DNA from: a phage
Sequence record: PX092659.1
Length of the DNA stretch: 64,000 nucleotides
Reading direction: 5' to 3' (one strand)
Shown: positions 1-64,000 of the stretch, one piece after another
Layout: each line of letters begins with the position of its first letter
How positions within the stretch are numbered: position 1 is the stretch's first letter
Notes under the pieces: model-generated
Databases searched by the model: none
What the model saw: the letters and a program-made list of their open reading frames with translations, nothing else
What the model was told of the DNA's origin: nothing
Position numbers and translations under genes: made by a program

Positions 1-1279
1 CGTTGTTACGATATACTGCCATACGTCCAGAAGCCTGTCTTAGTCCAGTGCCACCTTTCATAATTAGATCTACAACAATAGGGTCGAGTTTACCCTCGAC
101 AATACGTTGAACACGGCCTGCAAGCTGTTCAATGAGAGATTCATTATTAATGAGGCTTCCCATTATTAAACAAGATAGCTCATTAAGGGAAATACCTTCA
201 GAGAAGATACTTTGAGCTGCTGCAAGTACACAAGGGCCACCTTTTGCTATATCTTCCTGAATTTTTAACCGATCATCAAGTGGGGTTGCGCCAATAATCT
301 CATAGGTTGTGACGCCTCGCTGAGATAGTGCTTCTAGTACTGTTTGGATTAACTCTGTTCTATCACTTACAATGAGTACTTTATGTCCCATATTCACATA
401 TAAATGTGCTAGGTTTATAATAGTCTCTCGATATTCATGGTGATTATATACATCGTTAGCACGTAATGCCCATGGTACGTTTTGGTTCCCTGATAACTCA
501 ACAGGTACGGAGTATCTATGGATTGTAGGTGCAACAGTATTATTAACCGGTGGGCTAAAGATCTTATATCCAAAGAAATCTTTGAACATAACTTGTAGAC
601 CATCTTTACGTTTTAATGTTCCAGATAGCCCAATCTTATAGCGAGCACATGATATTTCTAGGAAGTTAGTGAAAGTTGTAGCCACACAATGGTGAACTTC
701 ATCAACTATAACAGTACCGAATACTTTAGAAAGATTATTCGCATGTTTATTCACTGTTTGAATATTACTGACCACAATTGGTGGATCAATATTGTATTTT
801 CCAGAACCTATGATACCAGGTTCAAACCCAAACCATTTACGAACTTCTGCTGCCCACATTTCACGAATGGATGTATTCGTACAGATTACCAAAGTTTTCT
901 GGCCAAATTTATACGCAAGTGCAAGGGCTAGGATAGTTTTACCAAATCCAGGCTTACCATTAATAATACAGGTATCATCACACTCTTCATATATTGGGAG
1001 CTGGTCTTCTTCACGCAGTTTGAACTTAGGTTTTGGTATATCTACCGGAGCTAATGTGCGTTTATCTACTAATTCGTATTTTACTCCTTTAGCATCTAAT
1101 AAATCTAGACGCGTGATAGGAATCCACTTAATCTCTTTGGCAACAACACCACTATTCTTATACATAATAGGGTATTTACTAGTCATTGTCTCAATGTGAT
1201 AAGTGGTTTGCTTACTACAATAATCCCAAAGTTCATCATCGGGCTTGAAATAGGCTTTATTAGATATAACAACCTTCAT
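1..1279 (-). CDS. SF2 DEAD/DEAH-box helicase, partial (C-terminus lies beyond window start)
   Basis: Absent from ORF track because it runs off the edge. Minus-strand translation from ATG at 1279 shows Walker A GKPGFGKT, motif II DEVHH and motif VI-like QLAGRVQR. Start overlaps upstream stop (ATGA). Confidence 0.75.
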   Translation of the reverse strand, partial: MKVVISNKAYFKPDDELWDYCSKQTTYHIETMTSKYPIMYKNSGVVAKEIKWIPITRLDLLDAKGVKYELVDKRTLAPVDIPKPKFKLREEDQLPIYEECDDTCIINGKPGFGKTILALALAYKFGQKTLVICTNTSIREMWAAEVRKWFGFEPGIIGSGKYNIDPPIVVSNIQTVNKHANNLSKVFGTVIVDEVHHCVATTFTNFLEISCARYKIGLSGTLKRKDGLQVMFKDFFGYKIFSPPVNNTVAPTIHRYSVPVELSGNQNVPWALRANDVYNHHEYRETIINLAHLYVNMGHKVLIVSDRTELIQTVLEALSQRGVTTYEIIGATPLDDRLKIQEDIAKGGPCVLAAAQSIFSEGISLNELSCLIMGSLINNESLIEQLAGRVQRIVEGKLDPIVVDLIMKGGTGLRQASGRMAVYRNN

Positions 1280-1773
1280 AATTTTATTCTAAGTCTAGGA
1301 ATTTCAGGCTCCTCTTGATGGACTTGATAAATAACAGGGCTATTATTTACCAGAATATAGCTTATATAAGCTGGAACATAGGATAATACAAATGGATATG
1401 GAACTTTAGCTACATAGCATTGGTATTTTCCGTTATAAATTCTAGCTGAATGCAAAACTTTAGAGGTGACAACATCATAGAACGTAGTTTTCTTCCAGTT
1501 AATAAGATTTCCATCAGAATCTATAAATTGGCTACGCTTTGACCCAACTAATTGAGACAACATTGATATTCTACCTCTAATAGGATAGAGCTTGTATGGT
1601 AATTCTTTCCGTTTCTCAAATAGAATAAGTCTACGTTGAGAAAAAGTGCCAGGCAACTTCCTGTTATCTAGCACATATTTATTATACCTTGTTATAATTA
1701 CGGAATAATCACCTTCTTGCTCAATTGATACAAACGCCCGTAAAGCATATACGGGCAATTTGAAATCAAGCAC
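1276..1773 (-). CDS. hypothetical protein
   Basis: 165-aa track ORF, co-oriented and overlapping stop/start with helicase and polymerase genes. Confidence 0.55.
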   Translation of the reverse strand: MLDFKLPVYALRAFVSIEQEGDYSVIITRYNKYVLDNRKLPGTFSQRRLILFEKRKELPYKLYPIRGRISMLSQLVGSKRSQFIDSDGNLINWKKTTFYDVVTSKVLHSARIYNGKYQCYVAKVPYPFVLSYVPAYISYILVNNSPVIYQVHQEEPEIPRLRIKL

Positions 1774-4333
1774 CGAGAATCCTTCTCACGTTATCCAAAT
1801 CTTTACATACAGCAATAAACTTATCATCCTTGTATTTGCTATGATCTGGATGCTCTTTATCCATTGCAGCTAGTTTCTTATACTCGAATTCTGCATCAAG
1901 TAATACACCCTTGACATAACGAGTATATTCATCATCATCAATACAAGCGATTGATGGATGCTGCTTCTTCATCTTACCACAAGAGTAGTCACGAGAACCT
2001 CCAGCTTCAGAATCAGAATCAATACCAATCGGACAACCAGGAATACTGATACCGCGGTCTTTCTGAATATTACGAATCAGGATTTCATTGTATTGGTCGA
2101 TCAAATCCTCACGAACAATAGCAACTACGGAGTCGTGAACCAGCATAACAATCTTCATCTCTTGTTCTAGGCCAAGAGAAATGATCTCATTATCTGCATC
2201 TACAGCACCTAAAAGGAGGCTATCAGAGGAAGCAGACTGAATGATTGCGTTAAATCCAGAACGAATTTCTTCACCCTGAACACCACGGTCTTCGGAGTGG
2301 ATATTGTGCAGACGACGCTTACGACCAAAGTGACTATAGATAAATCCATGATTCTTGATCTGATCGTGGCACTTATCAATCCAACGCTTAAGCTGCGGGA
2401 ACTGACCGAAGTAAGTTTCGATATACTCTTTAGCATCTGCAACCGTACATTCTACAAACGGTTCGCCTGTCTTAGCAGCCTGTTCCAGAAGAGCTTCGTT
2501 AACAGAATGAGCTACTTTAGCTGGGCCAGAACCATACAAAATACCGAAGGTAATTGCCTTAGCAGCCTGACGCAGAGCTGGGAATAACTTTTTAACATCA
2601 CGAGGTTCACATTGCAATTTAAATACCATGTGGGCGATGTTAGAGTGGAAGTCGGGGTATTTATCAGGTTCATTTCTCATGTTGATAAATACCTGTTGCA
2701 TATTTCTATCACCAGATAGAACAGCAGCATAATAAACTTCCGCAGTTGTTAAGTCCCATGCGATTACACGATACCCGGGAGGAGCTACTACACAACCCTT
2801 GATAATAGATTCATCACGAGGTAACTGTTGCAGGTTCAGTTTACCAGAAGAACTCAGACGACCAGAAGTAGTCATATGTTCATGGAAACCAGTACGAATG
2901 CAACCATCAGCATCAATGCTCAGAAGAATCTTCTCAACGTAAGTAGAGATTAGCTTAGTCAGCTTACGAATCTCTAGTAGAGTCTTAGCAATTGGATGCT
3001 GTGTAGACAGTTCGTTCAGAGCTTCTGCATCTGTAGAGTCTGCTCCAGTATCCGTCAATTTACCTGTTGGAGTTAAGCCAACATAATCAAACAGAAGAAC
3101 ACGTAGCTGCTTAACAGAGTTTGGGTTAAACGCTTCGTTCTGATCTTTCTCTAGCTGAACGACTTCTGGATAAGTATACAGCTTTTCACGAGCTTTATTC
3201 AGATTATGAGTTAACTGGTACTGAGCTTCTTTTAAACGATCAATAGAAATAGGTACACCACGATCCTCAACACGCTGGAGAAATACACAACCAGGCATTA
3301 GAACATCATAATACAGACTGCAAAGTTTTTCATTCTTCTCAATTTTTGGTAAGAAGAAATTGTGCAAACGTATGGTGGCATCGGTATCTTTTGCAGCGTA
3401 AGGCCACATAATATCAAACGGAATTAAATCATATGTGAAATCTTCTTTCTTGATTTTATGTGCTTTGCAGTAATCATCTTTGAACTTATCTAGTTCAAAG
3501 TCATAGTCACCCATATCTGTATACTTCATTGCTAGAGATTTCAAGCCATGAGTACCACGACGCTCATCTAGAACATAATGCTGCAACATAGTATCATGGA
3601 GCCTGCGTTCTTTATGTGCTTTATCAAAAGTAAGTCCCAGATGGTACTTATAAAAGTGCATATCAAACTTCAAGTTGTGAAAAACAATAGTGTGGTTTTC
3701 ACTATCCAGAATTTTCTGGAGATAATATACTGCAACCTCTGTGAGACAATCAGAATCGATATATACACCCTGGTACTCTTGGTGAGATATAGAAACACCA
3801 AGCAGATAACCATCTCGACAGTATAGTGCTGAGGTTTCGGAGTCGAATGCGACAGGTCCGATAACCATATTATACACCATCTTGATATATTCTTCCGCCT
3901 CGTCAGGGTCAGTAATAGGACGGTAATCACCAGCTTTTGCAATCTTCTCACGACCATTGATAATATCGTGGATATTCTCTACTGTTGCATCGAAAACTGG
4001 TTTCATTTCAGGCTTAAAGTGTAACTGGGCTGGGCTGATACTCGCAATCCAGTTAGCATATCCATTATACTCTACACGTTTACCAGTATAGTCACCAATG
4101 CCTTTCTTACCTGCGAAATACAGGAAAGGTTCAGCACCTACTAGTATAACAAAATCATAATCATTCGGGTCAAATGGGTTTTCCGGGGTCCCGATAGTAA
4201 TATGTTTTTTGAGCAAACGACCGGACAACTTCTCGTTACACATATGGAATACATCAACTTCCTCGCCGTATAGCTGGAAATGTTTATCGTAACGAGTGTT
4301 GTTTAGAGCTTTATCAACTACTGCGATTTTCAA
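1766..4333 (-). CDS. DNA polymerase, family A (Pol I-like) with 3'-5' exonuclease domain
   Basis: 855 aa; exo motifs FDSETSALY and YAAKDTD; polymerase motif B RQAAKAITFGILYG; motif C MLVHDS. Confidence 0.9.
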   Translation of the reverse strand: MKIAVVDKALNNTRYDKHFQLYGEEVDVFHMCNEKLSGRLLKKHITIGTPENPFDPNDYDFVILVGAEPFLYFAGKKGIGDYTGKRVEYNGYANWIASISPAQLHFKPEMKPVFDATVENIHDIINGREKIAKAGDYRPITDPDEAEEYIKMVYNMVIGPVAFDSETSALYCRDGYLLGVSISHQEYQGVYIDSDCLTEVAVYYLQKILDSENHTIVFHNLKFDMHFYKYHLGLTFDKAHKERRLHDTMLQHYVLDERRGTHGLKSLAMKYTDMGDYDFELDKFKDDYCKAHKIKKEDFTYDLIPFDIMWPYAAKDTDATIRLHNFFLPKIEKNEKLCSLYYDVLMPGCVFLQRVEDRGVPISIDRLKEAQYQLTHNLNKAREKLYTYPEVVQLEKDQNEAFNPNSVKQLRVLLFDYVGLTPTGKLTDTGADSTDAEALNELSTQHPIAKTLLEIRKLTKLISTYVEKILLSIDADGCIRTGFHEHMTTSGRLSSSGKLNLQQLPRDESIIKGCVVAPPGYRVIAWDLTTAEVYYAAVLSGDRNMQQVFINMRNEPDKYPDFHSNIAHMVFKLQCEPRDVKKLFPALRQAAKAITFGILYGSGPAKVAHSVNEALLEQAAKTGEPFVECTVADAKEYIETYFGQFPQLKRWIDKCHDQIKNHGFIYSHFGRKRRLHNIHSEDRGVQGEEIRSGFNAIIQSASSDSLLLGAVDADNEIISLGLEQEMKIVMLVHDSVVAIVREDLIDQYNEILIRNIQKDRGISIPGCPIGIDSDSEAGGSRDYSCGKMKKQHPSIACIDDDEYTRYVKGVLLDAEFEYKKLAAMDKEHPDHSKYKDDKFIAVCKDLDNVRRILGA

Positions 4334-4395
4334 ATTTAATCTCCTCTTGGTAAGTAAGTATAACTTCAGTGTTTCTTCTCTAACTTACCAATATA

Positions 4396-5286
4396 TTATA
4401 CCAAATCTTTGAGCGATTCAGCAACTAAAATTTCAATACGTTTTGCTAACATATCAATTTCATCTTTGTTTAAATCACCTGGGTCTTTACCTTCAGGCAG
4501 AAGAAAGTTAGCCACTACAGGCGTTAAACGCGTTTTTGTACGAATTAGCTTGGCCAACGCTTGTGCAGCTTTATTACCAGAAGCATCATTATCTAGTAAG
4601 ATAACAACAACTTTTACACCAGCAATAATATAAGGACTGAACTTATCTGCAATGTTATCCGAGGTAAACTGATGTGTACCAAAGCAGCAAGAAGCATAGT
4701 CTATACCATTATCCTCTAGGTTCAGCATATCAAAGATACCTTCAACTAGAATAAGAACTGGAGTATTATATCGTACAGGGAAAATCGGTGGTGAAACTTG
4801 TTTTGGTTTTACTAAGTATTTAGGAGGGGCAGAACTGTTTATAGAACGACCCAAAAATAGGATATTGCGTCCAACAGCATCTGTGATTGGGAATACAATT
4901 CTGCCTTCCCAATTTTCTTGGTGTTGGAAAGCAAAATATTTCTTCAAGGTCTTAGAACTTATACCTCGGAAATCACCTTCGAAAAGAAAGGCAGATTCTG
5001 GGATTGCAAGATTCGTAGATCCATTTCTAATTTCAGAAATTTTTTTACGTACTTGGGATAGTCTTGGAGATTGTCTATATTGAGTTTCATTAAAATAATG
5101 ATAAATACTAGGTATACCTTTGCCAAAACCGCAACTCAAACAGTGCATAATCCCGGTTTCAGGATCAATACGCAAACTTGGGTGTTTATCGTCATGATCT
5201 GGATTCAGGCAGCATATAAGAATATCTCCTCCAGTATCTTTATACTCAATTCCTTTCAGATCAAGTAGTTCTGTTATTCTACTCAT
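4396..5286 (-). CDS. DNA primase (zinc-binding plus TOPRIM)
   Basis: 296 aa; N-terminal Cys-rich zinc motif (CCLNPDH...HCLSCG); TOPRIM-like acidic motifs EGIFDM and LLDND. Confidence 0.7.
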   Translation of the reverse strand: MSRITELLDLKGIEYKDTGGDILICCLNPDHDDKHPSLRIDPETGIMHCLSCGFGKGIPSIYHYFNETQYRQSPRLSQVRKKISEIRNGSTNLAIPESAFLFEGDFRGISSKTLKKYFAFQHQENWEGRIVFPITDAVGRNILFLGRSINSSAPPKYLVKPKQVSPPIFPVRYNTPVLILVEGIFDMLNLEDNGIDYASCCFGTHQFTSDNIADKFSPYIIAGVKVVVILLDNDASGNKAAQALAKLIRTKTRLTPVVANFLLPEGKDPGDLNKDEIDMLAKRIEILVAESLKDLV

Positions 5287-5816
5287 GCGTTTAGCTCCTC
5301 TAATGCAGGATAATTAGACGGGTCGAATATTTCTTGAATAGCGTTTTCCCCATGGAACTGTAGTCGTAGCTTATTAATCTTATCTATTGCTGATTCTAAA
5401 TTCTGGTACTCAAAATATCCACCGAATACTTTCTTTTTATTGGTATCTCTTAGTTGAACTTGCCATTTTTGCCTTTGTTTATTCCAACTAACTCCTATAT
5501 ACCCTGATTTACTTTTAGCTGCTTTATTCCTACTATTCTCTTGGTGAGAAGAATCTTTAAGATTAACCCAACGATTATCACTTCGTATACGGTTTATATG
5601 GTCTACCTCTTCAGGTAAATAACCTTCCATATAGAGAAAAGCTAGTTGATGAGCATAGTAAGGCTTTCCATCTACCCATATACATATATAATCATCTTTT
5701 CTTAAAGAACCAGCTATACTACCAGCTCTTTGATTGCCTCTAGATACTTTTCTAGTAAACTCCCCAGTTCCTGGGGAGTAATCAAATAACTCTTTTAGCC
5801 TTTCCTGTGTTATCAT
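5283..5816 (-). CDS. HNH homing endonuclease (paralog family)
   Basis: 177 aa; N-terminus MITQERLKELFDY shared with other copies; HNH-like region AHQLAFLYMEG...VDHINRIRSDNRWVNL. Confidence 0.7.
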   Translation of the reverse strand: MITQERLKELFDYSPGTGEFTRKVSRGNQRAGSIAGSLRKDDYICIWVDGKPYYAHQLAFLYMEGYLPEEVDHINRIRSDNRWVNLKDSSHQENSRNKAAKSKSGYIGVSWNKQRQKWQVQLRDTNKKKVFGGYFEYQNLESAIDKINKLRLQFHGENAIQEIFDPSNYPALEELNA

Positions 5817-7279
5817 ATATCGCTGGCCTGTTCACCTGTTGAATTTTCAGCTTTGTCTTTCTTAGCACGTTTAGGTTGAGCCGGCTTATCCTTCTCAATA
5901 GGGATAACGAACTCAGCTTCCATTTGAGATATATCTTCCATTGCTAGGTTGGTAGTGTTATCCATTCGCAGAGTTTCCCAGTTCATTTTAGGCATAAACT
6001 TCACGCTATCAGAAGAACGAGTCTTAACGAAGTCAAACATAATAGCACCTTGACCATTATCAGCTTTTGCAGCATTAAGATTAGCAGCCATGTCTGCGGA
6101 ATCAAGAATCCCCTTTGACATACGTGTTCTACCATCCTGATCGATCTGGTAAGGAGCTACACCAGCCACGTTATGTTTCTGGCAGATAGATTTGAAAGAC
6201 GAGCTAACAACCATCTGTTCTTTCCAGTCATACATATCAATGGTTTTAGAATCTGGAAGTCGGGTTTGGTTAATATAGTCCAGTAAAGCTACTGTAACTT
6301 TATCACCATATCTAGCAACTAATTTATTTAACTCTACATCAACTGTTGTAATGGACAGTTCAGGGTCATAAACGATAATCATAGGAGTATGTAGTTCATA
6401 CCCCTCTATTAGTTTACTCTCCATATCGTAGAAATCACTCATCTTAGCCATTGTGTACTGTTTAACAAAGTTATCGAAAAGCTCTTCACCACCATTAAAC
6501 ATTCTAGCTCTAGTTCTGGCTAATCTCAACAGAGCTGCACCTTCTAGAGTATTATTACGCATTGCTAGTGCTGATACACCAGCTAACATGGCTAGATTAC
6601 GTCTAAATACTTCATGTTCTTTCATCTCAATTGAGAAGTATGGAGCAATATCTCCATTCAAATATTGCTGAACCTGTATGTTTGAACAGATAATGGATTT
6701 ACCAGTACCACGCCAACCACCAAGCAGTAACGTTTCTGTGCGAGCTAAACCAATTTGAGCGTCGAACTCATTACAAATACCAAGAGCGATTAAGTTCAGT
6801 TTGGTATCTTCTTCTCTCTGGAAAATACGCATGTTATCTGCGTTGAATACTTTTCCAGTATTCGTTACTTTCTCTTCTAATTTTAAGTGAAGGGAGGCAA
6901 CTCGGTTGAGAATTTCTCCCTGATCCAGCATTGTTAAATCTTGAAGCACGTCTGTTTCTAGAAGCTTCAGGAATAAATCCTGTGTATATTCGGCCTCTAG
7001 GACTTCAAGTGCCTGTTCCATGCTCACTTCTGGAATTTGAGTGTTAGCTAAGACGACTAGAGCTTGAGAAAGGCGGGCGTTCCTATTAGCTTCAAGCATA
7101 AGTGCGTCAATGGACGGCATTGTGTTATATTTTTTATAATAATTCTGGACGGCTTGGTAAATTGAGGAGAAAGCGTCATTAAAATGATCTTTATGCAGTT
7201 TTGAGAATGTTTCCAATGCTATTTGCTTCTGTTCGGAAGCTAGAAGCATCTTCAACACTACAGCTTGCACGTTAAACAT
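5813..7279 (-). CDS. P-loop NTPase, probable replicative helicase-like protein
   Basis: 488 aa; Walker A-like GGWRGTGKS; sits between primase and ligase genes; start ATGA-overlaps upstream HNH stop. Confidence 0.5.
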   Translation of the reverse strand: MFNVQAVVLKMLLASEQKQIALETFSKLHKDHFNDAFSSIYQAVQNYYKKYNTMPSIDALMLEANRNARLSQALVVLANTQIPEVSMEQALEVLEAEYTQDLFLKLLETDVLQDLTMLDQGEILNRVASLHLKLEEKVTNTGKVFNADNMRIFQREEDTKLNLIALGICNEFDAQIGLARTETLLLGGWRGTGKSIICSNIQVQQYLNGDIAPYFSIEMKEHEVFRRNLAMLAGVSALAMRNNTLEGAALLRLARTRARMFNGGEELFDNFVKQYTMAKMSDFYDMESKLIEGYELHTPMIIVYDPELSITTVDVELNKLVARYGDKVTVALLDYINQTRLPDSKTIDMYDWKEQMVVSSSFKSICQKHNVAGVAPYQIDQDGRTRMSKGILDSADMAANLNAAKADNGQGAIMFDFVKTRSSDSVKFMPKMNWETLRMDNTTNLAMEDISQMEAEFVIPIEKDKPAQPKRAKKDKAENSTGEQASDI

Positions 7280-7853
7280 TATCTAGCAGCTCCTCTGTAA
7301 AGTTATCCGCTATATTCTGCGGTTTAACCCTCTCTATATCTAGAGCATCTAGAGCTGCGAAATCTCCATACAGGGCTAAAAGCAGCTTATCTCTATACCA
7401 CAGAGCTTCTCCTAGAGTTTTTAGGGTTTTTCTAAATACTTTGGAGTTTTTAGATATGGTTACTTTAAATGTGTTATTTTTTGTTACTTCTATATTACGA
7501 ATGCCTAGCTTGTTACCTATAAAGCTATTAGCGGAATTTTGAGAGGAAGTAACTTCACGTAAGTTATTCCAAGTATTATCAGTTTTAATTCTATTTTTAT
7601 GATCTACCTTGTCAGGAATTTCTCCTTCCATGTATAGAAAGGCCCACCTATGCGCTCCCATAGATTTTTGTATACCTGACTCTAAGGTTATCTTTATATA
7701 AATGTAGCCCGATGAATGCATATAGCCTGCAGGTTTGTTAGCGTGCTTAGCATTGAACGCAGGATTATTTTCTCTAGGTAGCCAGTAAAAATTTCCAGTA
7801 TCAGGCTCATATCTTAATAATGTTTTAAGATACTGCTGGGTAATCTCCCCCAT
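7272..7853 (-). CDS. HNH homing endonuclease (paralog family)
   Basis: 193 aa; HNH-like region AHRWAFLYMEGEIPDKVDHKNRIKTDNTWNNL. Confidence 0.65.
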   Translation of the reverse strand: MGEITQQYLKTLLRYEPDTGNFYWLPRENNPAFNAKHANKPAGYMHSSGYIYIKITLESGIQKSMGAHRWAFLYMEGEIPDKVDHKNRIKTDNTWNNLREVTSSQNSANSFIGNKLGIRNIEVTKNNTFKVTISKNSKVFRKTLKTLGEALWYRDKLLLALYGDFAALDALDIERVKPQNIADNFTEELLDNV

Positions 7854-7869
7854 TATGTAGCCTTCTAAT

Positions 7870-7897
7870 ATACAAGAAAGGAGAACCGAAGTTCTCC
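7870..7897 (-). terminator. rho-independent terminator (minus strand)
   Basis: Stem GGAGAAC / GTTCTCC with 4-nt loop, followed on the minus strand by TTTCTTGT; lies downstream of CDS 7913-8680. Confidence 0.6.
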
Positions 7898-7912
7898 TTA
7901 TCTGCCTTCTAA

Positions 7913-8680
7913 TTATTCAGCAGCCGCAGCTTTTGCATCCAGTTTAGCACGCTTAGCGGCACCATCATAGTCCTTAGCAACCAGACCACGACGGGACAGC
8001 ATAGATTTAACACCACGCTCAGACTTACCAGTTTTCTCAGCGATCTCAGCAACAGTCATGTTAACCAGATCCAGACCTTCTAACAGATCTTCACGAGTTT
8101 TAGCACTTGAAGTTTCCTGTACCGGCATAGCCGCAATACGACCTTCACGGAGCAGGCTCAGAGCTTTACCACGGATCTGCTTAATATTGCGACCGAAGTG
8201 AGCAGCGATAGCTTCAATAGTAGCACCAGCAACAACCTGATTAACAAAGTCAGTTTCTTCATCCGGAGTGAAGGAACGAACAGCAGCAGCTTTTTCAGTT
8301 GGTTTAACAGAAGCGGTCATTTCCAGACTCAGGATCTTACCCTGTACCTGTTTAGCACCAAACTGACCACCAGCTACAGCAGCAGCGATTTCAGCATAAG
8401 TATACTGACCAGCATGAGCGTTCAGGAAATCAACCAGTTCAGCTTCCTGCTCAGGAGTCCACGGGGATTTCTGTACTTCGTTAGCTTTCTGTACTTCGAA
8501 ACCTTCTTTACGCAGCTTAGAGCCAACAGAGCGAGCGGTAACGTCTTTGCCAGTTTCAGCAGCCAGTTCAGCAGCGATAGCCGCTACTTGTTCTTGAGAG
8601 ATTACAGCAACACCCAGAGCAGTGGCTTTTGCTTTCAGAGACTCGGTTACACCTTCTACGTTCCAGTTCAGTTTAGACAT
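7913..8680 (-). CDS. hypothetical Ala/Lys-rich protein with internal repeats (possible DNA-binding early protein)
   Basis: 255 aa; three internal repeats of the form AEIA...G...K; position next to the ligase resembles the D5-type gene of T5-like phages. Confidence 0.45.
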   Translation of the reverse strand: MSKLNWNVEGVTESLKAKATALGVAVISQEQVAAIAAELAAETGKDVTARSVGSKLRKEGFEVQKANEVQKSPWTPEQEAELVDFLNAHAGQYTYAEIAAAVAGGQFGAKQVQGKILSLEMTASVKPTEKAAAVRSFTPDEETDFVNQVVAGATIEAIAAHFGRNIKQIRGKALSLLREGRIAAMPVQETSSAKTREDLLEGLDLVNMTVAEIAEKTGKSERGVKSMLSRRGLVAKDYDGAAKRAKLDAKAAAAE

Positions 8681-9455
8681 TATTATTTTTCTCCAATAGT
8701 TCTTTAATCGACAGGATTTCTATCCCATTCGTTTCGGCTTTCTTATAAGATGAGGAAGAACGCTTCGATTCATCCTCACAGATTAGGTATTTGACGTCTT
8801 TGGTAACGGATTTCTTAACCGTATATCCTAGACCTTCTAAATAGTTTGTTGCATCCGTTCTATTTGCAAAATCTTGCAAAGATCCGGTAATACATACCGT
8901 TATTCCGTTTGGTTGGGCTACTAGACCATCAGTGATGATGACCTCAGCTTTAGCACCTTTAATACCGGTTGTGAATTTCCATGGTAATTCGATAACATCC
9001 TTGCCTTGTGGGGAATTTAGCCAGGCTTTATAATTTTCTCCAGCTTTGCCATCAGCTCTCACATCATGGAAGCTAGTGCAATTTTGGGATAATTTCTTTG
9101 CTGCAACCTCTCCAATTAGAGGGATTCCTAAAGAACCGAGAACTGAACCAAAGTCAATGTCTCCGCGAACTTTAGTATTTAATTCGCTAATTAACTTAGC
9201 GGCAACCTTGCTACCCACGGCTCTAACCAAATCTTCTTCGGTTAGGTAAAATAGTTCTGAAATCTTCGTCAGCTCCAGCTTCTCAATAGTTTTTGGGCCA
9301 AAGCCCTTTAACTTCATTTTTGTACAGAAGTTCTCAATTAACTTACTTGACTGCGCTGGACAGTTGGACTTATTCCTACAGAATAATTGTCCGTTGACAA
9401 GATCTAGCTTAGAACCACAAGAGGGACATTGTGTTGGAATTTCGATTTTCATCAA
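8673..9455 (-). CDS. ligB: NAD-dependent DNA ligase, C-terminal subunit (zinc finger / HhH / BRCT)
   Basis: 260 aa; Cys4 zinc finger CPSCGS...CRNKSNC; HhH-like and BRCT-like C-terminus (VCITGSL); complements the adenylation-domain ORF at 9655-10626. Confidence 0.75.
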   Translation of the reverse strand: MMKIEIPTQCPSCGSKLDLVNGQLFCRNKSNCPAQSSKLIENFCTKMKLKGFGPKTIEKLELTKISELFYLTEEDLVRAVGSKVAAKLISELNTKVRGDIDFGSVLGSLGIPLIGEVAAKKLSQNCTSFHDVRADGKAGENYKAWLNSPQGKDVIELPWKFTTGIKGAKAEVIITDGLVAQPNGITVCITGSLQDFANRTDATNYLEGLGYTVKKSVTKDVKYLICEDESKRSSSSYKKAETNGIEILSIKELLEKNNNV

Positions 9456-9482
9456 ATTTCTTCCTTATCAATTTATATAAAT

Positions 9483-9511
9483 ATTATAGCAAGTATTTAA
9501 GCATTTAGCAA
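9483..9511 (-). promoter_or_regulatory. sigma70-type early promoter (minus): TTGCTA-N17-TATAAT
   Basis: Reverse complement reads TTGCTA, 17-nt spacer, TATAAT; member of the repeated cassette. Confidence 0.65.
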
Positions 9512-9575
9512 CTACAATTTTAACTAACTTTGCTCACCCTCGCCATAACTTTCTATCCCTCAACTGAATGATAAT

Positions 9576-9604
9576 AGTATATACCTAAGCGGCGAAAATG
9601 TCAA
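9576..9604 (-). promoter_or_regulatory. second promoter class (minus): TTGACATTTTCGC-type
   Basis: Reverse complement reads TTGACA ttttcgccgcttaggta TATACT; shares a 13-nt identity TTGACATTTTCGC with the promoter at 39953-39981. Confidence 0.55.
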
Positions 9605-9654
9605 TAACCACTTTATAATTCCGATATGGTAGATGGGTAGCAAAGGGTTATGTA

Positions 9655-10626
9655 TTAATCATATACTCGCTCTACTATGCACGGGATTACACCACCAGCA
9701 CGAATCACTCGAATCTGGCAACCGATCTCTAGATCGAGAGAGTTAATATAATCAACGTTATTAAGAGTCGCTTTAACAATTGTAGCATCATCAATAATTA
9801 CCGGTTCGAAATAACCAACTGGAGTTACTTTACCAGAAGCCCCTACCTGCCACTCAACTTTAGTAAGAGTTGTAATCTCGCCTTCTTCATCCTCTTTAAC
9901 AGCAAATGCTCCACGAGGGAATTTATTAGTCCAGCCTTCACGGAAGAATTTGTTGTTGTCATTAATACGAACAACTTTACCGTCCGTCGGAATCCATTTA
10001 AAGAAGGAACGCACATTAACAACTGTTAAGAAGTTCTCATTCTCTAGCCAAAGCATATCTTTTAAGTATGCTTCTGTAATACCTACAGATTCAGCAGAAC
10101 ACTGGATACCATAAGCAACAAAGATTAAACCACCTTCCCCGATACGTTGTACGAAATCATCACTATCTTTGAGGTTAATAGCACCAGAGGCAAAGTTACG
10201 TTTATTTTCTACTTCTTTTGTAATTAGAACTTCACCAGTGATTTGAGTTGGTACTTTTTGGGAAATCTTTTTAGGGATATTCAGCAGTCTTACGTTGCTT
10301 GTGACATCATTCCCTAGAATACCATTACCACGAGTTAGTGCTTGAACAAATTCGCCATTAATATATAGTAGAGAAATCGCACAACCATCTAACTTGTCAG
10401 TTTCTACCTGACCTAATGGGTTAAATGGGGGTTTATCTCCACGATTATAATAAACTTTCTGTAAAGAATACATACGATACAGATGTGGAATATCGCCCTT
10501 AGGCCCGATCTCTTCTTCTAACGGAAATCTTTTAATCAGACGATCATATTCTTCGTCAGAGATTAAAGACATTCCCTGGTAATATGCTTCTTGACAGCGT
10601 TTAATAAATTCTTTTACATTGGTCAT
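9655..10626 (-). CDS. ligA: NAD-dependent DNA ligase, N-terminal adenylation/OB subunit
   Basis: 323 aa; adenylation lysine motif KLDG (ETDKLDGCAISL); separated from the C-terminal half by a 199-bp promoter-containing spacer. Confidence 0.75.
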   Translation of the reverse strand: MTNVKEFIKRCQEAYYQGMSLISDEEYDRLIKRFPLEEEIGPKGDIPHLYRMYSLQKVYYNRGDKPPFNPLGQVETDKLDGCAISLLYINGEFVQALTRGNGILGNDVTSNVRLLNIPKKISQKVPTQITGEVLITKEVENKRNFASGAINLKDSDDFVQRIGEGGLIFVAYGIQCSAESVGITEAYLKDMLWLENENFLTVVNVRSFFKWIPTDGKVVRINDNNKFFREGWTNKFPRGAFAVKEDEEGEITTLTKVEWQVGASGKVTPVGYFEPVIIDDATIVKATLNNVDYINSLDLEIGCQIRVIRAGGVIPCIVERVYD

Positions 10627-10657
10627 TTATTTATATCTCTCATTAATTTATATAAAT

Positions 10658-10686
10658 ATTATATAACAAAACTGAGTTGAAAGCAA
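10658..10686 (-). promoter_or_regulatory. sigma70-type early promoter (minus): TTGCTT-N17-TATAAT
   Basis: Reverse complement gives TTGCTT, 17 nt, TATAAT upstream of ligA. Confidence 0.65.
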
Positions 10687-10692
10687 ATACAT

Positions 10693-11004
10693 TTATTCTT
10701 TTTCCGCCAGGCGTTTAGCTTCTTTTTCTACTTCTAATAAAACCTCACTATTAGATAATATTTTAGTAAATGCCTTAAATAAATGAGATGTTGTTTCTAG
10801 AGTGTATGGCATACTGAATCCACTTTTTGTTGGAAACCATTCACCTTCTATATCTTGGAGCCAGTACCTAATTCCTAAGTATAGATTCCCCCTAAACTCA
10901 GATACAGTTAGCCTAACCTGTTGGCCATCTTCTCTTTCCCAGATAACTATGGACTGATCATCTACATGTCCAACATAATCCTGATTTACATTATCTCCCG
11001 ACAT
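10693..11004 (-). CDS. hypothetical protein
   Basis: 103-aa track ORF, co-oriented; overlaps downstream gene start. Confidence 0.5.
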   Translation of the reverse strand: MSGDNVNQDYVGHVDDQSIVIWEREDGQQVRLTVSEFRGNLYLGIRYWLQDIEGEWFPTKSGFSMPYTLETTSHLFKAFTKILSNSEVLLEVEKEAKRLAEKE

Positions 11005-11651
11005 TTTATTGCTCCCTGACTTAGGAGATATTCCTCTGCCTCCTCTGGTTGAATATTAAAAAACTCAGTAGAACCATCAAATATTGATTCTGTAAATATC
11101 TGTGTAGTACTAAAAAATCTATGAGCTTTATTTTCTAGATTATACGCTGACTCATCATAAGAGTATACTCCATATATACTCAAGTCCTCCAGATTAGAAT
11201 CTTTTTTGATCTCTAAAAGTCTTCTATCTGGACTTTTAGATGTTCCTATTTTTGTGCCTAGTTGTGGGCTATAAAATACGTATAAATAGCTAGTAGATTT
11301 ACACATAGGGCATGATCTACCAGCATTTTTAACTTTATCTACACTACTAGTCCACGTGTGTCCGTGGGTGCACTCAAATATTGCCGGACTTTGGGAATTT
11401 ATATAGGAGGATATAAGTTTTATACCTTTAGTACTTAACTGTTGATTTATGACCTCTACAGTTAGTTTAGCTTTGCCACTACAATAAGGGCAGCCACTAC
11501 CTTTCCGTATATTACTTAAATATCCCTTCCATTGATGACCTTTTGAACACTCAAATATAGCGGGTGTTCTTATATTAGCCCATTCACTCACTATATGAAA
11601 ACCTAGTGGCTCTAACTCTTTATTTATTTGCTCTTCTGTTAATTTTTTCAC
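10986..11651 (-). CDS. Zn-ribbon repeat protein with C-terminal T5orf172-like (GIY-YIG superfamily) domain
   Basis: 221 aa; repeated CxxC zinc-ribbon units (GSGCPYCSGK, GRSCPMCKS) then YVFYSPQLGTKIGTSKSPDRRLLEIK; paralog of 22845-23708. Confidence 0.55.
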   Translation of the reverse strand: MKKLTEEQINKELEPLGFHIVSEWANIRTPAIFECSKGHQWKGYLSNIRKGSGCPYCSGKAKLTVEVINQQLSTKGIKLISSYINSQSPAIFECTHGHTWTSSVDKVKNAGRSCPMCKSTSYLYVFYSPQLGTKIGTSKSPDRRLLEIKKDSNLEDLSIYGVYSYDESAYNLENKAHRFFSTTQIFTESIFDGSTEFFNIQPEEAEEYLLSQGAIKCREIM

Positions 11652-11663
11652 TATAATTTACAT

Positions 11664-11689
11664 ATGACAAAGGAGAGCCGAAGCTCTCC
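11664..11689 (-). terminator. rho-independent terminator (minus strand, possibly bidirectional)
   Basis: Stem GGAGAGC / GCTCTCC with CGAA loop; T-run on both sides. Confidence 0.6.
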
Positions 11690-11698
11690 TTTTCTTTA

Positions 11699-11989
11699 TT
11701 ATTTTTTGCCTACTGGCGTAGCTCTATCAAGTTCACTAGACAATGAAGTGACACGTTTCACCTTATTTACAGGAATAAATCGGAAGCTATCATTAGTGCG
11801 ACTAAACACTAGAATTTCGTCATCTTTTGGTTGACGGATACGCTCCTGAGCAAAACGTTTACTTAGGTACTTATCAGTAAAATCCATAGTGCCCTGTAAA
11901 TAGGTAGTGCCCTTTTGACGGAGCTTTTCGTAATGAAGATAAAATTCATTATGAGCTTCACATGCGGAGATAATTTCTTGCTTAGTCAT
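11699..11989 (-). CDS. hypothetical protein
   Basis: 96-aa track ORF, co-oriented. Confidence 0.5.
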   Translation of the reverse strand: MTKQEIISACEAHNEFYLHYEKLRQKGTTYLQGTMDFTDKYLSKRFAQERIRQPKDDEILVFSRTNDSFRFIPVNKVKRVTSLSSELDRATPVGKK

Positions 11990-12004
11990 TTTTAATCCCC
12001 CTTA

Positions 12005-12415
12005 TTACTTAGTGATAGCTCGGATTGCTTCTGCCAGATGAGCAGCCGCTTTACCGGTCAGTTTGTCGATAATTGCATCATCCAGAAAATCTGGTGCTAA
12101 GCCAGCATCAGAGAACGCTGAACGAAGATCAGCATGAGCTTGGGCTTTGGAGGTACGAGAGCCACCGGAAGCTTTTTCTCCAGTAGATGCACTAGATTTA
12201 GAAGTAGAACCAGCAGCTTTCTTGATATACAAACCTGCTTTAGTCAGTTTCATACGAAAACCGTTCGGAGTTACACCATTTTCCTGGGCAATTTCACTAA
12301 CAATTTCCATGCTAACGCCCGGACGTTCATCCTCTGGGAATTGCTCCATACGAGCAACGTATTCGGAAGACATTTTTTCGAACAGTTCATCAGTCCACTG
12401 AGTTGGAGTAGTCAT
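12005..12415 (-). CDS. hypothetical protein
   Basis: 136-aa track ORF; promoter cassette at 12473-12501 just upstream. Confidence 0.5.
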   Translation of the reverse strand: MTTPTQWTDELFEKMSSEYVARMEQFPEDERPGVSMEIVSEIAQENGVTPNGFRMKLTKAGLYIKKAAGSTSKSSASTGEKASGGSRTSKAQAHADLRSAFSDAGLAPDFLDDAIIDKLTGKAAAHLAEAIRAITK

Positions 12416-12472
12416 ATTTTATATTTCCTTAATTAAGAATTAAACAGAATAGTTCTTTCAAACTATGAGAAT

Positions 12473-12501
12473 ATTATATCAAGAATTATAGGATTAAGCA
12501 A
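12473..12501 (-). promoter_or_regulatory. sigma70-type early promoter (minus): TTGCTT-N17-TATAAT
   Basis: Reverse complement gives TTGCTT, 17 nt, TATAAT. Confidence 0.6.
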
Positions 12502-12518
12502 CTGAAATTTTTAAGTAG

Positions 12519-12794
12519 TTACTCCACTAGGCCAACAGCGAGCATATCATCAATGCTGGCAACCTCCCAATCGTCCGCAATAGCTTCGCATACTGTTAAT
12601 GAAACAACCTCGCTATATGGATAGTTACCGGCTACCCAGGTATGCTGAGTAGCTACATCCGAGTCAGCATCTAAAGTTAGTAACACTAAGCCGTTATTAT
12701 CGTTATCCCAGCTTCTGCGATATAGTGTTTTTACTTCCCCATCTTTAAGTAAATCAGTTAGTTTACTCACGGCGTTTTCCTTTTTCTTTATCAA
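12519..12794 (-). CDS. hypothetical protein
   Basis: 91-aa track ORF, co-oriented. Confidence 0.45.
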   Translation of the reverse strand: MIKKKENAVSKLTDLLKDGEVKTLYRRSWDNDNNGLVLLTLDADSDVATQHTWVAGNYPYSEVVSLTVCEAIADDWEVASIDDMLAVGLVE

Positions 12795-13467
12795 GTTTCA
12801 AGGCAGCCTTAACAGCTTCGTTAATCAGTGTGATAACTTCTTCCCGGGACCATTTGTACCCCAGAGACTTTACATCAACCCCTAACTTTTCCAGATGTTT
12901 AACAGAAGCCAGCTCGTAATTCATATAATGAACGTTCTGTTGTTTGCCTTCCGATAGTAACCAGACTCGATAACAACCAACAGGATTATCCATTGCTTTT
13001 TTGATTTCACCGATACACTGGTATCCAGGAACCCAAACTAGTTCTCCAACTTCAAATTCTTCTGCTACAGCATCATCAGGAATAATTGGAGGATTCAATG
13101 GATCTACAATATCGTTCAAACGAAGTAGAGCACCATATCGTTCCAGAACAGATTTAACCATTGCTACAGAGCGATAATTACGATCGGCAATCTCTTCAAA
13201 AGAATCGCCAGATAGATACTGTTCAATAACGTTGGCCAACTCAATACCTTCAATGAGTGTACCACGTTTCTTTTTCTTCATCTCAGCAACTTGAATCTGG
13301 CGGTCTTGCCATTCTTCAATCATCCTTTCCATAGTTGGGTTGGATGATACACCGAGCATTTCACATGCTGCTTTCTTAGTACCACCGTTCTCCAGATGCT
13401 CTATAACTTTTTTAAAGACTTCATCCGGGATTTCATGGATATGTTTTTTTCTGCGAGAACCAGCCAT
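12763..13467 (-). CDS. hypothetical protein, possible HTH DNA-binding protein
   Basis: 234 aa; basic N-terminus followed by a helix-turn-helix-like segment (TKKAACEMLGVSSNPTMERM); promoter cassette immediately upstream. Confidence 0.5.
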   Translation of the reverse strand: MAGSRRKKHIHEIPDEVFKKVIEHLENGGTKKAACEMLGVSSNPTMERMIEEWQDRQIQVAEMKKKKRGTLIEGIELANVIEQYLSGDSFEEIADRNYRSVAMVKSVLERYGALLRLNDIVDPLNPPIIPDDAVAEEFEVGELVWVPGYQCIGEIKKAMDNPVGCYRVWLLSEGKQQNVHYMNYELASVKHLEKLGVDVKSLGYKWSREEVITLINEAVKAALKLDKEKGKRRE

Positions 13468-13498
13468 ATTTAAACTCCTCTCTCAAATTTATGAATCT

Positions 13499-13527
13499 AT
13501 TATACAGAAAATTTTTCCTGAAAGCAA
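13499..13527 (-). promoter_or_regulatory. sigma70-type early promoter (minus): TTGCTT-N17-TATAAT
   Basis: Reverse complement gives TTGCTT, 17 nt, TATAAT, then cataaatttgagagagg before the ATG. Confidence 0.65.
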
Positions 13528-13535
13528 ATAAATTT

Positions 13536-13877
13536 TTACGATTCCTTGAGTAAAGAAGAAAGTTCAGCATATACTTTATCTAACTCAAACCCTATGCGAA
13601 GAGATACGTTAGTCCTCCGTTGTTTAAGTAACCACTCGGATATGTTAGGGATACCAGCTAATCTATGTGGTACCACCCTACATAGCTTTTCCGAAGTGTC
13701 ATAAACAGGAACTTTACGTTCTTTTACTGGGAACTTCCTTGTTTCCCATTTCTTATTCTTCACTGTCATATCTCTCCGAGGGATTAAATTCACCAAACAG
13801 CTCTTTAACTCCCCTAAGGTATAGCTGATGGGCTTCTTCCGGGGTATCTCGTCTACCAAAAATATGTTGCTTTCCAT
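13536..13877 (-). CDS. hypothetical protein (uncertain; overlaps HNH gene by about 125 nt)
   Basis: 113-aa track ORF in a different frame from the 3' end of 13753-14283; may start later or be spurious. Confidence 0.3.
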   Translation of the reverse strand: MESNIFLVDEIPRKKPISYTLGELKSCLVNLIPRRDMTVKNKKWETRKFPVKERKVPVYDTSEKLCRVVPHRLAGIPNISEWLLKQRRTNVSLRIGFELDKVYAELSSLLKES

Positions 13878-14283
13878 CGCAGTAAGCGTAGGCCATATAC
13901 CTATTACCTCGTTTTACAACTCCAGTGAATCCGGTAGAATTAGTAGAACACTTCTTATTCTTCCCATTTTCGGAATAGGTAGCCTTACGTAAATTATCCC
14001 ACAAGTTGTTTAAACTATCGCCGTCTTTATGGTCAATAGTTTTACCCCCAGGATCTTCACCTGTCTTTATAAACCAGATTATTCTATGGGCTAAGTAAGC
14101 TGTCCGCTCCCCATTTATCGTAAACTCTAGCTGTCTCCCAGTTTTCATTTTGGAGCCCGCTACCTTTCCCTTCCTTGGGCCAGATAACCAAATTAAGTCC
14201 CCAGTACTTTCGTCATACCTAAGCTTTTCTAGGATAAATGCCATAGGAGGCATTGGTTTATGCATTTTCATTAGTTGCTCCAA
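13753..14283 (-). CDS. HNH homing endonuclease (paralog family)
   Basis: 176 aa; AHRIIWFIKTGEDPGGKTIDHKDGDSLNNLWDNL HNH-like motif. Confidence 0.65.
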   Translation of the reverse strand: MEQLMKMHKPMPPMAFILEKLRYDESTGDLIWLSGPRKGKVAGSKMKTGRQLEFTINGERTAYLAHRIIWFIKTGEDPGGKTIDHKDGDSLNNLWDNLRKATYSENGKNKKCSTNSTGFTGVVKRGNRYMAYAYCDGKQHIFGRRDTPEEAHQLYLRGVKELFGEFNPSERYDSEE

Positions 14284-17044
14284 GTTCGGACAGTACTTCT
14301 TCTGCCATAGCCTTCTCTTCCTCTGTCATGAATTTGAAAGGAATTGGCATACACTCGATTTTACAATAGGTTCTGTACCAGTCTACGATATTCTCCGTGT
14401 TCATATCTTTACCAATACCCATCATACCAAGATACATTCTAGCATATTTTGGGTTAGCACTCTGACCTGTTTTAAGGAAGAAGTCCTTCTTCTTACCTTT
14501 CAGAGCCTCTATGAATGGTTTAATGGTCACATTTGAACACTTCTTAATATCTTCCCAGAACATCTCGTGCATCTTATGGAAGAATGCAGCTCGATCATTC
14601 GGTTTATCTTTGATATATTGTTCAACATGCTCAACTGTTACATCTTTAATAGACTCGAGATGATAATAGCGAACAAGAAGTAGCTTAGCTTCATATGCAT
14701 CCGCATGGCGCGGAGCACAATAATCAGGAGTTGAGTGCAGAATAGCTTTGATTCGCTCCTCTGTGTACTCTTTACCAGCACCTTCAATAGTTCCCCAGCT
14801 TTCACTGAAAATATCAATAGTTGCACCCTGATCAAGCAAGTAATAACGTAAAGTACTAGTATAGTTCCTAGATTCTAATTCCCTGCGACGTGCGTATAAT
14901 TGCTGTGCTAACTCCAGCCAACCTTCATCAATATTATATTGTTCAGAACCTGCGGAGAATCCACTCGTAGATTTATCAATAAAATAATAGATATTTTGAG
15001 CACCACGGTCGCGCCTGATTGCTTGGAAACGCATGTTTGGCGCTTGATTACTAGTTCTAGTAATAACGAATACGTTATCAAAATAGTTGAAGTCAACACC
15101 ACTCGTTACGGATGGACTACATAATAAGCAATCAATTTGTTGATCAATTAGCTCATTAGTTGTGTAATCCAGAATACGTCTAATATCTACATCAGACGTA
15201 GAGTTTGAGTGGATTTCCTTAACTAACGCACCCGTATTACGACGCAACGCCATGCCCTTCTCATTCAGTTCATCTGGCCCACAGTCAGATACTAGGATAG
15301 ATTTCTCACCCATCTCCAGGGAAGTCTGAAGTGCAACCCAAATACTAGACTCATCAGGGAACTCATAAGCATGAGCTTTTGATAGCATTTTACGGTGGTG
15401 ATTGTAAAATGCAACCGGTTTATCAAACTCAATCAAAGAACCATATGCTTCAATTGTTTCTGCACTAATATCCCCATCAGATAATATAATGATTTTTGCA
15501 GTTGCAAGAATATCCCGAAGAACCTGAATACATTCACGACGTTGTTTAACAACCGGGGCGAATAATAGGTCATTCATTACAGCGTCACATTCATCGATAA
15601 AGATTGCATCGATTTGACCAATAAAACTCTTGAACTTATGTAAAGAGTGAATAGTTGTGGACATACGGTCAATAGCGCCACGCTTAAAATTAAGCATATC
15701 TACAGACTTATCATATTGTCCTGCACTAAATTTCTTAGCATTTGAAGATACCAGTGCTCGAGTATTGGTAATTGCTAAGAAATTACCTTTAATAACTCCT
15801 GAATCTAACCAACGAACAACAGCCGTTGTTTTACCCGTGCCTAGGCTTGCTTTTACAAAAGTCATATAGCCTTCTGGTGGTACAGTATTTAATTTCAAGA
15901 AGTTGTCGGTCTCTAGTGAGTTAGTCTCTAGTTTTTTAAGTGGAATACCTTTTAAAACATCAGGTATATCACGTTTAGAATTATTCACAAAGGCTTTTAA
16001 CGCCTGCTTACGACCGTTATTAAAGTAATCTTGAATATTACGACTATTATCTTTAGTTGCAATATACTCAGATAAAGCTGGGCGGATCTCCTTCTCTAGC
16101 CAGCCAAAATCTACACCATCCTCTAGTGCTCGGTGATAGAGTTTAGGAATAATACGTAGATATACACCATCCTCAGCTTCTTCTAACTCGCTGATGGTTT
16201 CTTCTACTTTATCAGAGGCAGCTTTTTTACCCTTAATTTGGTCTAGTAAAGAGTAGAACTCTTCCTTAAACTCACCTCTAGTTGTTTCATAGTCAACTAG
16301 ATTATTAGGTAAATTTACTTTTGAGCCTTTAACAAATACCAGACGTGAAGCACCCTCCGCTTTAAACGGATCTACTATACCATCAGTGAATAAAGGATCT
16401 GCAAAGTAATGGAGCTGTACGGAAGAGTAATAAGCTAAGTCGGCAATATCAAAGCCATACTTTTGTCTACTACTTTCGTTGATAGATGTAAATAAGAATT
16501 TGATTTGACCCTGAGTTACTTTAACATTAGATTCTAGTATTAAGTGCATTCGGATACCTGGTTTTAGCCCAGCCGAAGACGATGCATGAGCGATAAACCC
16601 TGCATCAAGAGGAAACATATCCTCACTAATACTATTTAACATTCTAATAATATGTCGAGCCATGCCAACAAGATCAAACTTGTTACAACCACCTGTATCT
16701 ACAATACCATCCACGTCCATTGCAATTATATGACTTGGGTTAGATACATTAAAGTTGCCCTTCTTACGTCGCACATTATTTTTAGGTGCAAGACATCGAC
16801 CTCGTACCGCAACGATATGAGGGTCAGACGTTAAACGTCTCATAAGAGGAAGCATTTCTACTAGGGTTTGAGGATCAACTTCATCAATTACATCAAACTT
16901 GAAGGGCATTGAAGCTGGTTTACCTTCAGGATGCTTTGAGGAAAATCTTTTAGCAAAAAGATAGTCTTCTGCTTTAACTTCTCGCCAATTGCCTGTGGCT
17001 AAATCGCGATGAAATCCTGCATGACCTTGTAGGATTGAAAACAC
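14258..17044 (-). CDS. large P-loop NTPase, replication-associated (origin-binding / helicase-like)
   Basis: Track ORF starts at TTG 17122; GTG at 17044 preceded by AGGAG is the more likely start. Walker A KASLGTGKTT and Walker B-like IFIDECD. Confidence 0.55.
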   Translation of the reverse strand: MFSILQGHAGFHRDLATGNWREVKAEDYLFAKRFSSKHPEGKPASMPFKFDVIDEVDPQTLVEMLPLMRRLTSDPHIVAVRGRCLAPKNNVRRKKGNFNVSNPSHIIAMDVDGIVDTGGCNKFDLVGMARHIIRMLNSISEDMFPLDAGFIAHASSSAGLKPGIRMHLILESNVKVTQGQIKFLFTSINESSRQKYGFDIADLAYYSSVQLHYFADPLFTDGIVDPFKAEGASRLVFVKGSKVNLPNNLVDYETTRGEFKEEFYSLLDQIKGKKAASDKVEETISELEEAEDGVYLRIIPKLYHRALEDGVDFGWLEKEIRPALSEYIATKDNSRNIQDYFNNGRKQALKAFVNNSKRDIPDVLKGIPLKKLETNSLETDNFLKLNTVPPEGYMTFVKASLGTGKTTAVVRWLDSGVIKGNFLAITNTRALVSSNAKKFSAGQYDKSVDMLNFKRGAIDRMSTTIHSLHKFKSFIGQIDAIFIDECDAVMNDLLFAPVVKQRRECIQVLRDILATAKIIILSDGDISAETIEAYGSLIEFDKPVAFYNHHRKMLSKAHAYEFPDESSIWVALQTSLEMGEKSILVSDCGPDELNEKGMALRRNTGALVKEIHSNSTSDVDIRRILDYTTNELIDQQIDCLLCSPSVTSGVDFNYFDNVFVITRTSNQAPNMRFQAIRRDRGAQNIYYFIDKSTSGFSAGSEQYNIDEGWLELAQQLYARRRELESRNYTSTLRYYLLDQGATIDIFSESWGTIEGAGKEYTEERIKAILHSTPDYCAPRHADAYEAKLLLVRYYHLESIKDVTVEHVEQYIKDKPNDRAAFFHKMHEMFWEDIKKCSNVTIKPFIEALKGKKKDFFLKTGQSANPKYARMYLGMMGIGKDMNTENIVDWYRTYCKIECMPIPFKFMTEEEKAMAEEVLSELGATNENA

Positions 17045-17643
17045 AACAATACTCCTGTGTTGGAAATGGAATAAGTTTTCTTTAGGACTATTCAGAAAGA
17101 ATAGAACAACTGTTACTGTCAATTTCTCAACAAATTAATTGCAAATACTGAAGTGGGGTGGCAACTTCCACTTTCACGCTGCGCTGCTGCCTCATTATAC
17201 CGCACAAATCCTTGAGGATGGCCGCTAAGCCAGATTTGCTCACCTAATGCTTCATATACTAGCTCATACTAGATGCAATATAACTTACAGAATCACGTCT
17301 CGGTAGTTTTTCACTCCTCCCATCTCACTTCACAACCACCTCATACTAGGTTGCTTCGAGGCCTTACCAGGGTTCCTATGGGACGCAGATCGCTAAGTAT
17401 TCTATTAACTATTTGCTTAAAAACTAACACGTAACAGTTAAAACAACCCTTAATGGGGCAGCCTAACTGTTCCGTATCGCGGATTGTAAACAAGAAAAAA
17501 CTTTTTCGTAAAGCTCTAGCAACGTACCTTATGCAGCTATTTACGGGTCATCGATTCCTCTCGCCGTAAATCTCTTGTCAGCTTCACTAAGAAAAATTAG
17601 TAAAAGATCAATTTTTACTAATGTCTCTCAATTCAATATAAAT

Positions 17644-17672
17644 ATTATAGCAAGATTTTGAGCATCATGCAA
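17644..17672 (-). promoter_or_regulatory. sigma70-type early promoter (minus): TTGCAT-N17-TATAAT
   Basis: Reverse complement gives TTGCAT, 17 nt, TATAAT; would start a roughly 600-nt untranslated leader before CDS 14258-17044. Confidence 0.55.
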
Positions 17673-17707
17673 GTAGATTTTTAAAGAGAATGCTATCAGT
17701 GTCTTTG

Positions 17708-17740
17708 AGCACAGAGAAAACCGAGCCAAAATGACTCGGT
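17708..17740 (-). terminator. rho-independent terminator (minus strand)
   Basis: Stem ACCGAG / CTCGGT followed on the minus strand by TTTTCTCTGTG; directly downstream of CDS 17749-17943. Confidence 0.6.
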
Positions 17741-17748
17741 TATACGGA

Positions 17749-17943
17749 TTAATCATAAAAAAGACCACGAATAGTATTAGCAAATTTAAGTATAATAGCG
17801 CGGTTTGAGCTACTTAACTTTTTAATATCGAAAGTGGGATCAGTCAAATATCTCGCCATAAATTTTACTTGTTTAGCTGAAAGTTGACCCTTATTCCACT
17901 TTTTAATTTTACCATAACATACCCAATATTCTTTATTCATCAT
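17749..17943 (-). CDS. hypothetical protein
   Basis: 64-aa track ORF. Confidence 0.4.
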   Translation of the reverse strand: MMNKEYWVCYGKIKKWNKGQLSAKQVKFMARYLTDPTFDIKKLSSSNRAIILKFANTIRGLFYD

Positions 17944-18325
17944 TTAGTCCCGGAACATAGATCCCAACACGATTTAATTGTTCTTTAGCTTCTTTGAGAA
18001 TATCTGGAGTGTACTCCCAAATATCATCTTCCACCTGTAAAAGATGTGGCGAACAACCGTCATCAGGCACACGACATATGGCCAAACCACGTGGATGGAA
18101 CAAAGAGAAATTTAGGGCAACAATCAAGCCCATAGCAGACAATTCATTCCAATCCAATTCCCATTCCCTGGCATATCCAGACAGGAAAATGCCAATGCAT
18201 GGATCATCTATTTGCTGCTCCGGAAAAGTGAAGGAGGCTTGTCTTACCCCCAACCAACGTTGTAGCAGCTTCTCCGCACGCTTCACCAAACTAGGATCAA
18301 TCTGACGCCAGTATACTTGTTCCAT
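17933..18325 (-). CDS. hypothetical protein (paralog of 18335-18763)
   Basis: 130 aa; shares motifs with the neighbour (PCIGI.L, W.ELD.N/EL..MGL..ALN..LF.P, C-terminal GIYVPGL). Confidence 0.5.
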   Translation of the reverse strand: MEQVYWRQIDPSLVKRAEKLLQRWLGVRQASFTFPEQQIDDPCIGIFLSGYAREWELDWNELSAMGLIVALNFSLFHPRGLAICRVPDDGCSPHLLQVEDDIWEYTPDILKEAKEQLNRVGIYVPGLNDE

Positions 18326-18334
18326 TATGCCTCC

Positions 18335-18763
18335 TTAGGCAGTTAAACCCGGAATTTGATAACCAAAACGGCGAAGTTTTTGGATACCATCATTTACTTC
18401 TTCCGGTGAGTAAGACCAACCATAACGTTCATTAACCTGAAAACCAGGAGATTCACTAGTTTTATAGTTAACAACGAGGCGATGCTTAGCAGGCATAAAC
18501 AGCTTATAGTTTAACGCAAAAACTAAGCCCATTTCATCTAACTCTTTCCAGCCGACAATTTCTTCAAGACCATCCTCTACCTGCACAATTAAACCAATAC
18601 AGGGAGCCTCATCAATATCATCTTTAAAAGCAAAGGAGATTTCGTTATTCTCACACCATATTTTCAAAGAGTTAATAGCCTCATTATACAGGCTAGCTGG
18701 GAGAGTACGCCAAAAGTTAACCAAAATTGGGTTAGCTTCTTTAGAGAGTACATTATTGAACAT
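18335..18763 (-). CDS. hypothetical protein (paralog of 17933-18325)
   Basis: 142 aa; APCIGLIVQVEDG, WKELDEMGLVFALNYKLFMP, C-terminal GYQIPGL. Confidence 0.5.
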   Translation of the reverse strand: MFNNVLSKEANPILVNFWRTLPASLYNEAINSLKIWCENNEISFAFKDDIDEAPCIGLIVQVEDGLEEIVGWKELDEMGLVFALNYKLFMPAKHRLVVNYKTSESPGFQVNERYGWSYSPEEVNDGIQKLRRFGYQIPGLTA

Positions 18764-18765
18764 AT

Positions 18766-19272
18766 TTACACCTTAAATTGTTGTAAGGATTTACACATTT
18801 CAAGATCTGGGCTAAATTCTAGCATATAGCTAACAGCTTTTAAATCTTGAAGATTTATCCCAGTCCTACCGTTGACTATAACTGTTGGATACTGATACAT
18901 CATAGCACCCGCATCATCAAGTACACACCAATGTTTGAGCTTATACTTTTCAACGAAACGAAGAACAGAATTACCCCTAGATAATCCACCTCCAGTAAAA
19001 TCCGTTGTACCAAGAAAACGATCGATAAGACCTAATCTGGTCATAATCTGAACGTTCTCCATCTCATTTCTAACAGAGAACCAAGATGATACTCCAACAA
19101 TCATTATCGGAGAAGGACGAATAAAGTCCTGAAAAGCCTTGAGAAGCGGTTTGAAAACCCAGTCACTTCCAAAGAAAATCTTTTCATCATCAGGTGCATG
19201 ATGGTGGGAGATGCTCGAATTGAGCACCCCATCAATGTCTAGAAAAATAATCGGAGTATTACTTATTTCCAC
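18766..19272 (-). CDS. HAD-superfamily hydrolase-like protein
   Basis: 168 aa; N-terminal HAD motif I FLDIDGVLN and later VLDDAG. Confidence 0.5.
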   Translation of the reverse strand: MEISNTPIIFLDIDGVLNSSISHHHAPDDEKIFFGSDWVFKPLLKAFQDFIRPSPIMIVGVSSWFSVRNEMENVQIMTRLGLIDRFLGTTDFTGGGLSRGNSVLRFVEKYKLKHWCVLDDAGAMMYQYPTVIVNGRTGINLQDLKAVSYMLEFSPDLEMCKSLQQFKV

Positions 19273-19441
19273 TTTTGTCCCTTTCTAAGAACGTATCATA
19301 CTCAACCGTATCAACATATATGACACCATAGTCATCGGATTTATAGTCCATTTCCCACAGCTCACAGCGATAGCACCAACTACCGTCCGCCCATACAAAT
19401 ATATCATCAGGGTGTGCATACACAGATTTAATTATGGACAT
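19259..19441 (-). CDS. hypothetical protein
   Basis: 60-aa track ORF. Confidence 0.4.
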   Translation of the reverse strand: MSIIKSVYAHPDDIFVWADGSWCYRCELWEMDYKSDDYGVIYVDTVEYDTFLERDKSGNK

Positions 19442-20255
19442 ATTTGTTCCCCGGCATATAAGGCCTACCCTCTAGATGAGCTTCTACACGAGCAATAAAA
19501 TCAGGGTCACTGAAGGCATCTACAGCCCCTTTACCCCAGTAAGGGATACCGCGTTCTTCCAACTGGTACATCTCACTACGAGTCATGCCTTGATAGCCAG
19601 GTTCCGCTGCTAGGGCATTATCATAGTAGTTAACAACCATTAGCTTGGCAGCAGTAAGGTTAAGAATAGGAAATAATTCCCAGTAGAAGTTAATTACTTG
19701 GTTAGAGCAACCAACCACAATGATCATATCTTGACTGGTAATACCATCAAAAACATTGTACATTTCTGTATATGCTGGAGCATGCTCACCAAAGAAGATG
19801 ACATTAGGTTTAACCCATTTATAGTCATCTGGGTCAATAGAGTTATACCCAACATCAATAATTCGTTTATTACTACTATTGTAGCTATCAGCTACAACAA
19901 CCTCCTTTAAGTATCCATGAATGTGGAGAATATCATTATGGGGAACACCAGCACGCTCAATAAGGTCATCAACGTTAGTAGTCAAATTTACTACTTGACC
20001 TGGGTATTGTTTATACCACTCACCAATACGAAGATGCGCAAGGTTAGGTTCAACAGTTTTTAGCTCTTCACGACGCTTGTTGTAAAACATATGGGTTTTA
20101 TGATAAAAATTACCACGAAAGGCATGAATATTACATACTTCTTCTAGATCATAATCATCCCACAATGCTTTACCACTAGCAGTATCAGTACGAAAGGCTC
20201 GTACACCACTTTCAACGCTCAAACCCGCACCGCTAATAATAATTAATCTACGCAT
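19428..20255 (-). CDS. Sir2-family (sirtuin-like) NAD-dependent protein
   Basis: 275 aa; sirtuin motifs GAGLSVESGVRAFR, TTNVDDLIERAG, catalytic-His region LHIHGYL; no Cys4 zinc module seen. Confidence 0.65.
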   Translation of the reverse strand: MRRLIIISGAGLSVESGVRAFRTDTASGKALWDDYDLEEVCNIHAFRGNFYHKTHMFYNKRREELKTVEPNLAHLRIGEWYKQYPGQVVNLTTNVDDLIERAGVPHNDILHIHGYLKEVVVADSYNSSNKRIIDVGYNSIDPDDYKWVKPNVIFFGEHAPAYTEMYNVFDGITSQDMIIVVGCSNQVINFYWELFPILNLTAAKLMVVNYYDNALAAEPGYQGMTRSEMYQLEERGIPYWGKGAVDAFSDPDFIARVEAHLEGRPYMPGNKYVHN

Positions 20256-20469
20256 TTTTCACCTGTTCTCTGAAGTTTTGCCCAATACTGTCTAATAGCT
20301 CAGCTAATTCTTTATTGCCTTTCTCCATTAAGGTATTAGCAATAACTTCTAGCATAGTAGCGCAGGATTCAACACCATCCTTATAGCCAGTTTCCCAGTG
20401 CTGCATTAATGCGTTTTCCAAAGCGGCGTTTAAACCCTTATCTGGTAGTATCGGCTTCAAGAATGCCAT
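20248..20469 (-). CDS. hypothetical protein
   Basis: 73-aa track ORF. Confidence 0.45.
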   Translation of the reverse strand: MAFLKPILPDKGLNAALENALMQHWETGYKDGVESCATMLEVIANTLMEKGNKELAELLDSIGQNFREQVKNA

Positions 20470-20641
20470 AAAGTTTCTCCTCTAATTCCATAACACGATT
20501 TTCATAAGAGGCACGCAACTTTTCAATTGCCAGTGCACGCACCGTAACCTCATTAGAATTAATAGCTAATTGGGCCAGATCTTCTGTTTCCATACGTCCG
20601 TTGTAAATTAAGCGATATTTAAGATGTTTTACGTTTTTCAT
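20438..20641 (-). CDS. hypothetical protein
   Basis: 67-aa track ORF. Confidence 0.45.
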   Translation of the reverse strand: MKNVKHLKYRLIYNGRMETEDLAQLAINSNEVTVRALAIEKLRASYENRVMELEEKLYGILEADTTR

Positions 20642-20650
20642 TCTTGTTCC

Positions 20651-20932
20651 TTAGTTCTGTACTGTAAATTCATTCTTATCACAGTGAGCATAATAATACC
20701 CATACATACGATAAATCTTCACAGCCTTAGTAGACCCCTTCGATTCTTCGTAATCAATCCAGAGCCACTTGTCTTTACCTACATAATGTACCCGAAACTT
20801 CTTAACTTTCTTATCATTCCATGTTGCAACAACACGACGATAATCAAATCCGCCCAACCAATCCAGAGCTTTACGTTCTTCACTAGGCTCTCCAAGATGG
20901 GAGACATCTACTTTAGGAAGCAACTCGCTCAT
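20651..20932 (-). CDS. hypothetical protein
   Basis: 93-aa track ORF; promoter cassette immediately upstream. Confidence 0.5.
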   Translation of the reverse strand: MSELLPKVDVSHLGEPSEERKALDWLGGFDYRRVVATWNDKKVKKFRVHYVGKDKWLWIDYEESKGSTKAVKIYRMYGYYYAHCDKNEFTVQN

Positions 20933-20960
20933 AACTTTCTCCTCTCAAATTTATAAATCT

Positions 20961-20989
20961 ATTATATATAAATTTTTGGCTGAAAGCAA
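20961..20989 (-). promoter_or_regulatory. sigma70-type early promoter (minus): TTGCTT-N17-TATAAT
   Basis: Reverse complement gives TTGCTT, 17 nt, TATAAT. Confidence 0.65.
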
Positions 20990-21031
20990 ATAAAATAAAA
21001 GCCAGGTCGACTAGCAACCCGGCTGATTAGC

Positions 21032-22858
21032 TTACTTAAGATTTAAGTGTTTTACTCTACCAAGAACTTCTTTTTGTTTCCCAGAATTGAAAGGCCTACT
21101 GCCAGGAGATCCCAGGTACCCGCAAACCCTACGTGTAACCTCTATTTCTTCAGACCCACAACTCGGACATACAAACCCACGTTCAGAGGCAACAGATTCA
21201 CCCATATACCCACAGTTGAAGCACTCATCAATTGGTATATTAACACCAATATAATGGCTACATTCTAGCCCCTTATCCACCACATACTCAAGAGCTTTGT
21301 GGAACTTTTTCATTTGAGGTAGTTCCACAAATGATATATTACCACCATTAGCTATTTTGGTAAAATGAGCCTCGTACTCAAATTTAGTATCTGGAGCTAC
21401 CTTCTCTCTTACGTCCAAATGGTGACTATTAGTAAGATAGCCTTTGTCTGTTAACCAAGAATACTCTGGGAATCTACGTTCTAGTAATTTATTAAAACGA
21501 TTACATAGAGACTCACTAGGAGTAGCATACAAGCTAAACCCAAGATTAGTCTCATTAGCTTTAACTTCGCAACGATTTTTTAGGTGAGTGAGAACTTCCT
21601 CTGTAAATTCAATACAGTCCCTATGGGTCTGTGGTAAACTAAACATTATTTGGCACATCTCATAGACCCCAATATACCCAAGAGATACAGAGGATCTACC
21701 CTCAAAAATAGGCCATACATATTCTTCCCCTTCTAAACGTGCACCAAACCCACCGTGCATATAAAGAATAGGGGCTTGTTTAGCCTTAACTTTCTTCAGT
21801 CTGTTTAAGAAGAAGTCATGCGCTTCAAAAGCCTCATCCACATATTTGTCTAGAATACCCCAGAAATCTTCAAAAACTCCATCTGCCTCAGCAGCAACCA
21901 TAGGTAGATTGATAGACACAACACCTAAATTATTACGTCCTGCAATTTCTCCAGAGGGGATAGCAGATAAAAAACTACGACAACCCATAGGGGCTTTAAA
22001 ATCACCAGTAACAGCTACAACTCTCTCGTAACTTAAATAGTCTGGATACATACGAGTAGCAGAACACTCAAGTGCTAGCTGTTTTATATCATAGTTAGGA
22101 TCACCTGGGTTTTTATTTAACCCTTCTTTAACTGAGAATACTAGTTTAGGGAAGATAGGGGTTGACTCAGCAGCACCTAAACCTTTAATGCGATTTTGGA
22201 GGATGGCTTTCTGAATCATCCTTTCCTCCCACTCCTGCCCTAATCCAAAGCCAAGCGTAACAAAAGGGGTCTGCCCATTAGAGTTAAATAATGAATTAGT
22301 TTCATACTCTAGAGCTTGGAATGCATCATAACACTCTTTTTCAGTAAGCTCAGTAGCATACACAGCAGCTTTTCTTTCATCCTTGAGCCAACGTAGCCCA
22401 CGACCCAGATGTTTATTGTAAGACTTTCTGACATACGGGGCTAGAACCTCGTCGATACGATCAATAGAGGTGCCACCATACTGAGCACCAGATACTTGGG
22501 CAATAATCTGAGCAGTGATTGCACATGCAGTAGTTATGGATTTAGGAGTTTCAATATTTGCATTACCAATTTTAGTACCATTCTTCAGCATGCCACCAAG
22601 GTCTACTAAGCAACAGTTAGTGTACCCCTGCGCCCTGTAATCCATATCATGAATGTGTATCTTACCTAGATTATGTGCGTCTAATAGATGTTTGGGTAAT
22701 TCCTGCGATACTAAATACTTGTTGATTTCTCCGGCTAATAAGTCTCTTTGAGTATGGAACATCTCACTAGGCTTATTAGCATTATTATGTTGTAAGTCCT
22801 TGTCAGCAGTTAGAGTGAGCAGGCCTTTGCAATTCTCAATTAATTCATTCTCTGTCAT
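21032..22858 (-). CDS. nrdD: anaerobic ribonucleoside-triphosphate reductase (class III RNR)
   Basis: 608 aa; C-terminal Cys4 zinc ribbon (CFNCGY...CPSCGS) and glycyl-radical motif RRVCGYLGS. Confidence 0.8.
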   Translation of the reverse strand: MTENELIENCKGLLTLTADKDLQHNNANKPSEMFHTQRDLLAGEINKYLVSQELPKHLLDAHNLGKIHIHDMDYRAQGYTNCCLVDLGGMLKNGTKIGNANIETPKSITTACAITAQIIAQVSGAQYGGTSIDRIDEVLAPYVRKSYNKHLGRGLRWLKDERKAAVYATELTEKECYDAFQALEYETNSLFNSNGQTPFVTLGFGLGQEWEERMIQKAILQNRIKGLGAAESTPIFPKLVFSVKEGLNKNPGDPNYDIKQLALECSATRMYPDYLSYERVVAVTGDFKAPMGCRSFLSAIPSGEIAGRNNLGVVSINLPMVAAEADGVFEDFWGILDKYVDEAFEAHDFFLNRLKKVKAKQAPILYMHGGFGARLEGEEYVWPIFEGRSSVSLGYIGVYEMCQIMFSLPQTHRDCIEFTEEVLTHLKNRCEVKANETNLGFSLYATPSESLCNRFNKLLERRFPEYSWLTDKGYLTNSHHLDVREKVAPDTKFEYEAHFTKIANGGNISFVELPQMKKFHKALEYVVDKGLECSHYIGVNIPIDECFNCGYMGESVASERGFVCPSCGSEEIEVTRRVCGYLGSPGSRPFNSGKQKEVLGRVKHLNLK

Positions 22859-23708
22859 TGATTATTTCCTCGATAAACTTTATAGCTACTTTTGGTTCAA
22901 TATTGAAGAATTCCGTAGCGCCATCAAAATCTTTGTAATGGCAATTCTGTTCTTTAAAGTAGTTATGAGCTAATTTTTCGATTCGAACTGCACTACTATA
23001 TTCGCCAATTTCAAATACTTTAAGTATTTCCAAATCAATAAGGTGGCCACTAGATTTAATATGTAGAAGCCTACGCTCTGGATTGTTAGACCTACCTATT
23101 TTAACTCCATGTGTGGGGCTATGCATAACATATATCTTAGTACTTTCTAAATCTCTATAGCTACAGTAAGGACAACCGTTCCCTCTTAATACAGATCCTG
23201 GAGTAGCTCCCCACCTATGCCCTGCGCCACAGAGAAAGGTAGTCTTAGTATTCGCATTAACATATTCACCTACTATTCTGATATTTCTGGCAGTAAGACG
23301 ATCATTTATAACACTAATACTAAGTTTCTGCTTATTAATAGCACAAGACGGACAGCCACTCCCCCTATTAATTATGCTATTAAGCGTAGTAGTCCACTCA
23401 TGACCACAAATACACCTAAATTTAGTGTTTATATCAACACTATTTTTATATCCCCCCAACAATGTAATACCTCTGTCCTGTAATACAGAACTAATTTTAT
23501 CAATATCTAGTTTACGGCTATTAGTAGAGCAAGTAGGACAATTGGTCTTTCCATTCCTAATAGCGTCAAATTTAGCTGTCCATTGATGGCCATATTCACA
23601 CTGATACGTATGCCTATACCTAGAATTTTGATACGGCTTATCCACCATAGTAAAACCACGCTCGGCTAGGCATTTATCTACTTCTTCTTGGGTTAATTTT
23701 TTCGGCAT
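22845..23708 (-). CDS. Zn-ribbon repeat protein with C-terminal T5orf172-like (GIY-YIG superfamily) domain
   Basis: Track ORF runs to 23765 but overlaps the promoter; ATG at 23708 (MPKKLTQEEV) with GGAGAAGAG upstream is the likelier start. Repeated CxxC units, then IYVMHSPTHGVKIGRSNNPERRLLHIK. Confidence 0.55.
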   Translation of the reverse strand: MPKKLTQEEVDKCLAERGFTMVDKPYQNSRYRHTYQCEYGHQWTAKFDAIRNGKTNCPTCSTNSRKLDIDKISSVLQDRGITLLGGYKNSVDINTKFRCICGHEWTTTLNSIINRGSGCPSCAINKQKLSISVINDRLTARNIRIVGEYVNANTKTTFLCGAGHRWGATPGSVLRGNGCPYCSYRDLESTKIYVMHSPTHGVKIGRSNNPERRLLHIKSSGHLIDLEILKVFEIGEYSSAVRIEKLAHNYFKEQNCHYKDFDGATEFFNIEPKVAIKFIEEIINDRE

Positions 23709-23736
23709 TACTCTTCTCCATAGAATTTTTACATTT

Positions 23737-23765
23737 ATTATACTAAACATTATCCACCATGTCAA
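23737..23765 (-). promoter_or_regulatory. sigma70 promoter (minus): TTGACA-N17-TATAAT, leftward arm of divergent region
   Basis: Reverse complement gives TTGACA tggtggataatgtttag TATAAT. Confidence 0.6.
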
Positions 23766-23902
23766 TTAAAATTTTCTTTCGCCATCTAATACTGTAATAT
23801 TTCGCGTATAAATAGTTGAGTATCTAGTATCACACATCCCACGTTAAAAGCAAGCAAATTTTTTATTTAAATGCAATATCATAGGCTTATTTAAAATTGT
23901 AG

Positions 23903-23931
23903 TTGCTTTTTACTGTATATATTGGTATAAT
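23903..23931 (+). promoter_or_regulatory. sigma70-type early promoter (plus): TTGCTT-N17-TATAAT, rightward arm of divergent region
   Basis: TTGCTT, 17 nt, TATAAT; upstream of phoH. Confidence 0.6.
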
Positions 23932-24004
23932 ATATTTGTAAGTTGATAAACAAGATCTTTTTGTTGATCCTCTGTTAGCGAAGTACACTATAGGAGTGTT
24001 ATTT

Positions 24005-24757
24005 ATGGGAAAAGCACGTCAAAAAAGAGAGAACCGCAACGGTTCAAGAAAGCGTGGCAACAAATATGAGAATAACGTAATTCAGGCGGATTTTTCTAAT
24101 GATTACGCTAACCCAGTTGCTAAATCCCTAGTAGGTAAAAACCGCGAGCAAAAATCATATATCAATATGATCAAGAACAACACAGTGACTGTGGGTATTG
24201 GTGAGCCGGGTACAGGTAAAACCTTTATTCCGTCTGTTCTTGCAGCTCAGGAACTCGTAGACATTCACTCAGATATTGAGCAAGTGATCCTCGTACGTCC
24301 TAATGAACCTCTAGGTAAGTCTCTTGGTATGCTTCCTGGTGATCTAGCGGAAAAGCTAGAGCCTTGGTTGGAGCCAATAGCTGATGGTATGAAATGGGCC
24401 ATCGGCGATCATGCGTATAAAGGATATGTCGAACGTCAGAAAATTAAATTTTTGGCTGTCGAACATGCTCGTGGCAGAACTTTCAACAACTCCTATGTAA
24501 TTGTCGATGAAGCTCAGAATATTTCCGTTGAGGCAATGATTTGTCTCCTAACTCGTGTAGGACAAGACTGCCGTTTAATTATCTGCGGAGATATAGCTCA
24601 GAAAGACATTAAAGGTGACTCAGGTCTAGCACTCCTTATGGAAGTCTATGAGAAATACGAAAATGCCCCATTCTCAATGATCGAATTGATTGATAACGTT
24701 CGTTCTGTCGAGTCTAAAGCATTCTATGATATTTTTAAAGACATGGGGAAGGTGTAA
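24005..24757 (+). CDS. phoH: PhoH-like ATPase
   Basis: Track ORF from GTG 23996; ATG 24005 after TAGGAG is likelier. Walker A GEPGTGKTF, Walker B VIVDEAQN. Confidence 0.8.
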   Translation: MGKARQKRENRNGSRKRGNKYENNVIQADFSNDYANPVAKSLVGKNREQKSYINMIKNNTVTVGIGEPGTGKTFIPSVLAAQELVDIHSDIEQVILVRPNEPLGKSLGMLPGDLAEKLEPWLEPIADGMKWAIGDHAYKGYVERQKIKFLAVEHARGRTFNNSYVIVDEAQNISVEAMICLLTRVGQDCRLIICGDIAQKDIKGDSGLALLMEVYEKYENAPFSMIELIDNVRSVESKAFYDIFKDMGKV

Positions 24758-24758
24758 T

Positions 24759-24980
24759 ATGGGAAACGTCGTTCATCTGAGCCGTAAAACTAAAATACAT
24801 CGTACTTCACTGAGTGCTGCTAATATTATTACACGTAAAGAAGGAGAAGAAAGTCCTAAGACAACCCTAGCGTGGAAAATTGTAACCTCAAACCCAAATA
24901 AACCCTTCAATTATAACGAGCTGAGCACCTCCATAGATATTCTATTAAAAGAAGTAGCTAGAGCTAAAGTAATTGAATAA
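24759..24980 (+). CDS. hypothetical protein
   Basis: ATG 24759 follows the phoH stop directly; the track ORF's N-terminal extension overlaps phoH. Confidence 0.45.
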   Translation: MGNVVHLSRKTKIHRTSLSAANIITRKEGEESPKTTLAWKIVTSNPNKPFNYNELSTSIDILLKEVARAKVIE

Positions 24981-25122
24981 GCTAAAAAGCTAGACTGGTA
25001 ATATACAGGGCCTGGGTATGAAAATACTCGGGCCTTTTCTATCAGAAAATTTTATTTGCCTAATGACCAATAATAATGTAGAATATTCCTTAAATCCTGA
25101 TAACTATAAAAAGGAAAGCCAA

Positions 25123-27453
25123 ATGAGCCATCGCATTGAAAAAGTAATTAAACGTGACGGTACTGTAGAAGACTTTGCTCCTGAAAAACTCAATGGTTGG
25201 GCAGAGTATGGTTGCAAAACAGTTGATGTAAGTTGGTCAGCCATTACTATGGCTGCTCAAAAAACTCTACCTAAAGGGGTTGTAGATTCCGACACTCTGA
25301 TGGACGCATTAATTAAAGCTGCTGAAAGTCTTATCAAAGATAACCCAGCATACGATGTGCCAGCAAAGGAATTACGTCTTGCGCAAATGCGTAAGCGCCT
25401 TTATGACTCTTTCGAACCACCTTCTCTACGTTTCTTCCATGACCATATGGTTAGCGTAGGTGCATGGGAAGACATGAGTGCATGGATTACCGATGAGCAA
25501 TTTGAAGCTCTGAATCAGGTTATCGATCATGATCGTGACCGTCTTTTTACTAGTGGTGGACTGAAACAGTTCTTTGATAAGTATTCCCGTCGTAACATAG
25601 CCACTGGTGAAATTTATGAAACCCCGCAGTTTGCCTACATGGGTATGGCAATGGCGATGTTATCTCAACCTAACTGGACAATTCTAGATGCAATCGACCT
25701 CTACAACGCAATGTCGCTCCACAAAATCAACGTTCCTACGCCGCCACTGGTTGGTCTGCGCTCTAGTGACCGTGGATTTGCTAGTTGCTGCCTCGTGGAT
25801 TCCACTGACACGTTGGATTCAATCGACACCGCCGAGCACATCGTCTTCAAAATGGTCGCAGCCAGAGCGGGAATCGGGTATCATCTTGAAAGCCGATCAA
25901 TTGCTGATCCGGTGCGAAATGGGGCATTCCCGCATTCCGGAAAACTGCCATATTATAGACACATTGACCGCTCAGTAAAGGCCAATACTCAGCAAACTCG
26001 TGGGGGTTCTGCCACAGTGTCTTATCCATACTTCGACCCTGAAATCATTCAATTGATGCAGGTTAAGCAACAACGTGCTACAGATGAGAATAAAATCGAT
26101 AAGATGGATTATTCTCTGAGCTTCAACAATCTTTTGTTAAAACGTTATCTGAAAAATGAAGATATTACGCTAATGTCATACTTCTATGCTCCAGAAGTTC
26201 ATGAAGCGTTTTATAGTGATGACGAGGCTAAATTTGAAGAAATCTACGTGGCAGCGGAGAAACGTGTGGCATCTCTTACAAAGATCGACCACGAAGGAAA
26301 AACAGTTCCTGCAGCTCCTAAAGTCTCTGCAAAAGAAATCCTAGATACTTGGCTACGTATCCGAATGGAAACAGGACGTATGTATGCTCATCACATCGGG
26401 GAATCTAATCGTCACGGTAACTTCCTTGATCCGATCCGTATGACAAACCTTTGTGTTGAGATTACTCAGCCTACGCGCCCGTTCCATCATATCACAGAAC
26501 TGTATAAGACAAAAGAGCAGCTTGATCAAATGAAGCCGGAGGATATTGGTGAAGTATCTCTGTGTAACTTAGGTGGTGTTGTACTTGGGCGCATGGAATC
26601 TCTGGCTGAGTGGGAAAAAACTTGCTACATCCTTCTGAAATTCGTTGATACAATTATCGAAATTCAGGATTATCCGTTCCCAACTATGGAATATACGGCT
26701 AAGAAACGTCGTAATGTTGGTATTGGTCTAATGAACGCAGCAGGTGCAATGGCAGCAGAAGGTCTGGCTTATGAAGGTATTGAAGCCCGTAACTGGATTC
26801 ACCGTGAGGCTGAAAAACTGTCTTACTTCCTGCATAAAGCCTCTGTACGCCTAGCTAGAGAACAGGGCGCATGTGAGTGGTTTGATCGTACTAAACCATC
26901 TAAAGGAATTCTGGTAATCGACACGTACAAGAAAACTGTTGATGAACTGGTATCCGTAGGTCTAGAAATGGATTGGGAGTCTCTGCGTGCAGATATTCTG
27001 AAATACGGTATGCGTAACTCTGTTCTGACTGCTCAGATGCCGGGGGAAAGTTCCTCTGTTCTGTTAGGTGTTACTAACTCTATCGAACCGCCTCGTAAGA
27101 TTGTATCTATCAAGGGTAGTGCAGTAAATAAAGTAATTGCAATTGCTCCAGGTGCAACCGATTGGGAAACGTTAATGAGCTATAAATTGGCTTATGATGT
27201 AGATCGTATCGAGTGGATCAAATGGGTAGCAACTATGCAGAAATTCTTCAGTCAGTCTATCAGTACGAATATGTACTATGACTACACTAAGTTTGAGAAT
27301 GAAATCATTCCTGGCCCAGTAGTAGTTCGTGATTTCATGACTGCTGTTAAGTATGGGTGGAAAACTTGGTATTATGCTAACTTCAATACCGCAAATGGTG
27401 GAGGTGCTGGAGAAGAAGCAGCCGGTTGTGCATCAGGTGGTTGTACTATTTAA
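25123..27453 (+). CDS. nrdA: ribonucleoside-diphosphate reductase alpha subunit (class Ia)
   Basis: Track ORF from 25018; ATG 25123 (MSHRIEKVIKRDGTVEDF = ATP-cone) after AAAGGAAAG is likelier. Catalytic motifs NLCVEI and C-terminal Cys pair GCASGGC. Confidence 0.85.
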   Translation: MSHRIEKVIKRDGTVEDFAPEKLNGWAEYGCKTVDVSWSAITMAAQKTLPKGVVDSDTLMDALIKAAESLIKDNPAYDVPAKELRLAQMRKRLYDSFEPPSLRFFHDHMVSVGAWEDMSAWITDEQFEALNQVIDHDRDRLFTSGGLKQFFDKYSRRNIATGEIYETPQFAYMGMAMAMLSQPNWTILDAIDLYNAMSLHKINVPTPPLVGLRSSDRGFASCCLVDSTDTLDSIDTAEHIVFKMVAARAGIGYHLESRSIADPVRNGAFPHSGKLPYYRHIDRSVKANTQQTRGGSATVSYPYFDPEIIQLMQVKQQRATDENKIDKMDYSLSFNNLLLKRYLKNEDITLMSYFYAPEVHEAFYSDDEAKFEEIYVAAEKRVASLTKIDHEGKTVPAAPKVSAKEILDTWLRIRMETGRMYAHHIGESNRHGNFLDPIRMTNLCVEITQPTRPFHHITELYKTKEQLDQMKPEDIGEVSLCNLGGVVLGRMESLAEWEKTCYILLKFVDTIIEIQDYPFPTMEYTAKKRRNVGIGLMNAAGAMAAEGLAYEGIEARNWIHREAEKLSYFLHKASVRLAREQGACEWFDRTKPSKGILVIDTYKKTVDELVSVGLEMDWESLRADILKYGMRNSVLTAQMPGESSSVLLGVTNSIEPPRKIVSIKGSAVNKVIAIAPGATDWETLMSYKLAYDVDRIEWIKWVATMQKFFSQSISTNMYYDYTKFENEIIPGPVVVRDFMTAVKYGWKTWYYANFNTANGGGAGEEAAGCASGGCTI

Positions 27454-27462
27454 TAAAAACAA

Positions 27463-27489
27463 GGAGATCTTCGGGTCTCCTTTTTCTTT
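27463..27489 (+). terminator. rho-independent terminator
   Basis: GGAGATC ttcg GGTCTCC followed by TTTTTCTTT, downstream of nrdA. Confidence 0.65.
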
Positions 27490-27499
27490 GAAATTTTAC

Positions 27500-27528
27500 T
27501 TGCTAATCGCTACCAGATTTGCTATAAT
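27500..27528 (+). promoter_or_regulatory. sigma70-type early promoter: TTGCTA-N17-TATAAT
   Basis: Cassette match upstream of the HNH gene at 27555. Confidence 0.6.
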
Positions 27529-27554
27529 ATCTCCATTAGTTAAGGAGATTAGTT

Positions 27555-28070
27555 TTGATAACACAAGATGAATTAAAAAGGATTCTGGAGTATAATCCAG
27601 ATGAAGGAACATTTACTTGGTTAAATAACCAAGAAGTACACAATAAAGTAAGAGGATTACCTGCTGGCTGTTTAAAACCACACTCAGTAGACCCTAACCG
27701 AAAAGACTTAGTGATACAAATCAAGGGCAAGAAGTACCCTGCACAAAATATTGCCTTCCTGTACATGACAGGAAACTTACCTAAAGTTATGGTTGACCAT
27801 ATAGATGGAGATTCACTAAACTATAAGTGGACTAATCTAAGAGAAGCAGACTGGCAATTAAATAGTCAAAATAGAAAAACCAGTAAAAACAATATATTGG
27901 GTACTAAGAATATTCGGAAGAAAGGGTCTGGATTTCAAGTTAGAAAATCCATTAACGGAAAAGAATATGTGAAAACTCTTCCAACTCTAGAAGAGGCAAT
28001 AGAGTATCGAGATTCTTTAATCCTCTCTATAACCAAAGATCCAACACTACTTAGAAACACAGATAAATAG
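27555..28070 (+). CDS. HNH homing endonuclease (paralog family), free-standing between nrdA and nrdB
   Basis: 171 aa; TTG start after AAGGAG; MITQDELKRILEYNPDEGTF N-terminus and IAFLYMTGNLPKVMVDHIDGDSLNYKWTNL HNH region. Confidence 0.65.
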   Translation: MITQDELKRILEYNPDEGTFTWLNNQEVHNKVRGLPAGCLKPHSVDPNRKDLVIQIKGKKYPAQNIAFLYMTGNLPKVMVDHIDGDSLNYKWTNLREADWQLNSQNRKTSKNNILGTKNIRKKGSGFQVRKSINGKEYVKTLPTLEEAIEYRDSLILSITKDPTLLRNTDK

Positions 28071-28078
28071 GAGAACTA

Positions 28079-29224
28079 ATGACAACTTTACTTAACTTAA
28101 ACTGGGATCATACCAATAAAGATCTATTTCTCGGTGATTCTCTTGGTATTGCAGATTATGTACGAGTAGCCCATCCAGAGCTGGAAAGGCTGGCGTTATT
28201 AGCTCGCTCTCAATTTTGGACTGAAACTGAAATCAGTCTGGAAGCAGATAAGAAACAATGGCCTAATCTCCCACGAGAAATTCAGGAAATTACACTCCTG
28301 AACTTAGCATGGCAGACTCAAACTGATTCCTTTATCAGTCGTGCCCCTGAAGCAGCTATTATGCCACTTGTAAGTCGTCCAGAATTGGAAGGTATGCTCA
28401 AACAGTGGAGCTATTTTGAAGACTTGCATAGTCGTGCTTATAGCAATATTATTCGTAATGTGCTGACTGATCCAGCAGAATTTATTGATTCTGTAACCAA
28501 AAACCAAGAAGCATTCGCGCGCATCGCTGATTCTGTTGAACTATTCGATGAACTGTACCAGTTAGGTCAGTATTTCATCGCAGTACGCGATCATCGTGGC
28601 GACAATACATACCCAGAAACGGAGTTTCCTGAAGTTAAACGTGAAACTCAGGCTAAACTATTAGATGCTTACTTTGCTATCTATGGTCTGGAAGCAATGC
28701 AGTTTTACGCATCCTTTGCATGTACCTTTGCATTAGCAGAGAACGATATTCTGCAAGGTATTGCTAAAAATCTGCAATTAATCGCTAAAGATGAAGCTCT
28801 GCACACTCAGATGTCCAAAGCAATCATCCAGATTATGTTCCAGCAGTTTGACAAAGACCTAGTAGATGAAGCAGTGGCTAAAGCACCAGCACAGCTCCTG
28901 AAAACCCTGAAAACTGAAATTGAATGGGGTCATTTCATTTTCAAAGGTCGTAGTCTGATTGGCTTGAATGCAGAACTTCTAGAAGAATATCTGTACTTTG
29001 TGGGGCGTAATGCATTTATGCACATCGGTGTAGAATGGCCTAGTCATTTACCAGTAATCACCAAAAACCCTATTCCGTGGATTATGAACTGGTTGGATAC
29101 TACTTCTCTACAGCCTGCTCCACAAGAAATTCAGATTGGTGCAGCCTACCGTGTAGGTCAGGTAACTGAGACCTCTACTGATACTCTGAAAGATCTGGGT
29201 AATGAATTTGGAGATTTCTTATGA
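28079..29224 (+). CDS. nrdB: ribonucleoside-diphosphate reductase beta subunit
   Basis: 381 aa; ferritin-like diiron/radical regions (FYASFACTFALAEN, KDEALHTQ). Confidence 0.8.
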   Translation: MTTLLNLNWDHTNKDLFLGDSLGIADYVRVAHPELERLALLARSQFWTETEISLEADKKQWPNLPREIQEITLLNLAWQTQTDSFISRAPEAAIMPLVSRPELEGMLKQWSYFEDLHSRAYSNIIRNVLTDPAEFIDSVTKNQEAFARIADSVELFDELYQLGQYFIAVRDHRGDNTYPETEFPEVKRETQAKLLDAYFAIYGLEAMQFYASFACTFALAENDILQGIAKNLQLIAKDEALHTQMSKAIIQIMFQQFDKDLVDEAVAKAPAQLLKTLKTEIEWGHFIFKGRSLIGLNAELLEEYLYFVGRNAFMHIGVEWPSHLPVITKNPIPWIMNWLDTTSLQPAPQEIQIGAAYRVGQVTETSTDTLKDLGNEFGDFL

Positions 29225-29754
29225 TTACAGCAATGTATGCAGTTGGGCCGAATGGGGAGTTCGGCCTCCGAGGTAAACTTCCCTGGGGTTCCTTCAAAGA
29301 AGAACTAGATGCTTTCTATTCTCAACTGGACGTGTTGAATCCAGATAACATCATCATTGGTGCGGGTACTTATTTAGCTCTTCCATACGCCGTTAGAGAA
29401 CGTATGATTGGAGCTTCTGACCTATTTATTCGTGCTGATCGTCCACTGCCAGACGATATTACACATGATATTTACACTCCAATTTCTAAGATTGGGGATG
29501 CTTTACCTACATTTCTGAAAGATCAGCAGACAGTAGTTCTAGGTGGGGCTAACCTTCTTCTAGAAATGTATATTCATGGACATATTGAAAGTGCTTTTGT
29601 ATCTACAATCTTTAGTGATCAAAAACTAGAGGCAGATACACACCTAGATAGTATGATACTGGATTATAACTATGAATCCACTCGATTAGTCTATGCAGTT
29701 GGCGCAAACAGTGATAACAGCCTGCGATTTGTACAGGAATTGGTTACTTATTAA
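29221..29754 (+). CDS. frd: dihydrofolate reductase
   Basis: 177 aa; N-terminal DHFR signature MYAVGPNGEFGLRGKLPW; overlaps nrdB stop and abuts thyA. Confidence 0.7.
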   Translation: MITAMYAVGPNGEFGLRGKLPWGSFKEELDAFYSQLDVLNPDNIIIGAGTYLALPYAVRERMIGASDLFIRADRPLPDDITHDIYTPISKIGDALPTFLKDQQTVVLGGANLLLEMYIHGHIESAFVSTIFSDQKLEADTHLDSMILDYNYESTRLVYAVGANSDNSLRFVQELVTY

Positions 29755-30593
29755 TGCAACAATACTTAAAAATTTTGACAGATGTAATTTTACTAGGTGA
29801 ACCCCGTAATGACCGTACAGGAACAGGCACAGTTTCAATTTTTGATTCTTACGCTAAATTCGATCTACGTGACGGGTTTCCTGCTGTCACTACCAAACGT
29901 CTAGCTTGGAAATCAGTAGTAGGAGAACTTTTATGGTTCTTGTCTGGTTCTACAAATCTTCATGATCTACGTGTATTCACATTTGGTCGTGACGAAGGAC
30001 AGTGGACCATCTGGACTCCAAATTATGAAGACCAAGCTATAAGTATGGGTTATGATAAGGGTAATCTAGGACCAGTATATGGTAAACAGTGGCGTAACTT
30101 TGGTGGGCGAGATCAGATTCTAGAACTCATTGAGGGACTCAAAAATAACCCGCATGGCCGTAGACACCTAGTATCTGCATGGAACGTAGCTGAACTGGAC
30201 AAGATGGCATTACCACCATGTCACTATGGTTTCCAATGTTACATAAGTAATGATGGATACTTAGATCTTAAATGGACACAACGCTCTGTGGATTGTTTCC
30301 TCGGTTTACCTTTCAATATTGCTAGTTATGCTTTATTAACGCATATATTAGCAAAACTGACAGGATTAAAACCTCGTTATCTTATCTTTAGTGGCGGTGA
30401 TACTCATATCTATAATGACCACATGGAACAGGTAGAAGAACAGGTAAAACGTAAACCTCGTCCTTTACCGACTCTAGTAATGCCAGAATTTGTAGATCTT
30501 TACGACTTACTAGAAAATAATACGGCAGCTTGGTCATTCCATTTAGAGGGGTACGATCCTCATCCAGCTCTTAAAGCTAAAATGTCCTCTTAA
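29754..30593 (+). CDS. thyA: thymidylate synthase
   Basis: 279 aa; active-site LPPCHYGFQ; folate-binding region KRLAWKSVVGELLWFLSGST. Confidence 0.9.
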   Translation: MQQYLKILTDVILLGEPRNDRTGTGTVSIFDSYAKFDLRDGFPAVTTKRLAWKSVVGELLWFLSGSTNLHDLRVFTFGRDEGQWTIWTPNYEDQAISMGYDKGNLGPVYGKQWRNFGGRDQILELIEGLKNNPHGRRHLVSAWNVAELDKMALPPCHYGFQCYISNDGYLDLKWTQRSVDCFLGLPFNIASYALLTHILAKLTGLKPRYLIFSGGDTHIYNDHMEQVEEQVKRKPRPLPTLVMPEFVDLYDLLENNTAAWSFHLEGYDPHPALKAKMSS

Positions 30594-30598
30594 ATTAA

Positions 30599-30622
30599 AT
30601 AGCCCTTCGGGGCTATTATATT
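30599..30622 (+). terminator. rho-independent terminator
   Basis: AGCCC ttcg GGGCT followed by an A/T-rich run (attatattt), after thyA. Confidence 0.5.
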
Positions 30623-30632
30623 TAAATTTCAT

Positions 30633-30661
30633 TTGCTTATTTAGTGAAATTTAAATATAAT
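30633..30661 (+). promoter_or_regulatory. sigma70-type early promoter: TTGCTT-N17-TATAAT
   Basis: Cassette match. Confidence 0.6.
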
Positions 30662-30686
30662 ATATTTTATAAATTGGAGGTATACA

Positions 30687-30968
30687 ATGATTTCAGCCAA
30701 AGAAGCCCAAGAACTTGCAGGATTAACAGAAGTACCCGCATTTCTAAAGTTTATAGAAGAAAAGATTGTAGAAGCTGCTAAGTCTGGAAATACAGAAGTA
30801 ATTATTCGAGATAATCCTTACGCTAGGTGGCTATATAATCCTAGAGAAATGCCAGGAGCCGCTAAATCGGTACTAAAAACCTTATCGGATAAGGGGTATC
30901 ATCACTCACAATACTACCGAGAAGCCGCCTTTGTAGACATGGGTCTTAAAATTAGTTGGGGGGTATAA
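30687..30968 (+). CDS. hypothetical protein
   Basis: 93-aa track ORF; GGAGG RBS upstream. Confidence 0.5.
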   Translation: MISAKEAQELAGLTEVPAFLKFIEEKIVEAAKSGNTEVIIRDNPYARWLYNPREMPGAAKSVLKTLSDKGYHHSQYYREAAFVDMGLKISWGV

Positions 30969-31444
30969 TGTCGGTTTTCCACATTTACACAGATGGTGCT
31001 TGTAAGTCTAATCCGGGTCCAGGTGCTTGGGGTTTTATTGTCTATGATGATAACGACGATCGTTTAGGTTCTAAATCTGGTTATAATCCTAAAACTACAA
31101 ATAATGAGATGGAACTCACAGCTATTGTAGAAGCTCTACGTTGGTCTGTTAAAAAAGATAATAGACCAATTGCTATCTATACTGACTCTGCTTATTGCAA
31201 AAATGGTATGGAAAGTTGGATGTTTTCTTGGCAAAGGAAAGGCTGGAAGAAAGCAGATGGTGAAGTTCCTCTTAATCTAGAACTTTGGCAGGAAGCATTT
31301 AAATTAACACAGCAGTATATCAACTTTCATAATACTAACCCTACTTTTATTAAGGTTAAAGGACATTCTGGTATTAGTGGTAATGAAGCTGTAGACGCCT
31401 TATGTAACACAGTTATTACTGAAGCTGAAATGGCTGAGATGTAA
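30968..31444 (+). CDS. rnhA: ribonuclease H
   Basis: ATG 30968 overlaps upstream stop (TAATG); RNase HI catalytic regions IYTDGACK, NNEMELTAI, IYTDSAY, GHSGISGNEAVD. Confidence 0.8.
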   Translation: MSVFHIYTDGACKSNPGPGAWGFIVYDDNDDRLGSKSGYNPKTTNNEMELTAIVEALRWSVKKDNRPIAIYTDSAYCKNGMESWMFSWQRKGWKKADGEVPLNLELWQEAFKLTQQYINFHNTNPTFIKVKGHSGISGNEAVDALCNTVITEAEMAEM

Positions 31445-31464
31445 TAAATAAATTAAAAATTCTC

Positions 31465-31493
31465 TTGCTTAAAGCCCTCTAATTTAGTATAAT
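31465..31493 (+). promoter_or_regulatory. sigma70-type early promoter: TTGCTT-N17-TATAAT
   Basis: Cassette match. Confidence 0.6.
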
Positions 31494-31520
31494 ATTCGTA
31501 TTGAAAGTGAGGAGGGCTTT

Positions 31521-31799
31521 ATGCGGATTTATAACTTAAATTCATTAGGATTTAAACCATTGAGAAAACGTGCACAATCACCTCGTCAAATAAGAAAGGC
31601 TAATATTGGTGAGCCAGAAACACGTCTTCCACCTCCTCCAGAACAACGTTTAGTTTATCTGGATGAAGAATTAGCCGAACGCGAAAGAAAAGCTCAAGAA
31701 GAGATTGAGCGTAAGAAAATGTGTACTGCTCCAGCATATAATAAAGGAGCGTATCAATATGTTTCCGATGCAGAACAAGCCAAGATGGTTGGTAGATAA
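31521..31799 (+). CDS. hypothetical protein
   Basis: 92-aa track ORF after GAGGAGGG RBS. Confidence 0.5.
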   Translation: MRIYNLNSLGFKPLRKRAQSPRQIRKANIGEPETRLPPPPEQRLVYLDEELAERERKAQEEIERKKMCTAPAYNKGAYQYVSDAEQAKMVGR

Positions 31800-31815
31800 T
31801 TTTTAAAAAATTCAT

Positions 31816-31844
31816 TTGCTAAACGCTTCAAATTCTTGTATAAT
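31816..31844 (+). promoter_or_regulatory. sigma70-type early promoter: TTGCTA-N17-TATAAT
   Basis: Consensus-like cassette copy (aaaaattcaTTTGCTAaacgcttcaaattcttgTATAATatacttcataaattga). Confidence 0.7.
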
Positions 31845-31882
31845 ATACTTCATAAATTGATAAACAAAAAGGAAAACAAATA

Positions 31883-32398
31883 ATGGCTAAGCAGAAAAAC
31901 GCAAAAACTCAAGCAGCTACTACAGTTAAAACTTTCCCGCAGACTGAGGCTAACCGCAAAGCTCGTCTGGAACGCCACCTGCGCAAGCACCCTACTGATG
32001 CTCAAGCTGCACAGGCACTGAATCGTCCGGCTCCGATTCGTCAAAAGCCGAAGGCTAAGAACGCTACTCGTTCTGTAGCCCGCCTTGTGACCTATGTACA
32101 AGGTTATGGTCACAAATCTGTCCCAGTAACACTGAGTTTCAATGCTGGAGCAGAATTGTTCCCTCGTAATGGCATGGCCATGAAAGATTACGAGAAAGCA
32201 GTTAACCAGAAACGCAAACCAACGGCAGATGTACTGCGTGATGCTCGTGGACAGTTTGGTTCTGTTAAGCCAAATATCTTCGGTGTAGAGTATAGCAAAG
32301 ATAACGTTCGTGCTCTGTGTTACGGTGTAGGCATTAAGTTCACGGGTGATTCTGCTCGTAAATCTGCTAAACCAGCTCGTAAACGTAAAGCGAAGTAA
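31883..32398 (+). CDS. hypothetical basic (Lys/Arg/Ala-rich) protein
   Basis: 171 aa; promoter and AAAGGAAAACAAATAATG RBS upstream; antisense track ORF 31850-32425 rejected. Confidence 0.55.
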   Translation: MAKQKNAKTQAATTVKTFPQTEANRKARLERHLRKHPTDAQAAQALNRPAPIRQKPKAKNATRSVARLVTYVQGYGHKSVPVTLSFNAGAELFPRNGMAMKDYEKAVNQKRKPTADVLRDARGQFGSVKPNIFGVEYSKDNVRALCYGVGIKFTGDSARKSAKPARKRKAK

Positions 32399-32405
32399 TA
32401 GATAA

Positions 32406-32430
32406 GAGGGGCTTTCGCCCCTCATATTTT
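32406..32430 (+). terminator. rho-independent terminator
   Basis: GAGGGGC tttc GCCCCTC followed by ATATTTT. Confidence 0.65.
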
Positions 32431-32439
32431 GGAGAAACT

Positions 32440-32676
32440 ATGCGTAATTTTGTAGCAAAGAATGATTTTAACCGTGCTAGCACCCATAAGTCAGCTAGGG
32501 ATTATACACGACTTTCTAGTCATGAGGTAATGGATGCCTGTTATGAAGAGCTGGAAGGTAGCTGGAATGAATGGCCCGACTTCTCTATGGAAGAAAACTG
32601 GGATGTCAGTGAGGATATGCTTCCTGGTTTTAAAGACCCCAAGAAGTGGGAGTCTATTAAAGAGACAGCTCTTTAA
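32440..32676 (+). CDS. hypothetical protein
   Basis: 78-aa track ORF after GGAGAAACT RBS. Confidence 0.5.
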   Translation: MRNFVAKNDFNRASTHKSARDYTRLSSHEVMDACYEELEGSWNEWPDFSMEENWDVSEDMLPGFKDPKKWESIKETAL

Positions 32677-32704
32677 TAGTTTTCTACACAATAAAGGATA
32701 AGTT

Positions 32705-33406
32705 ATGAAAGTAAAACCATTTGGTATGCTAGATATTGAATCTCTAGGAACTCCAGGAGATTGTGGTACTACTCATATCGCAATGCCTTCTTTCGCTTTT
32801 GTGGCTATGCATGGGATTGACAAAGACCCTGACTTAGTATTTGTTACTTTGGATGTGCAGGATCAGCTTAATTCTGGTGCCAAAGTTACAGCATCTACTC
32901 TAGCATTCTGGATGGATCAAGCTAAAAATAGCCCGTCTGCTATTCACATTATGGAAGCTATGAAGGAACGTAATCCAAAACTGATTGCCTTCCAGAATGG
33001 TAAACATCATTGCACTAATAAATTAGGCTCAAACTATGCTGCCTTCTCTATGGCACAAAATATTATGGAGTTGGCTCTAGGCGAAAATGCTTTGTATTAT
33101 GGCAATGGCCCAGAGTTTGATATGACTATCTACTCTGCAAACACGTTCCATGCTGGAACCAATGAAGAGGTAGTTCCGTGGAAATTCTGGAATTTGGGTA
33201 ATGTTCGATCTCTTCGTAATCTCTGGATGCAAGCTGGATACAGTTATAAGGCTCTAGAGACCGAAGCTATTAGCTGGGCAATAGCTAAAATGGAGAAGAT
33301 GGACACCATTCGTTATGGGATCTATCCGGTTAAGCACGACCCAGCATTCGATGCCCTAGTTGAGAGCTATTGTGTTGCAGCTATGATCGAAAAAATGAAA
33401 ATTTGA
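32705..33406 (+). CDS. DnaQ-like 3'-5' exonuclease (DEDDh), DexA-like
   Basis: 233 aa; exo motif I LDIESLG; C-terminal H-x4-D motif (KHDPAFDAL). Confidence 0.5.
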   Translation: MKVKPFGMLDIESLGTPGDCGTTHIAMPSFAFVAMHGIDKDPDLVFVTLDVQDQLNSGAKVTASTLAFWMDQAKNSPSAIHIMEAMKERNPKLIAFQNGKHHCTNKLGSNYAAFSMAQNIMELALGENALYYGNGPEFDMTIYSANTFHAGTNEEVVPWKFWNLGNVRSLRNLWMQAGYSYKALETEAISWAIAKMEKMDTIRYGIYPVKHDPAFDALVESYCVAAMIEKMKI

Positions 33407-33407
33407 T

Positions 33408-33436
33408 TTGCTTCCGGCTCCAAAATTCTGTATAAT
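33408..33436 (+). promoter_or_regulatory. sigma70-type early promoter: TTGCTT-N17-TATAAT
   Basis: Cassette match. Confidence 0.6.
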
Positions 33437-33476
33437 ATATTCATAAATTTGAGAAAACAATAAAAGGAAAACAAAT

Positions 33477-33659
33477 ATGCCAGTATCTAAAAATGTTCGT
33501 AAAAACGGTAAGAAAGCTACTCGTAATCTGGGTATCCGTCGTATGGCTGAACGTCAATCAGGTATCCAGAAAATCTTTGATCTGCTAAATCGTGCTAATC
33601 CTAAAATTGGTAACAGTAATGATACTGTTCTGCGCACTCTGCTGGCAATTGGTCTGTAA
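33477..33659 (+). CDS. hypothetical small basic protein
   Basis: 60-aa track ORF after AAAAGGAAAACAAAT RBS. Confidence 0.45.
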   Translation: MPVSKNVRKNGKKATRNLGIRRMAERQSGIQKIFDLLNRANPKIGNSNDTVLRTLLAIGL

Positions 33660-33712
33660 TAGACCAAATTTAAACAAATTCAAATCTCAAACTTCATATA
33701 AGGAAGCAAATA

Positions 33713-34351
33713 ATGACTACTCGTATCTCTAAAACTCGCGCTCTGGCAACTATCAAATCTCTGGAAGCTAAAATCCGTAAAGCTACTGAACAACAGCTTC
33801 TGATCGCTGTTGGTGAAGGTAAGGATAAAAATAAGGTTGTAGTTGGCGCTGCAATCGAAGTAGACGATCTGTCTGCTCGTATTAAGGCAGATTTCCAATC
33901 TCTCCTGGATATGATGTCCCAGCGTGATCGTATCAAAGCTGCTCTTATTAAGAGCAATGCGGAAACAGTGGTTGAGATTGGTTCTCGTAAGATGACTGTT
34001 GCGGAAGCAATTGAAGCTAAGCGTTCTATGGAGCTTAAAGCCCAACTGCTGGCTAACATGCGTAAGCAGTTCCATGCCGCTACGGTTAAGTTTAATACGC
34101 AGAAAGCACAGTTTGATGCTAAATATGAGCGTTTGCAGGATAGCATGGCTACCCGCGATAAGAAAACTTCCGAAGATGAAGTTAAAATGCAGCTCAACCT
34201 GCTGGAACTCAAGAATACTCCATTCTTGATTGATCCGCTGGAACTGGAAAAGCTGATTAAGCAGCACGACGAGGAATATCAGGACTTTGCAACAAATGTT
34301 GACTTTGTTCTGTCCGAGTCTAACGCCTCTACCTTCATTGAAGTAGAGTAA
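33713..34351 (+). CDS. hypothetical protein (coiled-coil-rich)
   Basis: 212 aa; AAGGAAGCAAATAATG RBS; co-oriented; two antisense track ORFs rejected. Confidence 0.5.
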   Translation: MTTRISKTRALATIKSLEAKIRKATEQQLLIAVGEGKDKNKVVVGAAIEVDDLSARIKADFQSLLDMMSQRDRIKAALIKSNAETVVEIGSRKMTVAEAIEAKRSMELKAQLLANMRKQFHAATVKFNTQKAQFDAKYERLQDSMATRDKKTSEDEVKMQLNLLELKNTPFLIDPLELEKLIKQHDEEYQDFATNVDFVLSESNASTFIEVE

Positions 34352-34734
34352 TAATTTAAAAGCTAGTAAATCGGTAGACGAAAGCCCAAGCATCTTACCT
34401 CGCAGCAGCGGTTGAAATACGAGGTTAAATAAGACCGCTGACCATACTATAAAGTATAATCTATTGGAGATTATGTTTATTACACCAGCCTCTTAAGCTG
34501 ACACGTAAGAACAAAGCGTCGTTGATATTACCGACACAACTTCAAAGATCAACATTTAAGTATGAAAGCTGAAAAGTTTAAAGAACTCAAACTTCTAAAC
34601 TTCTAAAGCTAAAAGATGCAAAGTATTCGTTGATGATTCAAACCCTAGATCAAAGGTACATGGCTCGTAAGATATGGCCTGTGGCGCCTCTAGGCTGTTT
34701 ATCGGTTTACTAGTTTCACAATTTAAAAATGTAT

Positions 34735-34763
34735 TTGCTAATTTACTAAGTTATCTGTATAAT
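34735..34763 (+). promoter_or_regulatory. sigma70-type early promoter: TTGCTA-N17-TATAAT
   Basis: Cassette match. Confidence 0.6.
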
Positions 34764-34793
34764 ATATTTTTAAATTGATGAAACGAGGCTATT

Positions 34794-35111
34794 ATGACTT
34801 TTCATATTTTGATTGATGATGTGCGTAATCTTCACGGAATGGACATTATCATTCGAACCCCAGAAGCCGCTGTAGAGTTTCTGAATAAAACTGATACCAC
34901 AGGCCATTTCGTTTATATGGATAATGACTTGGCTGTAGATGGTATGGAAGGTTATCAAATTCTCCGTTTACTCTTAGAATTTGGGCAGAGACCAAAGAAA
35001 GTGGTACTAGTAACCTCGAACCCAGTAGCTAAGCAAAATATGCGCAATGATTTGCTTGACTTAGGGTATAAAGAAAATCCCAATCGTGTTGAATATGATT
35101 GGCAGGAGTAA
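34794..35111 (+). CDS. hypothetical protein
   Basis: 105-aa track ORF. Confidence 0.5.
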   Translation: MTFHILIDDVRNLHGMDIIIRTPEAAVEFLNKTDTTGHFVYMDNDLAVDGMEGYQILRLLLEFGQRPKKVVLVTSNPVAKQNMRNDLLDLGYKENPNRVEYDWQE

Positions 35112-35116
35112 AAAGA

Positions 35117-35566
35117 ATGAAGGCAGCTTTGCTTTTAGTAGCTGCCCTTACCTTCAGCTTTAGTAGTCAGGCATCGCACGATGCAAAAGAAATAGATTGC
35201 ATTGCTAAAAATATCTATTTCGAAAGTCGTGGTGAGGGCATAAAGGGAATGACGGCGATTGCACATGTTACTAAAAACCGTGTAAACTCCGGTAAATTCC
35301 CAGATTCCTACTGTAAAGTAGTATATCAGTCTAACCAGTTCTCTTGGGTATCTAAGAAACCAAAAGTTGATAAAACTGATGAGGCTTGGCAAACCGCTAA
35401 GAATTTAGCTAGAGTGATATACTACGTTGATTTACCACAAGATCCTACATATGGAGCACTATACTTCCATAGTGGTAAAGATAAACCTTACTGGACAAAG
35501 AAGTTTAAGAAAACAACTAAGATTAAGGGACATACGTTTTATAAACCTGTTGTCACTAAAACTTAA
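35117..35566 (+). CDS. secreted cell-wall hydrolase (SleB-like)
   Basis: Start moved to ATG 35117 so that the signal peptide MKAALLLVAALTFSFSSQA is N-terminal; hydrolase-like region NIYFESRGEGIKGMTAIAHVTKNR. Confidence 0.55.
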   Translation: MKAALLLVAALTFSFSSQASHDAKEIDCIAKNIYFESRGEGIKGMTAIAHVTKNRVNSGKFPDSYCKVVYQSNQFSWVSKKPKVDKTDEAWQTAKNLARVIYYVDLPQDPTYGALYFHSGKDKPYWTKKFKKTTKIKGHTFYKPVVTKT

Positions 35567-35576
35567 AAAAATTTAC

Positions 35577-35605
35577 TTGCTTAGCTACTTAAATTTCTGT
35601 ATAAT
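35577..35605 (+). promoter_or_regulatory. sigma70-type early promoter: TTGCTT-N17-TATAAT
   Basis: Cassette match. Confidence 0.6.
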
Positions 35606-35636
35606 ACTTTCATAAATTAATGAGAGGAAGCGAAAT

Positions 35637-35807
35637 ATGAAATCAGTTGTAATTATTGGTGTTAACACTCGCGGTATTCGTACTACGAAAACTGTTAAAA
35701 CTTCTAACATTGCTGAAATCACTACGAACCCTAAAAAGTTTGATTTCGCCAAAGTCTCAGCAGTTATGACAGAACAATCTTTTAACCAAGCATTGGGGAT
35801 GAAATAA
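35637..35807 (+). CDS. hypothetical small protein (56 aa, below track cutoff)
   Basis: ATG after GAGAGGAAGCGAAAT RBS; stop overlaps next start (TAATG). Confidence 0.4.
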   Translation: MKSVVIIGVNTRGIRTTKTVKTSNIAEITTNPKKFDFAKVSAVMTEQSFNQALGMK

Positions 35808-36265
35808 TGGGTGAAAATATTCTAATGACCCTTCGTGGACTGCTTAGTCTAGCACGTACTCACGGTGATAAGGAACGGGCACTTAATCTTCAGACCATGA
35901 TTGGTGATCTGCAACGTATTGATAAAGACATTGTTACTCGAACCGAGTTCGTAGCCTATCTGAAAGCTCAGATTAAGGCTCTAGAAAATGCAAAACAACG
36001 CGCTATTAAAGTTGGTACGGAAGTTCCTACCGATGTAGACTATGAGCAACTGCTTTATTCCATGCTGCAAGAGTATCAGCCAAGTCAACTTACTGAAACT
36101 GAAATTCGTGAGTATTTTGCAGAACTGGTTAAATTAAACCCAGGTATTACCAAAGCTCTATTAATGAAAACCATTAAGGCAGAATTTCCTGGACGTTATG
36201 ACGGTAAAACAACTGCTTTGATTGCTAGTGAATTTTTTAAAAATTCATTTGCTAAATGCTTATAA
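35807..36265 (+). CDS. hypothetical protein
   Basis: 152-aa track ORF. Confidence 0.5.
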   Translation: MGENILMTLRGLLSLARTHGDKERALNLQTMIGDLQRIDKDIVTRTEFVAYLKAQIKALENAKQRAIKVGTEVPTDVDYEQLLYSMLQEYQPSQLTETEIREYFAELVKLNPGITKALLMKTIKAEFPGRYDGKTTALIASEFFKNSFAKCL

Positions 36266-36277
36266 ATTCTGTATAAT
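36249..36277 (+). promoter_or_regulatory. sigma70-type early promoter: TTGCTA-N17-TATAAT, reads into an 810-nt ORF-free region
   Basis: Cassette match; no ORF of 60 aa or more and no convincing RBS-led small ORF until tRNA-Arg at 37090. Confidence 0.6.
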
Positions 36278-37046
36278 ATATTCATAAATTAGGGAACAGC
36301 GAGCCGATTACGCTGAACTTGTCTTAATGTAAGATGCGTCGAGCACTAAGATTCGTTGAATAGAGTCGGTGGGTTAGTTGTAAAACTAGTACACAGGGGG
36401 CGGCAATCCCGGTTAGTGGCTAGAACGTGTAAAATGAGGCGTCTGAAACCTCTCCCCTAAACTCTTCTCTAATTTATAAATAGTGGGGTGTGGAAATCAC
36501 TTATGTAGTAGCACTGCCGTCCTAGTATAATTGGTATTATCAAGCCGTAACTGGTGGAAGATGTAGGTTCGAATCTTACGGTCGGTAAGAACTGGATAAC
36601 TGATGCTTTTAACGTAAAAGCTTCCGAGGTTAGTTGCGCACTGCCTAAACCACGCGGTAGTTGGTTCCAGGCTAACCAACCAGTCTGCTGAATAGTTTTA
36701 TTACGATTTAACTATGTCCAGACTAAAGAAGAACTTTAGAAGGTATTCTAGGATAGTGAAGTTCTTTCTCCATATCGGAGTAGTTTTTCAAGCTATCCAC
36801 AAAGTGGGAAATGCTGACATGAGAGATGTCACTAATGGTGCACAATAGCACAGGTAATTCGCGATAACTCCTGTTGAGTAGCAGCAAAAGGCGGGAAGTC
36901 ATGACCCCAAGCCTAACCGAGTCCTCAATATACCGCAGGACATAACCACTAAGTCACCCTGACTTAAACTGGAAAATAATAGACGTTACTGTATTTTGTC
37001 TTGAAATACTTAATGAGTGAGACTTATGACTCTCCCGGTATCGTCT

Positions 37047-37084
37047 GTATTTTTAAGAGTTTTTACGAGAGTTCTTAAAAATAC
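37047..37084 (+). repeat. perfect 12-bp inverted repeat (GTATTTTTAAGA ... TCTTAAAAATAC) with 14-nt loop
   Basis: Read directly from sequence; sits 5 nt upstream of tRNA-Arg. Confidence 0.7.
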
Positions 37085-37089
37085 TTAAA

Positions 37090-37164
37090 CGGGGTGTAGT
37101 CTAAGGGAGAGGCAGGAGTCTTCTAAATTCCTTTATGCAGGTTCGAATCCTGTCACCTCGGCCA
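37090..37164 (+). tRNA. tRNA-Arg (anticodon TCT)
   Basis: Manual cloverleaf: acceptor CGGGGTG/CACCTCG, anticodon loop CTTCTAA, T-arm GCAGG-TTCGAAT-CCTGT, CCA encoded. Confidence 0.7.
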
Positions 37165-37198
37165 ATTTTATTAACTGTAACTAAAACAAAGGAAATAT

Positions 37199-38146
37199 AT
37201 GTTTAATACTAAAAATATGAAAGAACTGACTTCTGAGCAGAAAGTAATTCGTACTATTAAACGTTGGGGTATTGGTGCTGTAGTTGGTTTAGCAGGCTTG
37301 ATTCTAGCCTTTAATTCATATACTATTGTTTCTGATGGTACGGTTAAAACTCAAACATTTCTGGGTAAAGTAGATCCTAACCCAGTATTACCAGGTTTCC
37401 ATCTTGTAAACCCCTTTGCATCTTTCGACACTTTTAGTACAAAAGATATTGCTGTAAAATTAGATAAACTTCAAGTTCCTAGTCAGGATAAATTTAAATC
37501 CACTGTTGACCTGACTGTTATGTTGCAGTTTGATGGTTCTAAGGCACCGATTAACCGTATTAATGCGGGTACTCAGGATCAAGCGTTAGACAAATATGTA
37601 ACTGAAAAATTACTGTCTACTATTCGTGAGTTTGGTAAGTCTGTACCTAAAGCACAAGATTTGTTTGATGCTAAAATTCAGGCTCAATTGCAAACTGCAA
37701 TTCAACAGGAAGTTGAAGAGTATGCACGCCCATATGGTTATACAGTTAAGCAGGTATTCCTTCAGGATATTACTTTGCCACCGGTAATCATGGAACAGGT
37801 ACAGAATACCAAAGTTCGTGAAGAACAGGTTAATGCTGCTAAAGCTGAATTAGCTCGTGTTGAACAGGAAGCACAGCAAAAAGTTAAACAAGCAGAAGCA
37901 GATCGCGAAGCTCGTAATAACCAAGCTATTGCCAATGAGCGTGACGCAGATGCCAAACTGTACGCAGCTAAGAAAGAAGCTGAAGCTAACGCCGCGTTGC
38001 AACGTACCATTACTCCTGAGATGATTCGCTGGAAGCAACTGGAAGTTGAAATGATTCGTGCTCAGAAATACCAAGGTGGTGTACCGCAGACTGTGGTTGG
38101 CACTGGCTATGATGGCCAAATGATTATGGATATGCGTAATAAATAA
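37199..38146 (+). CDS. SPFH/band-7 (prohibitin/HflC-like) membrane protein
   Basis: 315 aa; N-terminal TM helix (IGAVVGLAGLILAF), SPFH-like core, C-terminal Ala/Glu/Gln-rich coiled coil. Confidence 0.7.
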   Translation: MFNTKNMKELTSEQKVIRTIKRWGIGAVVGLAGLILAFNSYTIVSDGTVKTQTFLGKVDPNPVLPGFHLVNPFASFDTFSTKDIAVKLDKLQVPSQDKFKSTVDLTVMLQFDGSKAPINRINAGTQDQALDKYVTEKLLSTIREFGKSVPKAQDLFDAKIQAQLQTAIQQEVEEYARPYGYTVKQVFLQDITLPPVIMEQVQNTKVREEQVNAAKAELARVEQEAQQKVKQAEADREARNNQAIANERDADAKLYAAKKEAEANAALQRTITPEMIRWKQLEVEMIRAQKYQGGVPQTVVGTGYDGQMIMDMRNK

Positions 38147-38170
38147 TACCCGCATGTAACATCTGAAATA

Positions 38171-38205
38171 AGCCCTGCGTTTCCTGGAGAGCGCAGGGCT
38201 TTTCT
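38171..38205 (+). terminator. rho-independent terminator
   Basis: AGCCCTGCG ... CGCAGGGCT stem followed by TTTTCTG. Confidence 0.75.
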
Positions 38206-38221
38206 GTATTTAAGATAAAAG

Positions 38222-38256
38222 AAAAGCCCCTAAGTCTTTCGACTAGGGGCTTTATT
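38222..38256. terminator. bidirectional rho-independent terminator
   Basis: GCCCCTAAGTC tttc GACTAGGGGC with T-runs on both strands; ends the plus-strand SPFH unit and the minus-strand pair 38471-39901. Confidence 0.7.
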
Positions 38257-38470
38257 GTTTGGTTCTTTAGAACCATATACTCTTGTTACAGCAACCACCC
38301 ATACGGGAGGCCAATCTTGACTGAAAATCTACTCTAGGGGGCAGGATAAGAGTAGGCTTAAAGGCAAACGGATTGAACGCCGGTATTTGTGTAAACATTG
38401 CTGGAGAGCAACAACGTGCTACAGGCATTGGGCAGCACGAAATAGATTTTCTGCAACACATAATTTCTCC

Positions 38471-38887
38471 TTAGGAGTTATTACCACCATTTTGAGCTTT
38501 TGCAACTTGGCTTTGGCAGAAGCTATTAAACTTACCCATAAGTGATACAAGCTGTTTCCCATCCTCTGTCTTTGCGAAGTCTTCGAAAAGGGCTAGTACT
38601 GCCTGTCCTTCCGCAGAAACCTGCGGTTGTTGGGTTTGTTGCTGAACTTGCTGCTGAGGCACCTGTTGCTGCATTTGTTGAGGCATTTGCGACTGCCCGC
38701 TCATTTGCTGCATCATTTGCATAGGACTCACACTTCCAGGGTTTTGCTGGAGTTGTTGCTGCATCTGTTGCGCTTCTGCTAAACGCTGTTGCAATTGTTG
38801 TAAGTAGGGGTTATCCAGACCCGGAATGGGCTGCTGGGAGCCCATACTTTGATTAAGTCCGTTATTTACAAAACCATATTTACTCAT
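38471..38887 (-). CDS. hypothetical Gln-rich low-complexity protein
   Basis: 138 aa; about 35 percent Gln (QQLQQRLAEAQQMQQQLQQ...); part of the inverted two-gene module. Confidence 0.5.
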   Translation of the reverse strand: MSKYGFVNNGLNQSMGSQQPIPGLDNPYLQQLQQRLAEAQQMQQQLQQNPGSVSPMQMMQQMSGQSQMPQQMQQQVPQQQVQQQTQQPQVSAEGQAVLALFEDFAKTEDGKQLVSLMGKFNSFCQSQVAKAQNGGNNS

Positions 38888-38908
38888 AATGGGCTCCTCC
38901 CCTTAATA

Positions 38909-39901
38909 TTAAGCCGGCAGTTTAGCCTGCAGACCAGCCAGAGTCTGAGTGATAGCACCAAGACTTACAGCGATTTGATTAATTACCTGACCGTTAGCAC
39001 CGTTACCCGCAGCGATTGCTTCACGTAGGCGACATGCATCTAACTCATCCTGAATACGAGCAGTAGTTACACCAGCGATAGCAGTCTGAAGTTCACAGCA
39101 ACATTCAGCGATCTGACGTTCCAGAGAGTTCTGGTTAGCACACATCTGAGCCTGAACAGCGGCAAACTGGTTATTAGTTTGTAAAGTCTGCTGGAAAGCG
39201 ATCTGTGCAGAATCAAACTTATCTTGTGCACGAGCTATCTGATTAGCTGCGAAAGATTGATCAATCTGGCGAGAAAGATCGAACTGACCCTGAATAACGT
39301 TGCGAGTTTCCTGACAGATCTGATTAGACAGATTAGCACCTGTACCATAGATCGTAGTTAGTACAGACTGAGTATCACGGCTCTGGTTTTGGGATGTCTG
39401 GCTAAACCCATTGTTAACTGCGCTTAAAACAGCTCCAGTACCCTGGTTAGCTTCTGTACGAGTAGTGTTAATAGCTGCTAGAATACTAGCGGTATCTTGG
39501 TTCTGAAGTACTGCATCAACTGCGGTACCATCACCAACTACACCACGTCCACCGAATCCACCGAAACCACCGAATCCGCCTGTTAATAGAGCACCGATTA
39601 GGATAGCTCCGAATAGTCCCATACCTTCACCACCGAAAGCACCTGCGTTTGCTGGGTAACCACCCAGTAGGCCAGGGAAGCCACTAGTAAATACGTTTAC
39701 TGGTTCTTGCATTTTATGTTTTCCATATTTATGACAATGTTCATCGTCATCTTCTTCATCATCGTGTTCACGATGTTTTTCTTCGTAGGCTCTGACCTTC
39801 TCCCACTTTTTCTTATCTGATTCCTCGTGACGGTGCAGTTCTGCTGCAACGCTAGCGACGGTCTCAGGACTCTTAGCTACTTCTTCTGTCATTTTTGACA
39901 C
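38909..39901 (-). CDS. hypothetical membrane protein with glycine-zipper TM segment and Gln/Asn/Cys-rich C-terminal domain
   Basis: 330 aa; acidic/His-rich N-terminus, Gly-zipper TM (GLFGAILIGALLTGGFGGFGGFGG), Q/N/T-rich C-terminal half with Cys clusters (AECCCELQ); AGGAGGTG RBS. Confidence 0.55.
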   Translation of the reverse strand: MSKMTEEVAKSPETVASVAAELHRHEESDKKKWEKVRAYEEKHREHDDEEDDDEHCHKYGKHKMQEPVNVFTSGFPGLLGGYPANAGAFGGEGMGLFGAILIGALLTGGFGGFGGFGGRGVVGDGTAVDAVLQNQDTASILAAINTTRTEANQGTGAVLSAVNNGFSQTSQNQSRDTQSVLTTIYGTGANLSNQICQETRNVIQGQFDLSRQIDQSFAANQIARAQDKFDSAQIAFQQTLQTNNQFAAVQAQMCANQNSLERQIAECCCELQTAIAGVTTARIQDELDACRLREAIAAGNGANGQVINQIAVSLGAITQTLAGLQAKLPA

Positions 39902-39952
39902 CTCCTAGTATATAGAAAATGTGTGTCTCTTTGATCACTCATCCATAACATA

Positions 39953-39981
39953 TACTTTACACTACCCCAGCGAAAATGTCA
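39953..39981 (-). promoter_or_regulatory. second promoter class (minus): TTGACATTTTCGC-type
   Basis: Reverse complement reads TTGACA ttttcgctggggtagtg TAAAGT; shares the 13-nt TTGACATTTTCGC with 9576-9604. Confidence 0.55.
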
Positions 39982-40098
39982 AGGGGTCTTTAAAAATTGC
40001 CCCTGAATTTTTAGTGGGGTCACAAATTTTGGTCCTCACCATTTATCTGCTATCCTTAAGTGCCCTATGATTTTCCTCTAAAAAGTTAAAAAATTTGA

Positions 40099-40127
40099 TT
40101 GCTTGAATGCTAAATTCTCTGTATAAT
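40099..40127 (+). promoter_or_regulatory. sigma70-type early promoter: TTGCTT-N17-TATAAT
   Basis: Cassette match. Confidence 0.6.
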
Positions 40128-40157
40128 ATATCTATAAATTTGAAAGAGGAACCAAAT

Positions 40158-40676
40158 ATGAATGTTGATGAGCTAACACAGCACCTCTTATCTAGAGGAT
40201 TTGATACAGATAAATATCATTGCTGGTTAAGTCCGGAAGGATGGCTAACAGTCCCGTTGTATGACTTCTCTGGGATGTTGAGGGGCTATCAAACTTATAA
40301 TCCTTCTGCTCCAAAAGGTCATGGTAAGTGCCCCTTTGAAGCTAAATACTTTACTTATTCTACTACCCAGTGTGTATGGGGACTAGAAACTCTCAATGGA
40401 GATGAAAAAGTAGTATTGATTGCTGAATCTGTATTTAAGGCAGTTGCGTTACATAATGCTGGTTATCCAGCCCTAGCAATGTTGGGTTCTTCTCCAGGAA
40501 AAGCGTTATTAAAGCAACTGAAATTACTACCTTTTAAATTGGTAGCTGTCGGAGATAATGATCCTGCGGGTGAAAAATTTGCTAGAAAATTAAACGGCTT
40601 TGTTTCTCCCGTAGATGTGGATGAGATGTCTACCGAAAACTTGAAAAATTTTCTTGCTATGAAGCTAAATTTCTAA
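40158..40676 (+). CDS. small TOPRIM-domain-like protein
   Basis: ATG 40158 after GAAAGAGGAAC RBS (track ORF extends to 40107); TOPRIM-like Glu (LIAESVFK) and DxD (AVGDNDPAG). Confidence 0.45.
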   Translation: MNVDELTQHLLSRGFDTDKYHCWLSPEGWLTVPLYDFSGMLRGYQTYNPSAPKGHGKCPFEAKYFTYSTTQCVWGLETLNGDEKVVLIAESVFKAVALHNAGYPALAMLGSSPGKALLKQLKLLPFKLVAVGDNDPAGEKFARKLNGFVSPVDVDEMSTENLKNFLAMKLNF

Positions 40677-40682
40677 TATAAT
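40654..40682 (+). promoter_or_regulatory. sigma70-type early promoter: TTGCTA-N17-TATAAT (inside 3' end of previous ORF)
   Basis: Cassette match; would drive the tRNA-Ser/tRNA-Met pair. Confidence 0.55.
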
Positions 40683-40697
40683 ATATCTTATAAATTC

Positions 40698-40786
40698 GGA
40701 AGAATAGCATAACGGTATTGCAGCAGATTGCTAATCTGTCGGCTTGAAATATAGCCTTGTGGGTTCGATTCCCACTTCTTCCGCCA
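40698..40786 (+). tRNA. tRNA-Ser (anticodon GCT), class II
   Basis: Acceptor GGAAGAA/TTCTTCC, anticodon loop TTGCTAA, long variable arm, T-arm GTGGG-TTCGATT-CCCAC, G73-CCA. Confidence 0.75.
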
Positions 40787-40792
40787 AACATA

Positions 40793-40867
40793 GGGTCGGT
40801 AGCTTAAAGTTAAAGCGGTGGCCTCATAAGCTAACGAGTAGGAGTTAGATTCTCCTCCGACCCACCA
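40793..40867 (+). tRNA. tRNA with CAT anticodon (Met, fMet or Ile2 type)
   Basis: Perfect acceptor GGGTCGG/CCGACCC, D-stem GCTT/AAGC, anticodon loop CTCATAA, T-arm AGGAG-TTAGATT-CTCCT. Confidence 0.7.
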
Positions 40868-40881
40868 ATTAGGTACTGCGT

Positions 40882-41283
40882 ATGGAAAAGGTTGAATTTG
40901 AGTACTTTGGAGTTATTTTAATTGTACACTTAAATGGTACAATAGAAACTAAAGATAGAATAATAACACAACGAAATCAATATGGCGAGTATACTAGAAC
41001 TATAAAAGGAAAGGTACTGTCTCCACGTTGCAATGGTAAATCTGGGTATTTTCAGGTGAAGATTTGCAATAAGGGATTAGGTAAAAATGAGTATGTGCAC
41101 AGACTCGTATGGATGGCTTTCAACGGTGAAATACCGGAAGGCTATGAAATAGAGCACAAAGATGATGATAAGTCTAATAATGCTTTACCTAACCTAGAAT
41201 TATTCACAAGAAAGCAGAATATGGACAAAGTCTTAAATAAGATGACTAGAGATTCTCTAGGTCGTTTTGAAAAACTTAACTAG
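40882..41283 (+). CDS. HNH homing endonuclease (divergent copy) inside tRNA cluster
   Basis: 133 aa; HRLVWMAFNGEIPEGYEIEHKDDDKSNNALPNLELFTRKQN. Confidence 0.6.
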   Translation: MEKVEFEYFGVILIVHLNGTIETKDRIITQRNQYGEYTRTIKGKVLSPRCNGKSGYFQVKICNKGLGKNEYVHRLVWMAFNGEIPEGYEIEHKDDDKSNNALPNLELFTRKQNMDKVLNKMTRDSLGRFEKLN

Positions 41284-41291
41284 GAGACTAT

Positions 41292-41477
41292 ATGTCTAAG
41301 TTTCAAGAACTCAAGCAAGAGCTAGAAGAATGTGCCTGCCCTGAGTGTAGAGGAATTGGTGAAAGTTCTGATGCAGAAGCAGGAGATACTTTTTGCAATA
41401 TCTGGGTTTGCCCAACTTGCAATGGTACAGGTATTAATCCTAACTGCGGTATTTCCCTAGATATTGAGCGAGGATAA
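41292..41477 (+). CDS. hypothetical small Cys-rich protein (two CxxC pairs)
   Basis: 61 aa; CACPECRG ... CPTCNG. Confidence 0.45.
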   Translation: MSKFQELKQELEECACPECRGIGESSDAEAGDTFCNIWVCPTCNGTGINPNCGISLDIERG

Positions 41478-41578
41478 TACCTGTGAAACTAAAAGATTAT
41501 TATATTGGTTGGTTTGTGGGACTAGTAGTAGTATTTTCACTAGGCTATAATATGTATCAACTAATAAACTGATTACAT

Positions 41579-41655
41579 GGGGGTGTAATCGAATTGGCAT
41601 AGGTACTGGACTTAAAATTCAGGTTTTGTGGGTTCGAATCCCACCACCCCTACCA
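41579..41655 (+). tRNA. tRNA with TAA anticodon (Leu-type anticodon) but short variable arm
   Basis: Acceptor GGGGGTG/CACCCCT, anticodon stem CTGGA/TTCAG with loop CTTAAAA, 5-nt variable region, T-arm GTGGG-TTCGAAT-CCCAC, A73-CCA. Confidence 0.6.
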
Positions 41656-41830
41656 AATTAAGGAAATAAGATGTATAGACATCCACCTCCGCCAACACGT
41701 CGTTCCAGAGAAGTTATCCTCATGGAGTTGACTAAAAACTTCAAGGCAACTCTTGAAGATAGAGATTTAGGCACGGATGAAGACATTGATTTTATTTGTA
41801 GACTATTAAAGATGAAACTGGAGAAACAAC

Positions 41831-42037
41831 ATGGCTAATCCTGAAATTACCGCACAACGTTTCATGCTTAAAGGCATGATTGCTGAAGCAGGTATGACTC
41901 AAGAGGTTGCAGACTTTCATAAGCAATTTCTTGATATTATAACTCTAGCTAAAGAGACTGGAGAAAAAGAACACGGAGCAGCAATTATGGCTATATCTCT
42001 TATTAGTCTAGACTTGGCTGAAGAATCTGGAGTTTAG
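41831..42037 (+). CDS. hypothetical protein
   Basis: 68-aa track ORF; a 56-aa ORF at about 41671-41841 precedes it. Confidence 0.45.
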   Translation: MANPEITAQRFMLKGMIAEAGMTQEVADFHKQFLDIITLAKETGEKEHGAAIMAISLISLDLAEESGV

Positions 42038-42067
42038 CTCCTCCAAACAGAATTTTTAAAAATGTAC

Positions 42068-42097
42068 TTGCCTTTTGCTTTAAATTTCTGATATAAT
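42068..42097 (+). promoter_or_regulatory. sigma70-type promoter (TTGCCT-N18-TATAAT)
   Basis: Cassette-like with 18-nt spacer. Confidence 0.45.
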
Positions 42098-42127
42098 AGT
42101 TATATAAATTGATGAAGGAGTTAACGA

Positions 42128-42403
42128 ATGCAAAATCGTGTTATAGCAGCTGGTATTGAAAGTGCAATCTGTAAATCCTGGGAAGGCTGGGAAGGTGAGA
42201 TTGAATGGCTTTATTTCTATGATGTAGAACTTCTGCCGGAAGTTAAAGCTAAATGTGTTGAAGCTGGCATGGCTCCAGATGCAAAAGCTGATATTGATAT
42301 TTCAATGTCTGAACTTAAAGGTCGTGTAATTACTGTTAGTGATGAGGGCGAAGAAGTCTTCGAACTTCCATTCTCCTTAATTGTCACTCCTAAGTTCGAC
42401 TAA
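42128..42403 (+). CDS. hypothetical protein
   Basis: 91-aa track ORF after GAAGGAG RBS. Confidence 0.5.
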   Translation: MQNRVIAAGIESAICKSWEGWEGEIEWLYFYDVELLPEVKAKCVEAGMAPDAKADIDISMSELKGRVITVSDEGEEVFELPFSLIVTPKFD

Positions 42404-42439
42404 CTAATACAGCACTGAGCAAGTTCTTTAAAATTTGAC

Positions 42440-42468
42440 TTGCTCAGTGCTATAAAACTTGATATAAT
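42440..42468 (+). promoter_or_regulatory. sigma70-type early promoter: TTGCTC-N17-TATAAT
   Basis: Cassette match; drives the RNA-only unit 42496-42938. Confidence 0.55.
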
Positions 42469-42495
42469 AGTTATCTAATTTGGAAAGTTCTTTTT

Positions 42496-42589
42496 AAGGT
42501 AGTTCCTACTTTAGTAGAGTAAATTTTTGGCAGATGGCCCCACCATTTTACCGATAACTCCTAGTCAGTGCGGCAACACTGGCTACCTT
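42496..42589 (+). ncRNA. candidate tRNA-sized structured RNA (non-canonical, no consensus T-loop)
   Basis: Terminal 7-bp helix AAGGTAG/CTACCTT encloses three hairpins (CTAC-ttta-GTAG; ATGG-cccca-CCAT; CAGTG-cggcaa-CACTG); lies between promoter and tRNA-Tyr. Confidence 0.3.
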
Positions 42590-42600
42590 AAAGAGAATTT

Positions 42601-42687
42601 GGGCGTTTATTCCGTAAGTGGTAGCGGAGGGGATTGTAAATCCCTGGTCATTGCGACTCGAGTGGTTCGACTCCATTAACGCCCACC
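42601..42687 (+). tRNA. tRNA-Tyr (anticodon GTA), class II
   Basis: Acceptor GGGCGTT/AACGCCC, anticodon loop TTGTAAA, long variable arm, A73-CCA. Confidence 0.75.
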
Positions 42688-42695
42688 AAATTTAA

Positions 42696-42772
42696 GTCCT
42701 GTTAGACAAACGGGTAAAGTCACTACCCTTTCAAGGTAGGATTTGCGGGTTCGATCCCCGCACAGGACGCCA
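42696..42772 (+). tRNA. tRNA-Glu (anticodon TTC)
   Basis: Acceptor GTCCTGT/ACAGGAC, anticodon stem CTACC/GGTAG with loop CTTTCAA, T-arm GCGGG-TTCGATC-CCCGC. Confidence 0.8.
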
Positions 42773-42780
42773 ATTTCTGC

Positions 42781-42857
42781 ATTCCTAGAGTGTTACTGGA
42801 CAGCATGTCGGTCTCCAAAACCGTACGGTCTAGGTTCGAGTCCTAGTAGGTTTGCCA
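42781..42857 (+). tRNA. tRNA-Trp (anticodon CCA), two U-U mismatches in acceptor stem
   Basis: Anticodon loop CTCCAAA on stem CGGT/ACCG; T-arm CTAGG-TTCGAGT-CCTAG; acceptor ATTCCTA/TAGGTTT pairs at 5 of 7 positions. Confidence 0.55.
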
Positions 42858-42863
42858 AAATTT

Positions 42864-42938
42864 GCACCTTTAGCTGAGATGGATTAGCGCTTGCCTGAAG
42901 AGCTTGAGAGGTTCGTTCGATACGAACAGGGTGCACCA
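42864..42938 (+). tRNA. tRNA-Phe (anticodon GAA)
   Basis: Acceptor GCACCTT/AGGGTGC, D-stem GCTG/TAGC, anticodon loop CTGAAGA, T-arm GTTCG-TTCGATA-CGAAC. Confidence 0.65.
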
Positions 42939-42955
42939 AATTGAAGGAGCTGCTG

Positions 42956-43228
42956 ATGCATCCTGAAAACTTCTTTATTTACTGCGCGGATAAGTCGCTG
43001 AAACGTAGAATTAACAAAGTCTATCATTATCGTGCTAGTCAACAGCCTTATGTATATGCTTTTGACGGTGATCACATTCCACTAGAACAATTATCTTGTG
43101 ATTACATGATATTGAAGAACTTTGACGAGACGAAGATCTCAAGCGTTCATAATCGACAGAATCCCTTAACGTGGAAATATAAGAAGAAAAAGAAAGGCAT
43201 CAAATTCTTAAAAAATGTAGTTGCTTAG
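42956..43228 (+). CDS. hypothetical protein
   Basis: ATG 42956 after GAAGGAG (track ORF starts at TTG 42941). Confidence 0.45.
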   Translation: MHPENFFIYCADKSLKRRINKVYHYRASQQPYVYAFDGDHIPLEQLSCDYMILKNFDETKISSVHNRQNPLTWKYKKKKKGIKFLKNVVA

Positions 43229-43249
43229 TTTCTAAAAGTTCTGTATAAT
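43221..43249 (+). promoter_or_regulatory. sigma70-type early promoter: TTGCTT-N17-TATAAT (within 3' end of previous ORF)
   Basis: Cassette match. Confidence 0.55.
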
Positions 43250-43297
43250 AATTACATAAATTGAACTGGAGAAGCAACATGACAGAACAAGATAAAC

Positions 43298-43373
43298 CGA
43301 CCGTTGGCTGAATGGCTTAGGCGAAGGATTGCAAATCCTTTTTATGTGAGTTCAAATCTCATGCGGTCGTCCA
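43298..43373 (+). tRNA. tRNA-Cys (anticodon GCA)
   Basis: Acceptor CGACCGT/GCGGTCG, anticodon stem AAGGA/TCCTT with loop TTGCAAA, T-arm GTGAG-TTCAAAT-CTCAT. Confidence 0.7.
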
Positions 43374-43380
43374 AATTTTA

Positions 43381-43463
43381 GGGTCGTTAGCCAAGCGGTT
43401 TGGCGGCGGATTGTTAATCCGTGTCGAAAGACAACGTAGGTTCGAATCCTACACGGCCCGCCA
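43381..43463 (+). tRNA. class II-shaped tRNA with GTT (Asn-type) anticodon and G73
   Basis: Acceptor GGGTCGT/ACGGCCC, D-stem GCCA/TGGC, anticodon stem GCGGA/TCCGT with loop TTGTTAA, 13-nt variable arm with GTC/GAC stem, T-arm GTAGG-TTCGAAT-CCTAC. Confidence 0.55.
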
Positions 43464-43565
43464 AATTCTGTGTAGAGTTAAGTAAACCGGTAGCCAACCA
43501 GCTATCATTGCTGACATCGAATTCAGCCACAGATACCATTTTCATTAATAACTGAGGAAACAAGC

Positions 43566-43751
43566 ATGTCCAAGAATGTAATTGCGCAGCTAGAAGTTCA
43601 TCGTGATAGCACTATTAACAATATTGAAGTTGAAAAGAAATACATCGAAGAACTTAAACACGATATACTAGTAAGTCTCAATCGTCTTAATGTACGAAAA
43701 GAGTTTCTTAAAGAACTTAATGCAGCTATTGAAAAACTCAAAGCTGAGTAA
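43566..43751 (+). CDS. hypothetical protein
   Basis: 61-aa track ORF after GAGGAAACAAGC RBS. Confidence 0.45.
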   Translation: MSKNVIAQLEVHRDSTINNIEVEKKYIEELKHDILVSLNRLNVRKEFLKELNAAIEKLKAE

Positions 43752-43760
43752 ATGAATTAT

Positions 43761-43837
43761 GCGACCGGGGCTGGCTTGGTAATGGTACTCCCCTGTCACG
43801 GGAGAGAATGTGGGTTCGAATCCCATCGGTCGCGCCA
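43761..43837 (+). tRNA. tRNA-Asp (anticodon GTC)
   Basis: Acceptor GCGACCG/CGGTCGC, anticodon stem CTCCC/GGGAG with loop CTGTCAC, T-arm TGGG-TTCGAAT-CCCA. Confidence 0.8.
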
Positions 43838-44013
43838 AATAAGGTAGGTTAGCTATGGAATGTAGGGAGTTTACTCCAGAAGAGATAGAGCAGATAAAAG
43901 AATCTGCTATGAAAAATGCTAGAATATCTCTGTCACTGGAAGGTATCATTATTAGTGATGTAAACTTTGAAAAAATCAAAGCCATAGCTGATGAACTGGA
44001 AAAGTAATTTAAT

Positions 44014-44089
44014 ACATCCATAGCTCAATGGTTAGAGCTACCGCCTCTTAAGCGGAGGGTTCTAGGTTCAAGTCCTAGTGGGTGTACCA
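44014..44089 (+). tRNA. tRNA-Lys (anticodon CTT)
   Basis: Acceptor ACATCCA/TGGGTGT, D-arm GCTCAATGGTTAGAGC, anticodon loop CTCTTAA, T-arm CTAGG-TTCAAGT-CCTAG. Confidence 0.65.
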
Positions 44090-44114
44090 AATTAATTTAG
44101 TATGAGAATATACT

Positions 44115-44462
44115 ATGCGTAATGCTAAAGAAGAGCTGTTACTCGCCTTAAAAAATACCAATTCTAAAGTTAAGTGTATTAAAATAGAATTTGGGTATTA
44201 TGGGGACAAAAAAGTCTGGGTATTACCTTTAGGTTATACAGAAGAAGACATTGAGGGGTTTCTTAATAACCTAGACTTTGAATATGATTCTGGATACGGT
44301 GGACAATTACTTTATGGTAATGTATGGTTTGCCGATGGAACTTGGCTAGAACGTGGGGAATATGATGGTGCTGAGTGGTGGGAATACAAGGCTACACCAG
44401 CAATCCCAGAGGAATGCCGAACAATTAATGGTGAAGTAGATAATACTTTACGGTTAAACTAA
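44115..44462 (+). CDS. hypothetical protein
   Basis: 115-aa track ORF. Confidence 0.5.
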   Translation: MRNAKEELLLALKNTNSKVKCIKIEFGYYGDKKVWVLPLGYTEEDIEGFLNNLDFEYDSGYGGQLLYGNVWFADGTWLERGEYDGAEWWEYKATPAIPEECRTINGEVDNTLRLN

Positions 44463-44855
44463 TAAAATTTCAGTGCAGAACACGGAGCTAGCAATTCGGA
44501 AGTGCTGACTCATGATAAGCTGCCTATGTACTTGCAAAGCGGTCGTGTCCAAGACTCGGACTCTTGCACTGAAAACAATCAAACATTCTAGCGTGGTTGA
44601 TGGGGAAACCAGCTTGGCTAGGGCAGAAGCTCGTTCGATTCGAGTGAAAGAATGGTTCTCGTAAGTCCGCACAAGTGATAGCAGGTTCGAGTCCTGTCTA
44701 GAATGATACTATAAAGTTTACTTATTGAGTAGGTTCCGATAGATCGGCGGGTCTATTCTGGCAGTTAAGAGAGGTCTCGCAAACTTCTTTGTCAGCCGTG
44801 GGGTTGGTAGCCTCCAGGTGGCCTACACAATAAGTAAATTTATTAAAAATTCATT

Positions 44856-44884
44856 TGCTATTTCGCTTAATTCTCGGTATAATA
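44856..44884 (+). promoter_or_regulatory. sigma70-type early promoter: TTGCTA-N17-TATAAT
   Basis: Cassette match (coordinates here may be off by 1 nt). Confidence 0.55.
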
Positions 44885-44915
44885 TATCTTATAAAGTGTT
44901 GAGAAGGAAAGCAAA

Positions 44916-45113
44916 ATGAAAAAAGTTTTACTGCTGTCTGTATTCCTACTTACTGGTTGTTTTAAACTTGACTCAACCATTAATAAAGAGTATGAATTTG
45001 CTAAAAATTTCTGTGGCGGAGAGAGTAATATAAAGAATTTCTACATATATAGTACAATTCCTAGTACCGTTTATTGTGTAGACGGACGAATTATTAATAT
45101 TCCTCCACAATAA
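44916..45113 (+). CDS. small lipoprotein (signal peptide with lipobox LLTGC)
   Basis: 65 aa; MKKVLLLSVFLLTGC then mature Cys; AAGGAAAGC RBS. Confidence 0.55.
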   Translation: MKKVLLLSVFLLTGCFKLDSTINKEYEFAKNFCGGESNIKNFYIYSTIPSTVYCVDGRIINIPPQ

Positions 45114-45122
45114 AAGAATTAA

Positions 45123-45198
45123 CAGTGCGTAGCGCAGTTGGTAGCGTGGGAGCCTTGGATGCTTCGGGTCGCAGGTTCGAGTCCTGCCGCACTGACCA
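45123..45198 (+). tRNA. tRNA-Pro (anticodon TGG)
   Basis: Acceptor CAGTGCG/CGCACTG, D-arm GCGCAGTTGGTAGCGT, anticodon stem GGAGC/GCTTC with loop CTTGGAT, T-arm GCAGG-TTCGAGT-CCTGC. Confidence 0.75.
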
Positions 45199-45204
45199 AA
45201 CAAT

Positions 45205-45282
45205 TGCGGGTTAGATCTCTGGTAGAGATCGCTAGTCTCATAAGCTAGAAAGAGGTAGGTTCGATTCCTGCACCCGCTTCCA
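45205..45282 (+). tRNA. tRNA with CAT anticodon (Met/Ile2 type), 1-72 mismatch
   Basis: Anticodon stem CTAGT/GCTAG with loop CTCATAA; T-arm GTAGG-TTCGATT-CCTGC; acceptor TGCGGGT/ACCCGCT has a U-U at position 1-72. Confidence 0.6.
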
Positions 45283-45471
45283 TTTTAATAGAGGGTTTCG
45301 AAATGAAAGTATTTCGATTAGTAGTAAGTGACAAACGTTTAGGTAAGAATACCTCAAAATCCTTACTTGCTCATTATGGAAAAGATGAGAAAGAAGTAAT
45401 GGCGGAGTTTGGGATTAATCACCCTTACTTGAAAGTTCACTCTATTAAAGAAGTATATAATGGTTACTAAT

Positions 45472-45550
45472 AGATCGCTAGCTCAATAGGTTTAGTAGCA
45501 TCCGACTTTTAATCGGAAGGTTCTGGGTTCGAGTCCCAGGCGATCTACCA
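45472..45550 (+). tRNA. tRNA-Lys (anticodon TTT)
   Basis: Perfect acceptor AGATCGC/GCGATCT, anticodon stem TCCGA/TCGGA with loop CTTTTAA, T-arm CTGGG-TTCGAGT-CCCAG. Confidence 0.8.
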
Positions 45551-45568
45551 ATTTCAAGAAAAACGCAG

Positions 45569-45597
45569 TTGCTTAATGCGTAATTTCTTGTTACAAT
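45569..45597 (+). promoter_or_regulatory. sigma70-type early promoter: TTGCTT-N17-TACAAT
   Basis: Cassette variant; followed by about 235 nt of ORF-free leader before tRNA-Ala. Confidence 0.55.
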
Positions 45598-45835
45598 ATT
45601 TATATAAATTGATGAGGAGAAATCCTCGTCATAGTTCACTAAGGTATTAGCTCGACCTAGGACTGGCTGCCAAAAAGCACGATCCCTACGATTCGGGAGA
45701 AGTTCTAGATTAGTCCACTAGATTCAGCGGCAACTGAATAGTGTATCGGGTTTGCGAGATGACGCGGTTCCTTCCGCTCGAAGCGAAGGTGCTGTAGTTA
45801 CGCCGAGCTAATAGCCTTAGTAAACTAAAGAATTT

Positions 45836-45910
45836 GGGCGAATAGTGTCAGCGGGAGCACACCAGACTTGCAATCTGGTAGGGAGGGTTCGAGTCCCTCT
45901 TTGTCCACCA
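45836..45910 (+). tRNA. tRNA-Ala (anticodon TGC)
   Basis: Acceptor GGGCGAA/TTTGTCC with G3-U70 wobble (Ala identity pair), anticodon stem CCAGA/TCTGG with loop CTTGCAA, T-arm GAGGG-TTCGAGT-CCCTC. Confidence 0.8.
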
Positions 45911-45915
45911 AATAC

Positions 45916-45992
45916 GCGTGATTGATGGAATTGGCATACATACCGTCCTTAGAAGTCGGGTTTTGAGGGTTCGAATCCCTTGTCACGCACCA
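45916..45992 (+). tRNA. tRNA with TAG anticodon (Leu-type anticodon) but short variable arm
   Basis: Acceptor GCGTGAT/GTCACGC, anticodon loop CTTAGAA on stem CCGTC/GTCGG (one mismatch), 5-nt variable region, T-arm GAGGG-TTCGAAT-CCCTT, A73. Confidence 0.55.
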
Positions 45993-46104
45993 AATTTGAT
46001 GGTCAGAGTAAATTAAACCTACTATCTCGGTTGAGCTGTTTTAATGGGTTCGAATCCCAGCGAGGCGTAACTGCCTGGCGTGATAGAGGCATCATCTTAT
46101 TACT

Positions 46105-46195
46105 GGAAGAGCAAATCGAATTGGCGACGAAAACCGCTTGGAAAGTGGCTGACTGGTAAAACGGCTTGAGAGTTCAAATCTCTCCTCTTCCGCCA
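46105..46195 (+). tRNA. tRNA-Ser (anticodon GGA), class II
   Basis: Acceptor GGAAGAG/CTCTTCC, anticodon loop TTGGAAA on 4-bp stem, long variable arm, T-arm GAGAG-TTCAAAT-CTCTC, G73-CCA. Confidence 0.6.
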
Positions 46196-46214
46196 AACAC
46201 TTGAGGTAATAATA

Positions 46215-46562
46215 ATGTTAGCAAAAGATAAAGCTCTAGAGTTTTTAGCATCTTTAGATGAAGATAAGATTATAGATGCTGCTGAAAAAGCTGGAATGCC
46301 CGATTTAACATATCTGGAACGTGCTATTATTGCTCGTGATAAACTACAGAAAGAGTTTGCTATTGCCCAGGAGGAGTTTTATACTCGCTATAACGCTCTT
46401 ACTAAGCAAATTGAAAATGAGTGTTCCCATACTTGGGGAGTAACAGAAAACCTAGGTAATGATCACGATGGCTGGTCTAAAGTAAAAATTACCTACTATC
46501 ATCGTAGGACTTGTAAAATTTGTGGAAAAGTAGAAGATTTCACTAGTACGAGTGACTATTAG
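46215..46562 (+). CDS. hypothetical protein
   Basis: 115-aa track ORF after GAGGTAATAATA RBS. Confidence 0.5.
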   Translation: MLAKDKALEFLASLDEDKIIDAAEKAGMPDLTYLERAIIARDKLQKEFAIAQEEFYTRYNALTKQIENECSHTWGVTENLGNDHDGWSKVKITYYHRRTCKICGKVEDFTSTSDY

Positions 46563-46575
46563 TATAATAAATACT

Positions 46576-46665
46576 AGAAGATAGGACGTAGTGGTACGTA
46601 ACTGGTCTTGAAAACCAGCCCGCTGTAGCGATACGGTGATGGTTCGACTCCATTATCTTCTGCCA
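46576..46665 (+). tRNA. tRNA-Ser (anticodon TGA), class II
   Basis: Acceptor AGAAGAT/ATCTTCT, anticodon stem CTGGT/ACCAG with loop CTTGAAA, long variable arm, T-arm GATGG-TTCGACT-CCATT, G73-CCA. Confidence 0.75.
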
Positions 46666-47228
46666 ATTAACTATAAGGAAGTCTTATGAGCAAAACAGTT
46701 ACTGTAACAATGAAGGACGGTAAAAAATTTAAAGCATGTCTTCATGAAACAGATAAGGGGTGGATGGCTTATTTGCCACACCTAGATTCCACCGGGTACG
46801 GAATGACCCAACGTGAAGCTATTGTTGATGCTTTAAATGAGGCTTCTGCTGGTTTATAAAAAATTCTTGAAGTATGCCGGAATCGGTAGACGGGGCTGCC
46901 TAAAAGGTTTATAGGGAACATCCACTCCCTGCAACATACCTCATAAAGCGGCTGAGATAAATGGTCTATCTCGTGAAGGTTCAAGTCCTTCTGCTTCTTG
47001 ATACATCTATGGCTCAAAGTGTAACGGTGCTATTTGATGCTCTTGGTAAGACTTCCCCGACATGCGTTCGGGAGTAAGCTGCTAAGACTAGAGTAGAAGA
47101 GTTTCTGAGAGCCGCCACAATTGAAAATTCGTACTCGTCTTGAGCTGCGTGCAATAGGAGATAACTTGATTAGTATTCTAGAACATGCTAATTGAGGATG
47201 GTTTCGCTAACCCTGCGAGTTTTCAATT

Positions 47229-47305
47229 GTGGCTATATCATAATTGGTTAATGATCCTGATTGTGAATCAGGCCTATGTGGATTCGAATTCCACTAGCCA
47301 CCCCA
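47229..47305 (+). tRNA. tRNA-His (anticodon GTG)
   Basis: Acceptor GTGGCTA/TAGCCAC, C73, anticodon stem CCTGA/TCAGG with loop TTGTGAA, T-arm GTGGA-TTCGAAT-TCCAC. Confidence 0.8.
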
Positions 47306-47330
47306 AATTAACTTAAATAGGAAATAAAAT

Positions 47331-47528
47331 ATGGCTGATTTCTGCAAACAATGCTCCATTGATATGTGGGGCAGAGATACTGGTGATCTTTCTGGTTTGA
47401 TTACAGAAGCTGAGGTCAAAGAAGGTTATGGTGCAGTTGTGATTTGCGAAGGATGCGGAGTTATTCGAGTAGATCATGAAGGCAAACGTTTAAAAGAACC
47501 GGAAAACTTAGGAGAAACAAATGAGTAA
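47331..47528 (+). CDS. hypothetical small Cys-containing protein
   Basis: 65-aa track ORF; CKQC ... CEGCG. Confidence 0.45.
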   Translation: MADFCKQCSIDMWGRDTGDLSGLITEAEVKEGYGAVVICEGCGVIRVDHEGKRLKEPENLGETNE

Positions 47529-47757
47529 TGCTTTAATTAGTGAAATTATGTTAACACGTCTTGCAGAACTGCAAACTCTTCGAGATGAATCTCAGAATAA
47601 CTTAGCCTATCATAAACAGATGGTAGATACTCTTACTACTCGTATTGAAACTTACGAGCGTGATATTGCAGCATTACAGGCTCTTTTCTCAGTATCAGCA
47701 CCAGATACTTTAGAGCAGCCTGTTGTATCTCAGCCAGTAGAAACAGCATCTAGTTAA
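47521..47757 (+). CDS. hypothetical protein
   Basis: 78-aa track ORF, start overlaps upstream stop. Confidence 0.45.
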   Translation: MSNALISEIMLTRLAELQTLRDESQNNLAYHKQMVDTLTTRIETYERDIAALQALFSVSAPDTLEQPVVSQPVETASS

Positions 47758-47766
47758 TAGCATTTT

Positions 47767-47842
47767 TGGAGTGTAGATCAATTGGCAGATCGTCGGCCTC
47801 TGACTCCGAAGGTTCCTGGTTCGATCCCAGGCACTCCAGCCA
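47767..47842 (+). tRNA. tRNA-Gln (anticodon CTG)
   Basis: Acceptor TGGAGTG/CACTCCA, D-stem GATC/GATC, anticodon loop CTCTGAC, T-arm CCTGG-TTCGATC-CCAGG. Confidence 0.75.
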
Positions 47843-47848
47843 AATAAT

Positions 47849-47924
47849 TGGAGAGTAGTGTAACGGTTAGCACAACGGCCTTTGACTCCGTTAATGGTAG
47901 GTTCGATTCCTCCTTCTCCAGCCA
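47849..47924 (+). tRNA. tRNA-Gln (anticodon TTG)
   Basis: Acceptor TGGAGAG/TTCTCCA, anticodon loop CTTTGAC; near-duplicate of the adjacent Gln(CTG) gene. Confidence 0.7.
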
Positions 47925-47932
47925 AGTAATAA

Positions 47933-48008
47933 GCGGTTAAGCACACGGGTTGTGTCGCAGGCCTTCCAAGCCTCGCTGAGTAGGGTTCGATTCCCTCTAG
48001 CCGCTCCA
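47933..48008 (+). tRNA. tRNA-Gly (anticodon TCC)
   Basis: Acceptor GCGGTTA/TAGCCGC, anticodon stem AGGC/GCCT with loop CTTCCAA, T-arm AGGG-TTCGATT-CCCT. Confidence 0.65.
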
Positions 48009-48024
48009 ACTTTAAGGAAACGTT

Positions 48025-48276
48025 ATGCACGTTTTTGAGTTTCGTAATAAAAGTACCGATAAACGAGTTATTGTTATTGGAGAAACATACCGAGCATACG
48101 AACAAACTGACGGCTCTGTCATCCTGAATGATGAGAAAGGAGGTTTTAGCTTTTATCCAGAAGAACCTTATGAAGAGTTTCGAAAACAATTTAACCTAGA
48201 CTGGAGAAAGCATTTAAACACTGTTGCTTCATCTGTAGTATTGCCAACTACCAGTACTGTACTATCTAATGGCTGA
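48025..48276 (+). CDS. hypothetical protein
   Basis: 83-aa track ORF; a 52-aa ORF follows at about 48271-48432. Confidence 0.45.
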   Translation: MHVFEFRNKSTDKRVIVIGETYRAYEQTDGSVILNDEKGGFSFYPEEPYEEFRKQFNLDWRKHLNTVASSVVLPTTSTVLSNG

Positions 48277-48443
48277 TAACCTAAAAGTCAAGATCGACAA
48301 ACAAAAGAAACGTGTAGAAGTAGAGATTGGTGAAGAACGTGTAGCCTTCACCTTTGAATTCCTACAACAAATGGCAATGGTAGTTATGACTGATAAGTCT
48401 CCTGTTATTGAAAAAGAAATCCCGTTGAAATAACGGGATCATC

Positions 48444-48518
48444 GCTCCTAAAGCATTGCTGGCGATGCAGTTGCCTTGTAAGCATCTGAACCGGGTTCGA
48501 TTCCTGGTGGGAGCACCA
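48444..48518 (+). tRNA. tRNA-Thr (anticodon TGT)
   Basis: Acceptor GCTCCTA/TGGGAGC, D-arm GCATTGCTGGCGATGC, anticodon loop CTTGTAA, T-arm CCGGG-TTCGATT-CCTGG. Confidence 0.75.
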
Positions 48519-48533
48519 AATTTAAAAATTCAT

Positions 48534-48562
48534 TTGCTTTCTCTCTTATTTATTGTTATAAT
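48534..48562 (+). promoter_or_regulatory. sigma70-type early promoter: TTGCTT-N17-TATAAT
   Basis: Cassette match. Confidence 0.6.
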
Positions 48563-48592
48563 ATTTATATAAATTAATGAGAGGGAAACCAA

Positions 48593-48883
48593 ATGAAACG
48601 TTATCTTTCTGTTGTGTTCCAAACTGGTGGTCAACGCTATACCTATGAATTTCCTAGCTCTTGGAAGATCAAAGAAGGTGATCAAGTAGTAGTGTTAACA
48701 CCGCGAGATGGATATAAAGTAGTAACGGTTAAACAAGTATTCCCAAAAGATCATGAACCAGCTAAAGGCATTCGCTATAAGATGATTCATGGTGTGGTTC
48801 GTCAAGTACCACGAACTGAGGTAGAAGTAGATAAGACTGGAGAAGCTAAATTCCGTTATACTTCTTACCTAGATAGTGTGTGA
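48593..48883 (+). CDS. hypothetical protein
   Basis: 96-aa track ORF after GAGAGGGAAACC RBS. Confidence 0.5.
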   Translation: MKRYLSVVFQTGGQRYTYEFPSSWKIKEGDQVVVLTPRDGYKVVTVKQVFPKDHEPAKGIRYKMIHGVVRQVPRTEVEVDKTGEAKFRYTSYLDSV

Positions 48884-48898
48884 TGTAAATATTTTAAT

Positions 48899-48975
48899 GC
48901 TTCGGTAGCTTAGCGATCTAAAGCACTCGGCTGATAACCGAGAGATCGGGGGTTTAAATCCCTCCCGGAGTACCA
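48899..48975 (+). tRNA. tRNA-Ile (anticodon GAT)
   Basis: Acceptor GCTTCGG/CCGGAGT, D-stem GCTT/AAGC, perfect anticodon stem CTCGG/CCGAG with loop CTGATAA, T-arm GGGGG-TTTAAAT-CCCTC. Confidence 0.75.
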
Positions 48976-49071
48976 AATTTAGGAATTAAGACTATGCGTC
49001 CAGGAAAGTTTAAAAAAGCTAGTTGGTCTAAAGAGTATAAAGAATACTTACTTAGTCTAATAAAACATAAT

Positions 49072-49147
49072 AGTTAGTTGGCAGAGTGGTTATGCACCTC
49101 CTTCATACGGAGCGACTACAGTGGTTCAAATCCACTACTAACTACCA
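49072..49147 (+). tRNA. tRNA with CAT anticodon (Met/fMet/Ile2 type)
   Basis: Perfect acceptor AGTTAGT/ACTAACT, anticodon stem CTCC/GGAG with loop TTCATAC, T-arm AGTGG-TTCAAAT-CCACT. Confidence 0.7.
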
Positions 49148-49170
49148 AATTCTAACATCGGGGAGATCTA

Positions 49171-49539
49171 ATGAAAGCATATCAAAACCTTAAATCTGGC
49201 GTAATTAACCTTGTTCATGAAAATCAGATTATTCAGCTATACTCCGACAACGGTGAACTTAAACAGAAAGTTCTAGTTGAAGATCTAGAAGGTATCACAC
49301 CACAATTCGATCCTGAATCCTTCCGTGAAGTTAAGGTGGAAGTCGCCCCTCAAATCGAAGGTGGTCAGCACCTAAATGTCAATGTATTAAGCCGTGATCA
49401 GCTTTTGGATGCACAGAAACATCCTGAAAAATATCCTCAGTTGACCATCCGTGTCTCTGGCTACGCTGTTCGATTTAATGCACTGACTCGTGAACAACAG
49501 AACGACGTTATTAGTCGTACATTTACTCAGGCGATGTAA
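49171..49539 (+). CDS. autonomous glycyl-radical cofactor-like protein (GrcA/YfiD-like)
   Basis: 122 aa; C-terminal glycyl-radical signature [19 protein letters not shown], the PFL/GrcA-type motif rather than the NrdD-type. Confidence 0.65.
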
Positions 49540-49620
49540 TGGGGTTTGGGTACGATTTCTCCGAACTACGTGGGGTAGTCGAGCAAACTCCATTTATCTC
49601 CCAAGTTTTAGGAGAAATGT

Positions 49621-49935
49621 GTGGATCGAGCATTAAGACGCCATCACCGGCAACGTGTGAAGAACAACCGCAGGAAGTATTGGACAGTCTTCCCACATGA
49701 AGAAAGCCCTAAGCGGTTAGGTATTATCACTACTACTCCTTGCATCTGTTCTTGTTGGATGTGTGGGAACCCTCGCAAATACTATAAGAATAGTAAAGCA
49801 GGCATGAAAATTTCGGAGATTAGGAAAATGGAAGCAATGATTATGGGCATCTCAAATGATGAATTTGATGACTTTGTAGGATTCGGAGAAGGAATCAGCT
49901 CAGGCTGTTTCGAAGATGAGCGCCCCGATCTGTAA
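49621..49935 (+). CDS. hypothetical basic Cys-rich protein (GTG start, uncertain)
   Basis: 104 aa; CICSCWMCGNPRKY; no cassette promoter directly upstream; terminator downstream. Confidence 0.35.
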   Translation: MDRALRRHHRQRVKNNRRKYWTVFPHEESPKRLGIITTTPCICSCWMCGNPRKYYKNSKAGMKISEIRKMEAMIMGISNDEFDDFVGFGEGISSGCFEDERPDL

Positions 49936-49944
49936 TTAATAATA

Positions 49945-49980
49945 AACCCCAGCTATTGAATAAGTAGTCTGGGGTTTTTC
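49945..49980 (+). terminator. rho-independent terminator
   Basis: ACCCCAG ... CTGGGGT stem followed by TTTTC. Confidence 0.7.
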
Positions 49981-50056
49981 TGTATAAAGGTACATAATAT
50001 ATGTATAACAAAATTCATCCACATTAGGTTAATTTAAAAGACTTAATGGAGGTAAT

Positions 50057-50404
50057 ATGAGCCGTACTTATCGTAAACAATCTGGTGATCAGTGGTGGAA
50101 GTCTAAAGAACAATTCTCTCAAGAATATTCTTTCTTCAAAGAAAATGGCTACTGGATTCGTGTTATTTATGCTAAATCCTGGGATGATATAAAACAGGAA
50201 ATGAAGGAAGCAACCATTCGTAATGAGAAAAAGGATGGTTATAACTGGAATTCTATTAGTAAGAATGTTAAGTGGCATTCTAATAAAATGGTTCGTCAAG
50301 GGAATCGTCAAGAACTCCACCGCGTGATGAAAGATCCAGAAAATTACGACTATAATCGCGATCATGACATGCGTAAGCGTGGATTATGGTGGTGCTATGA
50401 CTAA
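50057..50404 (+). CDS. hypothetical Trp-rich protein
   Basis: 115-aa track ORF after GGAGGTAATATG; antisense track ORF 50024-50365 rejected. Confidence 0.5.
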   Translation: MSRTYRKQSGDQWWKSKEQFSQEYSFFKENGYWIRVIYAKSWDDIKQEMKEATIRNEKKDGYNWNSISKNVKWHSNKMVRQGNRQELHRVMKDPENYDYNRDHDMRKRGLWWCYD

Positions 50405-50421
50405 ATTCTGAAATAATTCAT

Positions 50422-50450
50422 TTGCTAAACCTCTCTTTTCTTGCTATAAT
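50422..50450 (+). promoter_or_regulatory. sigma70-type early promoter: TTGCTA-N17-TATAAT
   Basis: Cassette match. Confidence 0.6.
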
Positions 50451-50480
50451 ATATTTATAAATTGATGAGAGAGGTTTGAA

Positions 50481-50762
50481 ATGAAAACTCGTCTAGACTG
50501 TGCTGTTCATGTTCTTGAACACGATGTTGTGGGAACCTGTATGTCTTACCATGAAGCAGGTCGTTTAATTAAAGAACGTGTGGCAGATGTGTGCGGATTG
50601 AAGATTGCTGCTGAGGAAGCTGATGATCTTTTAGGTCAAGCACTAGAGAAAACCGAAATGTTTCTCTGCGATTCTTGTTCTTGGTGGTGTGAAGCTCACG
50701 AACGTTCTTTCAACGATTATGATGTATGTCGTGATTGTAGTGGGGAGGATGAAGATGAATAA
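50481..50762 (+). CDS. hypothetical Cys-rich protein with acidic C-terminal tail
   Basis: 93 aa; CDSCSWWCEAHE ... CRDCSGEDEDE. Confidence 0.5.
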   Translation: MKTRLDCAVHVLEHDVVGTCMSYHEAGRLIKERVADVCGLKIAAEEADDLLGQALEKTEMFLCDSCSWWCEAHERSFNDYDVCRDCSGEDEDE

Positions 50763-51054
50763 GTTTATTATTGCACTGATGATCTCCGCAGTTAGTTTCG
50801 GTTCTTTGGCATCTACCAAAGTTTCTATGAAAAATGGTAATGTTAAAGTCCAACAGAACGGCATTATTACCGAGTATGGTAAAGTTCGTGATGTTAGGGA
50901 ACGTAATGGTAAAGTAGAAATATATACTAATAAAAACTTCTCTACTCCAGCCGTTACTATTAGCAAACGCGGTGAAATAACCACTCAACGTACTAATAGC
51001 TCCAGTTCTTTTACTTGTCGTTATGATTGCGACTTTGAAGGTGAAGATGAATAA
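50755..51054 (+). CDS. hypothetical secreted protein (signal peptide)
   Basis: ATG 50755 gives MNKFIIALMISAVSFGSLAST signal peptide; ends CDFEGEDE. Confidence 0.5.
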   Translation: MNKFIIALMISAVSFGSLASTKVSMKNGNVKVQQNGIITEYGKVRDVRERNGKVEIYTNKNFSTPAVTISKRGEITTQRTNSSSSFTCRYDCDFEGEDE

Positions 51055-51466
51055 TTTAGACCCTAGAATTAAATTTGCAATTACAGAAATCCAAGATCAA
51101 ATTGACGAGGACTTCACCGTTTGGTCAAGGTCTGGTAATGGGGAATACTGCCAGCTTTACAGCATGAAAATGGGTATCTCAATTGAGCTTAATATCAACT
51201 CTGAAGGTAGAGTAGAAGCCCAACCCATGTTCAGTGTTCCAGGCTTCTCTGGGTTTGTTGCGGGTATGAAATTATGCCTACCAAATAACCATCTTCATCG
51301 AGTTATTTGTCAGCTAGAGACTATTAAGCATTTCTTGCCAGAAGATAATATCAATGACTACTACCATGAAGTCGTAGCAGCTCATATGATGAGAGAATGT
51401 AAACGTCGGAGAGAAGAACGTGAAAAGACTAAACATCAACAGCACAGTGCAGATTCCAGCAACTAA
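51047..51466 (+). CDS. hypothetical protein
   Basis: ATG 51047 (MNNLDPRIKF) overlapping previous stop. Confidence 0.45.
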   Translation: MNNLDPRIKFAITEIQDQIDEDFTVWSRSGNGEYCQLYSMKMGISIELNINSEGRVEAQPMFSVPGFSGFVAGMKLCLPNNHLHRVICQLETIKHFLPEDNINDYYHEVVAAHMMRECKRRREEREKTKHQQHSADSSN

Positions 51467-51716
51467 GGATGTTTTAACATTCCTACGTAGTGAGAATACC
51501 CAGTTTTGGCATGACTATATTCAGGAAAATAAAAATAATCCAGACATAGTTGCTTTTGCCAAAAAACGTATTGGGGAATATAAAGATCCAGAGATTAAAG
51601 ATGGGATGATTACTATGCAGTTATGGATAGCTATGAAAACCTTTGGACCTACTATGAGTTTAGGATTTACTCCACTGTTTACTGATATTCTAATTAATGA
51701 AAGGGATCTGAAATGA
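51420..51716 (+). CDS. hypothetical protein (start uncertain)
   Basis: 98-aa track ORF overlapping the previous ORF by 47 nt. Confidence 0.4.
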   Translation: MKRLNINSTVQIPATKDVLTFLRSENTQFWHDYIQENKNNPDIVAFAKKRIGEYKDPEIKDGMITMQLWIAMKTFGPTMSLGFTPLFTDILINERDLK

Positions 51717-51997
51717 TTATCTCCCCATTTGCTCTTTGGTTCGTCATTGGATCTATAGTTGCTATTTATAGCCTGGTTGATGATCTGTATATTTCTAAGA
51801 ATAAAGATGTAATATTATACGTTATACATAAAACACGTCCACTAGATCTAGCACCTCTTGATGATACAACACTATTAAGATGTGGTATGTCTGTGATATT
51901 TATTATGGATATTCTGCTAGGACCAGCATCTGTATTTTTCTATTACCGAAAAACTCGTAATATGAAAAAATTTAAAGCAGAAATGCAGAATAATTAA
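51713..51997 (+). CDS. hypothetical membrane protein
   Basis: 94 aa; two hydrophobic helices (ALWFVIGSIVAIYSLV; MSVIFIMDILLGPASVFFYY). Confidence 0.45.
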   Translation: MIISPFALWFVIGSIVAIYSLVDDLYISKNKDVILYVIHKTRPLDLAPLDDTTLLRCGMSVIFIMDILLGPASVFFYYRKTRNMKKFKAEMQNN

Positions 51998-52107
51998 AGA
52001 ACTCGCGTAGGACCGAGTTGCGTCACCTGCAACTGTTACGGATAAGGGAGTCGTGCCCCTTAGTGCGGTAAGTGGTGAGTTGGTCGCTGACCTTAACTGG
52101 AGATTAT

Positions 52108-52452
52108 ATGACTATAGTACTAATTCTTGTTACCACTTGGTTTTTAATCGGCGCTGGGTATGCAGTAGCTATACTTAGACACTTAGATGAATATTCTGCT
52201 GAATGGTTCATTAAACACCTTCGTATAGACAACAAGGAGCACGAGTTTGAAAACGAAAAACAAAGAAAAGCAGTTGAAGAAATGACAGGCGAAGAATGCT
52301 TATTCTATATGCGTGCAATAGGATTCTTAGGATTATTTAGTGCTGGCCCACTAGGTTTTACCATAGCTCCTTATAAAGAAACAGTAGACGATATTAAGTT
52401 ATGGAGAAATGCAGGGGTACTGCACAAAGCTAGAAAAACTAATATTACATAA
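52108..52452 (+). CDS. hypothetical membrane protein
   Basis: ATG 52108 (MTIVLILVTTWFLIGAGYAVAIL) after CTGGAGAT; track ORF extends to 52072. Confidence 0.45.
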   Translation: MTIVLILVTTWFLIGAGYAVAILRHLDEYSAEWFIKHLRIDNKEHEFENEKQRKAVEEMTGEECLFYMRAIGFLGLFSAGPLGFTIAPYKETVDDIKLWRNAGVLHKARKTNIT

Positions 52453-52496
52453 GATTGACACTAAGTCAGCTTACTAGCAAAAGCAAATAATGACAA

Positions 52497-52531
52497 AGCC
52501 CAGCCTGCAAAGTTGCGACTGGGCTATTTTT
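52497..52531 (+). terminator. rho-independent terminator
   Basis: AGCCCAG ... CTGGGCT stem with 15-nt loop, followed by ATTTTT. Confidence 0.6.
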
Positions 52532-52546
52532 ATAATAAAATTTTAG

Positions 52547-52575
52547 TTGCTTAGATGCCCAAACTTTTGTATAAT
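52547..52575 (+). promoter_or_regulatory. sigma70-type early promoter: TTGCTT-N17-TATAAT
   Basis: Cassette match. Confidence 0.6.
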
Positions 52576-52606
52576 ATGTTTATAGATTGAGGCAAGAGGA
52601 TTAAAT

Positions 52607-53305
52607 ATGAGGATTATTTCTAAGTTCGCCGATGTTTATGATTTGCAGAACAGTTTGTTCGACCCAGATCGTGTTTGGGAACGTAAAACTGAAGAGTTGC
52701 TGGTTAAAGTAACCGATGATGCAGAAAAGAACATTGTGCATACTCGCCAGGTATTTCGTGATGGCTCGCTATCTTTTCGTGGTGATTTCGAATATTTTGT
52801 AAACCCACTATTTGTTGCAGGTGAAGTTTACTGGTTGCACGAGCTGTACTGCTGGCATCCGGCATTTAGCTTCAAAACGTTCAACCTCGACACTATGTTC
52901 GATAAAATGGAAGAGATGGGATTGCATGCCCGCTCTTACTTAATGGATAAGAGTCGTGGAGATGTTCGTGAAACAATGCGTGATTTGCTCATTGAAGCAA
53001 AACCTAAAGCAGAACGTATCTTGTCCGAACTGCGTGTACCGATTGCATATGTGAAAGGTATTAAAAAGAACGATAATGATGATGTTCGTAACTTCGTGAT
53101 TCAGACTAACATTCGTTTCCATCAGTCAGGTATTCCGTGGCAGGAAATTGAAAGTAACTTATATCGTTTACACCAGATGATCGAGCAATATATCTGGGGC
53201 GTGTTAGGAACCGGTGAGCCTGATATGATTACCACTTCCGATAAGGATCGCTTAACCGCACATGGATTTGATACTGTTACTTCTTTTAGGAATATGAAAA
53301 GATGA
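52607..53305 (+). CDS. hypothetical protein
   Basis: 232-aa track ORF after CAAGAGGATTAAAT RBS. Confidence 0.5.
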   Translation: MRIISKFADVYDLQNSLFDPDRVWERKTEELLVKVTDDAEKNIVHTRQVFRDGSLSFRGDFEYFVNPLFVAGEVYWLHELYCWHPAFSFKTFNLDTMFDKMEEMGLHARSYLMDKSRGDVRETMRDLLIEAKPKAERILSELRVPIAYVKGIKKNDNDDVRNFVIQTNIRFHQSGIPWQEIESNLYRLHQMIEQYIWGVLGTGEPDMITTSDKDRLTAHGFDTVTSFRNMKR

Positions 53306-53799
53306 TCAGTAAGGAAGAGCTAAGAAGAATGTTCGATTACCAAGAAGATGGTAATCTTATCTGGAAACCCAGGGAAGGGGACGAACATTTTAATAAGATA
53401 TTCGCCGGAACAGTAGCAGGATCTAGACAAAGTACAGGGCATAGAGTAGTTGAACTATATAATGGTTCCATAGCTATAGGGGCACATAGATTAATCTATG
53501 CATGGCATACTGGAGAATGGCCTGAAATAGTTGATCACAAGGATAAAGACCCAACTAATGATAGATTTGAGAATCTAAGACCTGCTACAAGATCTGATAA
53601 TGCTTGTAACCAAAAAGTAAGAAGCGATAACCATTTAGGCGTTAAAAATATCCATAGAAAAACAAATGGGACTTACCAAGTAAGAATTACCAAACACGGT
53701 AAGCAAGTTTCGAAAACACTTAAGAGTTTGGAAGAGGCTATAAAATGGCGGGATACCAAACTCAAAGAACTCCACGGTGAGTTTGCGAGTACAGGCTAA
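53302..53799 (+). CDS. HNH homing endonuclease (paralog family)
   Basis: 165 aa; MISKEELRRMFDYQEDGNLIWKP and AHRLIYAWHTGEWPEIVDHKDKDPTNDRFENL. Confidence 0.65.
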   Translation: MISKEELRRMFDYQEDGNLIWKPREGDEHFNKIFAGTVAGSRQSTGHRVVELYNGSIAIGAHRLIYAWHTGEWPEIVDHKDKDPTNDRFENLRPATRSDNACNQKVRSDNHLGVKNIHRKTNGTYQVRITKHGKQVSKTLKSLEEAIKWRDTKLKELHGEFASTG

Positions 53800-54242
53800 T
53801 GCGGAAATGGTTTGTAGACTTAGTTTGGAATAACAAGATATACATCCTGGGAGCAGGTCTAGCGATAGGCATCGGGTTCGGTGCTTATCACTTAGTAGAT
53901 AAAGTGGAGACTTTAGCAGGAGATCTTGCGGTAGCTACTAAAAAGATTTCTTCTCTAGAAACCTCCCTTAATAAGGTGAAAGCTGAAAGCGAACTTCGTG
54001 AGACTAGAATGAATCAGTATTTCACGATGAATAATATTTCTCAAGCAGACTTAGATAAGAAAATTGGTCAGCTTGATAAGGCACTTAGCCGCCAAGATAT
54101 TATAGCTGCAAAGCCCGGATTGGTAACATTAATTGCTAAAAAGCAGAGTAAAGAGTTCGAGGAAAGATTAGCGTGTTTAACTGGAAACTTGGAATACTGC
54201 TCGCAGCCGCAATCACAATCACAGGCTGTGCACAAGAAATAG
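53799..54242 (+). CDS. TM plus coiled-coil protein (i-spanin-like candidate)
   Basis: 147 aa; N-terminal TM helix (IYILGAGLAIGIGFGAY) then coiled-coil-like periplasmic region; 3' end overlapped out of frame by a lipoprotein ORF. Confidence 0.4.
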   Translation: MRKWFVDLVWNNKIYILGAGLAIGIGFGAYHLVDKVETLAGDLAVATKKISSLETSLNKVKAESELRETRMNQYFTMNNISQADLDKKIGQLDKALSRQDIIAAKPGLVTLIAKKQSKEFEERLACLTGNLEYCSQPQSQSQAVHKK

Positions 54243-54526
54243 AGTCAGAACCCACACACGAGCTACCAACAGCTCATGTAGACTGGCCTAAAGGACTTCA
54301 ACCTTGTAGCTTTGACTTTAAGTTTGAAAAGAAATTAGCTACAAATGGAGAAGATGGCGTAGTAGTTGTTGTACCATATAAAGATTGGAATGCAAAAGCA
54401 AAATGTGAGGAAGCAGTTTACTCTTACATTTCACGACTGACTGGTATGGTTTGCTTCTATCGTCAAGATTTACAAGAAAAACGTTGCTTAGTTTACTATC
54501 CACCCATTACAAATAGGAAAGATTAA
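54173..54526 (+). CDS. lipoprotein (lipobox ITGC); possible o-spanin-like partner, atypically long
   Basis: 117 aa; MFNWKLGILLAAAITITGC signal/lipobox; start embedded in the 3' end of the preceding ORF. Confidence 0.45.
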   Translation: MFNWKLGILLAAAITITGCAQEIESEPTHELPTAHVDWPKGLQPCSFDFKFEKKLATNGEDGVVVVVPYKDWNAKAKCEEAVYSYISRLTGMVCFYRQDLQEKRCLVYYPPITNRKD

Positions 54527-55278
54527 TGTCAGTATTAGTCGGTTTACATGGTGAAGCTGGTTCGGGAAAAGATACCGTTGCAAAATTAATTATCGATTGG
54601 TGTAATGACACGTATCCAACGTGTTTATCCCGTCGTTACCGTTTTGCTAAGCCCGTTTATGAACTTGCATCCGTAATCCTCGGTGTAACTCCAGAGTTTC
54701 TAGGAGAGCGCAGAGGAAAAGAGATTGACCAATGGTTTACGGTCACACAATCTCAATTGGAGCGAGCCAGAGATGTGTGGTTTAAGTACGGTATCGATAA
54801 GTTTGAAGACTTCTCGTACGTTTGGCCTATTTTTGAGGAAAAATATCTTAATCCTCAACAACTTATCTCAGAGAATAAAGAAGACGGACTTTATAGTTTA
54901 TTTATTTCTCCGAGAAAAATGTTACAGCTCATAGGGACAGAGCTAGGAAGGCAGCTGGTGCATGAACGCATTTGGCTCATAATTCTGGAGCAATCCATCG
55001 CTAAAGACGACCCAGATGTCGCCGTAATAACAGATGTTAGATTCCCCAATGAAGGAGAGTTACTCAGAGAAACAAACCATTTAGATATGGATTCTTTGAT
55101 AGTAAATGTAGTACCCGCTGAGCAGAAGTTCACTATTAAATCAGATCATCCATCTGAAAGTGGTATTCCTGCAAAATATATTACTCACGAATTAGTTAAT
55201 AAATTCGATGGTATCAATAACCTTAAACTAGAAGTTTATAACTTCTGTGACTTAGAGCTAGAACCACTAGTTGGATAA
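54526..55278 (+). CDS. deoxynucleoside monophosphate kinase-like P-loop kinase
   Basis: 250 aa; N-terminal P-loop LVGLHGEAGSGKDT. Confidence 0.6.
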   Translation: MSVLVGLHGEAGSGKDTVAKLIIDWCNDTYPTCLSRRYRFAKPVYELASVILGVTPEFLGERRGKEIDQWFTVTQSQLERARDVWFKYGIDKFEDFSYVWPIFEEKYLNPQQLISENKEDGLYSLFISPRKMLQLIGTELGRQLVHERIWLIILEQSIAKDDPDVAVITDVRFPNEGELLRETNHLDMDSLIVNVVPAEQKFTIKSDHPSESGIPAKYITHELVNKFDGINNLKLEVYNFCDLELEPLVG

Positions 55279-55290
55279 TCAAGGATCGCT

Positions 55291-55890
55291 ATGACTAATA
55301 AAAAAGAAGAAAAGACTAACCTGTTTCACTCCATTCGCCAATCTAATGAGTATACCTTTTTCTTTGATGAAGAATTAGGCCCGCCGGATGAATACCGTGA
55401 TTTATCAATGGTACTTATGCAGGCAAATGAGGACGACGAAATTAATCTGATGATTAATGGCCCTGGTGGTTATGTTGATACTGCTGCACAGTTATCTAAC
55501 TTAATTGCTAATTGCCGTGGAACAGTTATAGGACACCTGATTGGTCCTAGTGCTTCTGCTTACTGCACAATTTTCCTATCCTGTCATGGATGGGTAGTAC
55601 ATCCACATGCTACGCTAATGGGACACACGTTCTCTGGCGGATTCTGTGAGAAGGGTCAAGAAATCAAGAAAGCCTATGAATCTTACAACAAGTTCGTAGA
55701 AGATATGATGCTAGATGTCTACTATCCGTTCTTCTCAATAGACGAAATCGACGAGATGGTAAAAGACAACAAAAATATCTATCTAGATAGCAAAGAAATC
55801 CATAAGCGTATTGAAATCTTGGCAAAATATCGATCTGAGCAATATAATAAAGCCCAGTTACCTCAATCCGAGGAGCATAACGAAGAGTAA
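55291..55890 (+). CDS. ClpP-like serine protease (S14-like)
   Basis: 199 aa; ClpP-like regions INLMINGPGGYV, GPSASAYCTIFL and conserved His (HPHATLMGH). Confidence 0.5.
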   Translation: MTNKKEEKTNLFHSIRQSNEYTFFFDEELGPPDEYRDLSMVLMQANEDDEINLMINGPGGYVDTAAQLSNLIANCRGTVIGHLIGPSASAYCTIFLSCHGWVVHPHATLMGHTFSGGFCEKGQEIKKAYESYNKFVEDMMLDVYYPFFSIDEIDEMVKDNKNIYLDSKEIHKRIEILAKYRSEQYNKAQLPQSEEHNEE

Positions 55891-55900
55891 GTAATTTTAA

Positions 55901-55930
55901 GCCAGGGTTTAACGACCCTGGCTTTTCTTT
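55901..55930 (+). terminator. rho-independent terminator
   Basis: GCCAGGG tttaacga CCCTGGC followed by TTTTCTTTT. Confidence 0.7.
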
Positions 55931-56046
55931 TATCTAAAATTCTTCTTGACAACGACAAAATTTTATGCTCCAGAAGTGATCTTTAAAAACACATTGTAAT
56001 TTTCCTCCAAAATTAGTATAATGGTACTGGTTAGAGGAGGTTACAA

Positions 56047-56703
56047 TTGGAAAAGTTCTTACAATTATTAACGGTACTGCTCCAAGAAGCGAAAGATCCA
56101 GCATCGCTTCTTAAACGTCTGCTAACTATCTTAGTTGCTGTCATTATTTTCTTATTTGTTAGTAATACTAGTGAGGTGATGTCGTTCTTAAAGACTTTCT
56201 CCACGTCTGCGGTTCTACAGGATGTTCAAACTCAAAGGATAAGTAATTTTCCTAACGTAGCTAGAGAAAAGAGCATGGTGCTTTTTTCCCAAACGGGTGC
56301 GGATGCTGTTTTTGTAGTCAAGTATAAACCCGATGCCATTAATGATTATTCTAACATTATTGCATGGGAAAGCAATGCGCAATTAGATAGGGCTGACTTG
56401 GCCGATAAAGCGGTAAATAAGACGTCTGAGCTATATAGACGTCACTTAGACGGCTTTAACTACGCATCGGATTTAAGTGTAAAAGTAAATAAATACATGG
56501 GGTTAAATATACCTGCGTTTAAGAACGTTACTTTTAATTACATATACACTTGTCCGTACTTCAATCTAAACAATATCTATGCTGGATATATTGGTATTGC
56601 TTGGAAAGATAATCCTGTAGATGCAGCCGATTCTGAGAAATTTAACGAGTATTTAACAAAGCTCTGTTCCCCACAACAGAGATCTTTAGGTAGATCAATA
56701 TGA
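56047..56703 (+). CDS. holin-like membrane protein (TTG start)
   Basis: 218 aa; TTG start 6 nt after GAGGAGG; N-terminal TM helix LLTILVAVIIFLFV; immediately upstream of and overlapping the endolysin. Confidence 0.55.
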   Translation: MEKFLQLLTVLLQEAKDPASLLKRLLTILVAVIIFLFVSNTSEVMSFLKTFSTSAVLQDVQTQRISNFPNVAREKSMVLFSQTGADAVFVVKYKPDAINDYSNIIAWESNAQLDRADLADKAVNKTSELYRRHLDGFNYASDLSVKVNKYMGLNIPAFKNVTFNYIYTCPYFNLNNIYAGYIGIAWKDNPVDAADSEKFNEYLTKLCSPQQRSLGRSI

Positions 56704-57113
56704 GTTTTAAATTTGGTAAAAATAGCGAAAAACAATTAGCTACCGTTAAGCCAGAGCTACAAAAAGTAGCTCGTAGAGCTTTAGAATTATCTCCTTATGA
56801 TTTCACGATCGTACAGGGTATTCGTACAGTAGCACAAAGTGCCCAGAATATTGCTAATGGTACTTCATTCTTAAAAGATCCTAGTAAAAGCAAGCATATT
56901 ACTGGGGATGCTCTTGATTTTGCTCCATACATTAATGGTAAGATTGATTGGAATGATTTAGAAGCATTTTGGGCAGTTAAAAAGGCTTTTGAACAAGCAG
57001 GTAAAGAACTAGGCATTAAACTTCGTTTTGGTGCTGATTGGAATGCTTCTGGAGACTATCACGATGAAATAAAACGTGGTACCTATGATGGCGGTCATGT
57101 CGAACTAGTTTAA
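56700..57113 (+). CDS. endolysin, L-alanyl-D-glutamate peptidase type (M15/LAS-like)
   Basis: 137 aa; zinc-binding motifs HITGDALDF and DGGHVEL; ATGA overlap with holin stop. Confidence 0.75.
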   Translation: MSFKFGKNSEKQLATVKPELQKVARRALELSPYDFTIVQGIRTVAQSAQNIANGTSFLKDPSKSKHITGDALDFAPYINGKIDWNDLEAFWAVKKAFEQAGKELGIKLRFGADWNASGDYHDEIKRGTYDGGHVELV

Positions 57114-57124
57114 TTAATAACTTA

Positions 57125-57147
57125 GGCGGGAGTATTCCCGCCTTTTT
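57125..57147 (+). terminator. rho-independent terminator
   Basis: GGCGGGA gtat TCCCGCC followed by TTTTT. Confidence 0.75.
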
Positions 57148-57190
57148 AGGCAAAGGGGGCTTTAATAATTTTTGAAGATAGGAGAAAGCC

Positions 57191-57607
57191 ATGTTTGCAG
57201 AACTATTCACTATGATGCTGCTAGGTATCTGGAAAATAAGTCTAGTAGTATTCGTTTTAATGATAGTCTTTACTATCATTGCATTAACTACCAGAAATAG
57301 CTTATTAATAAAGGTTATTCACGGACTAGAGTATATAATTATGGGTTCATTCGGCGTTTGTAAATGCAATTGCCATAGAGATACGAAATATTGTTGGTTA
57401 TGGATGGAACTAGAGAATCCCATATCCATAGCTTTGGCTGTTTCATTCGGTATGATTCTTATGGCCCTTACTCTAGCATTAATACCTTTGATGTTAGCTG
57501 GGGGAGTTACAGCGTATTTCACCCTTTTCTCCCCGATACTTATGTACTCAATTTACCCAATAACTATGTATCTAGTTAGGAAAAGATTTATACATGTAGT
57601 AGATTAA
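57191..57607 (+). CDS. hypothetical polytopic membrane protein
   Basis: 138 aa; several hydrophobic helices; GGAG RBS. Confidence 0.45.
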   Translation: MFAELFTMMLLGIWKISLVVFVLMIVFTIIALTTRNSLLIKVIHGLEYIIMGSFGVCKCNCHRDTKYCWLWMELENPISIALAVSFGMILMALTLALIPLMLAGGVTAYFTLFSPILMYSIYPITMYLVRKRFIHVVD

Positions 57608-57620
57608 GATAAAAAAGTAG

Positions 57621-57649
57621 TTGACTTTTAGCCCTAGTTATTATATAAT
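57621..57649 (+). promoter_or_regulatory. sigma70-type promoter: TTGACT-N17-TATAAT
   Basis: TTGACT, 17 nt, TATAAT then catAAATTagt cassette tail. Confidence 0.6.
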
Positions 57650-57682
57650 ATATACATAAATTAGTTAAGAGAGGTATATATT

Positions 57683-58114
57683 ATGTCTGATCGTTTCTAT
57701 ACTCAAATGGCGGAACATTTTCGTATACCACATTACGAGCTAAACATTGCACTCCGTGATCATGACTCTCCTGAGTACAAAAAGCTCGAAAAGAAAGCGG
57801 AAAAATCTATTGATACAAAGGTAGGTGCATCTATGTCTAAGGGCAAAAAGTTAACTCGTCTTGATCTTAATAAAATTTTAACTGAACTTTTGGGTACTGA
57901 TATTGAAGGTGCTAAATTACCACTTCTTGTACTAGAGACTATGATTAAAAAGGTCAAAAATAAAGAATATAAGAAGGTAGAAGTCCCGGAAGGCAGATTA
58001 AAGGCTCCTTATCAGGAAGCATTAACTGAGTGTTTGGGTGTAAATCTTGATCTGAGCACCGCAACCGTAAAAACTATGAAAAACTTCTTAGAGGCCATTA
58101 ATAACTATGAGTAA
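57683..58114 (+). CDS. hypothetical protein
   Basis: 143-aa track ORF after GAGAGGTATAT RBS. Confidence 0.5.
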   Translation: MSDRFYTQMAEHFRIPHYELNIALRDHDSPEYKKLEKKAEKSIDTKVGASMSKGKKLTRLDLNKILTELLGTDIEGAKLPLLVLETMIKKVKNKEYKKVEVPEGRLKAPYQEALTECLGVNLDLSTATVKTMKNFLEAINNYE

Positions 58115-58397
58115 ATTAGTATATCTATTAAAAGGTTCCACCTGTAACCCGTGTAAACTTTTCGAGCCAGTATTTGATAAAGTAGTCAATGACTATAATT
58201 TGGAAGTCCATAAAGAGACTGATAATACAGAATTAATGCAGAAATTTGGTGTACGCCAAGTTCCTGTAGTAGTTCTAGCGGATCGCTTACCTAATGGTCG
58301 AGTAGAAGCTAATCATATTTTGATTGGACGTCAGCTTCGTAAAGAAACTATGCACGAAGCTATTAAAAACTTCCTGGAGGATAATCCAGAAGATTAA
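58107..58397 (+). CDS. thioredoxin/glutaredoxin-like redox protein
   Basis: 96 aa; CxxC motif (STCNPCKLFEP) in a thioredoxin-fold-sized protein; follows the lysis genes, while nrdA/nrdB lie 30 kb upstream. Confidence 0.55.
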   Translation: MSKLVYLLKGSTCNPCKLFEPVFDKVVNDYNLEVHKETDNTELMQKFGVRQVPVVVLADRLPNGRVEANHILIGRQLRKETMHEAIKNFLEDNPED

Positions 58398-58403
58398 TAA
58401 ACC

Positions 58404-58436
58404 AAGCCTGATCTTAGCGGATCAGGCTTTTATTTT
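58404..58436 (+). terminator. rho-independent terminator
   Basis: AGCCTGATC ttagcg GATCAGGCT followed by TTTATTTT. Confidence 0.75.
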
Positions 58437-58438
58437 AC

Positions 58439-58467
58439 TTGCTTTTTGCTAAAAATTTTGGTATAAT
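58439..58467 (+). promoter_or_regulatory. sigma70-type early promoter: TTGCTT-N17-TATAAT
   Basis: Cassette match directly after the terminator. Confidence 0.6.
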
Positions 58468-58557
58468 ACTTATATAAATTGATGAGAAGGCTATCTTCGT
58501 ATGGGTTCTAGTCATACTAAGGGCTATCTACGCACTACAAGAAATAGGAGTATTCCA

Positions 58558-58935
58558 ATGAACTATGCATATCTTATTATTAATAATAACGTAGTTTGTG
58601 GTACTCGCGCTGTTGAGATGGGTATTACAGAAGAAAAGTATAAGTCACTTCCAGAAAAGGAACAACAATATTATGTTGAAGAAGCTGCTTGGGAGTATGC
58701 TGAGGTTTATCCCGAAGAACGTGAAGATCGTCTTACTCTTGTTGTGTCTCTGGGTTTGGTTGGCTGTGATACCGAAGTTGATACAGACCTAGAGACTTTA
58801 GAGGAGTGGGAAGAGTTAGATATTTCAGCTAAAAACTCCTTAATCCGTGAAGCCTTTTGGGAAGCTGTAGATTGCCATGTAGTATTTGAGCCTAATGATG
58901 AAGAGGCTGAAAAACATACTAACCATTGGAGATAA
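58558..58935 (+). CDS. hypothetical acidic protein
   Basis: ATG 58558 (MNYAYLIINN) after AGGAG; track ORF extends to 58501. Confidence 0.45.
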   Translation: MNYAYLIINNNVVCGTRAVEMGITEEKYKSLPEKEQQYYVEEAAWEYAEVYPEEREDRLTLVVSLGLVGCDTEVDTDLETLEEWEELDISAKNSLIREAFWEAVDCHVVFEPNDEEAEKHTNHWR

Positions 58936-58939
58936 TTAA

Positions 58940-59185
58940 ATGTTAGCGGAACAAGCAAAACGTTTAGCTAGAATAAATAGAGCCGCGTCCCTTAAGAGCC
59001 GAAAGAAAACGTATAGATGGGTTAAGCGAAGGATAGTATCTTCTGTCGAGATTGGAGGTTCTTTTGTACAGCTTAATCGTGACGAAATTAGTTATGAAGC
59101 TATAAAAGCCCTCTATAAAGATGGTTATACTCTAAAACTATCAAATAATTATGGTACAACTATTTTAAATGTTATTTGGGAATAA
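58940..59185 (+). CDS. hypothetical protein
   Basis: 81-aa track ORF. Confidence 0.45.
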   Translation: MLAEQAKRLARINRAASLKSRKKTYRWVKRRIVSSVEIGGSFVQLNRDEISYEAIKALYKDGYTLKLSNNYGTTILNVIWE

Positions 59186-59187
59186 TT

Positions 59188-60051
59188 ATGAAAAAAGAAT
59201 TTAATGTGCATAAAACACTAGTAGTACCTGATGATGTTAACTTATTCTTTGTTGGTGATATTCATGGATGCAACGATTTACTAGAAGATGCATTACAATT
59301 AGCTGGCTATAACGGCAAGAAAGACTGCGTTGTATGCGTTGGGGATTTAATTGATCGAGGCACGCAGAACCTACAAGTTTTAGCCAAATTCCTGTATAAT
59401 CCACGCTTTATCAGTGTCCGTGGTAATCATGACCAATTTATGATTGTGGGAGATTGGGCTAACTGGATGTATAACGGTGGTATGTGGGCCATGAATGAAC
59501 TAGATGCAGATACCATTAAAAATATTGCTGAAGACATGGCTGAAAAAATGCCAGTATTTCTGACTGTATTGCATCGTGGTAAAAAGTATGGTGTTGTTCA
59601 TGGTGGTGTACCTTTTACGTACAAAGAATGCGGTAACGAAGTAGAAACCCCAGTATGGGATAGCCTTATTGCACAAGTAGAAGCAGCTAAGGAAGATCCA
59701 CATGACCATCCTGGATACCATGTTGAGCCATACTTATGGGATCGAGATGTAATCCAAGAAATAGGTTTTCACTTAGCTAAAAATGGTGAAGAACACTCAC
59801 ATTTCCAGCGTTATGCAGGGTTTAAAGAGAAATACATGGTAGAAGTACCTCCGGTTAATGGAGTAGACTTTGTATTTCATGGGCATACCGGAGTACCTTA
59901 CCCGATTTTATACCAGAACCGTGTTTACCTAGATACCGGCGGTGTTTTCAACGGGCAGTTGACGGTTGCGCAGGTTAACGATGAAACTGGCAAAATCACC
60001 ACATTTACCACAGACAAAAATGATAGCTGCGGTGTACAGAGGATCCTTTAA
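59188..60051 (+). CDS. Ser/Thr protein phosphatase-like metallophosphoesterase
   Basis: ATG 59188 (MKKEFNVHK); calcineurin-like motifs GDIHGC, GDLIDRG, GNHD, HGG. Confidence 0.7.
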   Translation: MKKEFNVHKTLVVPDDVNLFFVGDIHGCNDLLEDALQLAGYNGKKDCVVCVGDLIDRGTQNLQVLAKFLYNPRFISVRGNHDQFMIVGDWANWMYNGGMWAMNELDADTIKNIAEDMAEKMPVFLTVLHRGKKYGVVHGGVPFTYKECGNEVETPVWDSLIAQVEAAKEDPHDHPGYHVEPYLWDRDVIQEIGFHLAKNGEEHSHFQRYAGFKEKYMVEVPPVNGVDFVFHGHTGVPYPILYQNRVYLDTGGVFNGQLTVAQVNDETGKITTFTTDKNDSCGVQRIL

Positions 60052-60338
60052 TGAATGATAGAATGAAAGAAGTACAAGAAGAATTACGAGCAATGCGTAT
60101 TGATGCCCTTCGTTGGAGGGCATTAGTTAATGCTTTCGTCAAAGGAGACACCGGAGTAATATATTCTGGAATAGCAGTCAATTTTTGTTTTAATTCTCCT
60201 GCTGAAATAGAGATAGAAACAAGGCTTACTACCTACCTTAATGAGGTAGACCTTAAGGAAGGAGAGACTCCCGAGGAGTTTAAAACTAGAGTATTAACTA
60301 CCTGGGTTGATAACTTAATACAAAAAAGGAGTAAGTGA
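60051..60338 (+). CDS. hypothetical protein
   Basis: 95-aa track ORF, start overlapping previous stop. Confidence 0.45.
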   Translation: MNDRMKEVQEELRAMRIDALRWRALVNAFVKGDTGVIYSGIAVNFCFNSPAEIEIETRLTTYLNEVDLKEGETPEEFKTRVLTTWVDNLIQKRSK

Positions 60339-60928
60339 TGAAGGTTAAATTCTGGTCAGACTTGCACTTAGACCACCCTGGAGCACTACGTTTCCGTCCG
60401 TGGTTTAAGAACATGAAAGAGCACGATGAGTATATTCTAGATACTTTGTCCAAGCATATTGGTAAACGAACAAAACTTATTTTGCTAGGAGATATTGCAG
60501 TAGGTCGTGAAGGTCTGGACAAATTAAAGTCGGTTATCCACAATGTCCCTAATCAACTCATTATGGGTAATCATGATGCGGAGCGTCAAGGACTGAGTAT
60601 TAGGGACTTAGCGGAAGTTTATGATGATATTCAGGCTCTAGGTAAACAGACTGGAGGTGGCAAAAAGTTTTGGCTATCTCACTGCCCTTTGCATCCCAAT
60701 GAACTTCGTGGTAAACTAAATATTCACGGACACGTACATACTACTTCTTTACGTGATCCACGTTATATTAATGTCTCATTTGAAATGAGTAAAATTCCAA
60801 TTCCGCTAGAGGATATTGTATCTGGTAAGTTTACTAGCTATGATAGGGTAGTTAATTGTACTACCGGCGAGGTATTACAAATAGGAGAAGACGTAGCTGC
60901 TGTATTACGTGGTGATATAAATGTCTAA
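60335..60928 (+). CDS. metallophosphoesterase (calcineurin-like), second copy
   Basis: 197 aa; LLGDIAVGR, GNHD and HGHVH motifs. Confidence 0.65.
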   Translation: MMKVKFWSDLHLDHPGALRFRPWFKNMKEHDEYILDTLSKHIGKRTKLILLGDIAVGREGLDKLKSVIHNVPNQLIMGNHDAERQGLSIRDLAEVYDDIQALGKQTGGGKKFWLSHCPLHPNELRGKLNIHGHVHTTSLRDPRYINVSFEMSKIPIPLEDIVSGKFTSYDRVVNCTTGEVLQIGEDVAAVLRGDINV

Positions 60929-61036
60929 GTATATAGCTGAGGCTATTATTAAACGAATCATACAAGCGATAGCAATACTTATAATTATTTGTATTGCTAT
61001 TGGCACAGGATTAGGCATTTTAACTAAAAGTTTTAT

Positions 61037-61065
61037 TTGCTAAAATGCTTAAGTTTCTGTATAAT
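61037..61065 (+). promoter_or_regulatory. sigma70-type early promoter: TTGCTA-N17-TATAAT
   Basis: Cassette match. Confidence 0.6.
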
Positions 61066-61095
61066 TACTTTATAAATTGATGAGAAGGAATCAAA

Positions 61096-61527
61096 ATGAA
61101 CAAAGTTGATAAAGCTCTAGTTTTCGCAGCAGCAGATAAGTTTGAACAAGTTAAGGCAACTTTCCGAACCTTGTTCCAGTCTTACGTTCAGGATAAGTCT
61201 AATCCTATTTCTGAACGCTTGATGGTTTGGGAGTGTCATGCTTGCAATGCCCTGCTAATTGCTGATTACCGTAGTGATATAGATAAAGATCTTTGTGAAA
61301 TCCTTATCCCCGAGGAAGCAGAACGTTATCAGTTAATCTCTTTCCAAGATTTGGCGGAGCATATCATTCCTGATGATCTTTGGGACAAATATTACGGTGA
61401 TCCTGAAGATGAAGGAATGACTCCAGAAGCCTGTATTGAGCTGATCTGCAAAGATCATCCTGAAATTGCAGAGAAATTTGAAAAAGTTTTTGCTTCTGAG
61501 TTCTCCGGCGTTGTTAACGATTGGTAA
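61096..61527 (+). CDS. hypothetical protein
   Basis: 143-aa track ORF after GAGAAGGAATCAAA RBS. Confidence 0.5.
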   Translation: MNKVDKALVFAAADKFEQVKATFRTLFQSYVQDKSNPISERLMVWECHACNALLIADYRSDIDKDLCEILIPEEAERYQLISFQDLAEHIIPDDLWDKYYGDPEDEGMTPEACIELICKDHPEIAEKFEKVFASEFSGVVNDW

Positions 61528-61544
61528 GTAATTAAAAAATTCAG

Positions 61545-61573
61545 TTGCTTTAAGCCTTAAAATTCTGTATAAT
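61545..61573 (+). promoter_or_regulatory. sigma70-type early promoter: TTGCTT-N17-TATAAT
   Basis: Cassette match. Confidence 0.6.
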
Positions 61574-61605
61574 AAGTTCATAAATTAATGAGAGAGGAAA
61601 TTCTA

Positions 61606-61884
61606 ATGGAAAACATGACTAAAGACTTCGACGCCTCTAACCTTACCAAGACTGAAATGGCCAATGTATTAGCAATTCTCCTCGACATGCAAGGATTTGA
61701 GGGGCAACTGATGAAAATGTCTATTCCGGCGATGAAGAAGATGTATGATTCTCTTAACAAGAACGCTATGGCCTTTAACTTAGCAAAACAAGAGGCACGC
61801 TTTGCTAAGGAGCATCAAGCAGTGGCAGAACGCCGAGCAGCTAGCTTTGAGCGTGAAGTCAAGCAATTAAAGAAAAAATGCTAA
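61606..61884 (+). CDS. hypothetical protein
   Basis: ATG 61606 (MENMTKDF) after GAGAGG; track ORF extends to 61588. Confidence 0.4.
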   Translation: MENMTKDFDASNLTKTEMANVLAILLDMQGFEGQLMKMSIPAMKKMYDSLNKNAMAFNLAKQEARFAKEHQAVAERRAASFEREVKQLKKKC

Positions 61885-62414
61885 CACAAGAAAGATTAAA
61901 AGAGTTATTTGAATACCGCCCGGAAACGGGCGAGTTTATAAGGAAAGTCAGTAGAGGACGAGGTAAAGCAGGTAGTATTGCTGGTAGTCCTGATAAGGAT
62001 GGTTATATATTTATTGGGATAAATAGAAGAAGATATGCAGCCCATAGGTTAGCCTTTTTGTACATGGAGGGGTATATTCCAAATCTAGTACACCACTTAA
62101 ATAATATAAGAAAAGATAATAGATGGTGTAATTTAAAAGATTGTACGTCCCAAGAAAATAATCGTAGCAAAATCGCTCAATCTAATTCGGGGTACTTAGG
62201 AGTTACCTGGAAAAAAGATCGACAACAATGGAGAGTCCAGGCCAGAAGCGCCGAAAGCATTACAGTACACGGAGGCTACTTTAGGTATCTAGATTTAGAG
62301 TTGGCAGTTCAAAGAGCTAATGAACTACGTTTAGAACTACATGGGCCTAATGCTGTTATAGAAACTTTTGATCATACAAAACCCTTACCTACTTTAGAGG
62401 ACTTAAATAAATGA
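61878..62414 (+). CDS. HNH homing endonuclease (paralog family)
   Basis: 178 aa; MLTQERLKELFEYRPETGEFIRKV and AHRLAFLYMEGYIPNLVHHLNNIRKDNRWCNL; closest paralog of 5283-5816. Confidence 0.7.
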   Translation: MLTQERLKELFEYRPETGEFIRKVSRGRGKAGSIAGSPDKDGYIFIGINRRRYAAHRLAFLYMEGYIPNLVHHLNNIRKDNRWCNLKDCTSQENNRSKIAQSNSGYLGVTWKKDRQQWRVQARSAESITVHGGYFRYLDLELAVQRANELRLELHGPNAVIETFDHTKPLPTLEDLNK

Positions 62415-62692
62415 TTACAGAAATTCTCATTGGATTGCTAGTGCTTATGACACTAGCAGCGATTGGTGGGATTATTGGTATTGTAAGCATACGAAAAAAT
62501 ATGGAGGGTATGATTATTACTAATAGTGGACTTCACTGTCGTTTGATAGAACAAGAACAAGATATTGAACTAGCACAGAGACGCTCAGATATTCTAAAAG
62601 AAAAACTAAACAATATTGAAGCAATAGCTGGAAATACCAAATTACCTGCCAAAGTAATGCGTGCACAGATAATCACGGAGATTAAAAAATGA
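62411..62692 (+). CDS. hypothetical membrane protein
   Basis: 93 aa; N-terminal TM helix (ILIGLLVLMTLAAIGGIIGIV). Confidence 0.45.
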   Translation: MITEILIGLLVLMTLAAIGGIIGIVSIRKNMEGMIITNSGLHCRLIEQEQDIELAQRRSDILKEKLNNIEAIAGNTKLPAKVMRAQIITEIKK

Positions 62693-62934
62693 TGATGTTT
62701 ATTCTAGCATTTTATTTGATTGTGGTAGGGGTTCTAGTTACTAAGTACCATACATGGGCACCAAAGAATGTAGGTAAGGTAGCACTGTTTGTTATCCCAG
62801 TTCCACTTATTATACTTTCTATGCTACTGGTGATGTTAATAGGTAAAGTAACAAAAACAGATGTTAAGCGCATTGCTGACGAATTGCAACAGTCCTGTGA
62901 TATGGTTGAGGATATTCTTAAAGATGAAGCTTAA
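62689..62934 (+). CDS. hypothetical membrane protein
   Basis: 81 aa; two TM helices. Confidence 0.45.
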   Translation: MMMFILAFYLIVVGVLVTKYHTWAPKNVGKVALFVIPVPLIILSMLLVMLIGKVTKTDVKRIADELQQSCDMVEDILKDEA

Positions 62935-63250
62935 TTTTAATGAATTAAATACCTTACATGAGATATTACAGTTTGTGAATAATAATATTAGTATTCCAGA
63001 TGATACACTAGAAGTTCTCAGGGTAATCGAGAAAAAGGTAGGAATTGAAATTGAGGACTCTTGGAAACCACTTTCTGTATTAACACCTCTTAATATGAAA
63101 GTGATAGTTAAAAATATCGATACTGGTGAAGAATGTAAGATGATTCGTAAAGAACTAGCTGATAGTTATTCACCAAAGTCTGTAGTAATGTATCATGATG
63201 ACACACCTAAGATCCTACAGACAGCTAATTACGTATGGCGTCTCCCATGA
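62924..63250 (+). CDS. hypothetical protein
   Basis: ATG 62924 (MKLNFNELNT) overlapping previous stop; track ORF extends to 62861. Confidence 0.45.
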   Translation: MKLNFNELNTLHEILQFVNNNISIPDDTLEVLRVIEKKVGIEIEDSWKPLSVLTPLNMKVIVKNIDTGEECKMIRKELADSYSPKSVVMYHDDTPKILQTANYVWRLP

Positions 63251-63349
63251 TTGATTTAGTACCAATTACTGCGGGGCTACTGGCACTATTAGTGCTCGCA
63301 GTTTTTATTATTGTGGAGCAGGCCAAAGTAATAAGGAGACTTAAAAACA

Positions 63350-63550
63350 ATGATAAAACGTCTTGTTTATCAGGCACCAAAGATTGTAACTGAGTATTTT
63401 GTATTACTGCCTCAGATTGTATTTCTAACAGCATTATTTAATATACTTTTTCGACATCTAGGAATAACGGAAAATATTTTCTACACTTCTGAACTACTTC
63501 CTTTTATGTACGAAGGCATCCTCGTGGCAATTAACGGAGTTCGTAAATGA
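63350..63550 (+). CDS. hypothetical small membrane protein
   Basis: 66-aa track ORF; a 47-aa TM ORF at about 63247-63390 overlaps it, so the gene model is unresolved. Confidence 0.35.
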   Translation: MIKRLVYQAPKIVTEYFVLLPQIVFLTALFNILFRHLGITENIFYTSELLPFMYEGILVAINGVRK

Positions 63551-64000
63551 CAGCACTACAACAACTACAGAATTACTGGTTTGATAACCAATTTAACGAT
63601 CTCTTTATCCAGTTATTTGTCGAAACGAACGGACGCTTCAACTACCGATTCTTTAATAAGTTTCACGAAACAAAATTCTCGCATACAGAAATTAATGCAG
63701 CGATCCAAGACCTAACTGGTTCTAAAGTAATTCAGTATCGTGAAGTAGACTTCACACCGGATTGCTTTGGGTTTAAATTGTTTAAGAAAGCGTATAAATT
63801 TGGTAAGTTTGAAGATGCTCGTCAATGGGTTTACGATTTCTGGTACAACACTGATATTGTTCCTAGTCGTGTACTGATTCTTAACTGGATTGCTAAACAA
63901 CATCCACCTAAAGCTCAATCGTCCTTCTTACCAACAGACACAGGAAACCTTTACCATGACAGAAAAGAAAAATCCATTGCTGGAGCAGATGAAGGAATGG
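63547..64000 (+). CDS. hypothetical protein, partial (continues beyond window end)
   Basis: Open frame from ATG 63547 (MTALQQLQNYWFDNQF...) with no stop before 64000; not in track because it runs off the edge. Confidence 0.45.
   Translation, partial: MTALQQLQNYWFDNQFNDLFIQLFVETNGRFNYRFFNKFHETKFSHTEINAAIQDLTGSKVIQYREVDFTPDCFGFKLFKKAYKFGKFEDARQWVYDFWYNTDIVPSRVLILNWIAKQHPPKAQSSFLPTDTGNLYHDRKEKSIAGADEGM

What the first reader, a model, noticed from the sequence alone, without database searches (positions are those of the whole stretch)
44463..44855. tRNA-like relics in a 390-nt ORF-free spacer
The segment contains two T-arm-like hairpins (GCTCG-TTCGATT-CGAGT near 44629-44647; GCAGG-TTCGAGT-CCTGT near 44682-44698) and a 7-nt acceptor-like complement CATTCTA (about 44585-44591) / TAGAATG (about 44699-44705) spanning roughly 120 nt, too long for a normal tRNA. 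This suggests a disrupted or insertion-containing tRNA gene or a tRNA-derived ncRNA.
Basis: seen in the sequence. Interest (0 to 1): 0.4.

Follow-up and report, generated by a model that had tools for sequence, protein, structure and literature searches.

The report
Phage T5 tRNA-shaped stable RNA2
The flagged spacer carries two small stable RNA genes already catalogued in phage T5 (tRNA-shaped RNA2, and RNA IV); RNA2 is not a broken tRNA but a conserved tRNA look-alike whose anticodon loop is replaced by a conserved ~55-base module, it occurs in many unrelated phages, and its function is still unknown.

Summary
Both T-arm hairpins and the acceptor-like complement are present, within 1 nt of the stated positions. 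The window is a T5-like phage (Tequintavirus) tRNA cluster. The spacer matches features already annotated in T5 and BF23:
- rna2, "tRNA-like stable RNA with unknown functions" = window 44584-44708
- rnaIV = 44727-44829
- promoter P13a = 44855-44883

An unannotated 5' segment (44468-44574) precedes them.

RNA2 is not a relic. A covariance model built only from non-T5 relatives scores it 95.5 bits (E~1e-21). Across 52 distinct homologues, 92% of modelled pairs form and 27 of 33 pairs show compensatory changes. Homologues come from T5-like, Klebsiella, Pectobacterium, T4-like Acinetobacter and 155-570 kb metagenomic phage contigs.

The architecture is a tRNA body: an 8-bp acceptor stem, D-arm, 4-bp anticodon stem, 5-nt variable loop and T-arm. 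The anticodon loop is replaced by a three-way junction holding a second canonical T-arm, an AUGGU hairpin and the near-invariant string CGUAA-N-UCCGCA.

The insert is the conserved part: 27 of 55 columns are at least 90% conserved, against 1 of 51 in the body outside its T-arm. The family appears phage-restricted, always sits in tRNA arrays, and has no Rfam family.

The object is already known. Its function, and the breadth of the family, are the open points.

The parts
44584..44708 (+). RNA2 gene: tRNA-shaped stable RNA, orthologue of T5 rna2/T5s06 and BF23 rna2
   Evidence: 96.7% identical to T5 rna2 over 123 nt. Mapped onto the T5 and BF23 annotations through alignment A1. Scores 95.5 bits, E~1e-21 with model R1, which holds no Tequintavirus or Epseptimavirus sequence.
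44584..44591 (+). Acceptor stem 5' strand, CAUUCUAG. It pairs with 44698-44705 (CUAGAAUG), giving 8 bp including a -1:73 pair; A44706 follows.
   Evidence: All 8 pairs form in the window. All 8 pairs show compensatory changes in the family.
44594..44611 (+). D-arm: UGGUU / GAUGGGGA / AACCA
   Evidence: All 4 modelled D-stem pairs covary and 97% of cells are paired.
44613..44616 (+). Anticodon-stem 5' strand CUUG, pairing with CAAG 44672-44675. The 5-nt variable loop UGAUA follows at 44676-44680.
   Evidence: All 4 pairs covary and 95% of cells are paired. The Rfam tRNA model places the insert of relatives inside the anticodon loop.
44617..44671 (+). Conserved insert replacing the anticodon loop. 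Order along the strand: flank GCUA; Pa GGGC 44621-44624 with GUCC 44665-44668; A44625 opposite GUAA 44661-44664; Pb G44626-C44660 and A44627-U44659; hairpin 1; hairpin 2; flank GCA 44669-44671.
   Evidence: 27 of 55 columns are at least 90% conserved, against 1 of 51 in the body outside its T-arm. The Pa pair N:N covaries (UA 26, CG 9). The Pb pair covaries (GC 11, AU 10, UA 6).
44630..44644 (+). Hairpin 1, a second T-arm: CUCG / UUCGAUU / CGAG. It has an invariant G:C closing pair and a U-U-C-R-A loop.
Evidence: 100% of cells are paired and 3 of 4 pairs covary with 4-5 pair types each.
44650..44658 (+). Hairpin 2: G44650-C44658 and A44651-U44657 close the loop AUGGU (44652-44656), which has a near-invariant GG.
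   Evidence: Found by mutual information on A6. The inner pair is AU 19, UA 17, CG 3, with 42 of 51 cells paired; the outer pair is weaker at 32 of 50.
44681..44697 (+). Canonical T-arm of the tRNA body: GCAGG / UUCGAGU / CCUGU
Evidence: 97% of cells are paired and 4 of 5 pairs covary.
44727..44829 (+). RNA IV gene, orthologue of T5 rnaIV/T5s05 ('stable RNA with unknown functions'): a four-way junction
   Evidence: 97% identical to T5 rnaIV. RNAalifold on 10 sequences finds 49 pairs, 10 of them with compensatory changes.
44714..44841 (+). Invariant 13-bp A/U-rich outer stem (44714-44726 with 44829-44841) enclosing RNA IV. Probably a processing stem removed to give the annotated 103-nt RNA (inferred).
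   Evidence: All 13 pairs are identical in the 10 sequences, apart from one C:A cell. With the stem the fold reaches -49.7 kcal/mol, z = -5.15; without it, z = -1.15. The annotated RNA IV ends lie just inside the stem.
44855..44883 (+). Sigma-70-type promoter (T5/BF23 P13a): TTGCTA, 17 nt, TATAAT. It drives the downstream small ORF and tRNA-Pro/tRNA-fMet.
   Evidence: 10 of 12 consensus match. Annotated as promoter P13a in T5 and BF23 and as T5P17 in AY587007.
44468..44574 (+). Unannotated 'module A': a predicted multi-branch fold closed by UCAGUGCAGA / UCUUGCACUGA. Status uncertain.
   Evidence: The MFE fold shows a closed stem, but z = -1.33. It is 97-99% identical in Tequintavirus only, so covariation cannot be tested. 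It is absent where RNA2 follows tRNA-Lys(CUU) directly. Not annotated in T5 or BF23.

Best explanation
The segment is the gene for phage T5 'RNA2', a stable non-coding RNA of about 125 nt. It uses a tRNA body as a chassis and carries a conserved RNA module where the anticodon loop should be.

Shown:
- It is orthologous to the annotated T5 and BF23 rna2.
- It folds as an 8-bp acceptor stem, D-arm, 4-bp anticodon stem, 5-nt variable loop and T-arm.
- The anticodon loop is replaced by a roughly 55-nt three-way junction. This comprises helix Pa (GGGN:NUCC), a 1x4 internal loop (A opposite GUAA), helix Pb, a second canonical T-arm (UUCGAUU) and a small hairpin with an AUGGU loop.
- The insert, not the body, holds the invariant nucleotides.
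- The family is found in phage or phage-like contigs and always sits in same-strand tRNA arrays, often 2-9 nt from a tRNA.

Inferred:
- It is transcribed with the early tRNA operon.
- Its ends are cut by the tRNA machinery (RNase P and 3' trimming or CCA addition) because of its acceptor/T/D body.
- The tRNA fold makes it stable.
- With no anticodon loop it cannot decode.
- The insert is the effector. Because its nucleotides are invariant in phages of very different hosts, it probably binds a universally conserved partner of tRNAs, such as a tRNA-processing or modifying enzyme, the ribosome, a tRNA-targeting nuclease, or the CCA end or elbow of another tRNA.

My preferred reading is that the inner T-loop and the GG of the AUGGU loop form a second tRNA-like 'elbow' at the tip of a lengthened anticodon arm. 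The RNA would then act as a tRNA mimic or decoy.

Likelihoods:
- Identity as RNA2: about 0.97
- Functional structured RNA: about 0.95
- Chassis-plus-effector logic: about 0.6
- Second elbow: about 0.35
- Decoy or inhibitor role specifically: about 0.2
For: - Identity: 96-98% DNA identity to T5-like phages. The T5 and BF23 records annotate rna2, rnaIV and P13a at the aligned positions.
- Family membership: model R1, with no Tequintavirus or Epseptimavirus sequence, gives 95.5 bits, E~1e-21 for window 44584-44706.
- Fold, 35 sequences: 94.8% of cells paired, against 64% after shuffling and 30-50% after sliding; 24 of 29 pairs compensatory.
- Fold, 52 distinct sequences with the extended structure: 92.4% paired against 59% and 33-49%; covariation score 0.773 against 0.17.
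- The 17 highest mutual-information column pairs all belong to the proposed structure, as do 19 of the top 20. The two extra helices were found this way.
- tRNA body: the Rfam tRNA model passes its threshold full-length on three relatives, with a 58-nt insert in the anticodon loop. Scores: L041 51.9, L018 44.8, L042 40.9 bits.
- Insert as the conserved part: mean 1.22 bits per column and 27 of 55 columns at least 90% conserved, against 0.39 bits and 1 of 51 for the body outside its T-arm.
- Context: in 24 loci every ARAGORN tRNA is on the same strand as the element, and 11 loci have a tRNA within 10 nt.
- Phage restriction: only 2 of 32 motif hits in 185,579 species genomes look genuine by eye, and both score as full-length members with R1 (L052 111.2 bits, L081 77.1 bits). 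Both are MAG contigs carrying tRNA arrays.
Against: - No experiment on function was found in the searchable literature.
- That the RNA is expressed and stable rests only on the wording of the GenBank records.
- The window copy gets no Rfam tRNA hit even at E<=10.
- Single-sequence folding is not better than shuffles (z = -0.87), and the MFE fold misses hairpin 1.
- The inner-elbow idea rests on invariant nucleotides (UUCGAUU, GG), which covariation cannot test.
- The outer pair of hairpin 2 forms in only 64% of sequences.
- CCA is not encoded in the T5-type copies (AUA or ACA follows the stem), so 3' maturation is unverified.
- No protein partner emerges from gene neighbourhoods.
- Alignments A4 and A6 were fitted to the model, which favours the modelled pairs, although the slid controls argue against an artefact.
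Confidence: 0.6

Rival explanations
1. A decayed or disrupted tRNA gene (pseudogene or relic) broken by an insertion, with no function of its own.
For: ARAGORN and Rfam do not call a tRNA in the window copy. The element is tRNA-like and too long. Its T-arm is identical over 18 nt to that of the phage's own tRNA-Arg, which fits a tRNA origin.
Against: The insert is the best-conserved part. All helices keep pairing through compensatory changes across Demerecviridae, T4-like Acinetobacter phages and metagenomic phage contigs of 155-570 kb. The T5 and BF23 records list it as a stable RNA.
Confidence: 0.02
2. An intron-containing tRNA gene: the roughly 55-nt insert is spliced out to give a working tRNA.
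For: The Rfam tRNA model aligns three relatives full-length with the extra 58 nt exactly in the anticodon loop. Bacterial and phage tRNA introns do sit in anticodon loops (general knowledge).
Against: - No anticodon-loop signature flanks the insert. The 5' flank varies from 2 to 4 nt and has no conserved U33. The 3' flank is always GCA, so splicing would not leave a standard 7-nt loop.
- 55 nt is far below group I or II intron size, and no ribozyme family hits.
- It is not an archaeal bulge-helix-bulge: the UAA of the GUAA loop (44662-44664) and the GCA flank, the two 3-nt unpaired stretches that flank helix Pa, lie on the same strand.
- The T5 record gives the full 125 nt as the mature stable RNA.
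- The insert sequence is more constrained than any exon part.
Confidence: 0.05
3. A cis-acting processing or transcription element of the polycistronic tRNA transcript, for example an RNase P/E/III entry site or a terminator-like block, rather than a trans-acting RNA.
For: It always lies inside tRNA arrays, often 2-9 nt from a tRNA. The neighbouring RNA IV sits in a long invariant stem that looks like a processing signal.
Against: A processing signal does not need 27 near-invariant nucleotides in a three-way junction, nor a complete tRNA body. The neighbouring genes differ between lineages while the element stays the same. It is annotated as a stable product. No terminator-like site is present.
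Confidence: 0.08
4. A bacterial Y-RNA-like (YrlA-type) tRNA mimic that tethers a Ro60/Rsr-type protein.
For: YrlA RNAs also contain T- and D-arm mimics, are modified by tRNA enzymes, and occur in some phages (PMC4201824).
Against: No Rfam Y-RNA hit. The GNCGAA(N)G Rsr-binding motif is absent. The topology is opposite: here the RNA ends are in the acceptor stem, whereas in YrlA they are in the Ro-binding stem. YrlA genes lie within 4 kb of rsr, and no recurrent neighbouring protein was found here.
Confidence: 0.02

Closest known systems
Phage T5 rna2 (T5s06) and BF23 rna2: 'tRNA-like stable RNA with unknown functions' (GenBank NC_005859, AY692264, NC_042564)
   Same: Same gene: 96.7% identity over 123 nt. 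Same neighbours (ORF T5.067 homologue upstream; rnaIV, P13a and tRNA-Pro downstream).
   Different: Only point substitutions. BF23 and Epseptimavirus-type phages carry an extra tRNA-Gly(GCC) plus about 110 nt between RNA2 and RNA IV, and the latter lack module A.
Canonical tRNA (Rfam RF00005)
   Same: Acceptor stem, D-arm with GG, anticodon stem, 5-nt variable loop, and a T-arm with G53:C61 and UUCRA. It lies in tRNA arrays. Three relatives pass the Rfam tRNA threshold.
   Different: There is no 7-nt anticodon loop, no anticodon and no U33. A 55-nt conserved three-way junction takes its place. The acceptor stem is 8 bp through a -1:73 pair. The window copy is not detected by Rfam or ARAGORN.
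Phage T4 species 1 and species 2 RNAs (rnaC, rnaD)
   Same: Stable small RNAs of 119-139 nt with unknown function, encoded at the end of a phage tRNA cluster. rnaC ends in a T-arm-like hairpin.
   Different: By eye there is no sequence similarity to the RNA2 insert: the GGGNNG...GUUCGAUUC...CGUAANUCCGCA signature is absent. This is an analogy of context, not homology. The T4 locus was not searched with model R1.
Bacterial Y RNA YrlA (tRNA-mimicking ncRNA bound by Ro60/Rsr)
   Same: A non-coding RNA that copies the T- and D-arms of tRNA and is handled by tRNA enzymes (PMC4201824).
   Different: Permuted topology, an Rsr-binding motif, and linkage to the rsr gene. None of these is present here.
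Engineered 'tRNA scaffold' for recombinant RNA expression (Ponchon & Dardel; recalled from memory, with a follow-up paper, PMC3753655, listed)
   Same: Same design logic: a foreign structured RNA replaces the anticodon stem-loop, so that the tRNA body gives correct processing and stability in E. coli.
   Different: That is a laboratory construct. Here the arrangement is natural, conserved, and of unknown cargo function.

Membership tests
T5 rna2 orthologue group | Sequence homology to the annotated T5/BF23 rna2 | tested here: met
   96.7% identity over 123 of 125 nt to T5 rna2. Alignment A1.
T5 rna2 orthologue group | Same position in the tRNA cluster: after tRNA-Asp/tRNA-Lys(CUU), before rnaIV, P13a and tRNA-Pro | tested here: met
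T5 rna2 orthologue group | Accumulates as a stable RNA of about 125 nt in infected cells | not testable with these tools
   Only the wording of the GenBank records supports this. No paper was found.
Wider RNA2-like phage family (defined here, model R1) | Full-length match to a covariance model built without Tequintavirus or Epseptimavirus sequences | tested here: met
   95.5 bits, E~1e-21, model positions 1-123.
Wider RNA2-like phage family (defined here, model R1) | Signature GGGNNG ... GUUCGAUUC ... UGG ... CGUAANUCCGCA inside the anticodon stem | tested here: met
   Window: GGGCAG, GUUCGAUUC, UGG, CGUAAGUCCGCA.
tRNA (Rfam RF00005) | Score at or above the gathering threshold (29 bits), or an ARAGORN call | tested here: not met
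   No hit at E<=10 on 44350-44950 and no ARAGORN call. Three relatives do pass.
tRNA (Rfam RF00005) | Acceptor, D and T arms with conserved G18G19, G53:C61 and U54-U55-C56 | tested here: met
tRNA (Rfam RF00005) | 7-nt anticodon loop with U33 and an anticodon | tested here: not met
   55 nt lie between the strands of the anticodon stem. The flanks are variable (5') or GCA (3').
Intron-containing tRNA | A recognisable intron class (group I/II ribozyme core, or bulge-helix-bulge) and exon ends that rebuild an anticodon loop | tested here: not met
   No ribozyme family hit. The UAA and GCA unpaired stretches flanking helix Pa are on one strand. No conserved loop residues.
tmRNA | tRNA-like domain plus a tag reading frame, detectable by ARAGORN or Rfam | tested here: not met
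   ARAGORN found no tmRNA and Rfam found none. The spacing between AUGGU and CGUAA varies out of frame.
YrlA / bacterial Y RNA | Rsr-binding stem with GNCGAA(N)G formed by the RNA ends | tested here: not met
   The motif is absent and the ends lie in the acceptor stem. No Rfam hit.
YrlA / bacterial Y RNA | Encoded within about 4 kb of a Ro60 (TROVE) gene | not tested
   No TROVE search of the window was run. Neighbour clustering found no recurrent protein.

The most novel reading that the evidence does not exclude
T5 RNA2 is the founding member of a widespread, phage-restricted and so far uncurated RNA family: a natural 'tRNA scaffold'. In it the anticodon loop is replaced by a conserved three-way junction carrying a second T-loop and a UGG(U) loop. 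The module would form either a second tRNA elbow or a T-box/RNase-P-like pocket for NCCA ends. It would target a universal component of the host tRNA or translation machinery, for example as a decoy against tRNA-directed immunity or as a regulator of tRNA processing.
Probability: 0.35. Interest if true: 0.7.

Novelty: already known. Interest (0 to 1): 0.42.

Why it matters
For the scan, this settles the flag. The spacer is not junk and not a dead tRNA. It holds two catalogued T5 stable RNA genes and a promoter, which standard tRNA and Rfam tools miss.

Beyond that, RNA2 has been annotated 'function unknown' in the public T5 and BF23 records. Three observations turn it into a well-defined experimental target in a model phage:
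- It has homologues in T4-like Acinetobacter phages and in metagenomic phage contigs of 155-570 kb.
- Its fold has strong covariation support.
- Its conserved part is the module that replaces the anticodon loop.

Phage tRNA clusters are currently being reinterpreted as counter-defence arsenals (T5 tRNAs against PARIS and retron Eco7; PMC11464382, PMC10644984). A conserved non-decoding tRNA mimic in the same arrays is a natural candidate for a related role.

Tried and rejected
- Rfam at permissive thresholds on the window copy and on relatives gave only tRNA hits on three relatives. No ribozyme, riboswitch, Y-RNA, T-box or tmRNA family matched.
- Single-sequence MFE folding is not significant for RNA2 (z = -0.87) and mispairs the insert. 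I dropped it in favour of covariation.
- RNAalifold on plain MAFFT alignments recovered only three hairpins, because the stems were misaligned. A covariance model solved this.
- A looser motif scan of viral contigs returned mostly chance matches. Only L090 and L093 among the new loci were real.
- The motif scan of 185,579 species genomes gave 30 chance matches out of 32, mostly in GC-rich sequence lacking the second T-arm.
- By eye, T4 rnaC and rnaD show no homology to the RNA2 insert. The T4 locus was not searched with model R1.
- Neighbour-protein clustering found no universal partner. A YqeY-like protein sits next to the RNA in only two lineages, and 8 kb away in T5-likes.
- K-turn, bulge-helix-bulge, 5S loop E and 16S helix 45 resemblances were considered by eye and rejected as not fitting the consensus or strand topology.
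- Six literature searches found no functional study of T5 RNA2 or RNA IV.
- Module A could not be assessed: too little variation, a non-significant fold, and no paralogue in the window.

Full report
**What the window is.** ARAGORN finds 24 tRNA genes, all on the + strand, between 37.0 and 49.2 kb. Rfam agrees. The 1.1 kb around the finding is 94-98% identical to more than 80 T5-like phages (Tequintavirus and relatives, Demerecviridae). The window is therefore the early tRNA region of a T5-like phage.

**Checking the observation.**
- Hairpin 1: CTCG 44630-33 / TTCGATT 44634-40 / CGAG 44641-44.
- Hairpin 2: GCAGG 44681-85 / TTCGAGT 44686-92 / CCTGT 44693-97.
- Terminal complement: 8 bp rather than 7, CATTCTAG 44584-91 with CTAGAATG 44698-705.

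Coordinates were off by at most 1-2 nt. ARAGORN and Rfam report nothing here, even at E<=10.

**What is annotated at this place in relatives.** Three curated records were checked: T5 reference NC_005859, T5 st0 AY692264, and the BF23 tRNA region NC_042564. At the aligned positions they annotate:
- rna2 (T5s06), 'tRNA-like stable RNA with unknown functions', 125 nt
- rnaIV (T5s05), 'stable RNA with unknown functions', 103 nt
- promoter P13a

Alignment A1 and BLAST map these features to the window:

| Feature | Window coordinates | Identity to T5 |
|---|---|---|
| RNA2 | 44584-44708 | 96.7% |
| RNA IV | 44727-44829 | 97% |
| P13a hexamers | 44855-44883 | 10 of 12 consensus match |

Most other T5-like records annotate nothing here. 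The first 105-120 nt of the spacer ('module A', about 44468-44574) is not annotated anywhere.

**RNA2 belongs to a wide family.**
- Sensitive BLAST showed the RNA2 part alone in a Pectobacterium phage (Hongcheonvirus), in Klebsiella Sugarlandviruses, and, over 63 nt, in the T4-like Acinetobacter phage 133. There it lies between tRNA-Gly and tRNA-Cys.
- A motif from the shared core (TTCGATTC-N12-32-CGTAANTCCGCA) hit 42 IMG/VR loci, including contigs of 155-363 kb.
- It also hit 65 metagenome contigs, up to 570 kb.
- In one genome from each of 185,579 bacterial and archaeal species it gave only 2 plausible hits out of 32. Both are MAG contigs with tRNA arrays, and both score as full-length members with R1.
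- I built covariance model R1 from 13 members that include no Tequintavirus or Epseptimavirus sequence. It finds window 44584-44706 full-length at 95.5 bits, E~1e-21.
- In total it finds 72 matches, 52 of them distinct, with Neff about 39.

**Structure.**
- On the 35-sequence alignment, 94.8% of cells form standard pairs. Shuffling gives 64% and sliding partners by 1-3 columns gives 30-50%. 24 of 29 pairs show compensatory changes.
- Mutual information with APC correction on the 52-sequence alignment ranks modelled pairs in all 17 top places, and 19 of the top 20. It also reveals two further helices.
- The extended structure gives 92.4% paired, against 59% shuffled and 33-49% slid. The covariation score is 0.773 against 0.17.
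- In window coordinates:

| Element | Window coordinates |
|---|---|
| Acceptor stem | 44584-91 with 44698-705 |
| D-arm | 44594-611 |
| Anticodon stem | 44613-16 with 44672-75 |
| Variable loop | 44676-80 |
| T-arm | 44681-97 |

- The 55 nt between the anticodon-stem strands form the following:

| Element | Window coordinates |
|---|---|
| Pa (GGGC:GUCC) | 44621-24 with 44665-68 |
| 1x4 loop (A opposite GUAA) | A44625 opposite 44661-64 |
| Pb | G44626-C44660, A44627-U44659 |
| Hairpin 1, a canonical T-arm | 44630-44 |
| Hairpin 2, AUGGU loop | 44650-58 |
| Flank GCA | 44669-71 |

- The body is tRNA-like enough that Rfam's tRNA model passes threshold on three relatives, with 58 extra nt placed in the anticodon loop.
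- The -1:73 pair that makes the acceptor 8 bp forms in 38 of 51 sequences.

**Which part is constrained.** With sequence weighting, the insert has 27 of 55 columns at least 90% conserved (1.22 bits per column). The body outside its T-arm has 1 of 51 (0.39 bits). The body keeps its shape but not its sequence. In some lineages it looks like an ordinary local tRNA, for example a UAGCUCAGUUGGUAGAGC D-arm. The insert keeps its sequence. This pattern is expected if the tRNA body serves for maturation and stability and the insert is the working part. That is the same logic as the engineered 'tRNA scaffold' (my knowledge).

**Context.** In 24 representative loci every predicted tRNA lies on the same strand as the element, and 11 loci have a tRNA within 10 nt. 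ARAGORN never calls the element itself. In Epseptimavirus-type phages RNA2 follows tRNA-Lys(CUU) by 6 nt and is followed by tRNA-Gly(GCC) after 8 nt. No neighbouring protein recurs across lineages. A YqeY-like (tRNA-binding-domain) protein is adjacent in two lineages only.

**Mechanism.**
- Shown: orthology, fold, conservation pattern, array context and apparent phage restriction.
- Inferred: co-transcription with tRNAs, RNase P and 3' end maturation, stability, and inability to decode.
- Hypothesis A: the inner T-loop docks on the GG of the AUGGU loop, as T- and D-loops do in tRNA. This would create a second elbow on a lengthened anticodon arm.
- Hypothesis B: UGGU pairs with ACCA ends, as in T-box and RNase P RNAs.
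- Neither hypothesis can be tested by covariation, because the nucleotides involved are invariant.
- A role as a mimic or decoy towards a universal tRNA-binding factor is my best guess (about 0.2). It is prompted by recent evidence that T5 tRNAs counter tRNA-targeting defences (PMC11464382, listed; PMC10644984; PMC13096335).

**Rivals.**
- Pseudogene: contradicted by conservation and covariation.
- Spliced intron: no intron class, no anticodon-loop residues, a variable 5' flank, and the full-length RNA annotated as the stable product.
- Pure processing signal: too elaborate and too constant across different neighbourhoods.
- Y RNA: wrong topology, no Rsr motif.

**RNA IV and the rest of the spacer.**
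- RNA IV folds as a four-way junction: stem GUAGG/CCUAC and three arms, one ending in the invariant 7-nt loop CUCGCAA. 10 of 49 pairs are compensatory between Tequinta- and Epseptimavirus copies.
- It is enclosed by an invariant 13-bp A/U-rich stem (44714-26 with 44829-41). This stem accounts for the significant folding energy: z = -5.15 with it and -1.15 without it.
- The annotated mature ends lie just inside this stem, which suggests it is removed. RNase III is a candidate (inference).
- RNA2 and RNA IV can occur without each other (H77 and H78 match only query 1-244; H82 matches only 251-381).
- Module A remains unresolved.

**Verdict.** The object is already known as T5 RNA2 (plus RNA IV), so novelty for the scan is low. 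The added value is the demonstration that RNA2 is a member of a broad, apparently phage-restricted, structurally well-supported family with no Rfam entry and no known function.

Noticed in passing
window 44468-44574: An unannotated, highly conserved (97-99%) segment between ORF 44115-44462 and RNA2. It is predicted to fold as a multi-branch structure closed by an 11-bp stem. It occurs only in Tequintavirus and, together with the upstream ORF, is absent from Epseptimavirus-type phages. It could be another small RNA or a 3' UTR element.
   Followed up: partly
window 43466-43538 and 45645-45816: Exact or near-exact copies of two further T5 'stable RNAs of unknown function': RNA3 ('putative tRNA-like RNA', 100% identical) and RNA2H (172 nt, 98.3%). 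Neither is detected by ARAGORN or Rfam.
   Followed up: partly
window 45550-45836: The tRNA-Val(UAC) that follows tRNA-Lys(UUU) in T5 and BF23 is missing from this phage: no BLAST hit, and the gap is about 88 nt shorter. No tRNA-Gly is called in the window either.
   Followed up: partly
window 36516-36587: Weak Rfam tRNA hit (30.7 bits, just above threshold) that ARAGORN does not call.
   Followed up: no
window 36062-36262; L041 10551-10997; L093 3068-3505: A truncated YqeY-like ORF (67 aa, Pfam PF09424, E = 9e-4, below the cut-off) lies at the start of the T5-type tRNA region. Full-length YqeY-like proteins (146-149 aa, E = 3e-18) lie 200-470 nt upstream of the RNA2-like gene in two unrelated metagenomic phage lineages.
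   Followed up: partly
L039 652-1136 (- strand): A GOLLD RNA (Rfam RF02032, 176 bits) lies in the same 86-kb phage contig and the same tRNA array as an RNA2-like gene (7106-7226).
   Followed up: no
L002 1753-1973; L028 4023-4205: BF23 and Epseptimavirus-type phages carry tRNA-Gly(GCC) plus about 110-145 nt of unannotated sequence inserted between RNA2 and RNA IV.
   Followed up: no
L019 1120-1204; L090 6969-7085: A tRNA-Sec-model hit (48.7 bits, threshold 47) lies in a T5-like isolate's tRNA array. In Pectobacterium phage DU_PP_V, a second over-long (117 nt) weak match to model R1 (29.6 bits) may be another tRNA with an insert.
   Followed up: no
L006 1464-1568 (Acinetobacter phage 133); L081; L012: In some T4-like and metagenomic copies only about 105 nt are available between the flanking tRNAs, and the 5' acceptor/D-arm part is reduced or overlaps the neighbouring tRNA. 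This suggests minimised variants that keep the insert and the T-arm.
   Followed up: no
window 44916-45113: The small ORF after P13a (65 aa, with a lipoprotein-like N-terminus MKKVLLLSVFLLTGC) is named 'Rz-like spanin' in some RefSeq records but has no Pfam hit.
   Followed up: partly

What the first reader, a model, noticed from the sequence alone, without database searches (positions are those of the whole stretch)
44916..45113. Small lipoprotein gene inside the tRNA cluster
A 65-aa ORF with a classic lipobox (LLTGC) and its own promoter/RBS; small phage lipoproteins frequently mediate superinfection exclusion by blocking the receptor.
Basis: partly seen in the sequence, partly recalled or inferred. 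Interest (0 to 1): 0.35.

Follow-up and report, generated by a model that had tools for sequence, protein, structure and literature searches.

The report
Orphan small phage lipoprotein, mislabelled spanin
This is a real, conserved gene for a tiny membrane-anchored protein that some T5-like phages carry as an optional extra among their tRNA genes; databases call it a lysis "spanin", which is almost certainly wrong, and its true job, probably protecting the infected cell's envelope, has not been tested.

Summary
ORF 44916-45113 (+) encodes a 65-aa prolipoprotein (MKKVLLLSVFLLTG|C) between tRNA-Lys and tRNA-Pro of a T5-like phage. It is under strong purifying selection (dN/dS 0.05-0.10).

The promoter is not private. 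It is the T5 promoter P13a equivalent, which also drives tRNA-Pro and tRNA-fMet. It persists in relatives that have a different ORF (T5.066) or none in this slot.

The gene is optional: 83 of about 516 T5-like records carry it. It belongs to an uncharacterised family (PHROG 6073, 38 clusters) found in T5-like and Seunavirus phages and on phage-sized metagenomic contigs. It always sits among small accessory genes and has no conserved neighbour.

The mature 51 residues model confidently (pLDDT 89) as one helix plus three strands with two invariant cysteines. No PDB fold match was found.

The database label "Rz-like spanin" fails. The window has the canonical T5 spanin pair, holin and endolysin elsewhere, and SpaninDB assigns other genes in three carriers.

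It is not Llp/Cor either. There is no homology, it is not next to the receptor-binding gene, a carrier keeps its own llp, and presence does not track receptor-binding protein type.

Best guess (about 0.4): an early-expressed, stand-alone periplasmic exclusion or protection factor. Function is untested.

The parts
44855..44883 (+). Sigma-70-type early promoter (TTGCTA, 17 nt, TATAAT). It is the equivalent of T5 promoter P13a, whose 75-nt annotated region maps to 44836-44910.
   Evidence: 10 of 12 match; 88% identity to the annotated T5 P13a; conserved in HdH2, AKFV33 and T5, whatever follows it.
44904..44908 (+). Shine-Dalgarno AAGGA, 7 nt upstream of the ATG. The same RBS and ATG are used by the alternative T5.066-type cassette.
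   Evidence: sequence; AKFV33 shares GAGAAGGAAAGCAAAATG and then diverges.
44916..45113 (+). Complete coding sequence of the 65-aa prolipoprotein, including the stop codon.
   Evidence: dN/dS 0.05-0.10; PHROG 6073 at E=1.2e-28.
44916..44957 (+). Signal peptide, residues 1-14 (MKKVLLLSVFLLTG). The predicted signal peptidase II cleavage is before Cys15. The lipobox L-T-G-C is encoded at 44949-44960.
   Evidence: PROSITE-type rule; lipobox-type motif in 31 of 35 family representatives.
44958..45110 (+). Mature 51-aa lipoprotein. It starts with the lipidated Cys15 and has Phe at +2, which predicts outer-membrane sorting. A short tether is followed by a helix (mature residues 4-19) and three beta-strands. 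The invariant Cys33 (45012-45014) and Cys54 (45075-45077) are inferred to form a disulfide.
   Evidence: AF2 model pLDDT 89.1, pTM 0.69 and the full-length model; C33 and C54 invariant in 35 of 35; the +2 rule is established knowledge of Lol sorting.
45123..45282 (+). tRNA-Pro(tgg) 45123-45198 and tRNA-Met(cat) 45205-45282, inferred to be co-transcribed with the ORF. The stop codon is 9 nt from tRNA-Pro with no terminator-like site between, so RNase P cleavage would define the 3' end of the mRNA (inferred).
   Evidence: (no terminator-like site); the T5 annotation has the same order, P13a, ORF, tRNA-Pro, tRNA-fMet.

Best explanation
The ORF is a genuine single-gene accessory cassette of a T5-like phage.

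Expression (inferred). It is transcribed early from the P13a-type promoter, as the leader cistron of a unit that continues into tRNA-Pro and tRNA-fMet. The product is exported and then lipidated and cleaved at Cys15 by the Lgt/LspA/Lnt pathway. Phe at +2 predicts delivery to the inner leaflet of the outer membrane.

Structure (modelled). The 51-residue mature part is a compact domain of one helix and three strands, facing the periplasm on a roughly 10-residue tether. The invariant Cys33 and Cys54 probably form a DsbA-made disulfide.

Proposed function (inferred, not shown). It acts alone by binding a periplasm-exposed partner, to protect the infected cell's envelope. That means superinfection exclusion or "lytic conversion" in the broad sense. 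Relatives are anchored variously to the outer membrane, to the inner membrane (Asp +2), or by a plain hydrophobic anchor. The partner is therefore more likely something reachable from either membrane, such as an incoming phage's genome-delivery apparatus or a trans-envelope or periplasmic host factor. It is less likely to be the periplasmic face of the phage's own receptor.

It is not the phage's spanin and not its Llp.
For: Real gene:
- dN/dS is 0.05-0.10.
- The family has 38 clusters at 50% identity, with conserved motifs ([FY]xWAxxFCGG and CxDGRxxDIP) and two invariant Cys.

Lipoprotein: PROSITE-type rule met; lipobox-type motif in 31 of 35 representatives.

Folded periplasmic domain: pLDDT 89, pTM 0.69.

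Early transcription unit: the P13a equivalent sits upstream and there is no terminator-like site.

Optional cassette:
- It is present in 83 of about 516 T5-like records.
- The same slot holds the 2-TM protein T5.066 in 113 records or nothing, as in HdH2.
- Both cassettes encode envelope proteins and share the same RBS and ATG.

Stand-alone module: across 7 independent contexts the only shared gene is the family member itself. Neighbours are small accessory genes, some with Lar, RNase T, Phd/Fic, ProQ or NAD-salvage domains.

Phage restriction: members sit on contigs of 88-154 kb, and none was found in 185,579 species-representative bacterial genomes with the pattern used.

Not a spanin:
- The window has the canonical i-spanin (53799-54242) and o-spanin (54173-54526), plus holin and endolysin.
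- SpaninDB places the spanins of Spc35, FFH1 and PVP-SE1 at other coordinates (compared).

Not the cognate Llp.
Against: No experiment or homology links the family to any function.

No fold match was found in the PDB, and BFVD returned only family members. The exclusion role therefore rests on analogy: small, early, optional envelope proteins of phages.

Strong purifying selection without obvious diversification is not what is usually expected of a protein in an arms race with other phages.

The family appears restricted to virulent phages, whereas classical exclusion genes are commonest in prophages.

All T5-like orthologues seen have Phe or Tyr at +2. For this clade an outer-membrane target, including a non-cognate receptor, is therefore not excluded.

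The genome-contig scan used one peptide pattern and would miss distant members.
Confidence: 0.4

Rival explanations
1. An Llp/Cor-type receptor blocker. The outer-membrane lipoprotein would bind the periplasmic face of an outer-membrane transporter and inactivate it. Because the phage's own receptor already has a cognate Llp, the target would be a non-cognate receptor, excluding heterologous phages or colicins.
For: The window protein and all T5-like orthologues seen have Phe or Tyr at +2, which predicts outer-membrane sorting. It is small, probably disulfide-bonded and expressed early, like Llp.
Against: - No similarity to Llp beyond the signal peptide, and the window protein's Cor hit covers residues 1-20 only.
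- The Llp chains 8a60_B and 7qjf_A are in the PDB but are not among the listed fold matches.
- The gene is not adjacent to the receptor-binding protein gene.
- Presence does not track pb5 type: 7 of 30 FhuA-type records carry it, against 83 of 516 overall.
- 11 of 31 family lipoproteins have Asp at +2 and 4 of 35 lack a lipobox.
Confidence: 0.15
2. A modulator of host envelope physiology or a counter-defence factor. The periplasmic domain would inhibit or sequester a host periplasmic or membrane protein, such as a protease, a cell-wall enzyme, an envelope-stress sensor or a membrane-anchored abortive-infection component, to keep the infected cell productive.
For: The gene always lies among early accessory or host-takeover genes: Lar, RNase T, Phd/Fic, ProQ and NAD-salvage neighbours in other phages. 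Strong purifying selection fits a conserved host target. Variable anchoring fits a soluble periplasmic or trans-envelope target. The family appears restricted to virulent phages.
Against: There is no homology to any known inhibitor family: Pfam, NCBIfam and PADLOC give no significant family hit. There is no fold match. The gene is dispensable in about 84% of T5-like records.
Confidence: 0.2
3. A lysis-timing or lysis-protection factor. It would act as a periplasmic partner of the T4-T-like holin's periplasmic domain (an antiholin, like T4 RI), or as an inhibitor of endolysin or of lysis from without.
For: The window's holin is 218 aa. Its T4-T-like topology is my recollection, not tested here. 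The PHROG category for the family is 'lysis'.
Against: The gene lies about 9-11 kb from the lysis genes and is not linked to them in any context. No similarity to RI, RIII or Spackle was detected in the fold or sequence searches. The PHROG category simply follows the unsupported spanin label.
Confidence: 0.08
4. The database label is right: it is an Rz1-like o-spanin, the outer-membrane half of the complex that disrupts the outer membrane at lysis.
For: PHROG 6073 is described as 'Rz-like spanin', and many RefSeq and GenBank records carry that name. It is a small lipoprotein with periplasmic cysteines.
Against: - There is no i-spanin partner nearby. The flanks are tRNAs and stable RNAs, and no neighbour is conserved in 7 contexts.
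- The window already has the canonical overlapped T5 spanin pair, with the same 70-nt overlap that SpaninDB lists for Spc35 and FFH1.
- SpaninDB's o-spanins in Spc35 (22433-22787), FFH1 (22884-23238) and PVP-SE1 (60594-60885) are other genes. The homologues lie at 31494-31688, 31954-32148 and 130942-131154.
- The gene is absent from about 84% of T5-like phages.
- Asp at +2 or no lipobox occurs in 15 of 35 relatives.
- The mature part has only 3 Pro in 51 residues and a compact fold.
Confidence: 0.03

Closest known systems
T5 Llp (lytic conversion lipoprotein, T5.158; PDB 8a60_B, 7qjf_A) and Cor of phi80/N15/T1-like phages
   Same: It is a small phage prolipoprotein with a type II signal, predicted to sort to the outer membrane. 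The mature domain has cysteines and it is encoded in the early region of a T5-like phage. Plausibly it serves the same broad purpose, changing the envelope of the infected cell.
   Different: There is no sequence similarity beyond the signal peptide, and Llp chains are absent from the listed fold matches. The gene lies in the tRNA cluster rather than beside the receptor-binding protein gene. It coexists with a cognate llp in carrier SP15. Its presence does not track receptor-binding protein type. Many relatives appear to be inner-membrane anchored.
Rz1-type o-spanins (lambda Rz1; T5-family o-spanin, PHROG 812)
   Same: It has an N-terminal lipobox, small size, periplasmic cysteines, and the database label 'Rz-like spanin'.
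   Different: It has no i-spanin partner. It is not a SpaninDB spanin in Spc35, FFH1 or PVP-SE1. The true pair lies at 53799-54526 in this window. The gene is optional, has few prolines and models as a compact fold.
Membrane-tethered extracytoplasmic exclusion proteins that act after adsorption: Ltp of Streptococcus phage TP-J34 (a lipoprotein said to block the tape-measure-mediated injection step), and T4 Spackle and Imm. These are cited from my own knowledge, not from a tool.
   Same: This is an analogy of logic only. Each is a small stand-alone protein displayed in the extracytoplasmic space on a short tether or as a periplasmic protein, acting by binding part of an incoming phage's delivery apparatus. 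That would tolerate the variable anchoring seen in this family.
   Different: No sequence or fold relationship was detected in any search. The function of the present family is untested.
T5.066 (52-aa, two-transmembrane-segment protein of T5)
   Same: It occupies exactly the same slot: after promoter P13a, with the same RBS and ATG, immediately upstream of tRNA-Pro. It is also a small envelope protein of unknown function.
   Different: The sequence is unrelated. It is an integral membrane protein rather than a lipoprotein.

Membership tests
Bacterial-type lipoprotein (signal peptidase II substrate) | N-terminal signal with a positive n-region, an uncharged h-region, and a lipobox [LVI][ASTVI][GAS]C with the Cys at positions 15-35 (PROSITE PS51257-type rule). 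| tested here: met
   MKKVLLLSVFLLTG|C passes the rule. A lipobox-type motif is present in 31 of 35 family representatives. Pfam LPAM_1 is only sub-threshold, E=2.2.
Bacterial-type lipoprotein (signal peptidase II substrate) | Actual lipidation and globomycin-sensitive cleavage. | not testable with these tools
   Needs palmitate labelling, globomycin treatment or a C15A mutant. LipoP and SignalP are not available here.
Two-component spanin, o-spanin (Rz1-like) | The gene is embedded in, overlaps or adjoins an i-spanin gene (N-terminal TMD plus a periplasmic coiled coil). | tested here: not met
   The flanks are tRNA-Lys, T5.067, the stable RNAs and tRNA-Pro. PVP-SE1 gp212 shows no hydrophobic transmembrane stretch on inspection of its sequence. 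No neighbour is conserved in 7 contexts.
Two-component spanin, o-spanin (Rz1-like) | It is the phage's curated or only spanin. | tested here: not met
   The window has the i-spanin at 53799-54242 (PHROG 739, E=9e-37) and the o-spanin at 54173-54526 (PHROG 812, E=4e-30). SpaninDB coordinates for Spc35, FFH1 and PVP-SE1 are other genes (one search compared).
Two-component spanin, o-spanin (Rz1-like) | Obligatory outer-membrane sorting across the family. | tested here: not met
   The window protein has Phe at +2, which is compatible. But 11 of 31 family lipoproteins have Asp at +2 and 4 of 35 lack a lipobox.
Two-component spanin, o-spanin (Rz1-like) | Conserved in all members of the phage group, since spanins are needed for lysis. 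| tested here: not met
   The gene is present in 83 of about 516 T5-like records. HdH2 has a clean deletion and KKP_3831 has a frameshifted copy.
Llp / Cor receptor-blocking lipoproteins | Sequence homology of the mature domain. | tested here: not met
   hhalign against Llp aligns residues 1-17 only. The PHROG 1119 (Cor) hit for the window protein covers residues 1-20 at E=0.087.
Llp / Cor receptor-blocking lipoproteins | Fold similarity to solved Llp structures (8a60_B, 7qjf_A). | tested here: not met
   Llp chains are in the PDB sequence copy. Neither is among the 50 listed Foldseek matches, and no match has E<=0.001, for models with pLDDT 80 and 89. Only the top 50 were visible.
Llp / Cor receptor-blocking lipoproteins | Encoded next to the receptor-binding protein gene and co-varying with it. 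| tested here: not met
   llp lies beside oad/pb5 in T5 and SP15. This gene lies in the tRNA cluster. It occurs with FhuA-type pb5 (7 of 30 records), a slur09-type pb5, and in SPC35, which is cited as BtuB-binding (PMC12980165).
Llp / Cor receptor-blocking lipoproteins | Inactivates an outer-membrane receptor when expressed. | not testable with these tools
   Needs adsorption, plating-efficiency and colicin assays.
PHROG 6073 (uncharacterised small phage lipoprotein family) | Significant full-length match to the family profile. | tested here: met
   E=1.2e-28 over residues 1-63. All 35 representatives match this PHROG. There is no significant Pfam or NCBIfam family.

The most novel reading that the evidence does not exclude
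PHROG 6073 would be a new family of stand-alone, membrane-tethered periplasmic mini-domains (about 50 residues, one helix, three strands, one disulfide). Unrelated large virulent phages (T5-like siphophages, Seunavirus and other roughly 90-150 kb phages) would use it for superinfection exclusion or envelope protection. The mechanism would differ from Llp/Cor: the target is reachable from either membrane, for example an incoming phage's genome-delivery apparatus or a trans-envelope host machine. It would be traded as a promoter-proximal cassette in front of tRNA genes.
Probability: 0.3. Interest if true: 0.55.

Novelty: new variant of a known kind. Interest (0 to 1): 0.3.

Why it matters
Practical value. 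The label 'Rz-like spanin' is spreading through RefSeq and Pharokka-type annotations of T5-like and Seunavirus phages, many of them candidates for therapy or biocontrol. This analysis shows the label is unfounded. These phages have their real spanins elsewhere.

Biological value. If the protein is an exclusion or protection factor, it would affect how phages in cocktails interfere with each other. It would also add a new, very small fold to the short list of envelope-level exclusion proteins.

The slot itself is a neat example of how accessory genes ride on tRNA transcription units. One promoter and RBS is followed by a lipoprotein, a 2-TM protein or nothing, and then by tRNA-Pro.

Tried and rejected
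- Pfam, NCBIfam and PADLOC scans gave only sub-threshold, mostly signal-peptide-type hits.
- A PDB sequence-profile search gave nothing meaningful.
- Foldseek against the PDB, with the full-length and mature-only models, gave no match at E<=0.001. The best were generic alpha/beta fragments, such as the FtsH periplasmic domain at TM 0.43.
- Foldseek against BFVD returned essentially only the protein itself and family members.
- Profile comparison with Llp aligned the signal peptide only.
- A search for a conserved partner gene across 7 contexts found none.
- The scan of 185,579 bacterial and archaeal species genomes found no relatives, with a single-pattern caveat.
- The IMG/VR scan returned only isolates already known. 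The alignment of distant members was too diverse for that tool.
- Linkage of the cassette to a particular tRNA-Pro allele was rejected: alleles assort independently.
- Association with FhuA-type pb5 was rejected.
- Literature searches found no study of this protein.
- A 'leader peptide or regulatory uORF for the tRNA operon' was rejected, because homologues are conserved as proteins in contexts with no tRNA genes nearby.

Full report
**What the window is**

The 2-kb region around the finding matches 525 phage records, almost all T5-like (Demerecviridae, Tequintavirus and Epseptimavirus), at 90-99% identity. The window runs in reverse orientation relative to the T5 reference. It carries 24 tRNA genes at 37090-49147.

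**Observation**

The ORF at 44916-45113 (+) is exactly as described. It starts with ATG and encodes 65 aa: MKKVLLLSVFLLTGCFKLDSTINKEYEFAKNFCGGESNIKNFYIYSTIPSTVYCVDGRIINIPPQ. It lies between tRNA-Lys(ctt) 44014-44089 and tRNA-Pro(tgg) 45123-45198.

The N-terminus satisfies the PROSITE-type lipoprotein rule. Only three ORFs in the window do so: this one, the o-spanin, and one antisense ORF. Shuffled sequence gives 1.4 +/- 1.1 such ORFs, so the lipobox alone could be chance.

Evolution settles that it is real:
- Against the NBSal005 and Ace orthologues, dN/dS is 0.048 and 0.098.
- An exhaustive profile search of 1.84 billion representatives finds 38 clusters of 61-90-residue proteins.
- These share [FY]xWAxxFCGG and CxDGRxxDIP motifs and two invariant cysteines, C33 and C54 in window numbering.
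- 31 of 35 representatives have a lipobox-type motif.

**Promoter and transcription unit**

A TTGCTA-17-TATAAT promoter lies at 44855-44883. An AAGGA RBS lies 7 nt before the ATG. The promoter is not private to the ORF:
- The 75-nt region annotated in T5 as promoter P13a maps to 44836-44910 at 88% identity.
- The T5 stable RNAs RNA2 and RNAIV map just upstream, at 44584-44706 and 44729-44829, each at 97% identity.
- In T5 the order is P13a, T5.066, tRNA-Pro, tRNA-fMet.

A three-way alignment shows how the slot varies. The promoter and sequence through TATAAAGTG are conserved in all three phages. After that:
- the window has the lipoprotein ORF;
- AKFV33, like T5, has an unrelated 52-aa ORF with two transmembrane segments, starting at the same RBS and ATG;
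- HdH2 has a clean deletion of about 200 bp, running straight into tRNA-Pro.

No terminator-like site occurs in 44000-45600, and the stop codon is 9 nt from tRNA-Pro. I infer that the ORF is the leader cistron of an early mRNA-tRNA transcript whose 3' end would be set by tRNA processing.

**Distribution**

tblastn finds the protein in 83 phage records, whereas 516 records match the surrounding 1.2 kb. T5.066-type ORFs are found in 113 records. The gene is therefore optional.

It occupies the same slot in Tequintavirus and Epseptimavirus (EH3, Ace). In KKP_3831 it is frameshifted.

Homologues at 42-46% identity occur in Seunavirus myophages such as PVP-SE1 (gp211) and SSE121, and in Cronobacter phages. 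Other members sit on contigs of 88-154 kb, or on short metagenomic contigs, and one is from Erwinia phage KEY.

In six further contexts the gene sits in arrays of small genes of unknown function. Some neighbours have Lar, RNase T, Phd/Fic, ProQ or NAD-salvage domains. All-against-all BLAST finds no shared neighbour. One phage has two tandem paralogues.

No relative was found in 185,579 species-representative bacterial and archaeal genomes with the pattern used.

**Structure**

AlphaFold2 with the family alignment gives pLDDT 80 for the precursor. For the mature 51 residues it gives pLDDT 89.1 and pTM 0.69. The model has a roughly 3-residue N-terminal tail, a helix at residues 4-19, and strands at 25-29, 37-40 and 45-47. 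A disulfide between the two invariant cysteines is inferred, since I could not inspect coordinates.

Foldseek against the PDB gives no match at E<=0.001 for either model. BFVD returns essentially only the protein itself (FFH1 'Lipoprotein') and a GAP31 homologue. A PDB sequence-profile search is empty of meaning.

**Is it a spanin?**

The protein matches PHROG 6073, which is described as 'Rz-like spanin', at E=1.2e-28. Many RefSeq records carry that name. The label fails every test I could apply:
- *The window has a complete T5-type lysis set.* This is the i-spanin at 53799-54242 (PHROG 739), the overlapping o-spanin at 54173-54526 (PHROG 812, lipobox ITGC), the holin at 56047-56703 and the endolysin at 56700-57113.
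- *The curated SpaninDB assigns other genes.* Kongari et al. 2018 (PMC6139136) lists, for carriers of this lipoprotein, Spc35 at 22717-23161/22433-22787, FFH1 at 23168-23618/22884-23238 and PVP-SE1 at 60881-61283/60594-60885. The homologues lie at 31494-31688, 31954-32148 and 130942-131154.
- *There is no i-spanin partner in any context*.
- *The gene is missing from most T5-like phages*.
- *Anchoring varies.* 11 of 31 family lipoproteins have Asp at +2, the Lol-avoidance signal of enterobacteria, and four members have plain hydrophobic anchors.
- *The mature part does not look like Rz1.* It has 3 prolines in 51 residues and models as a compact domain.

**Is it Llp/Cor-like?**

- T5 Llp shares only the signal peptide with this family.
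- The window protein's PHROG Cor hit covers residues 1-20.
- Llp structures 8a60_B and 7qjf_A are in the PDB but are not among the listed fold matches.
- llp sits beside the receptor-binding gene in T5 and in SP15.
- SP15, the closest carrier (97.8% in this region), has a pb5 94.7% identical to T5's, plus its own llp.
- Of 30 records with T5/FhuA-type pb5, 7 carry the lipoprotein. The overall rate is 83 of 516.
- Carriers also include slur09, whose pb5 is 64% identical, and SPC35, which the literature lists among BtuB-binding phages (PMC12980165).

The protein is therefore not the cognate receptor blocker and does not travel with the receptor-binding module.

**Most likely mechanism**

*Shown by sequence and comparison:*
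- it is a real, constrained, optional, stand-alone gene;
- it has a lipoprotein signal;
- it has a compact periplasm-facing domain with two invariant cysteines;
- it lies in an early-region transcription unit;
- it is swapped with another small envelope protein at the same slot.

*Inferred:*
- Lgt/LspA/Lnt processing;
- outer-membrane sorting from Phe at +2;
- the disulfide;
- early co-transcription with the tRNAs.

*Proposed, at about 0.4.* It is an envelope-level protection or exclusion factor that acts by binding a periplasm-exposed partner. Family members are tethered to either membrane. So I favour a target reachable from both, such as the delivery apparatus of an incoming phage or a trans-envelope or periplasmic host factor. 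I favour this over the periplasmic face of an outer-membrane receptor, which I put at about 0.15. That reading is not excluded for the T5-like clade, where +2 is always Phe or Tyr.

*Other readings:*
- a host-physiology or counter-defence modulator, about 0.2;
- a lysis-timing factor, about 0.08;
- a spanin, about 0.03.

Purifying selection and restriction to virulent phages fit a conserved host target at least as well as they fit an arms race. This is why my confidence is modest.

**Novelty and score**

The sequence is already in GenBank many times, 100% identical in FFH1, Spc35, slur09 and others. It is annotated as hypothetical protein, lipoprotein or 'Rz-like spanin'. No paper in the searched library addresses it.

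It belongs to the known kind 'small phage envelope lipoprotein', but it is a member of neither characterised family and has no fold match. I therefore rate it a new variant of a known kind.

Interest is modest, at 0.3. The main immediate value is correcting a mis-annotation that is spreading. The upside is a new exclusion or protection family that could be tested with simple plasmid-expression assays.

Noticed in passing
window 44584-44706 and 44729-44829: These are equivalents of the T5 stable RNAs 'RNA2' (tRNA-like) and 'RNAIV', both annotated in T5 as of unknown function. They are 97% identical to T5 and nearly invariant in HdH2 and AKFV33. Neither ARAGORN nor Rfam detects them.
   Followed up: partly
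window 45123-45198 (tRNA-Pro tgg): The tRNA-Pro gene is strikingly polymorphic among T5-like phages. At least 4 allele types, only about 63-84% identical, assort independently of the ORF cassette. The window's allele is 94-98% identical to tRNA-Pro of rV5-, phi92- and Seunavirus-type myophages (H142-H150).
   Followed up: partly
window 44901-44918, compared with L005 and L006: Two unrelated ORFs, the lipoprotein and the 52-aa 2-TM protein T5.066, use the identical RBS and ATG (GAGAAGGAAAGCAAAATG) after promoter P13a. This suggests cassette exchange by recombination at these short conserved flanks. T5.066-type ORFs occur in 113 records.
   Followed up: partly
window 53799-54526 and 56047-57113: This is the canonical T5-type lysis set. 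It comprises the i-spanin (53799-54242), the overlapping o-spanin (54173-54526, 70-nt overlap, lipobox ITGC), the holin (56047-56703) and the endolysin (56700-57113). About 1.5 kb of other genes separate the spanins from holin and endolysin.
   Followed up: yes
L013 901-1096 (Salmonella phage KKP_3831): The orthologue is split into two tblastn pieces, and the annotated CDS stops after 105 nt. This is a probable frameshifted pseudogene, consistent with the gene being dispensable.
   Followed up: no
L008 4799-4990 and 5001-5207: Two tandem paralogues of the family lie in one metagenomic phage contig. One has Val and the other Asp at +2 after the lipid cysteine.
   Followed up: no
window 46868-46999: There is a sub-threshold Rfam tRNA match (25.2 bits against a 29-bit gathering score) spread over 132 nt. 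It could be an interrupted or degenerate tRNA, or another tRNA-like stable RNA. ARAGORN does not call it.
   Followed up: no
window 53302-53799 and 61878-62414: Two ORFs (165 and 178 aa) look like HNH or AP2-type homing endonucleases by eye. One sits immediately upstream of the i-spanin. They were not scanned against any library.
   Followed up: no
L003 2630-3004 (PVP-SE1 gp212) and 3225-3872 (gp210): In Seunavirus the homologue is flanked by a Cys-rich 124-aa protein, with a 4-nt overlap, and by a 215-aa protein with 2 transmembrane segments and a C-terminal coiled-coil-like tail. Both are of unknown function (PHROGs 13057 and 12750) and neither is conserved next to other family members.
   Followed up: partly

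Follow-up and report, generated by a model that had tools for sequence, protein, structure and literature searches.

The 64,000-nt window of phage DNA analyzed here (PX092659.1) contains a dense tRNA array of the type found in phages and mobile elements, within which ARAGORN called 24 tRNAs between 37090 and 49147. [quoted passage not shown] The same interval scored 47.5 bits against the Rfam tRNA family RF00005 (E = 1.1e-7), compared to a gathering score of 29, and its assignment to this family is additionally supported by the ARAGORN call and by covariation among its relatives. Over 130 phage records, among them those of BF23 and of a T5 isolate, contain the 77-mer at 100% identity; because most of these records label it tRNA-Leu (a single record uses 'tRNA-OTHER'), the gene is one already known. 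Across the flanking 1.3 kb, identity to Tequintavirus genomes is 95-96%; one of these, chee24, has a tRNA-Leu annotated at the same place, and the window is that of a T5-like phage. The counterparts in T5-like phages (Tequintavirus and Epseptimavirus; chee24 P24_t0010, BF23, S124 HOT67_gt019) occupy the same position after a tRNA-Ala in the cluster, the S124 copy being 84% identical. Homologues with 76-88% identity were found in Epseptimavirus, Felixounavirus, Seunavirus, and Avunavirus, all of them called by ARAGORN as tRNA-Leu(tag) of 77-78 nt, and all retaining A73, the CUUAGAA loop, and the 5-nt variable loop. The gene is real, intact, and conserved. A first-pass annotation made from the sequence had described a 77-nt class I body with A73 and a single anticodon-stem mismatch, a description on which the sequence, ARAGORN, and Rfam agree. 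It had also read the loop CTTAGAA as a UAG anticodon, the anticodon that ARAGORN assigned, and neither ARAGORN nor Rfam returned the different anticodon or pseudogene call that it had named as counting against the gene.

The structural elements of the tRNA can be assigned to positions on the plus strand as follows. The acceptor stem pairs GCGUGAU (45916-45922) with GUCACGC (45982-45988), and all seven pairs covary within the family of short-arm tRNA-Leu genes described below; the stem contains a U7-G66 wobble, C2-G71, and G3-C70 rather than G3·U70. The D arm (45925-45941) has a 3-bp stem (AUG/CAU), a G13·A22 mismatch, and the loop AAUUGGCAU, which includes A14, A15, G18G19, and A20a and is of the host tRNA-Leu type. 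The anticodon arm (45943-45959) reads CCGUC-CUUAGAA-GUCGG, with a U30·U40 mismatch (45946/45956), A37, and the anticodon UAG at 45950-45952, for which CUA is the cognate codon. The variable loop (45960-45964) is GUUUU, a 5-nt loop that stands in place of the 13-15-nt arm of host tRNA-Leu, and its last base, U48, is the Levitt partner of A15. The T arm (45965-45981), supported by covariation, is GAGGG-UUCGAAU-CCCUU and carries U54, U55, C56, and A58. The discriminator A73 (45989) is followed directly by the encoded CCA, which ends at 45992. The tRNA does not have the long variable arm (>10 nt, forming a stem-loop) by which class II tRNA-Leu is defined, and instead shows the 4-5-nt variable loop, Leu anticodon, and Leu-type core of a type I tRNA-Leu. 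It also differs at position 37 from the CUN-reading class II isoacceptors leuW and leuV, which have G37, the site of m1G37. We considered A37 as a hallmark of the short-arm build but rejected it, because A37 is common in viral tRNA-Leu(UAG) whether the arm is short or long (74% vs 56%, p = 0.05). Minimum free energy folding of the single 77-mer did not recover the cloverleaf (z = -1.4); folding of this type usually misses the cloverleaf of single tRNA sequences and is uninformative here.

In textbooks and recent reviews, a long arm is taken to be universal in bacterial-type tRNA-Leu. We searched IMG/VR with a pattern that admits either arm length (AATTGG-N12-16-CTTAG-N14-40-GGTTCRANTCC) and applied ARAGORN to at least 120 of the matching loci. 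Among the matches listed were at least 57 short-arm and at least 61 long-arm tRNA-Leu(tag) genes, lying in tRNA arrays; the median locus had 8 tRNAs. The length of the variable region was bimodal in these listed matches, with 5-7 nt in 55 genes, 9-17 nt in 61, and almost none between. The nearest neighbour of a gene was of the same build in 84.5% of cases among the listed IMG/VR matches, and 13 of 55 short-arm genes were closest to a long-arm gene. When the same pattern, restricted to short loops, was applied to GTDB species genomes, the matches listed included at least 118 short-arm Leu(tag) genes, from actinomycetes, cyanobacteria, and many metagenome-assembled genomes, again in dense arrays (loci of up to 8 kb had a median of 10 tRNAs). 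Short-arm tRNA-Leu genes with the anticodons CAA, UAA, GAG, CAG, and AAG occur in the same arrays; the unselected genes of the listed matches included at least 63 with caa, 47 with taa, 21 with gag, and 8 with cag, indicating that the armless build is not tied to one anticodon.

The sequences of this family were used to examine whether the tRNA is still under constraint. In 43 diverse members, 99.1% of the cloverleaf cells were paired, compared to 60% for shuffled sequences and 36-45% when the partners were slid, and compensatory changes were present in 18 of the 20 pairs. Positions left unconstrained by the search pattern were also nearly invariant in a set of 62 members, with U48 found in 60, A73 in 61, A20a in 59, and a non-Watson-Crick combination at 13·22 in 58. 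Pair 30-40 is usually G-C in this set (55 of 62), and U·U occurs in the T5-type sequence only. Among close homologues, U·U is found in T5-like, Seunavirus, and some FelixO1-like genes, the other close relatives having G·U, G-C, or C-G; in HY02 and SME50 the pair adjoining the mismatch has changed from G-C to A-U. Because U·U persists across phage groups while the neighbouring pair covaries, the mismatch appears to be tolerated, and perhaps maintained, rather than being a sign of decay. These data bear on the possibility that the gene is a decaying relic or pseudogene, carried along in the cluster, with the arm deletion and the stem mismatch representing damage. One mismatch in the anticodon stem, a build that is non-canonical for bacterial-type tRNA-Leu, the single 'tRNA-OTHER' label, and tRNA-like remnants nearby are what such a relic would leave behind. 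A relic would not, however, be expected to persist as an identical 77-mer in so many genomes and to score well above the Rfam threshold, nor to belong to a diverse family with near-complete, compensated pairing while having all tertiary and identity positions intact and a mismatch that is kept in three phage subfamilies as the adjoining pair covaries. We consider decay to be highly improbable.

To place the tRNA relative to those of the host, we aligned it with E. coli leuW(UAG), leuZ(UAA), and leuV(CAG). Included in the alignment was a second tRNA-Leu of the window, a 77-nt class I tRNA-Leu(UAA) called by ARAGORN at 41579-41655 on the plus strand and scoring 57.4 bits with Rfam. The first-pass annotation had noted the same short-arm build in this UAA tRNA, and it does align as a paralogue with the same D, variable, and T loops. 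The host D arm (GGAAUUGG.A.AC) is present in both phage tRNAs, as are U48, A73, and the host T loop, and both show a clean gap of 8-10 columns at the position of the host variable arm. Based on this alignment, the body of the phage tRNA-Leu(UAG) is that of a host-type tRNA-Leu from which the variable arm has been cleanly removed. Its likeness to leuW extends to the anticodon, A73, C2-G71, the 3-bp D stem, the 13·22 mismatch, the D loop AAUUGG.A, U48, and the T-loop partners; leuW differs in its long arm, its total length of 85 nt, and G37, where the phage tRNA has its 5-nt loop, A37, and in addition U30·U40. The 77-mer had no blastn match in 5,426 E. coli genomes, and thus gave no direct signal of a host origin.

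The D arm was also compared in a nearest-isotype test, in which positions 8-26, with the anticodon arm masked, were scored against approximately 2,900 ARAGORN-extracted tRNAs of 20 isotypes from 239 loci. Leu(UAG) genes were left out of the comparison because the search pattern had selected those bearing AATTGG. Long-arm tRNA-Leu with other anticodons gave the best match, with medians of 6-8 out of 20, compared to medians of 0 or below for the 19 other isotypes.

[quoted passage not shown] The same review notes that E. coli LeuRS needs neither the anticodon nor the long arm, and that a minimal tRNA-Leu without anticodon arm and variable arm is still charged (PMC9976931). The set recognized by E. 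coli LeuRS is complete in the phage tRNA-Leu(UAG), which has A73, U8:A14, A15-U48, G18G19, A20a, U54-A58, U55, C56, and C2-G71. Ala and Ser are the other tRNA identities that do not depend on the anticodon. The phage tRNA has G3-C70 in place of the G3·U70 of tRNA-Ala, and therefore does not have alanine identity; it has a short loop and A73 in place of the long arm and G73 of tRNA-Ser, and therefore does not have serine identity. A review table lists a T5 tRNA-Leu, citing work of the Weiss laboratory (PMC4810235).

A published case with a similar build is the type I tRNA-Leu(CAA) of Streptomyces coelicolor, which also has a 5-nt loop and is found alongside long-arm tRNA-Leu in a bacterium with one LeuRS (Fan et al. 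2019, PMC6614811). That study gave 5 nt as the minimum length of variable loop for good leucylation, reported no charging of the Streptomyces tRNA by E. coli LeuRS, and described the Streptomyces enzyme as alone among known prokaryotic LeuRS in accepting both types (PMC6614811). The variable loop of the phage tRNA is exactly 5 nt and so equals the Streptomyces minimum for good charging. The failure of E. coli LeuRS to charge the Streptomyces tRNA may not transfer to the phage tRNA, because the Streptomyces tRNA has C48, and thereby does not have the A15-U48 pair that E. coli LeuRS needs and that the phage tRNA has kept. [quoted passage not shown] Short-arm Leu tRNAs are conserved in three enterobacterial phage families, which argues that the LeuRS of E. 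coli and Salmonella accept them, and the phage tRNA-Leu(UAG) is most likely charged by the host LeuRS.

We compared codon usage in the phage ORFs with that of a host sample of E. coli K-12 genes. The window has a GC content of 39%, compared to 52% for the host sample. CUA is used at 18.8 per 1000 codons in the phage and 4.1 in E. coli, a difference of approximately 4.6-fold, and makes up 21% of the Leu codons in the phage but 4% in the host sample, in keeping with the first-pass description of CUA as a rare E. coli codon. UUA (24.3 vs 9.6 per 1000) and CUU (16.3 vs 9.0) are also more frequent in the phage than in the host, and CUG is less frequent (14.1 vs 58.3). The UAG and UAA anticodons of the two phage tRNA-Leu correspond to the two Leu codons with the strongest over-use, and the two tRNAs together could cover all six Leu codons. 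Plain AT pressure would account for the codon bias equally well. Enrichment of CUA in late or structural genes, which the earlier annotation had proposed to look for, was present in chee24 but marginal: of all Leu codons, CUA accounted for 26% in late structural genes compared to 21% in early replication genes (Fisher p = 0.047), and the bias is genome-wide. A clearer difference between these late and early genes was the smaller share of CUG in the late genes.

The amino acid specified by CUA was assessed by comparison with Salmonella phage S124, using 36 orthologues with 79% amino-acid identity. CUA stood opposite a Leu codon at 87.3% of positions, other Leu codons doing so at 82-92%, and 70 of the 92 changes involving CUA were to other Leu codons, the remainder being mostly to V, F, M, or I. 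Because its conservation as Leu is within the range of the other Leu codons and its exchanges are mainly with Leu codons, CUA is read as leucine, and the comparison lends no support to recoding. Class I tRNAs with a UAG anticodon do carry Thr or Ala in yeast mitochondria (PMC7609411), and by analogy the phage tRNA could be aminoacylated with something other than leucine, such that CUA or CUN codons would be partly recoded during infection. Such recoding is scarcely credible for this tRNA, given the exchanges of CUA with other Leu codons, a G3-C70 pair that excludes Ala, a missing long arm and an A73 that exclude Ser, a Leu-type D arm, and an anticodon loop of the normal 7 nt.

We conclude that the gene very probably encodes a working leucine tRNA of a T5-like phage, one that would be charged by the host LeuRS and supply decoding of CUA and other CUN codons. 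In the sequence of events that we propose, the tRNA would be transcribed together with its cluster neighbours as a polycistronic precursor, from which host tRNA-processing enzymes would release it with its CCA already encoded. Host leucyl-tRNA synthetase would then add leucine, and U34 would read CUA and probably other CUN codons, a wobble range that presumes the modification state of U34 and A37. Together, the UAG and UAA tRNAs would cover Leu codons that this AT-rich phage (39% GC) uses far more than does its host. If E. coli LeuRS charges the phage tRNA, it would be an experiment of nature in support of a dispensable arm, and would provide a compact, naturally optimized leucine tRNA scaffold.

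The absence of the arm can be considered in relation to the other class II tRNAs of the same arrays. The ratio of long to short arms in the same listed loci was 174:3 for tRNA-Ser and 78:3 for tRNA-Tyr, indicating that arm loss is specific to Leu. Among class II isotypes, leucine alone has a bacterial synthetase that can do without the long arm, and retention of the arm by tRNA-Ser and tRNA-Tyr is what would be expected if LeuRS alone tolerates its loss. The economical reading is therefore one of relaxed constraint, the arm being dispensable for LeuRS but needed by SerRS and TyrRS.

An additional role for arm loss is suggested by recent work on tRNA-targeting immunity. Host tRNA-Tyr is cleaved in its variable loop by retron-Eco7 and Septu, to which the T5 tRNA-Tyr is resistant because its loop is altered (PMC13096335); the nucleotidyltransferase toxins AbiEii and MenT3 prefer long-arm class II tRNAs (bioRxiv 10.64898/2026.01.19.700257). 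The short arm might accordingly have been selected because defence effectors of the host or of competitors recognize or cut the long variable arm that class II tRNAs carry. With an armless tRNA-Leu, leucine decoding would be sustained while the host tRNA-Leu is under attack, an advantage that would add to its decoding function rather than replace it. Ser and Tyr tRNAs would be barred from this route of escape because their synthetases need the arm. The frequency of short-arm Leu in phage arrays (57 short to 61 long UAG genes among the matches listed) and its presence in bacterial mobile arrays fit with such selection, as does the scarcity of intermediate lengths among the listed matches. We consider this role doubtful nonetheless: our literature search found no enterobacterial effector aimed at the variable arm of tRNA-Leu, about half of the viral tRNA-Leu(UAG) genes among the matches listed retain the arm, and relaxed constraint explains the short-arm pattern equally well, given that LeuRS can dispense with the arm. 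In its broadest form the proposal is that armless tRNA-Leu is a distinct and widespread architecture of phage and mobile arrays, making up about half of viral Leu(UAG) of this D-loop type, and kept for defence escape while remaining a LeuRS substrate. We regard this broader proposal as unlikely but worth stating; if true, it would overturn the published view of the Streptomyces LeuRS as the sole prokaryotic enzyme charging both types.

The relation of these genes to published work is as follows. Type I tRNA-Leu is a kind already known from mitochondria and Streptomyces, and the part that may be new is its prevalence in phage and mobile tRNA arrays. Bacterial tRNA genes have been reviewed as structurally uniform (PMC4033280). 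In tRNA array units, which occur in bacteria, plasmids, and phages and are dense clusters of the type in which the short-arm Leu(UAG) genes lie, tRNA-Leu(UAG) has been reported to be over-represented (Tran et al. [quoted passage not shown] Our literature search found no paper on a short-arm tRNA-Leu in phages, T5 included, or on how common this build is in phage or mobile arrays. A conserved, covarying short-arm tRNA-Leu in T5-like, FelixO1-like, and rV5-like phages and in many mobile arrays contrasts with the view of a uniformly long-armed molecule, and raises the question of whether arm loss helps phages to evade tRNA-targeting immunity.

The gene immediately upstream is a tRNA-Ala(UGC) (45836-45910, plus strand; ARAGORN), which ends 5 nt before the tRNA-Leu. 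A scan of 44900-46357 for promoter and terminator consensus sequences found none, and the two genes are probably on one transcript. The window phage does not have the tRNA-Val/ORF block found upstream in chee24 or the HNH endonuclease gene found in S124; otherwise nothing of substance differs from these T5-like relatives. In chee24 (L001, 1651-2831), a tRNA-Val(tac) and three small ORFs lie between tRNA-Lys(ttt) and tRNA-Ala. The corresponding slot in the window (45550-45836) is just 286 nt, and no tRNA-Val was called anywhere in the window, a pattern that points to an indel polymorphism within the tRNA cluster. In S124 (L255, 44619-45148), the HNH homing-endonuclease gene is situated between tRNA-Ala and tRNA-Leu, its 3' end overlapping the first 6 nt of the tRNA-Leu. 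Several more HNH genes are found among the tRNAs of S124, and tRNA-Leu(TAA) is unannotated in that stretch.

Additional tRNA-like sequences were observed within the cluster, all on the plus strand. The spacer that follows the tRNA-Leu (45993-46080) contains a T-arm-like sequence, UGGGUUCGAAUCCCA, and is 100% identical to chee24 compared to about 95% regionally; the T-arm-like sequence may be left over from a tRNA or serve in processing. At 46105-46195 is a 91-nt class II cloverleaf with a 7-bp acceptor stem, a short variable arm, a good T arm, G73, CCA, and the loop UUGGAAA (anticodon GGA). It is identical to a tRNA-Ser annotated in chee24, but was missed by ARAGORN in both the window and chee24 and by Rfam at E<=1; in S124, ARAGORN called a tRNA-Ser(gga) in this slot. 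A tRNA-like cloverleaf at 47932-48008, with the loop CUUCCAA (UCC, Gly), U73, and CCA, had no ARAGORN call and a sub-threshold Rfam match to tRNA-Sec (30.9 bits). Because it lies in the slot of the chee24 tRNA-Gly(tcc), with which it shares only about 50% identity, this sequence is a replaced or strongly diverged Gly tRNA. The interval 36516-36587 gave an Rfam tRNA match of 30.7 bits, compared to the gathering score of 29, without an ARAGORN call and with a poor predicted fold; an odd tRNA-Ser-ACT is annotated near its counterpart in S124. Two of the tRNAs called by ARAGORN, tRNA-Asn(gtt) at 43381-43463 (83 nt) and tRNA-Lys(ttt) at 45472-45550 (79 nt), are above the usual length for class I.
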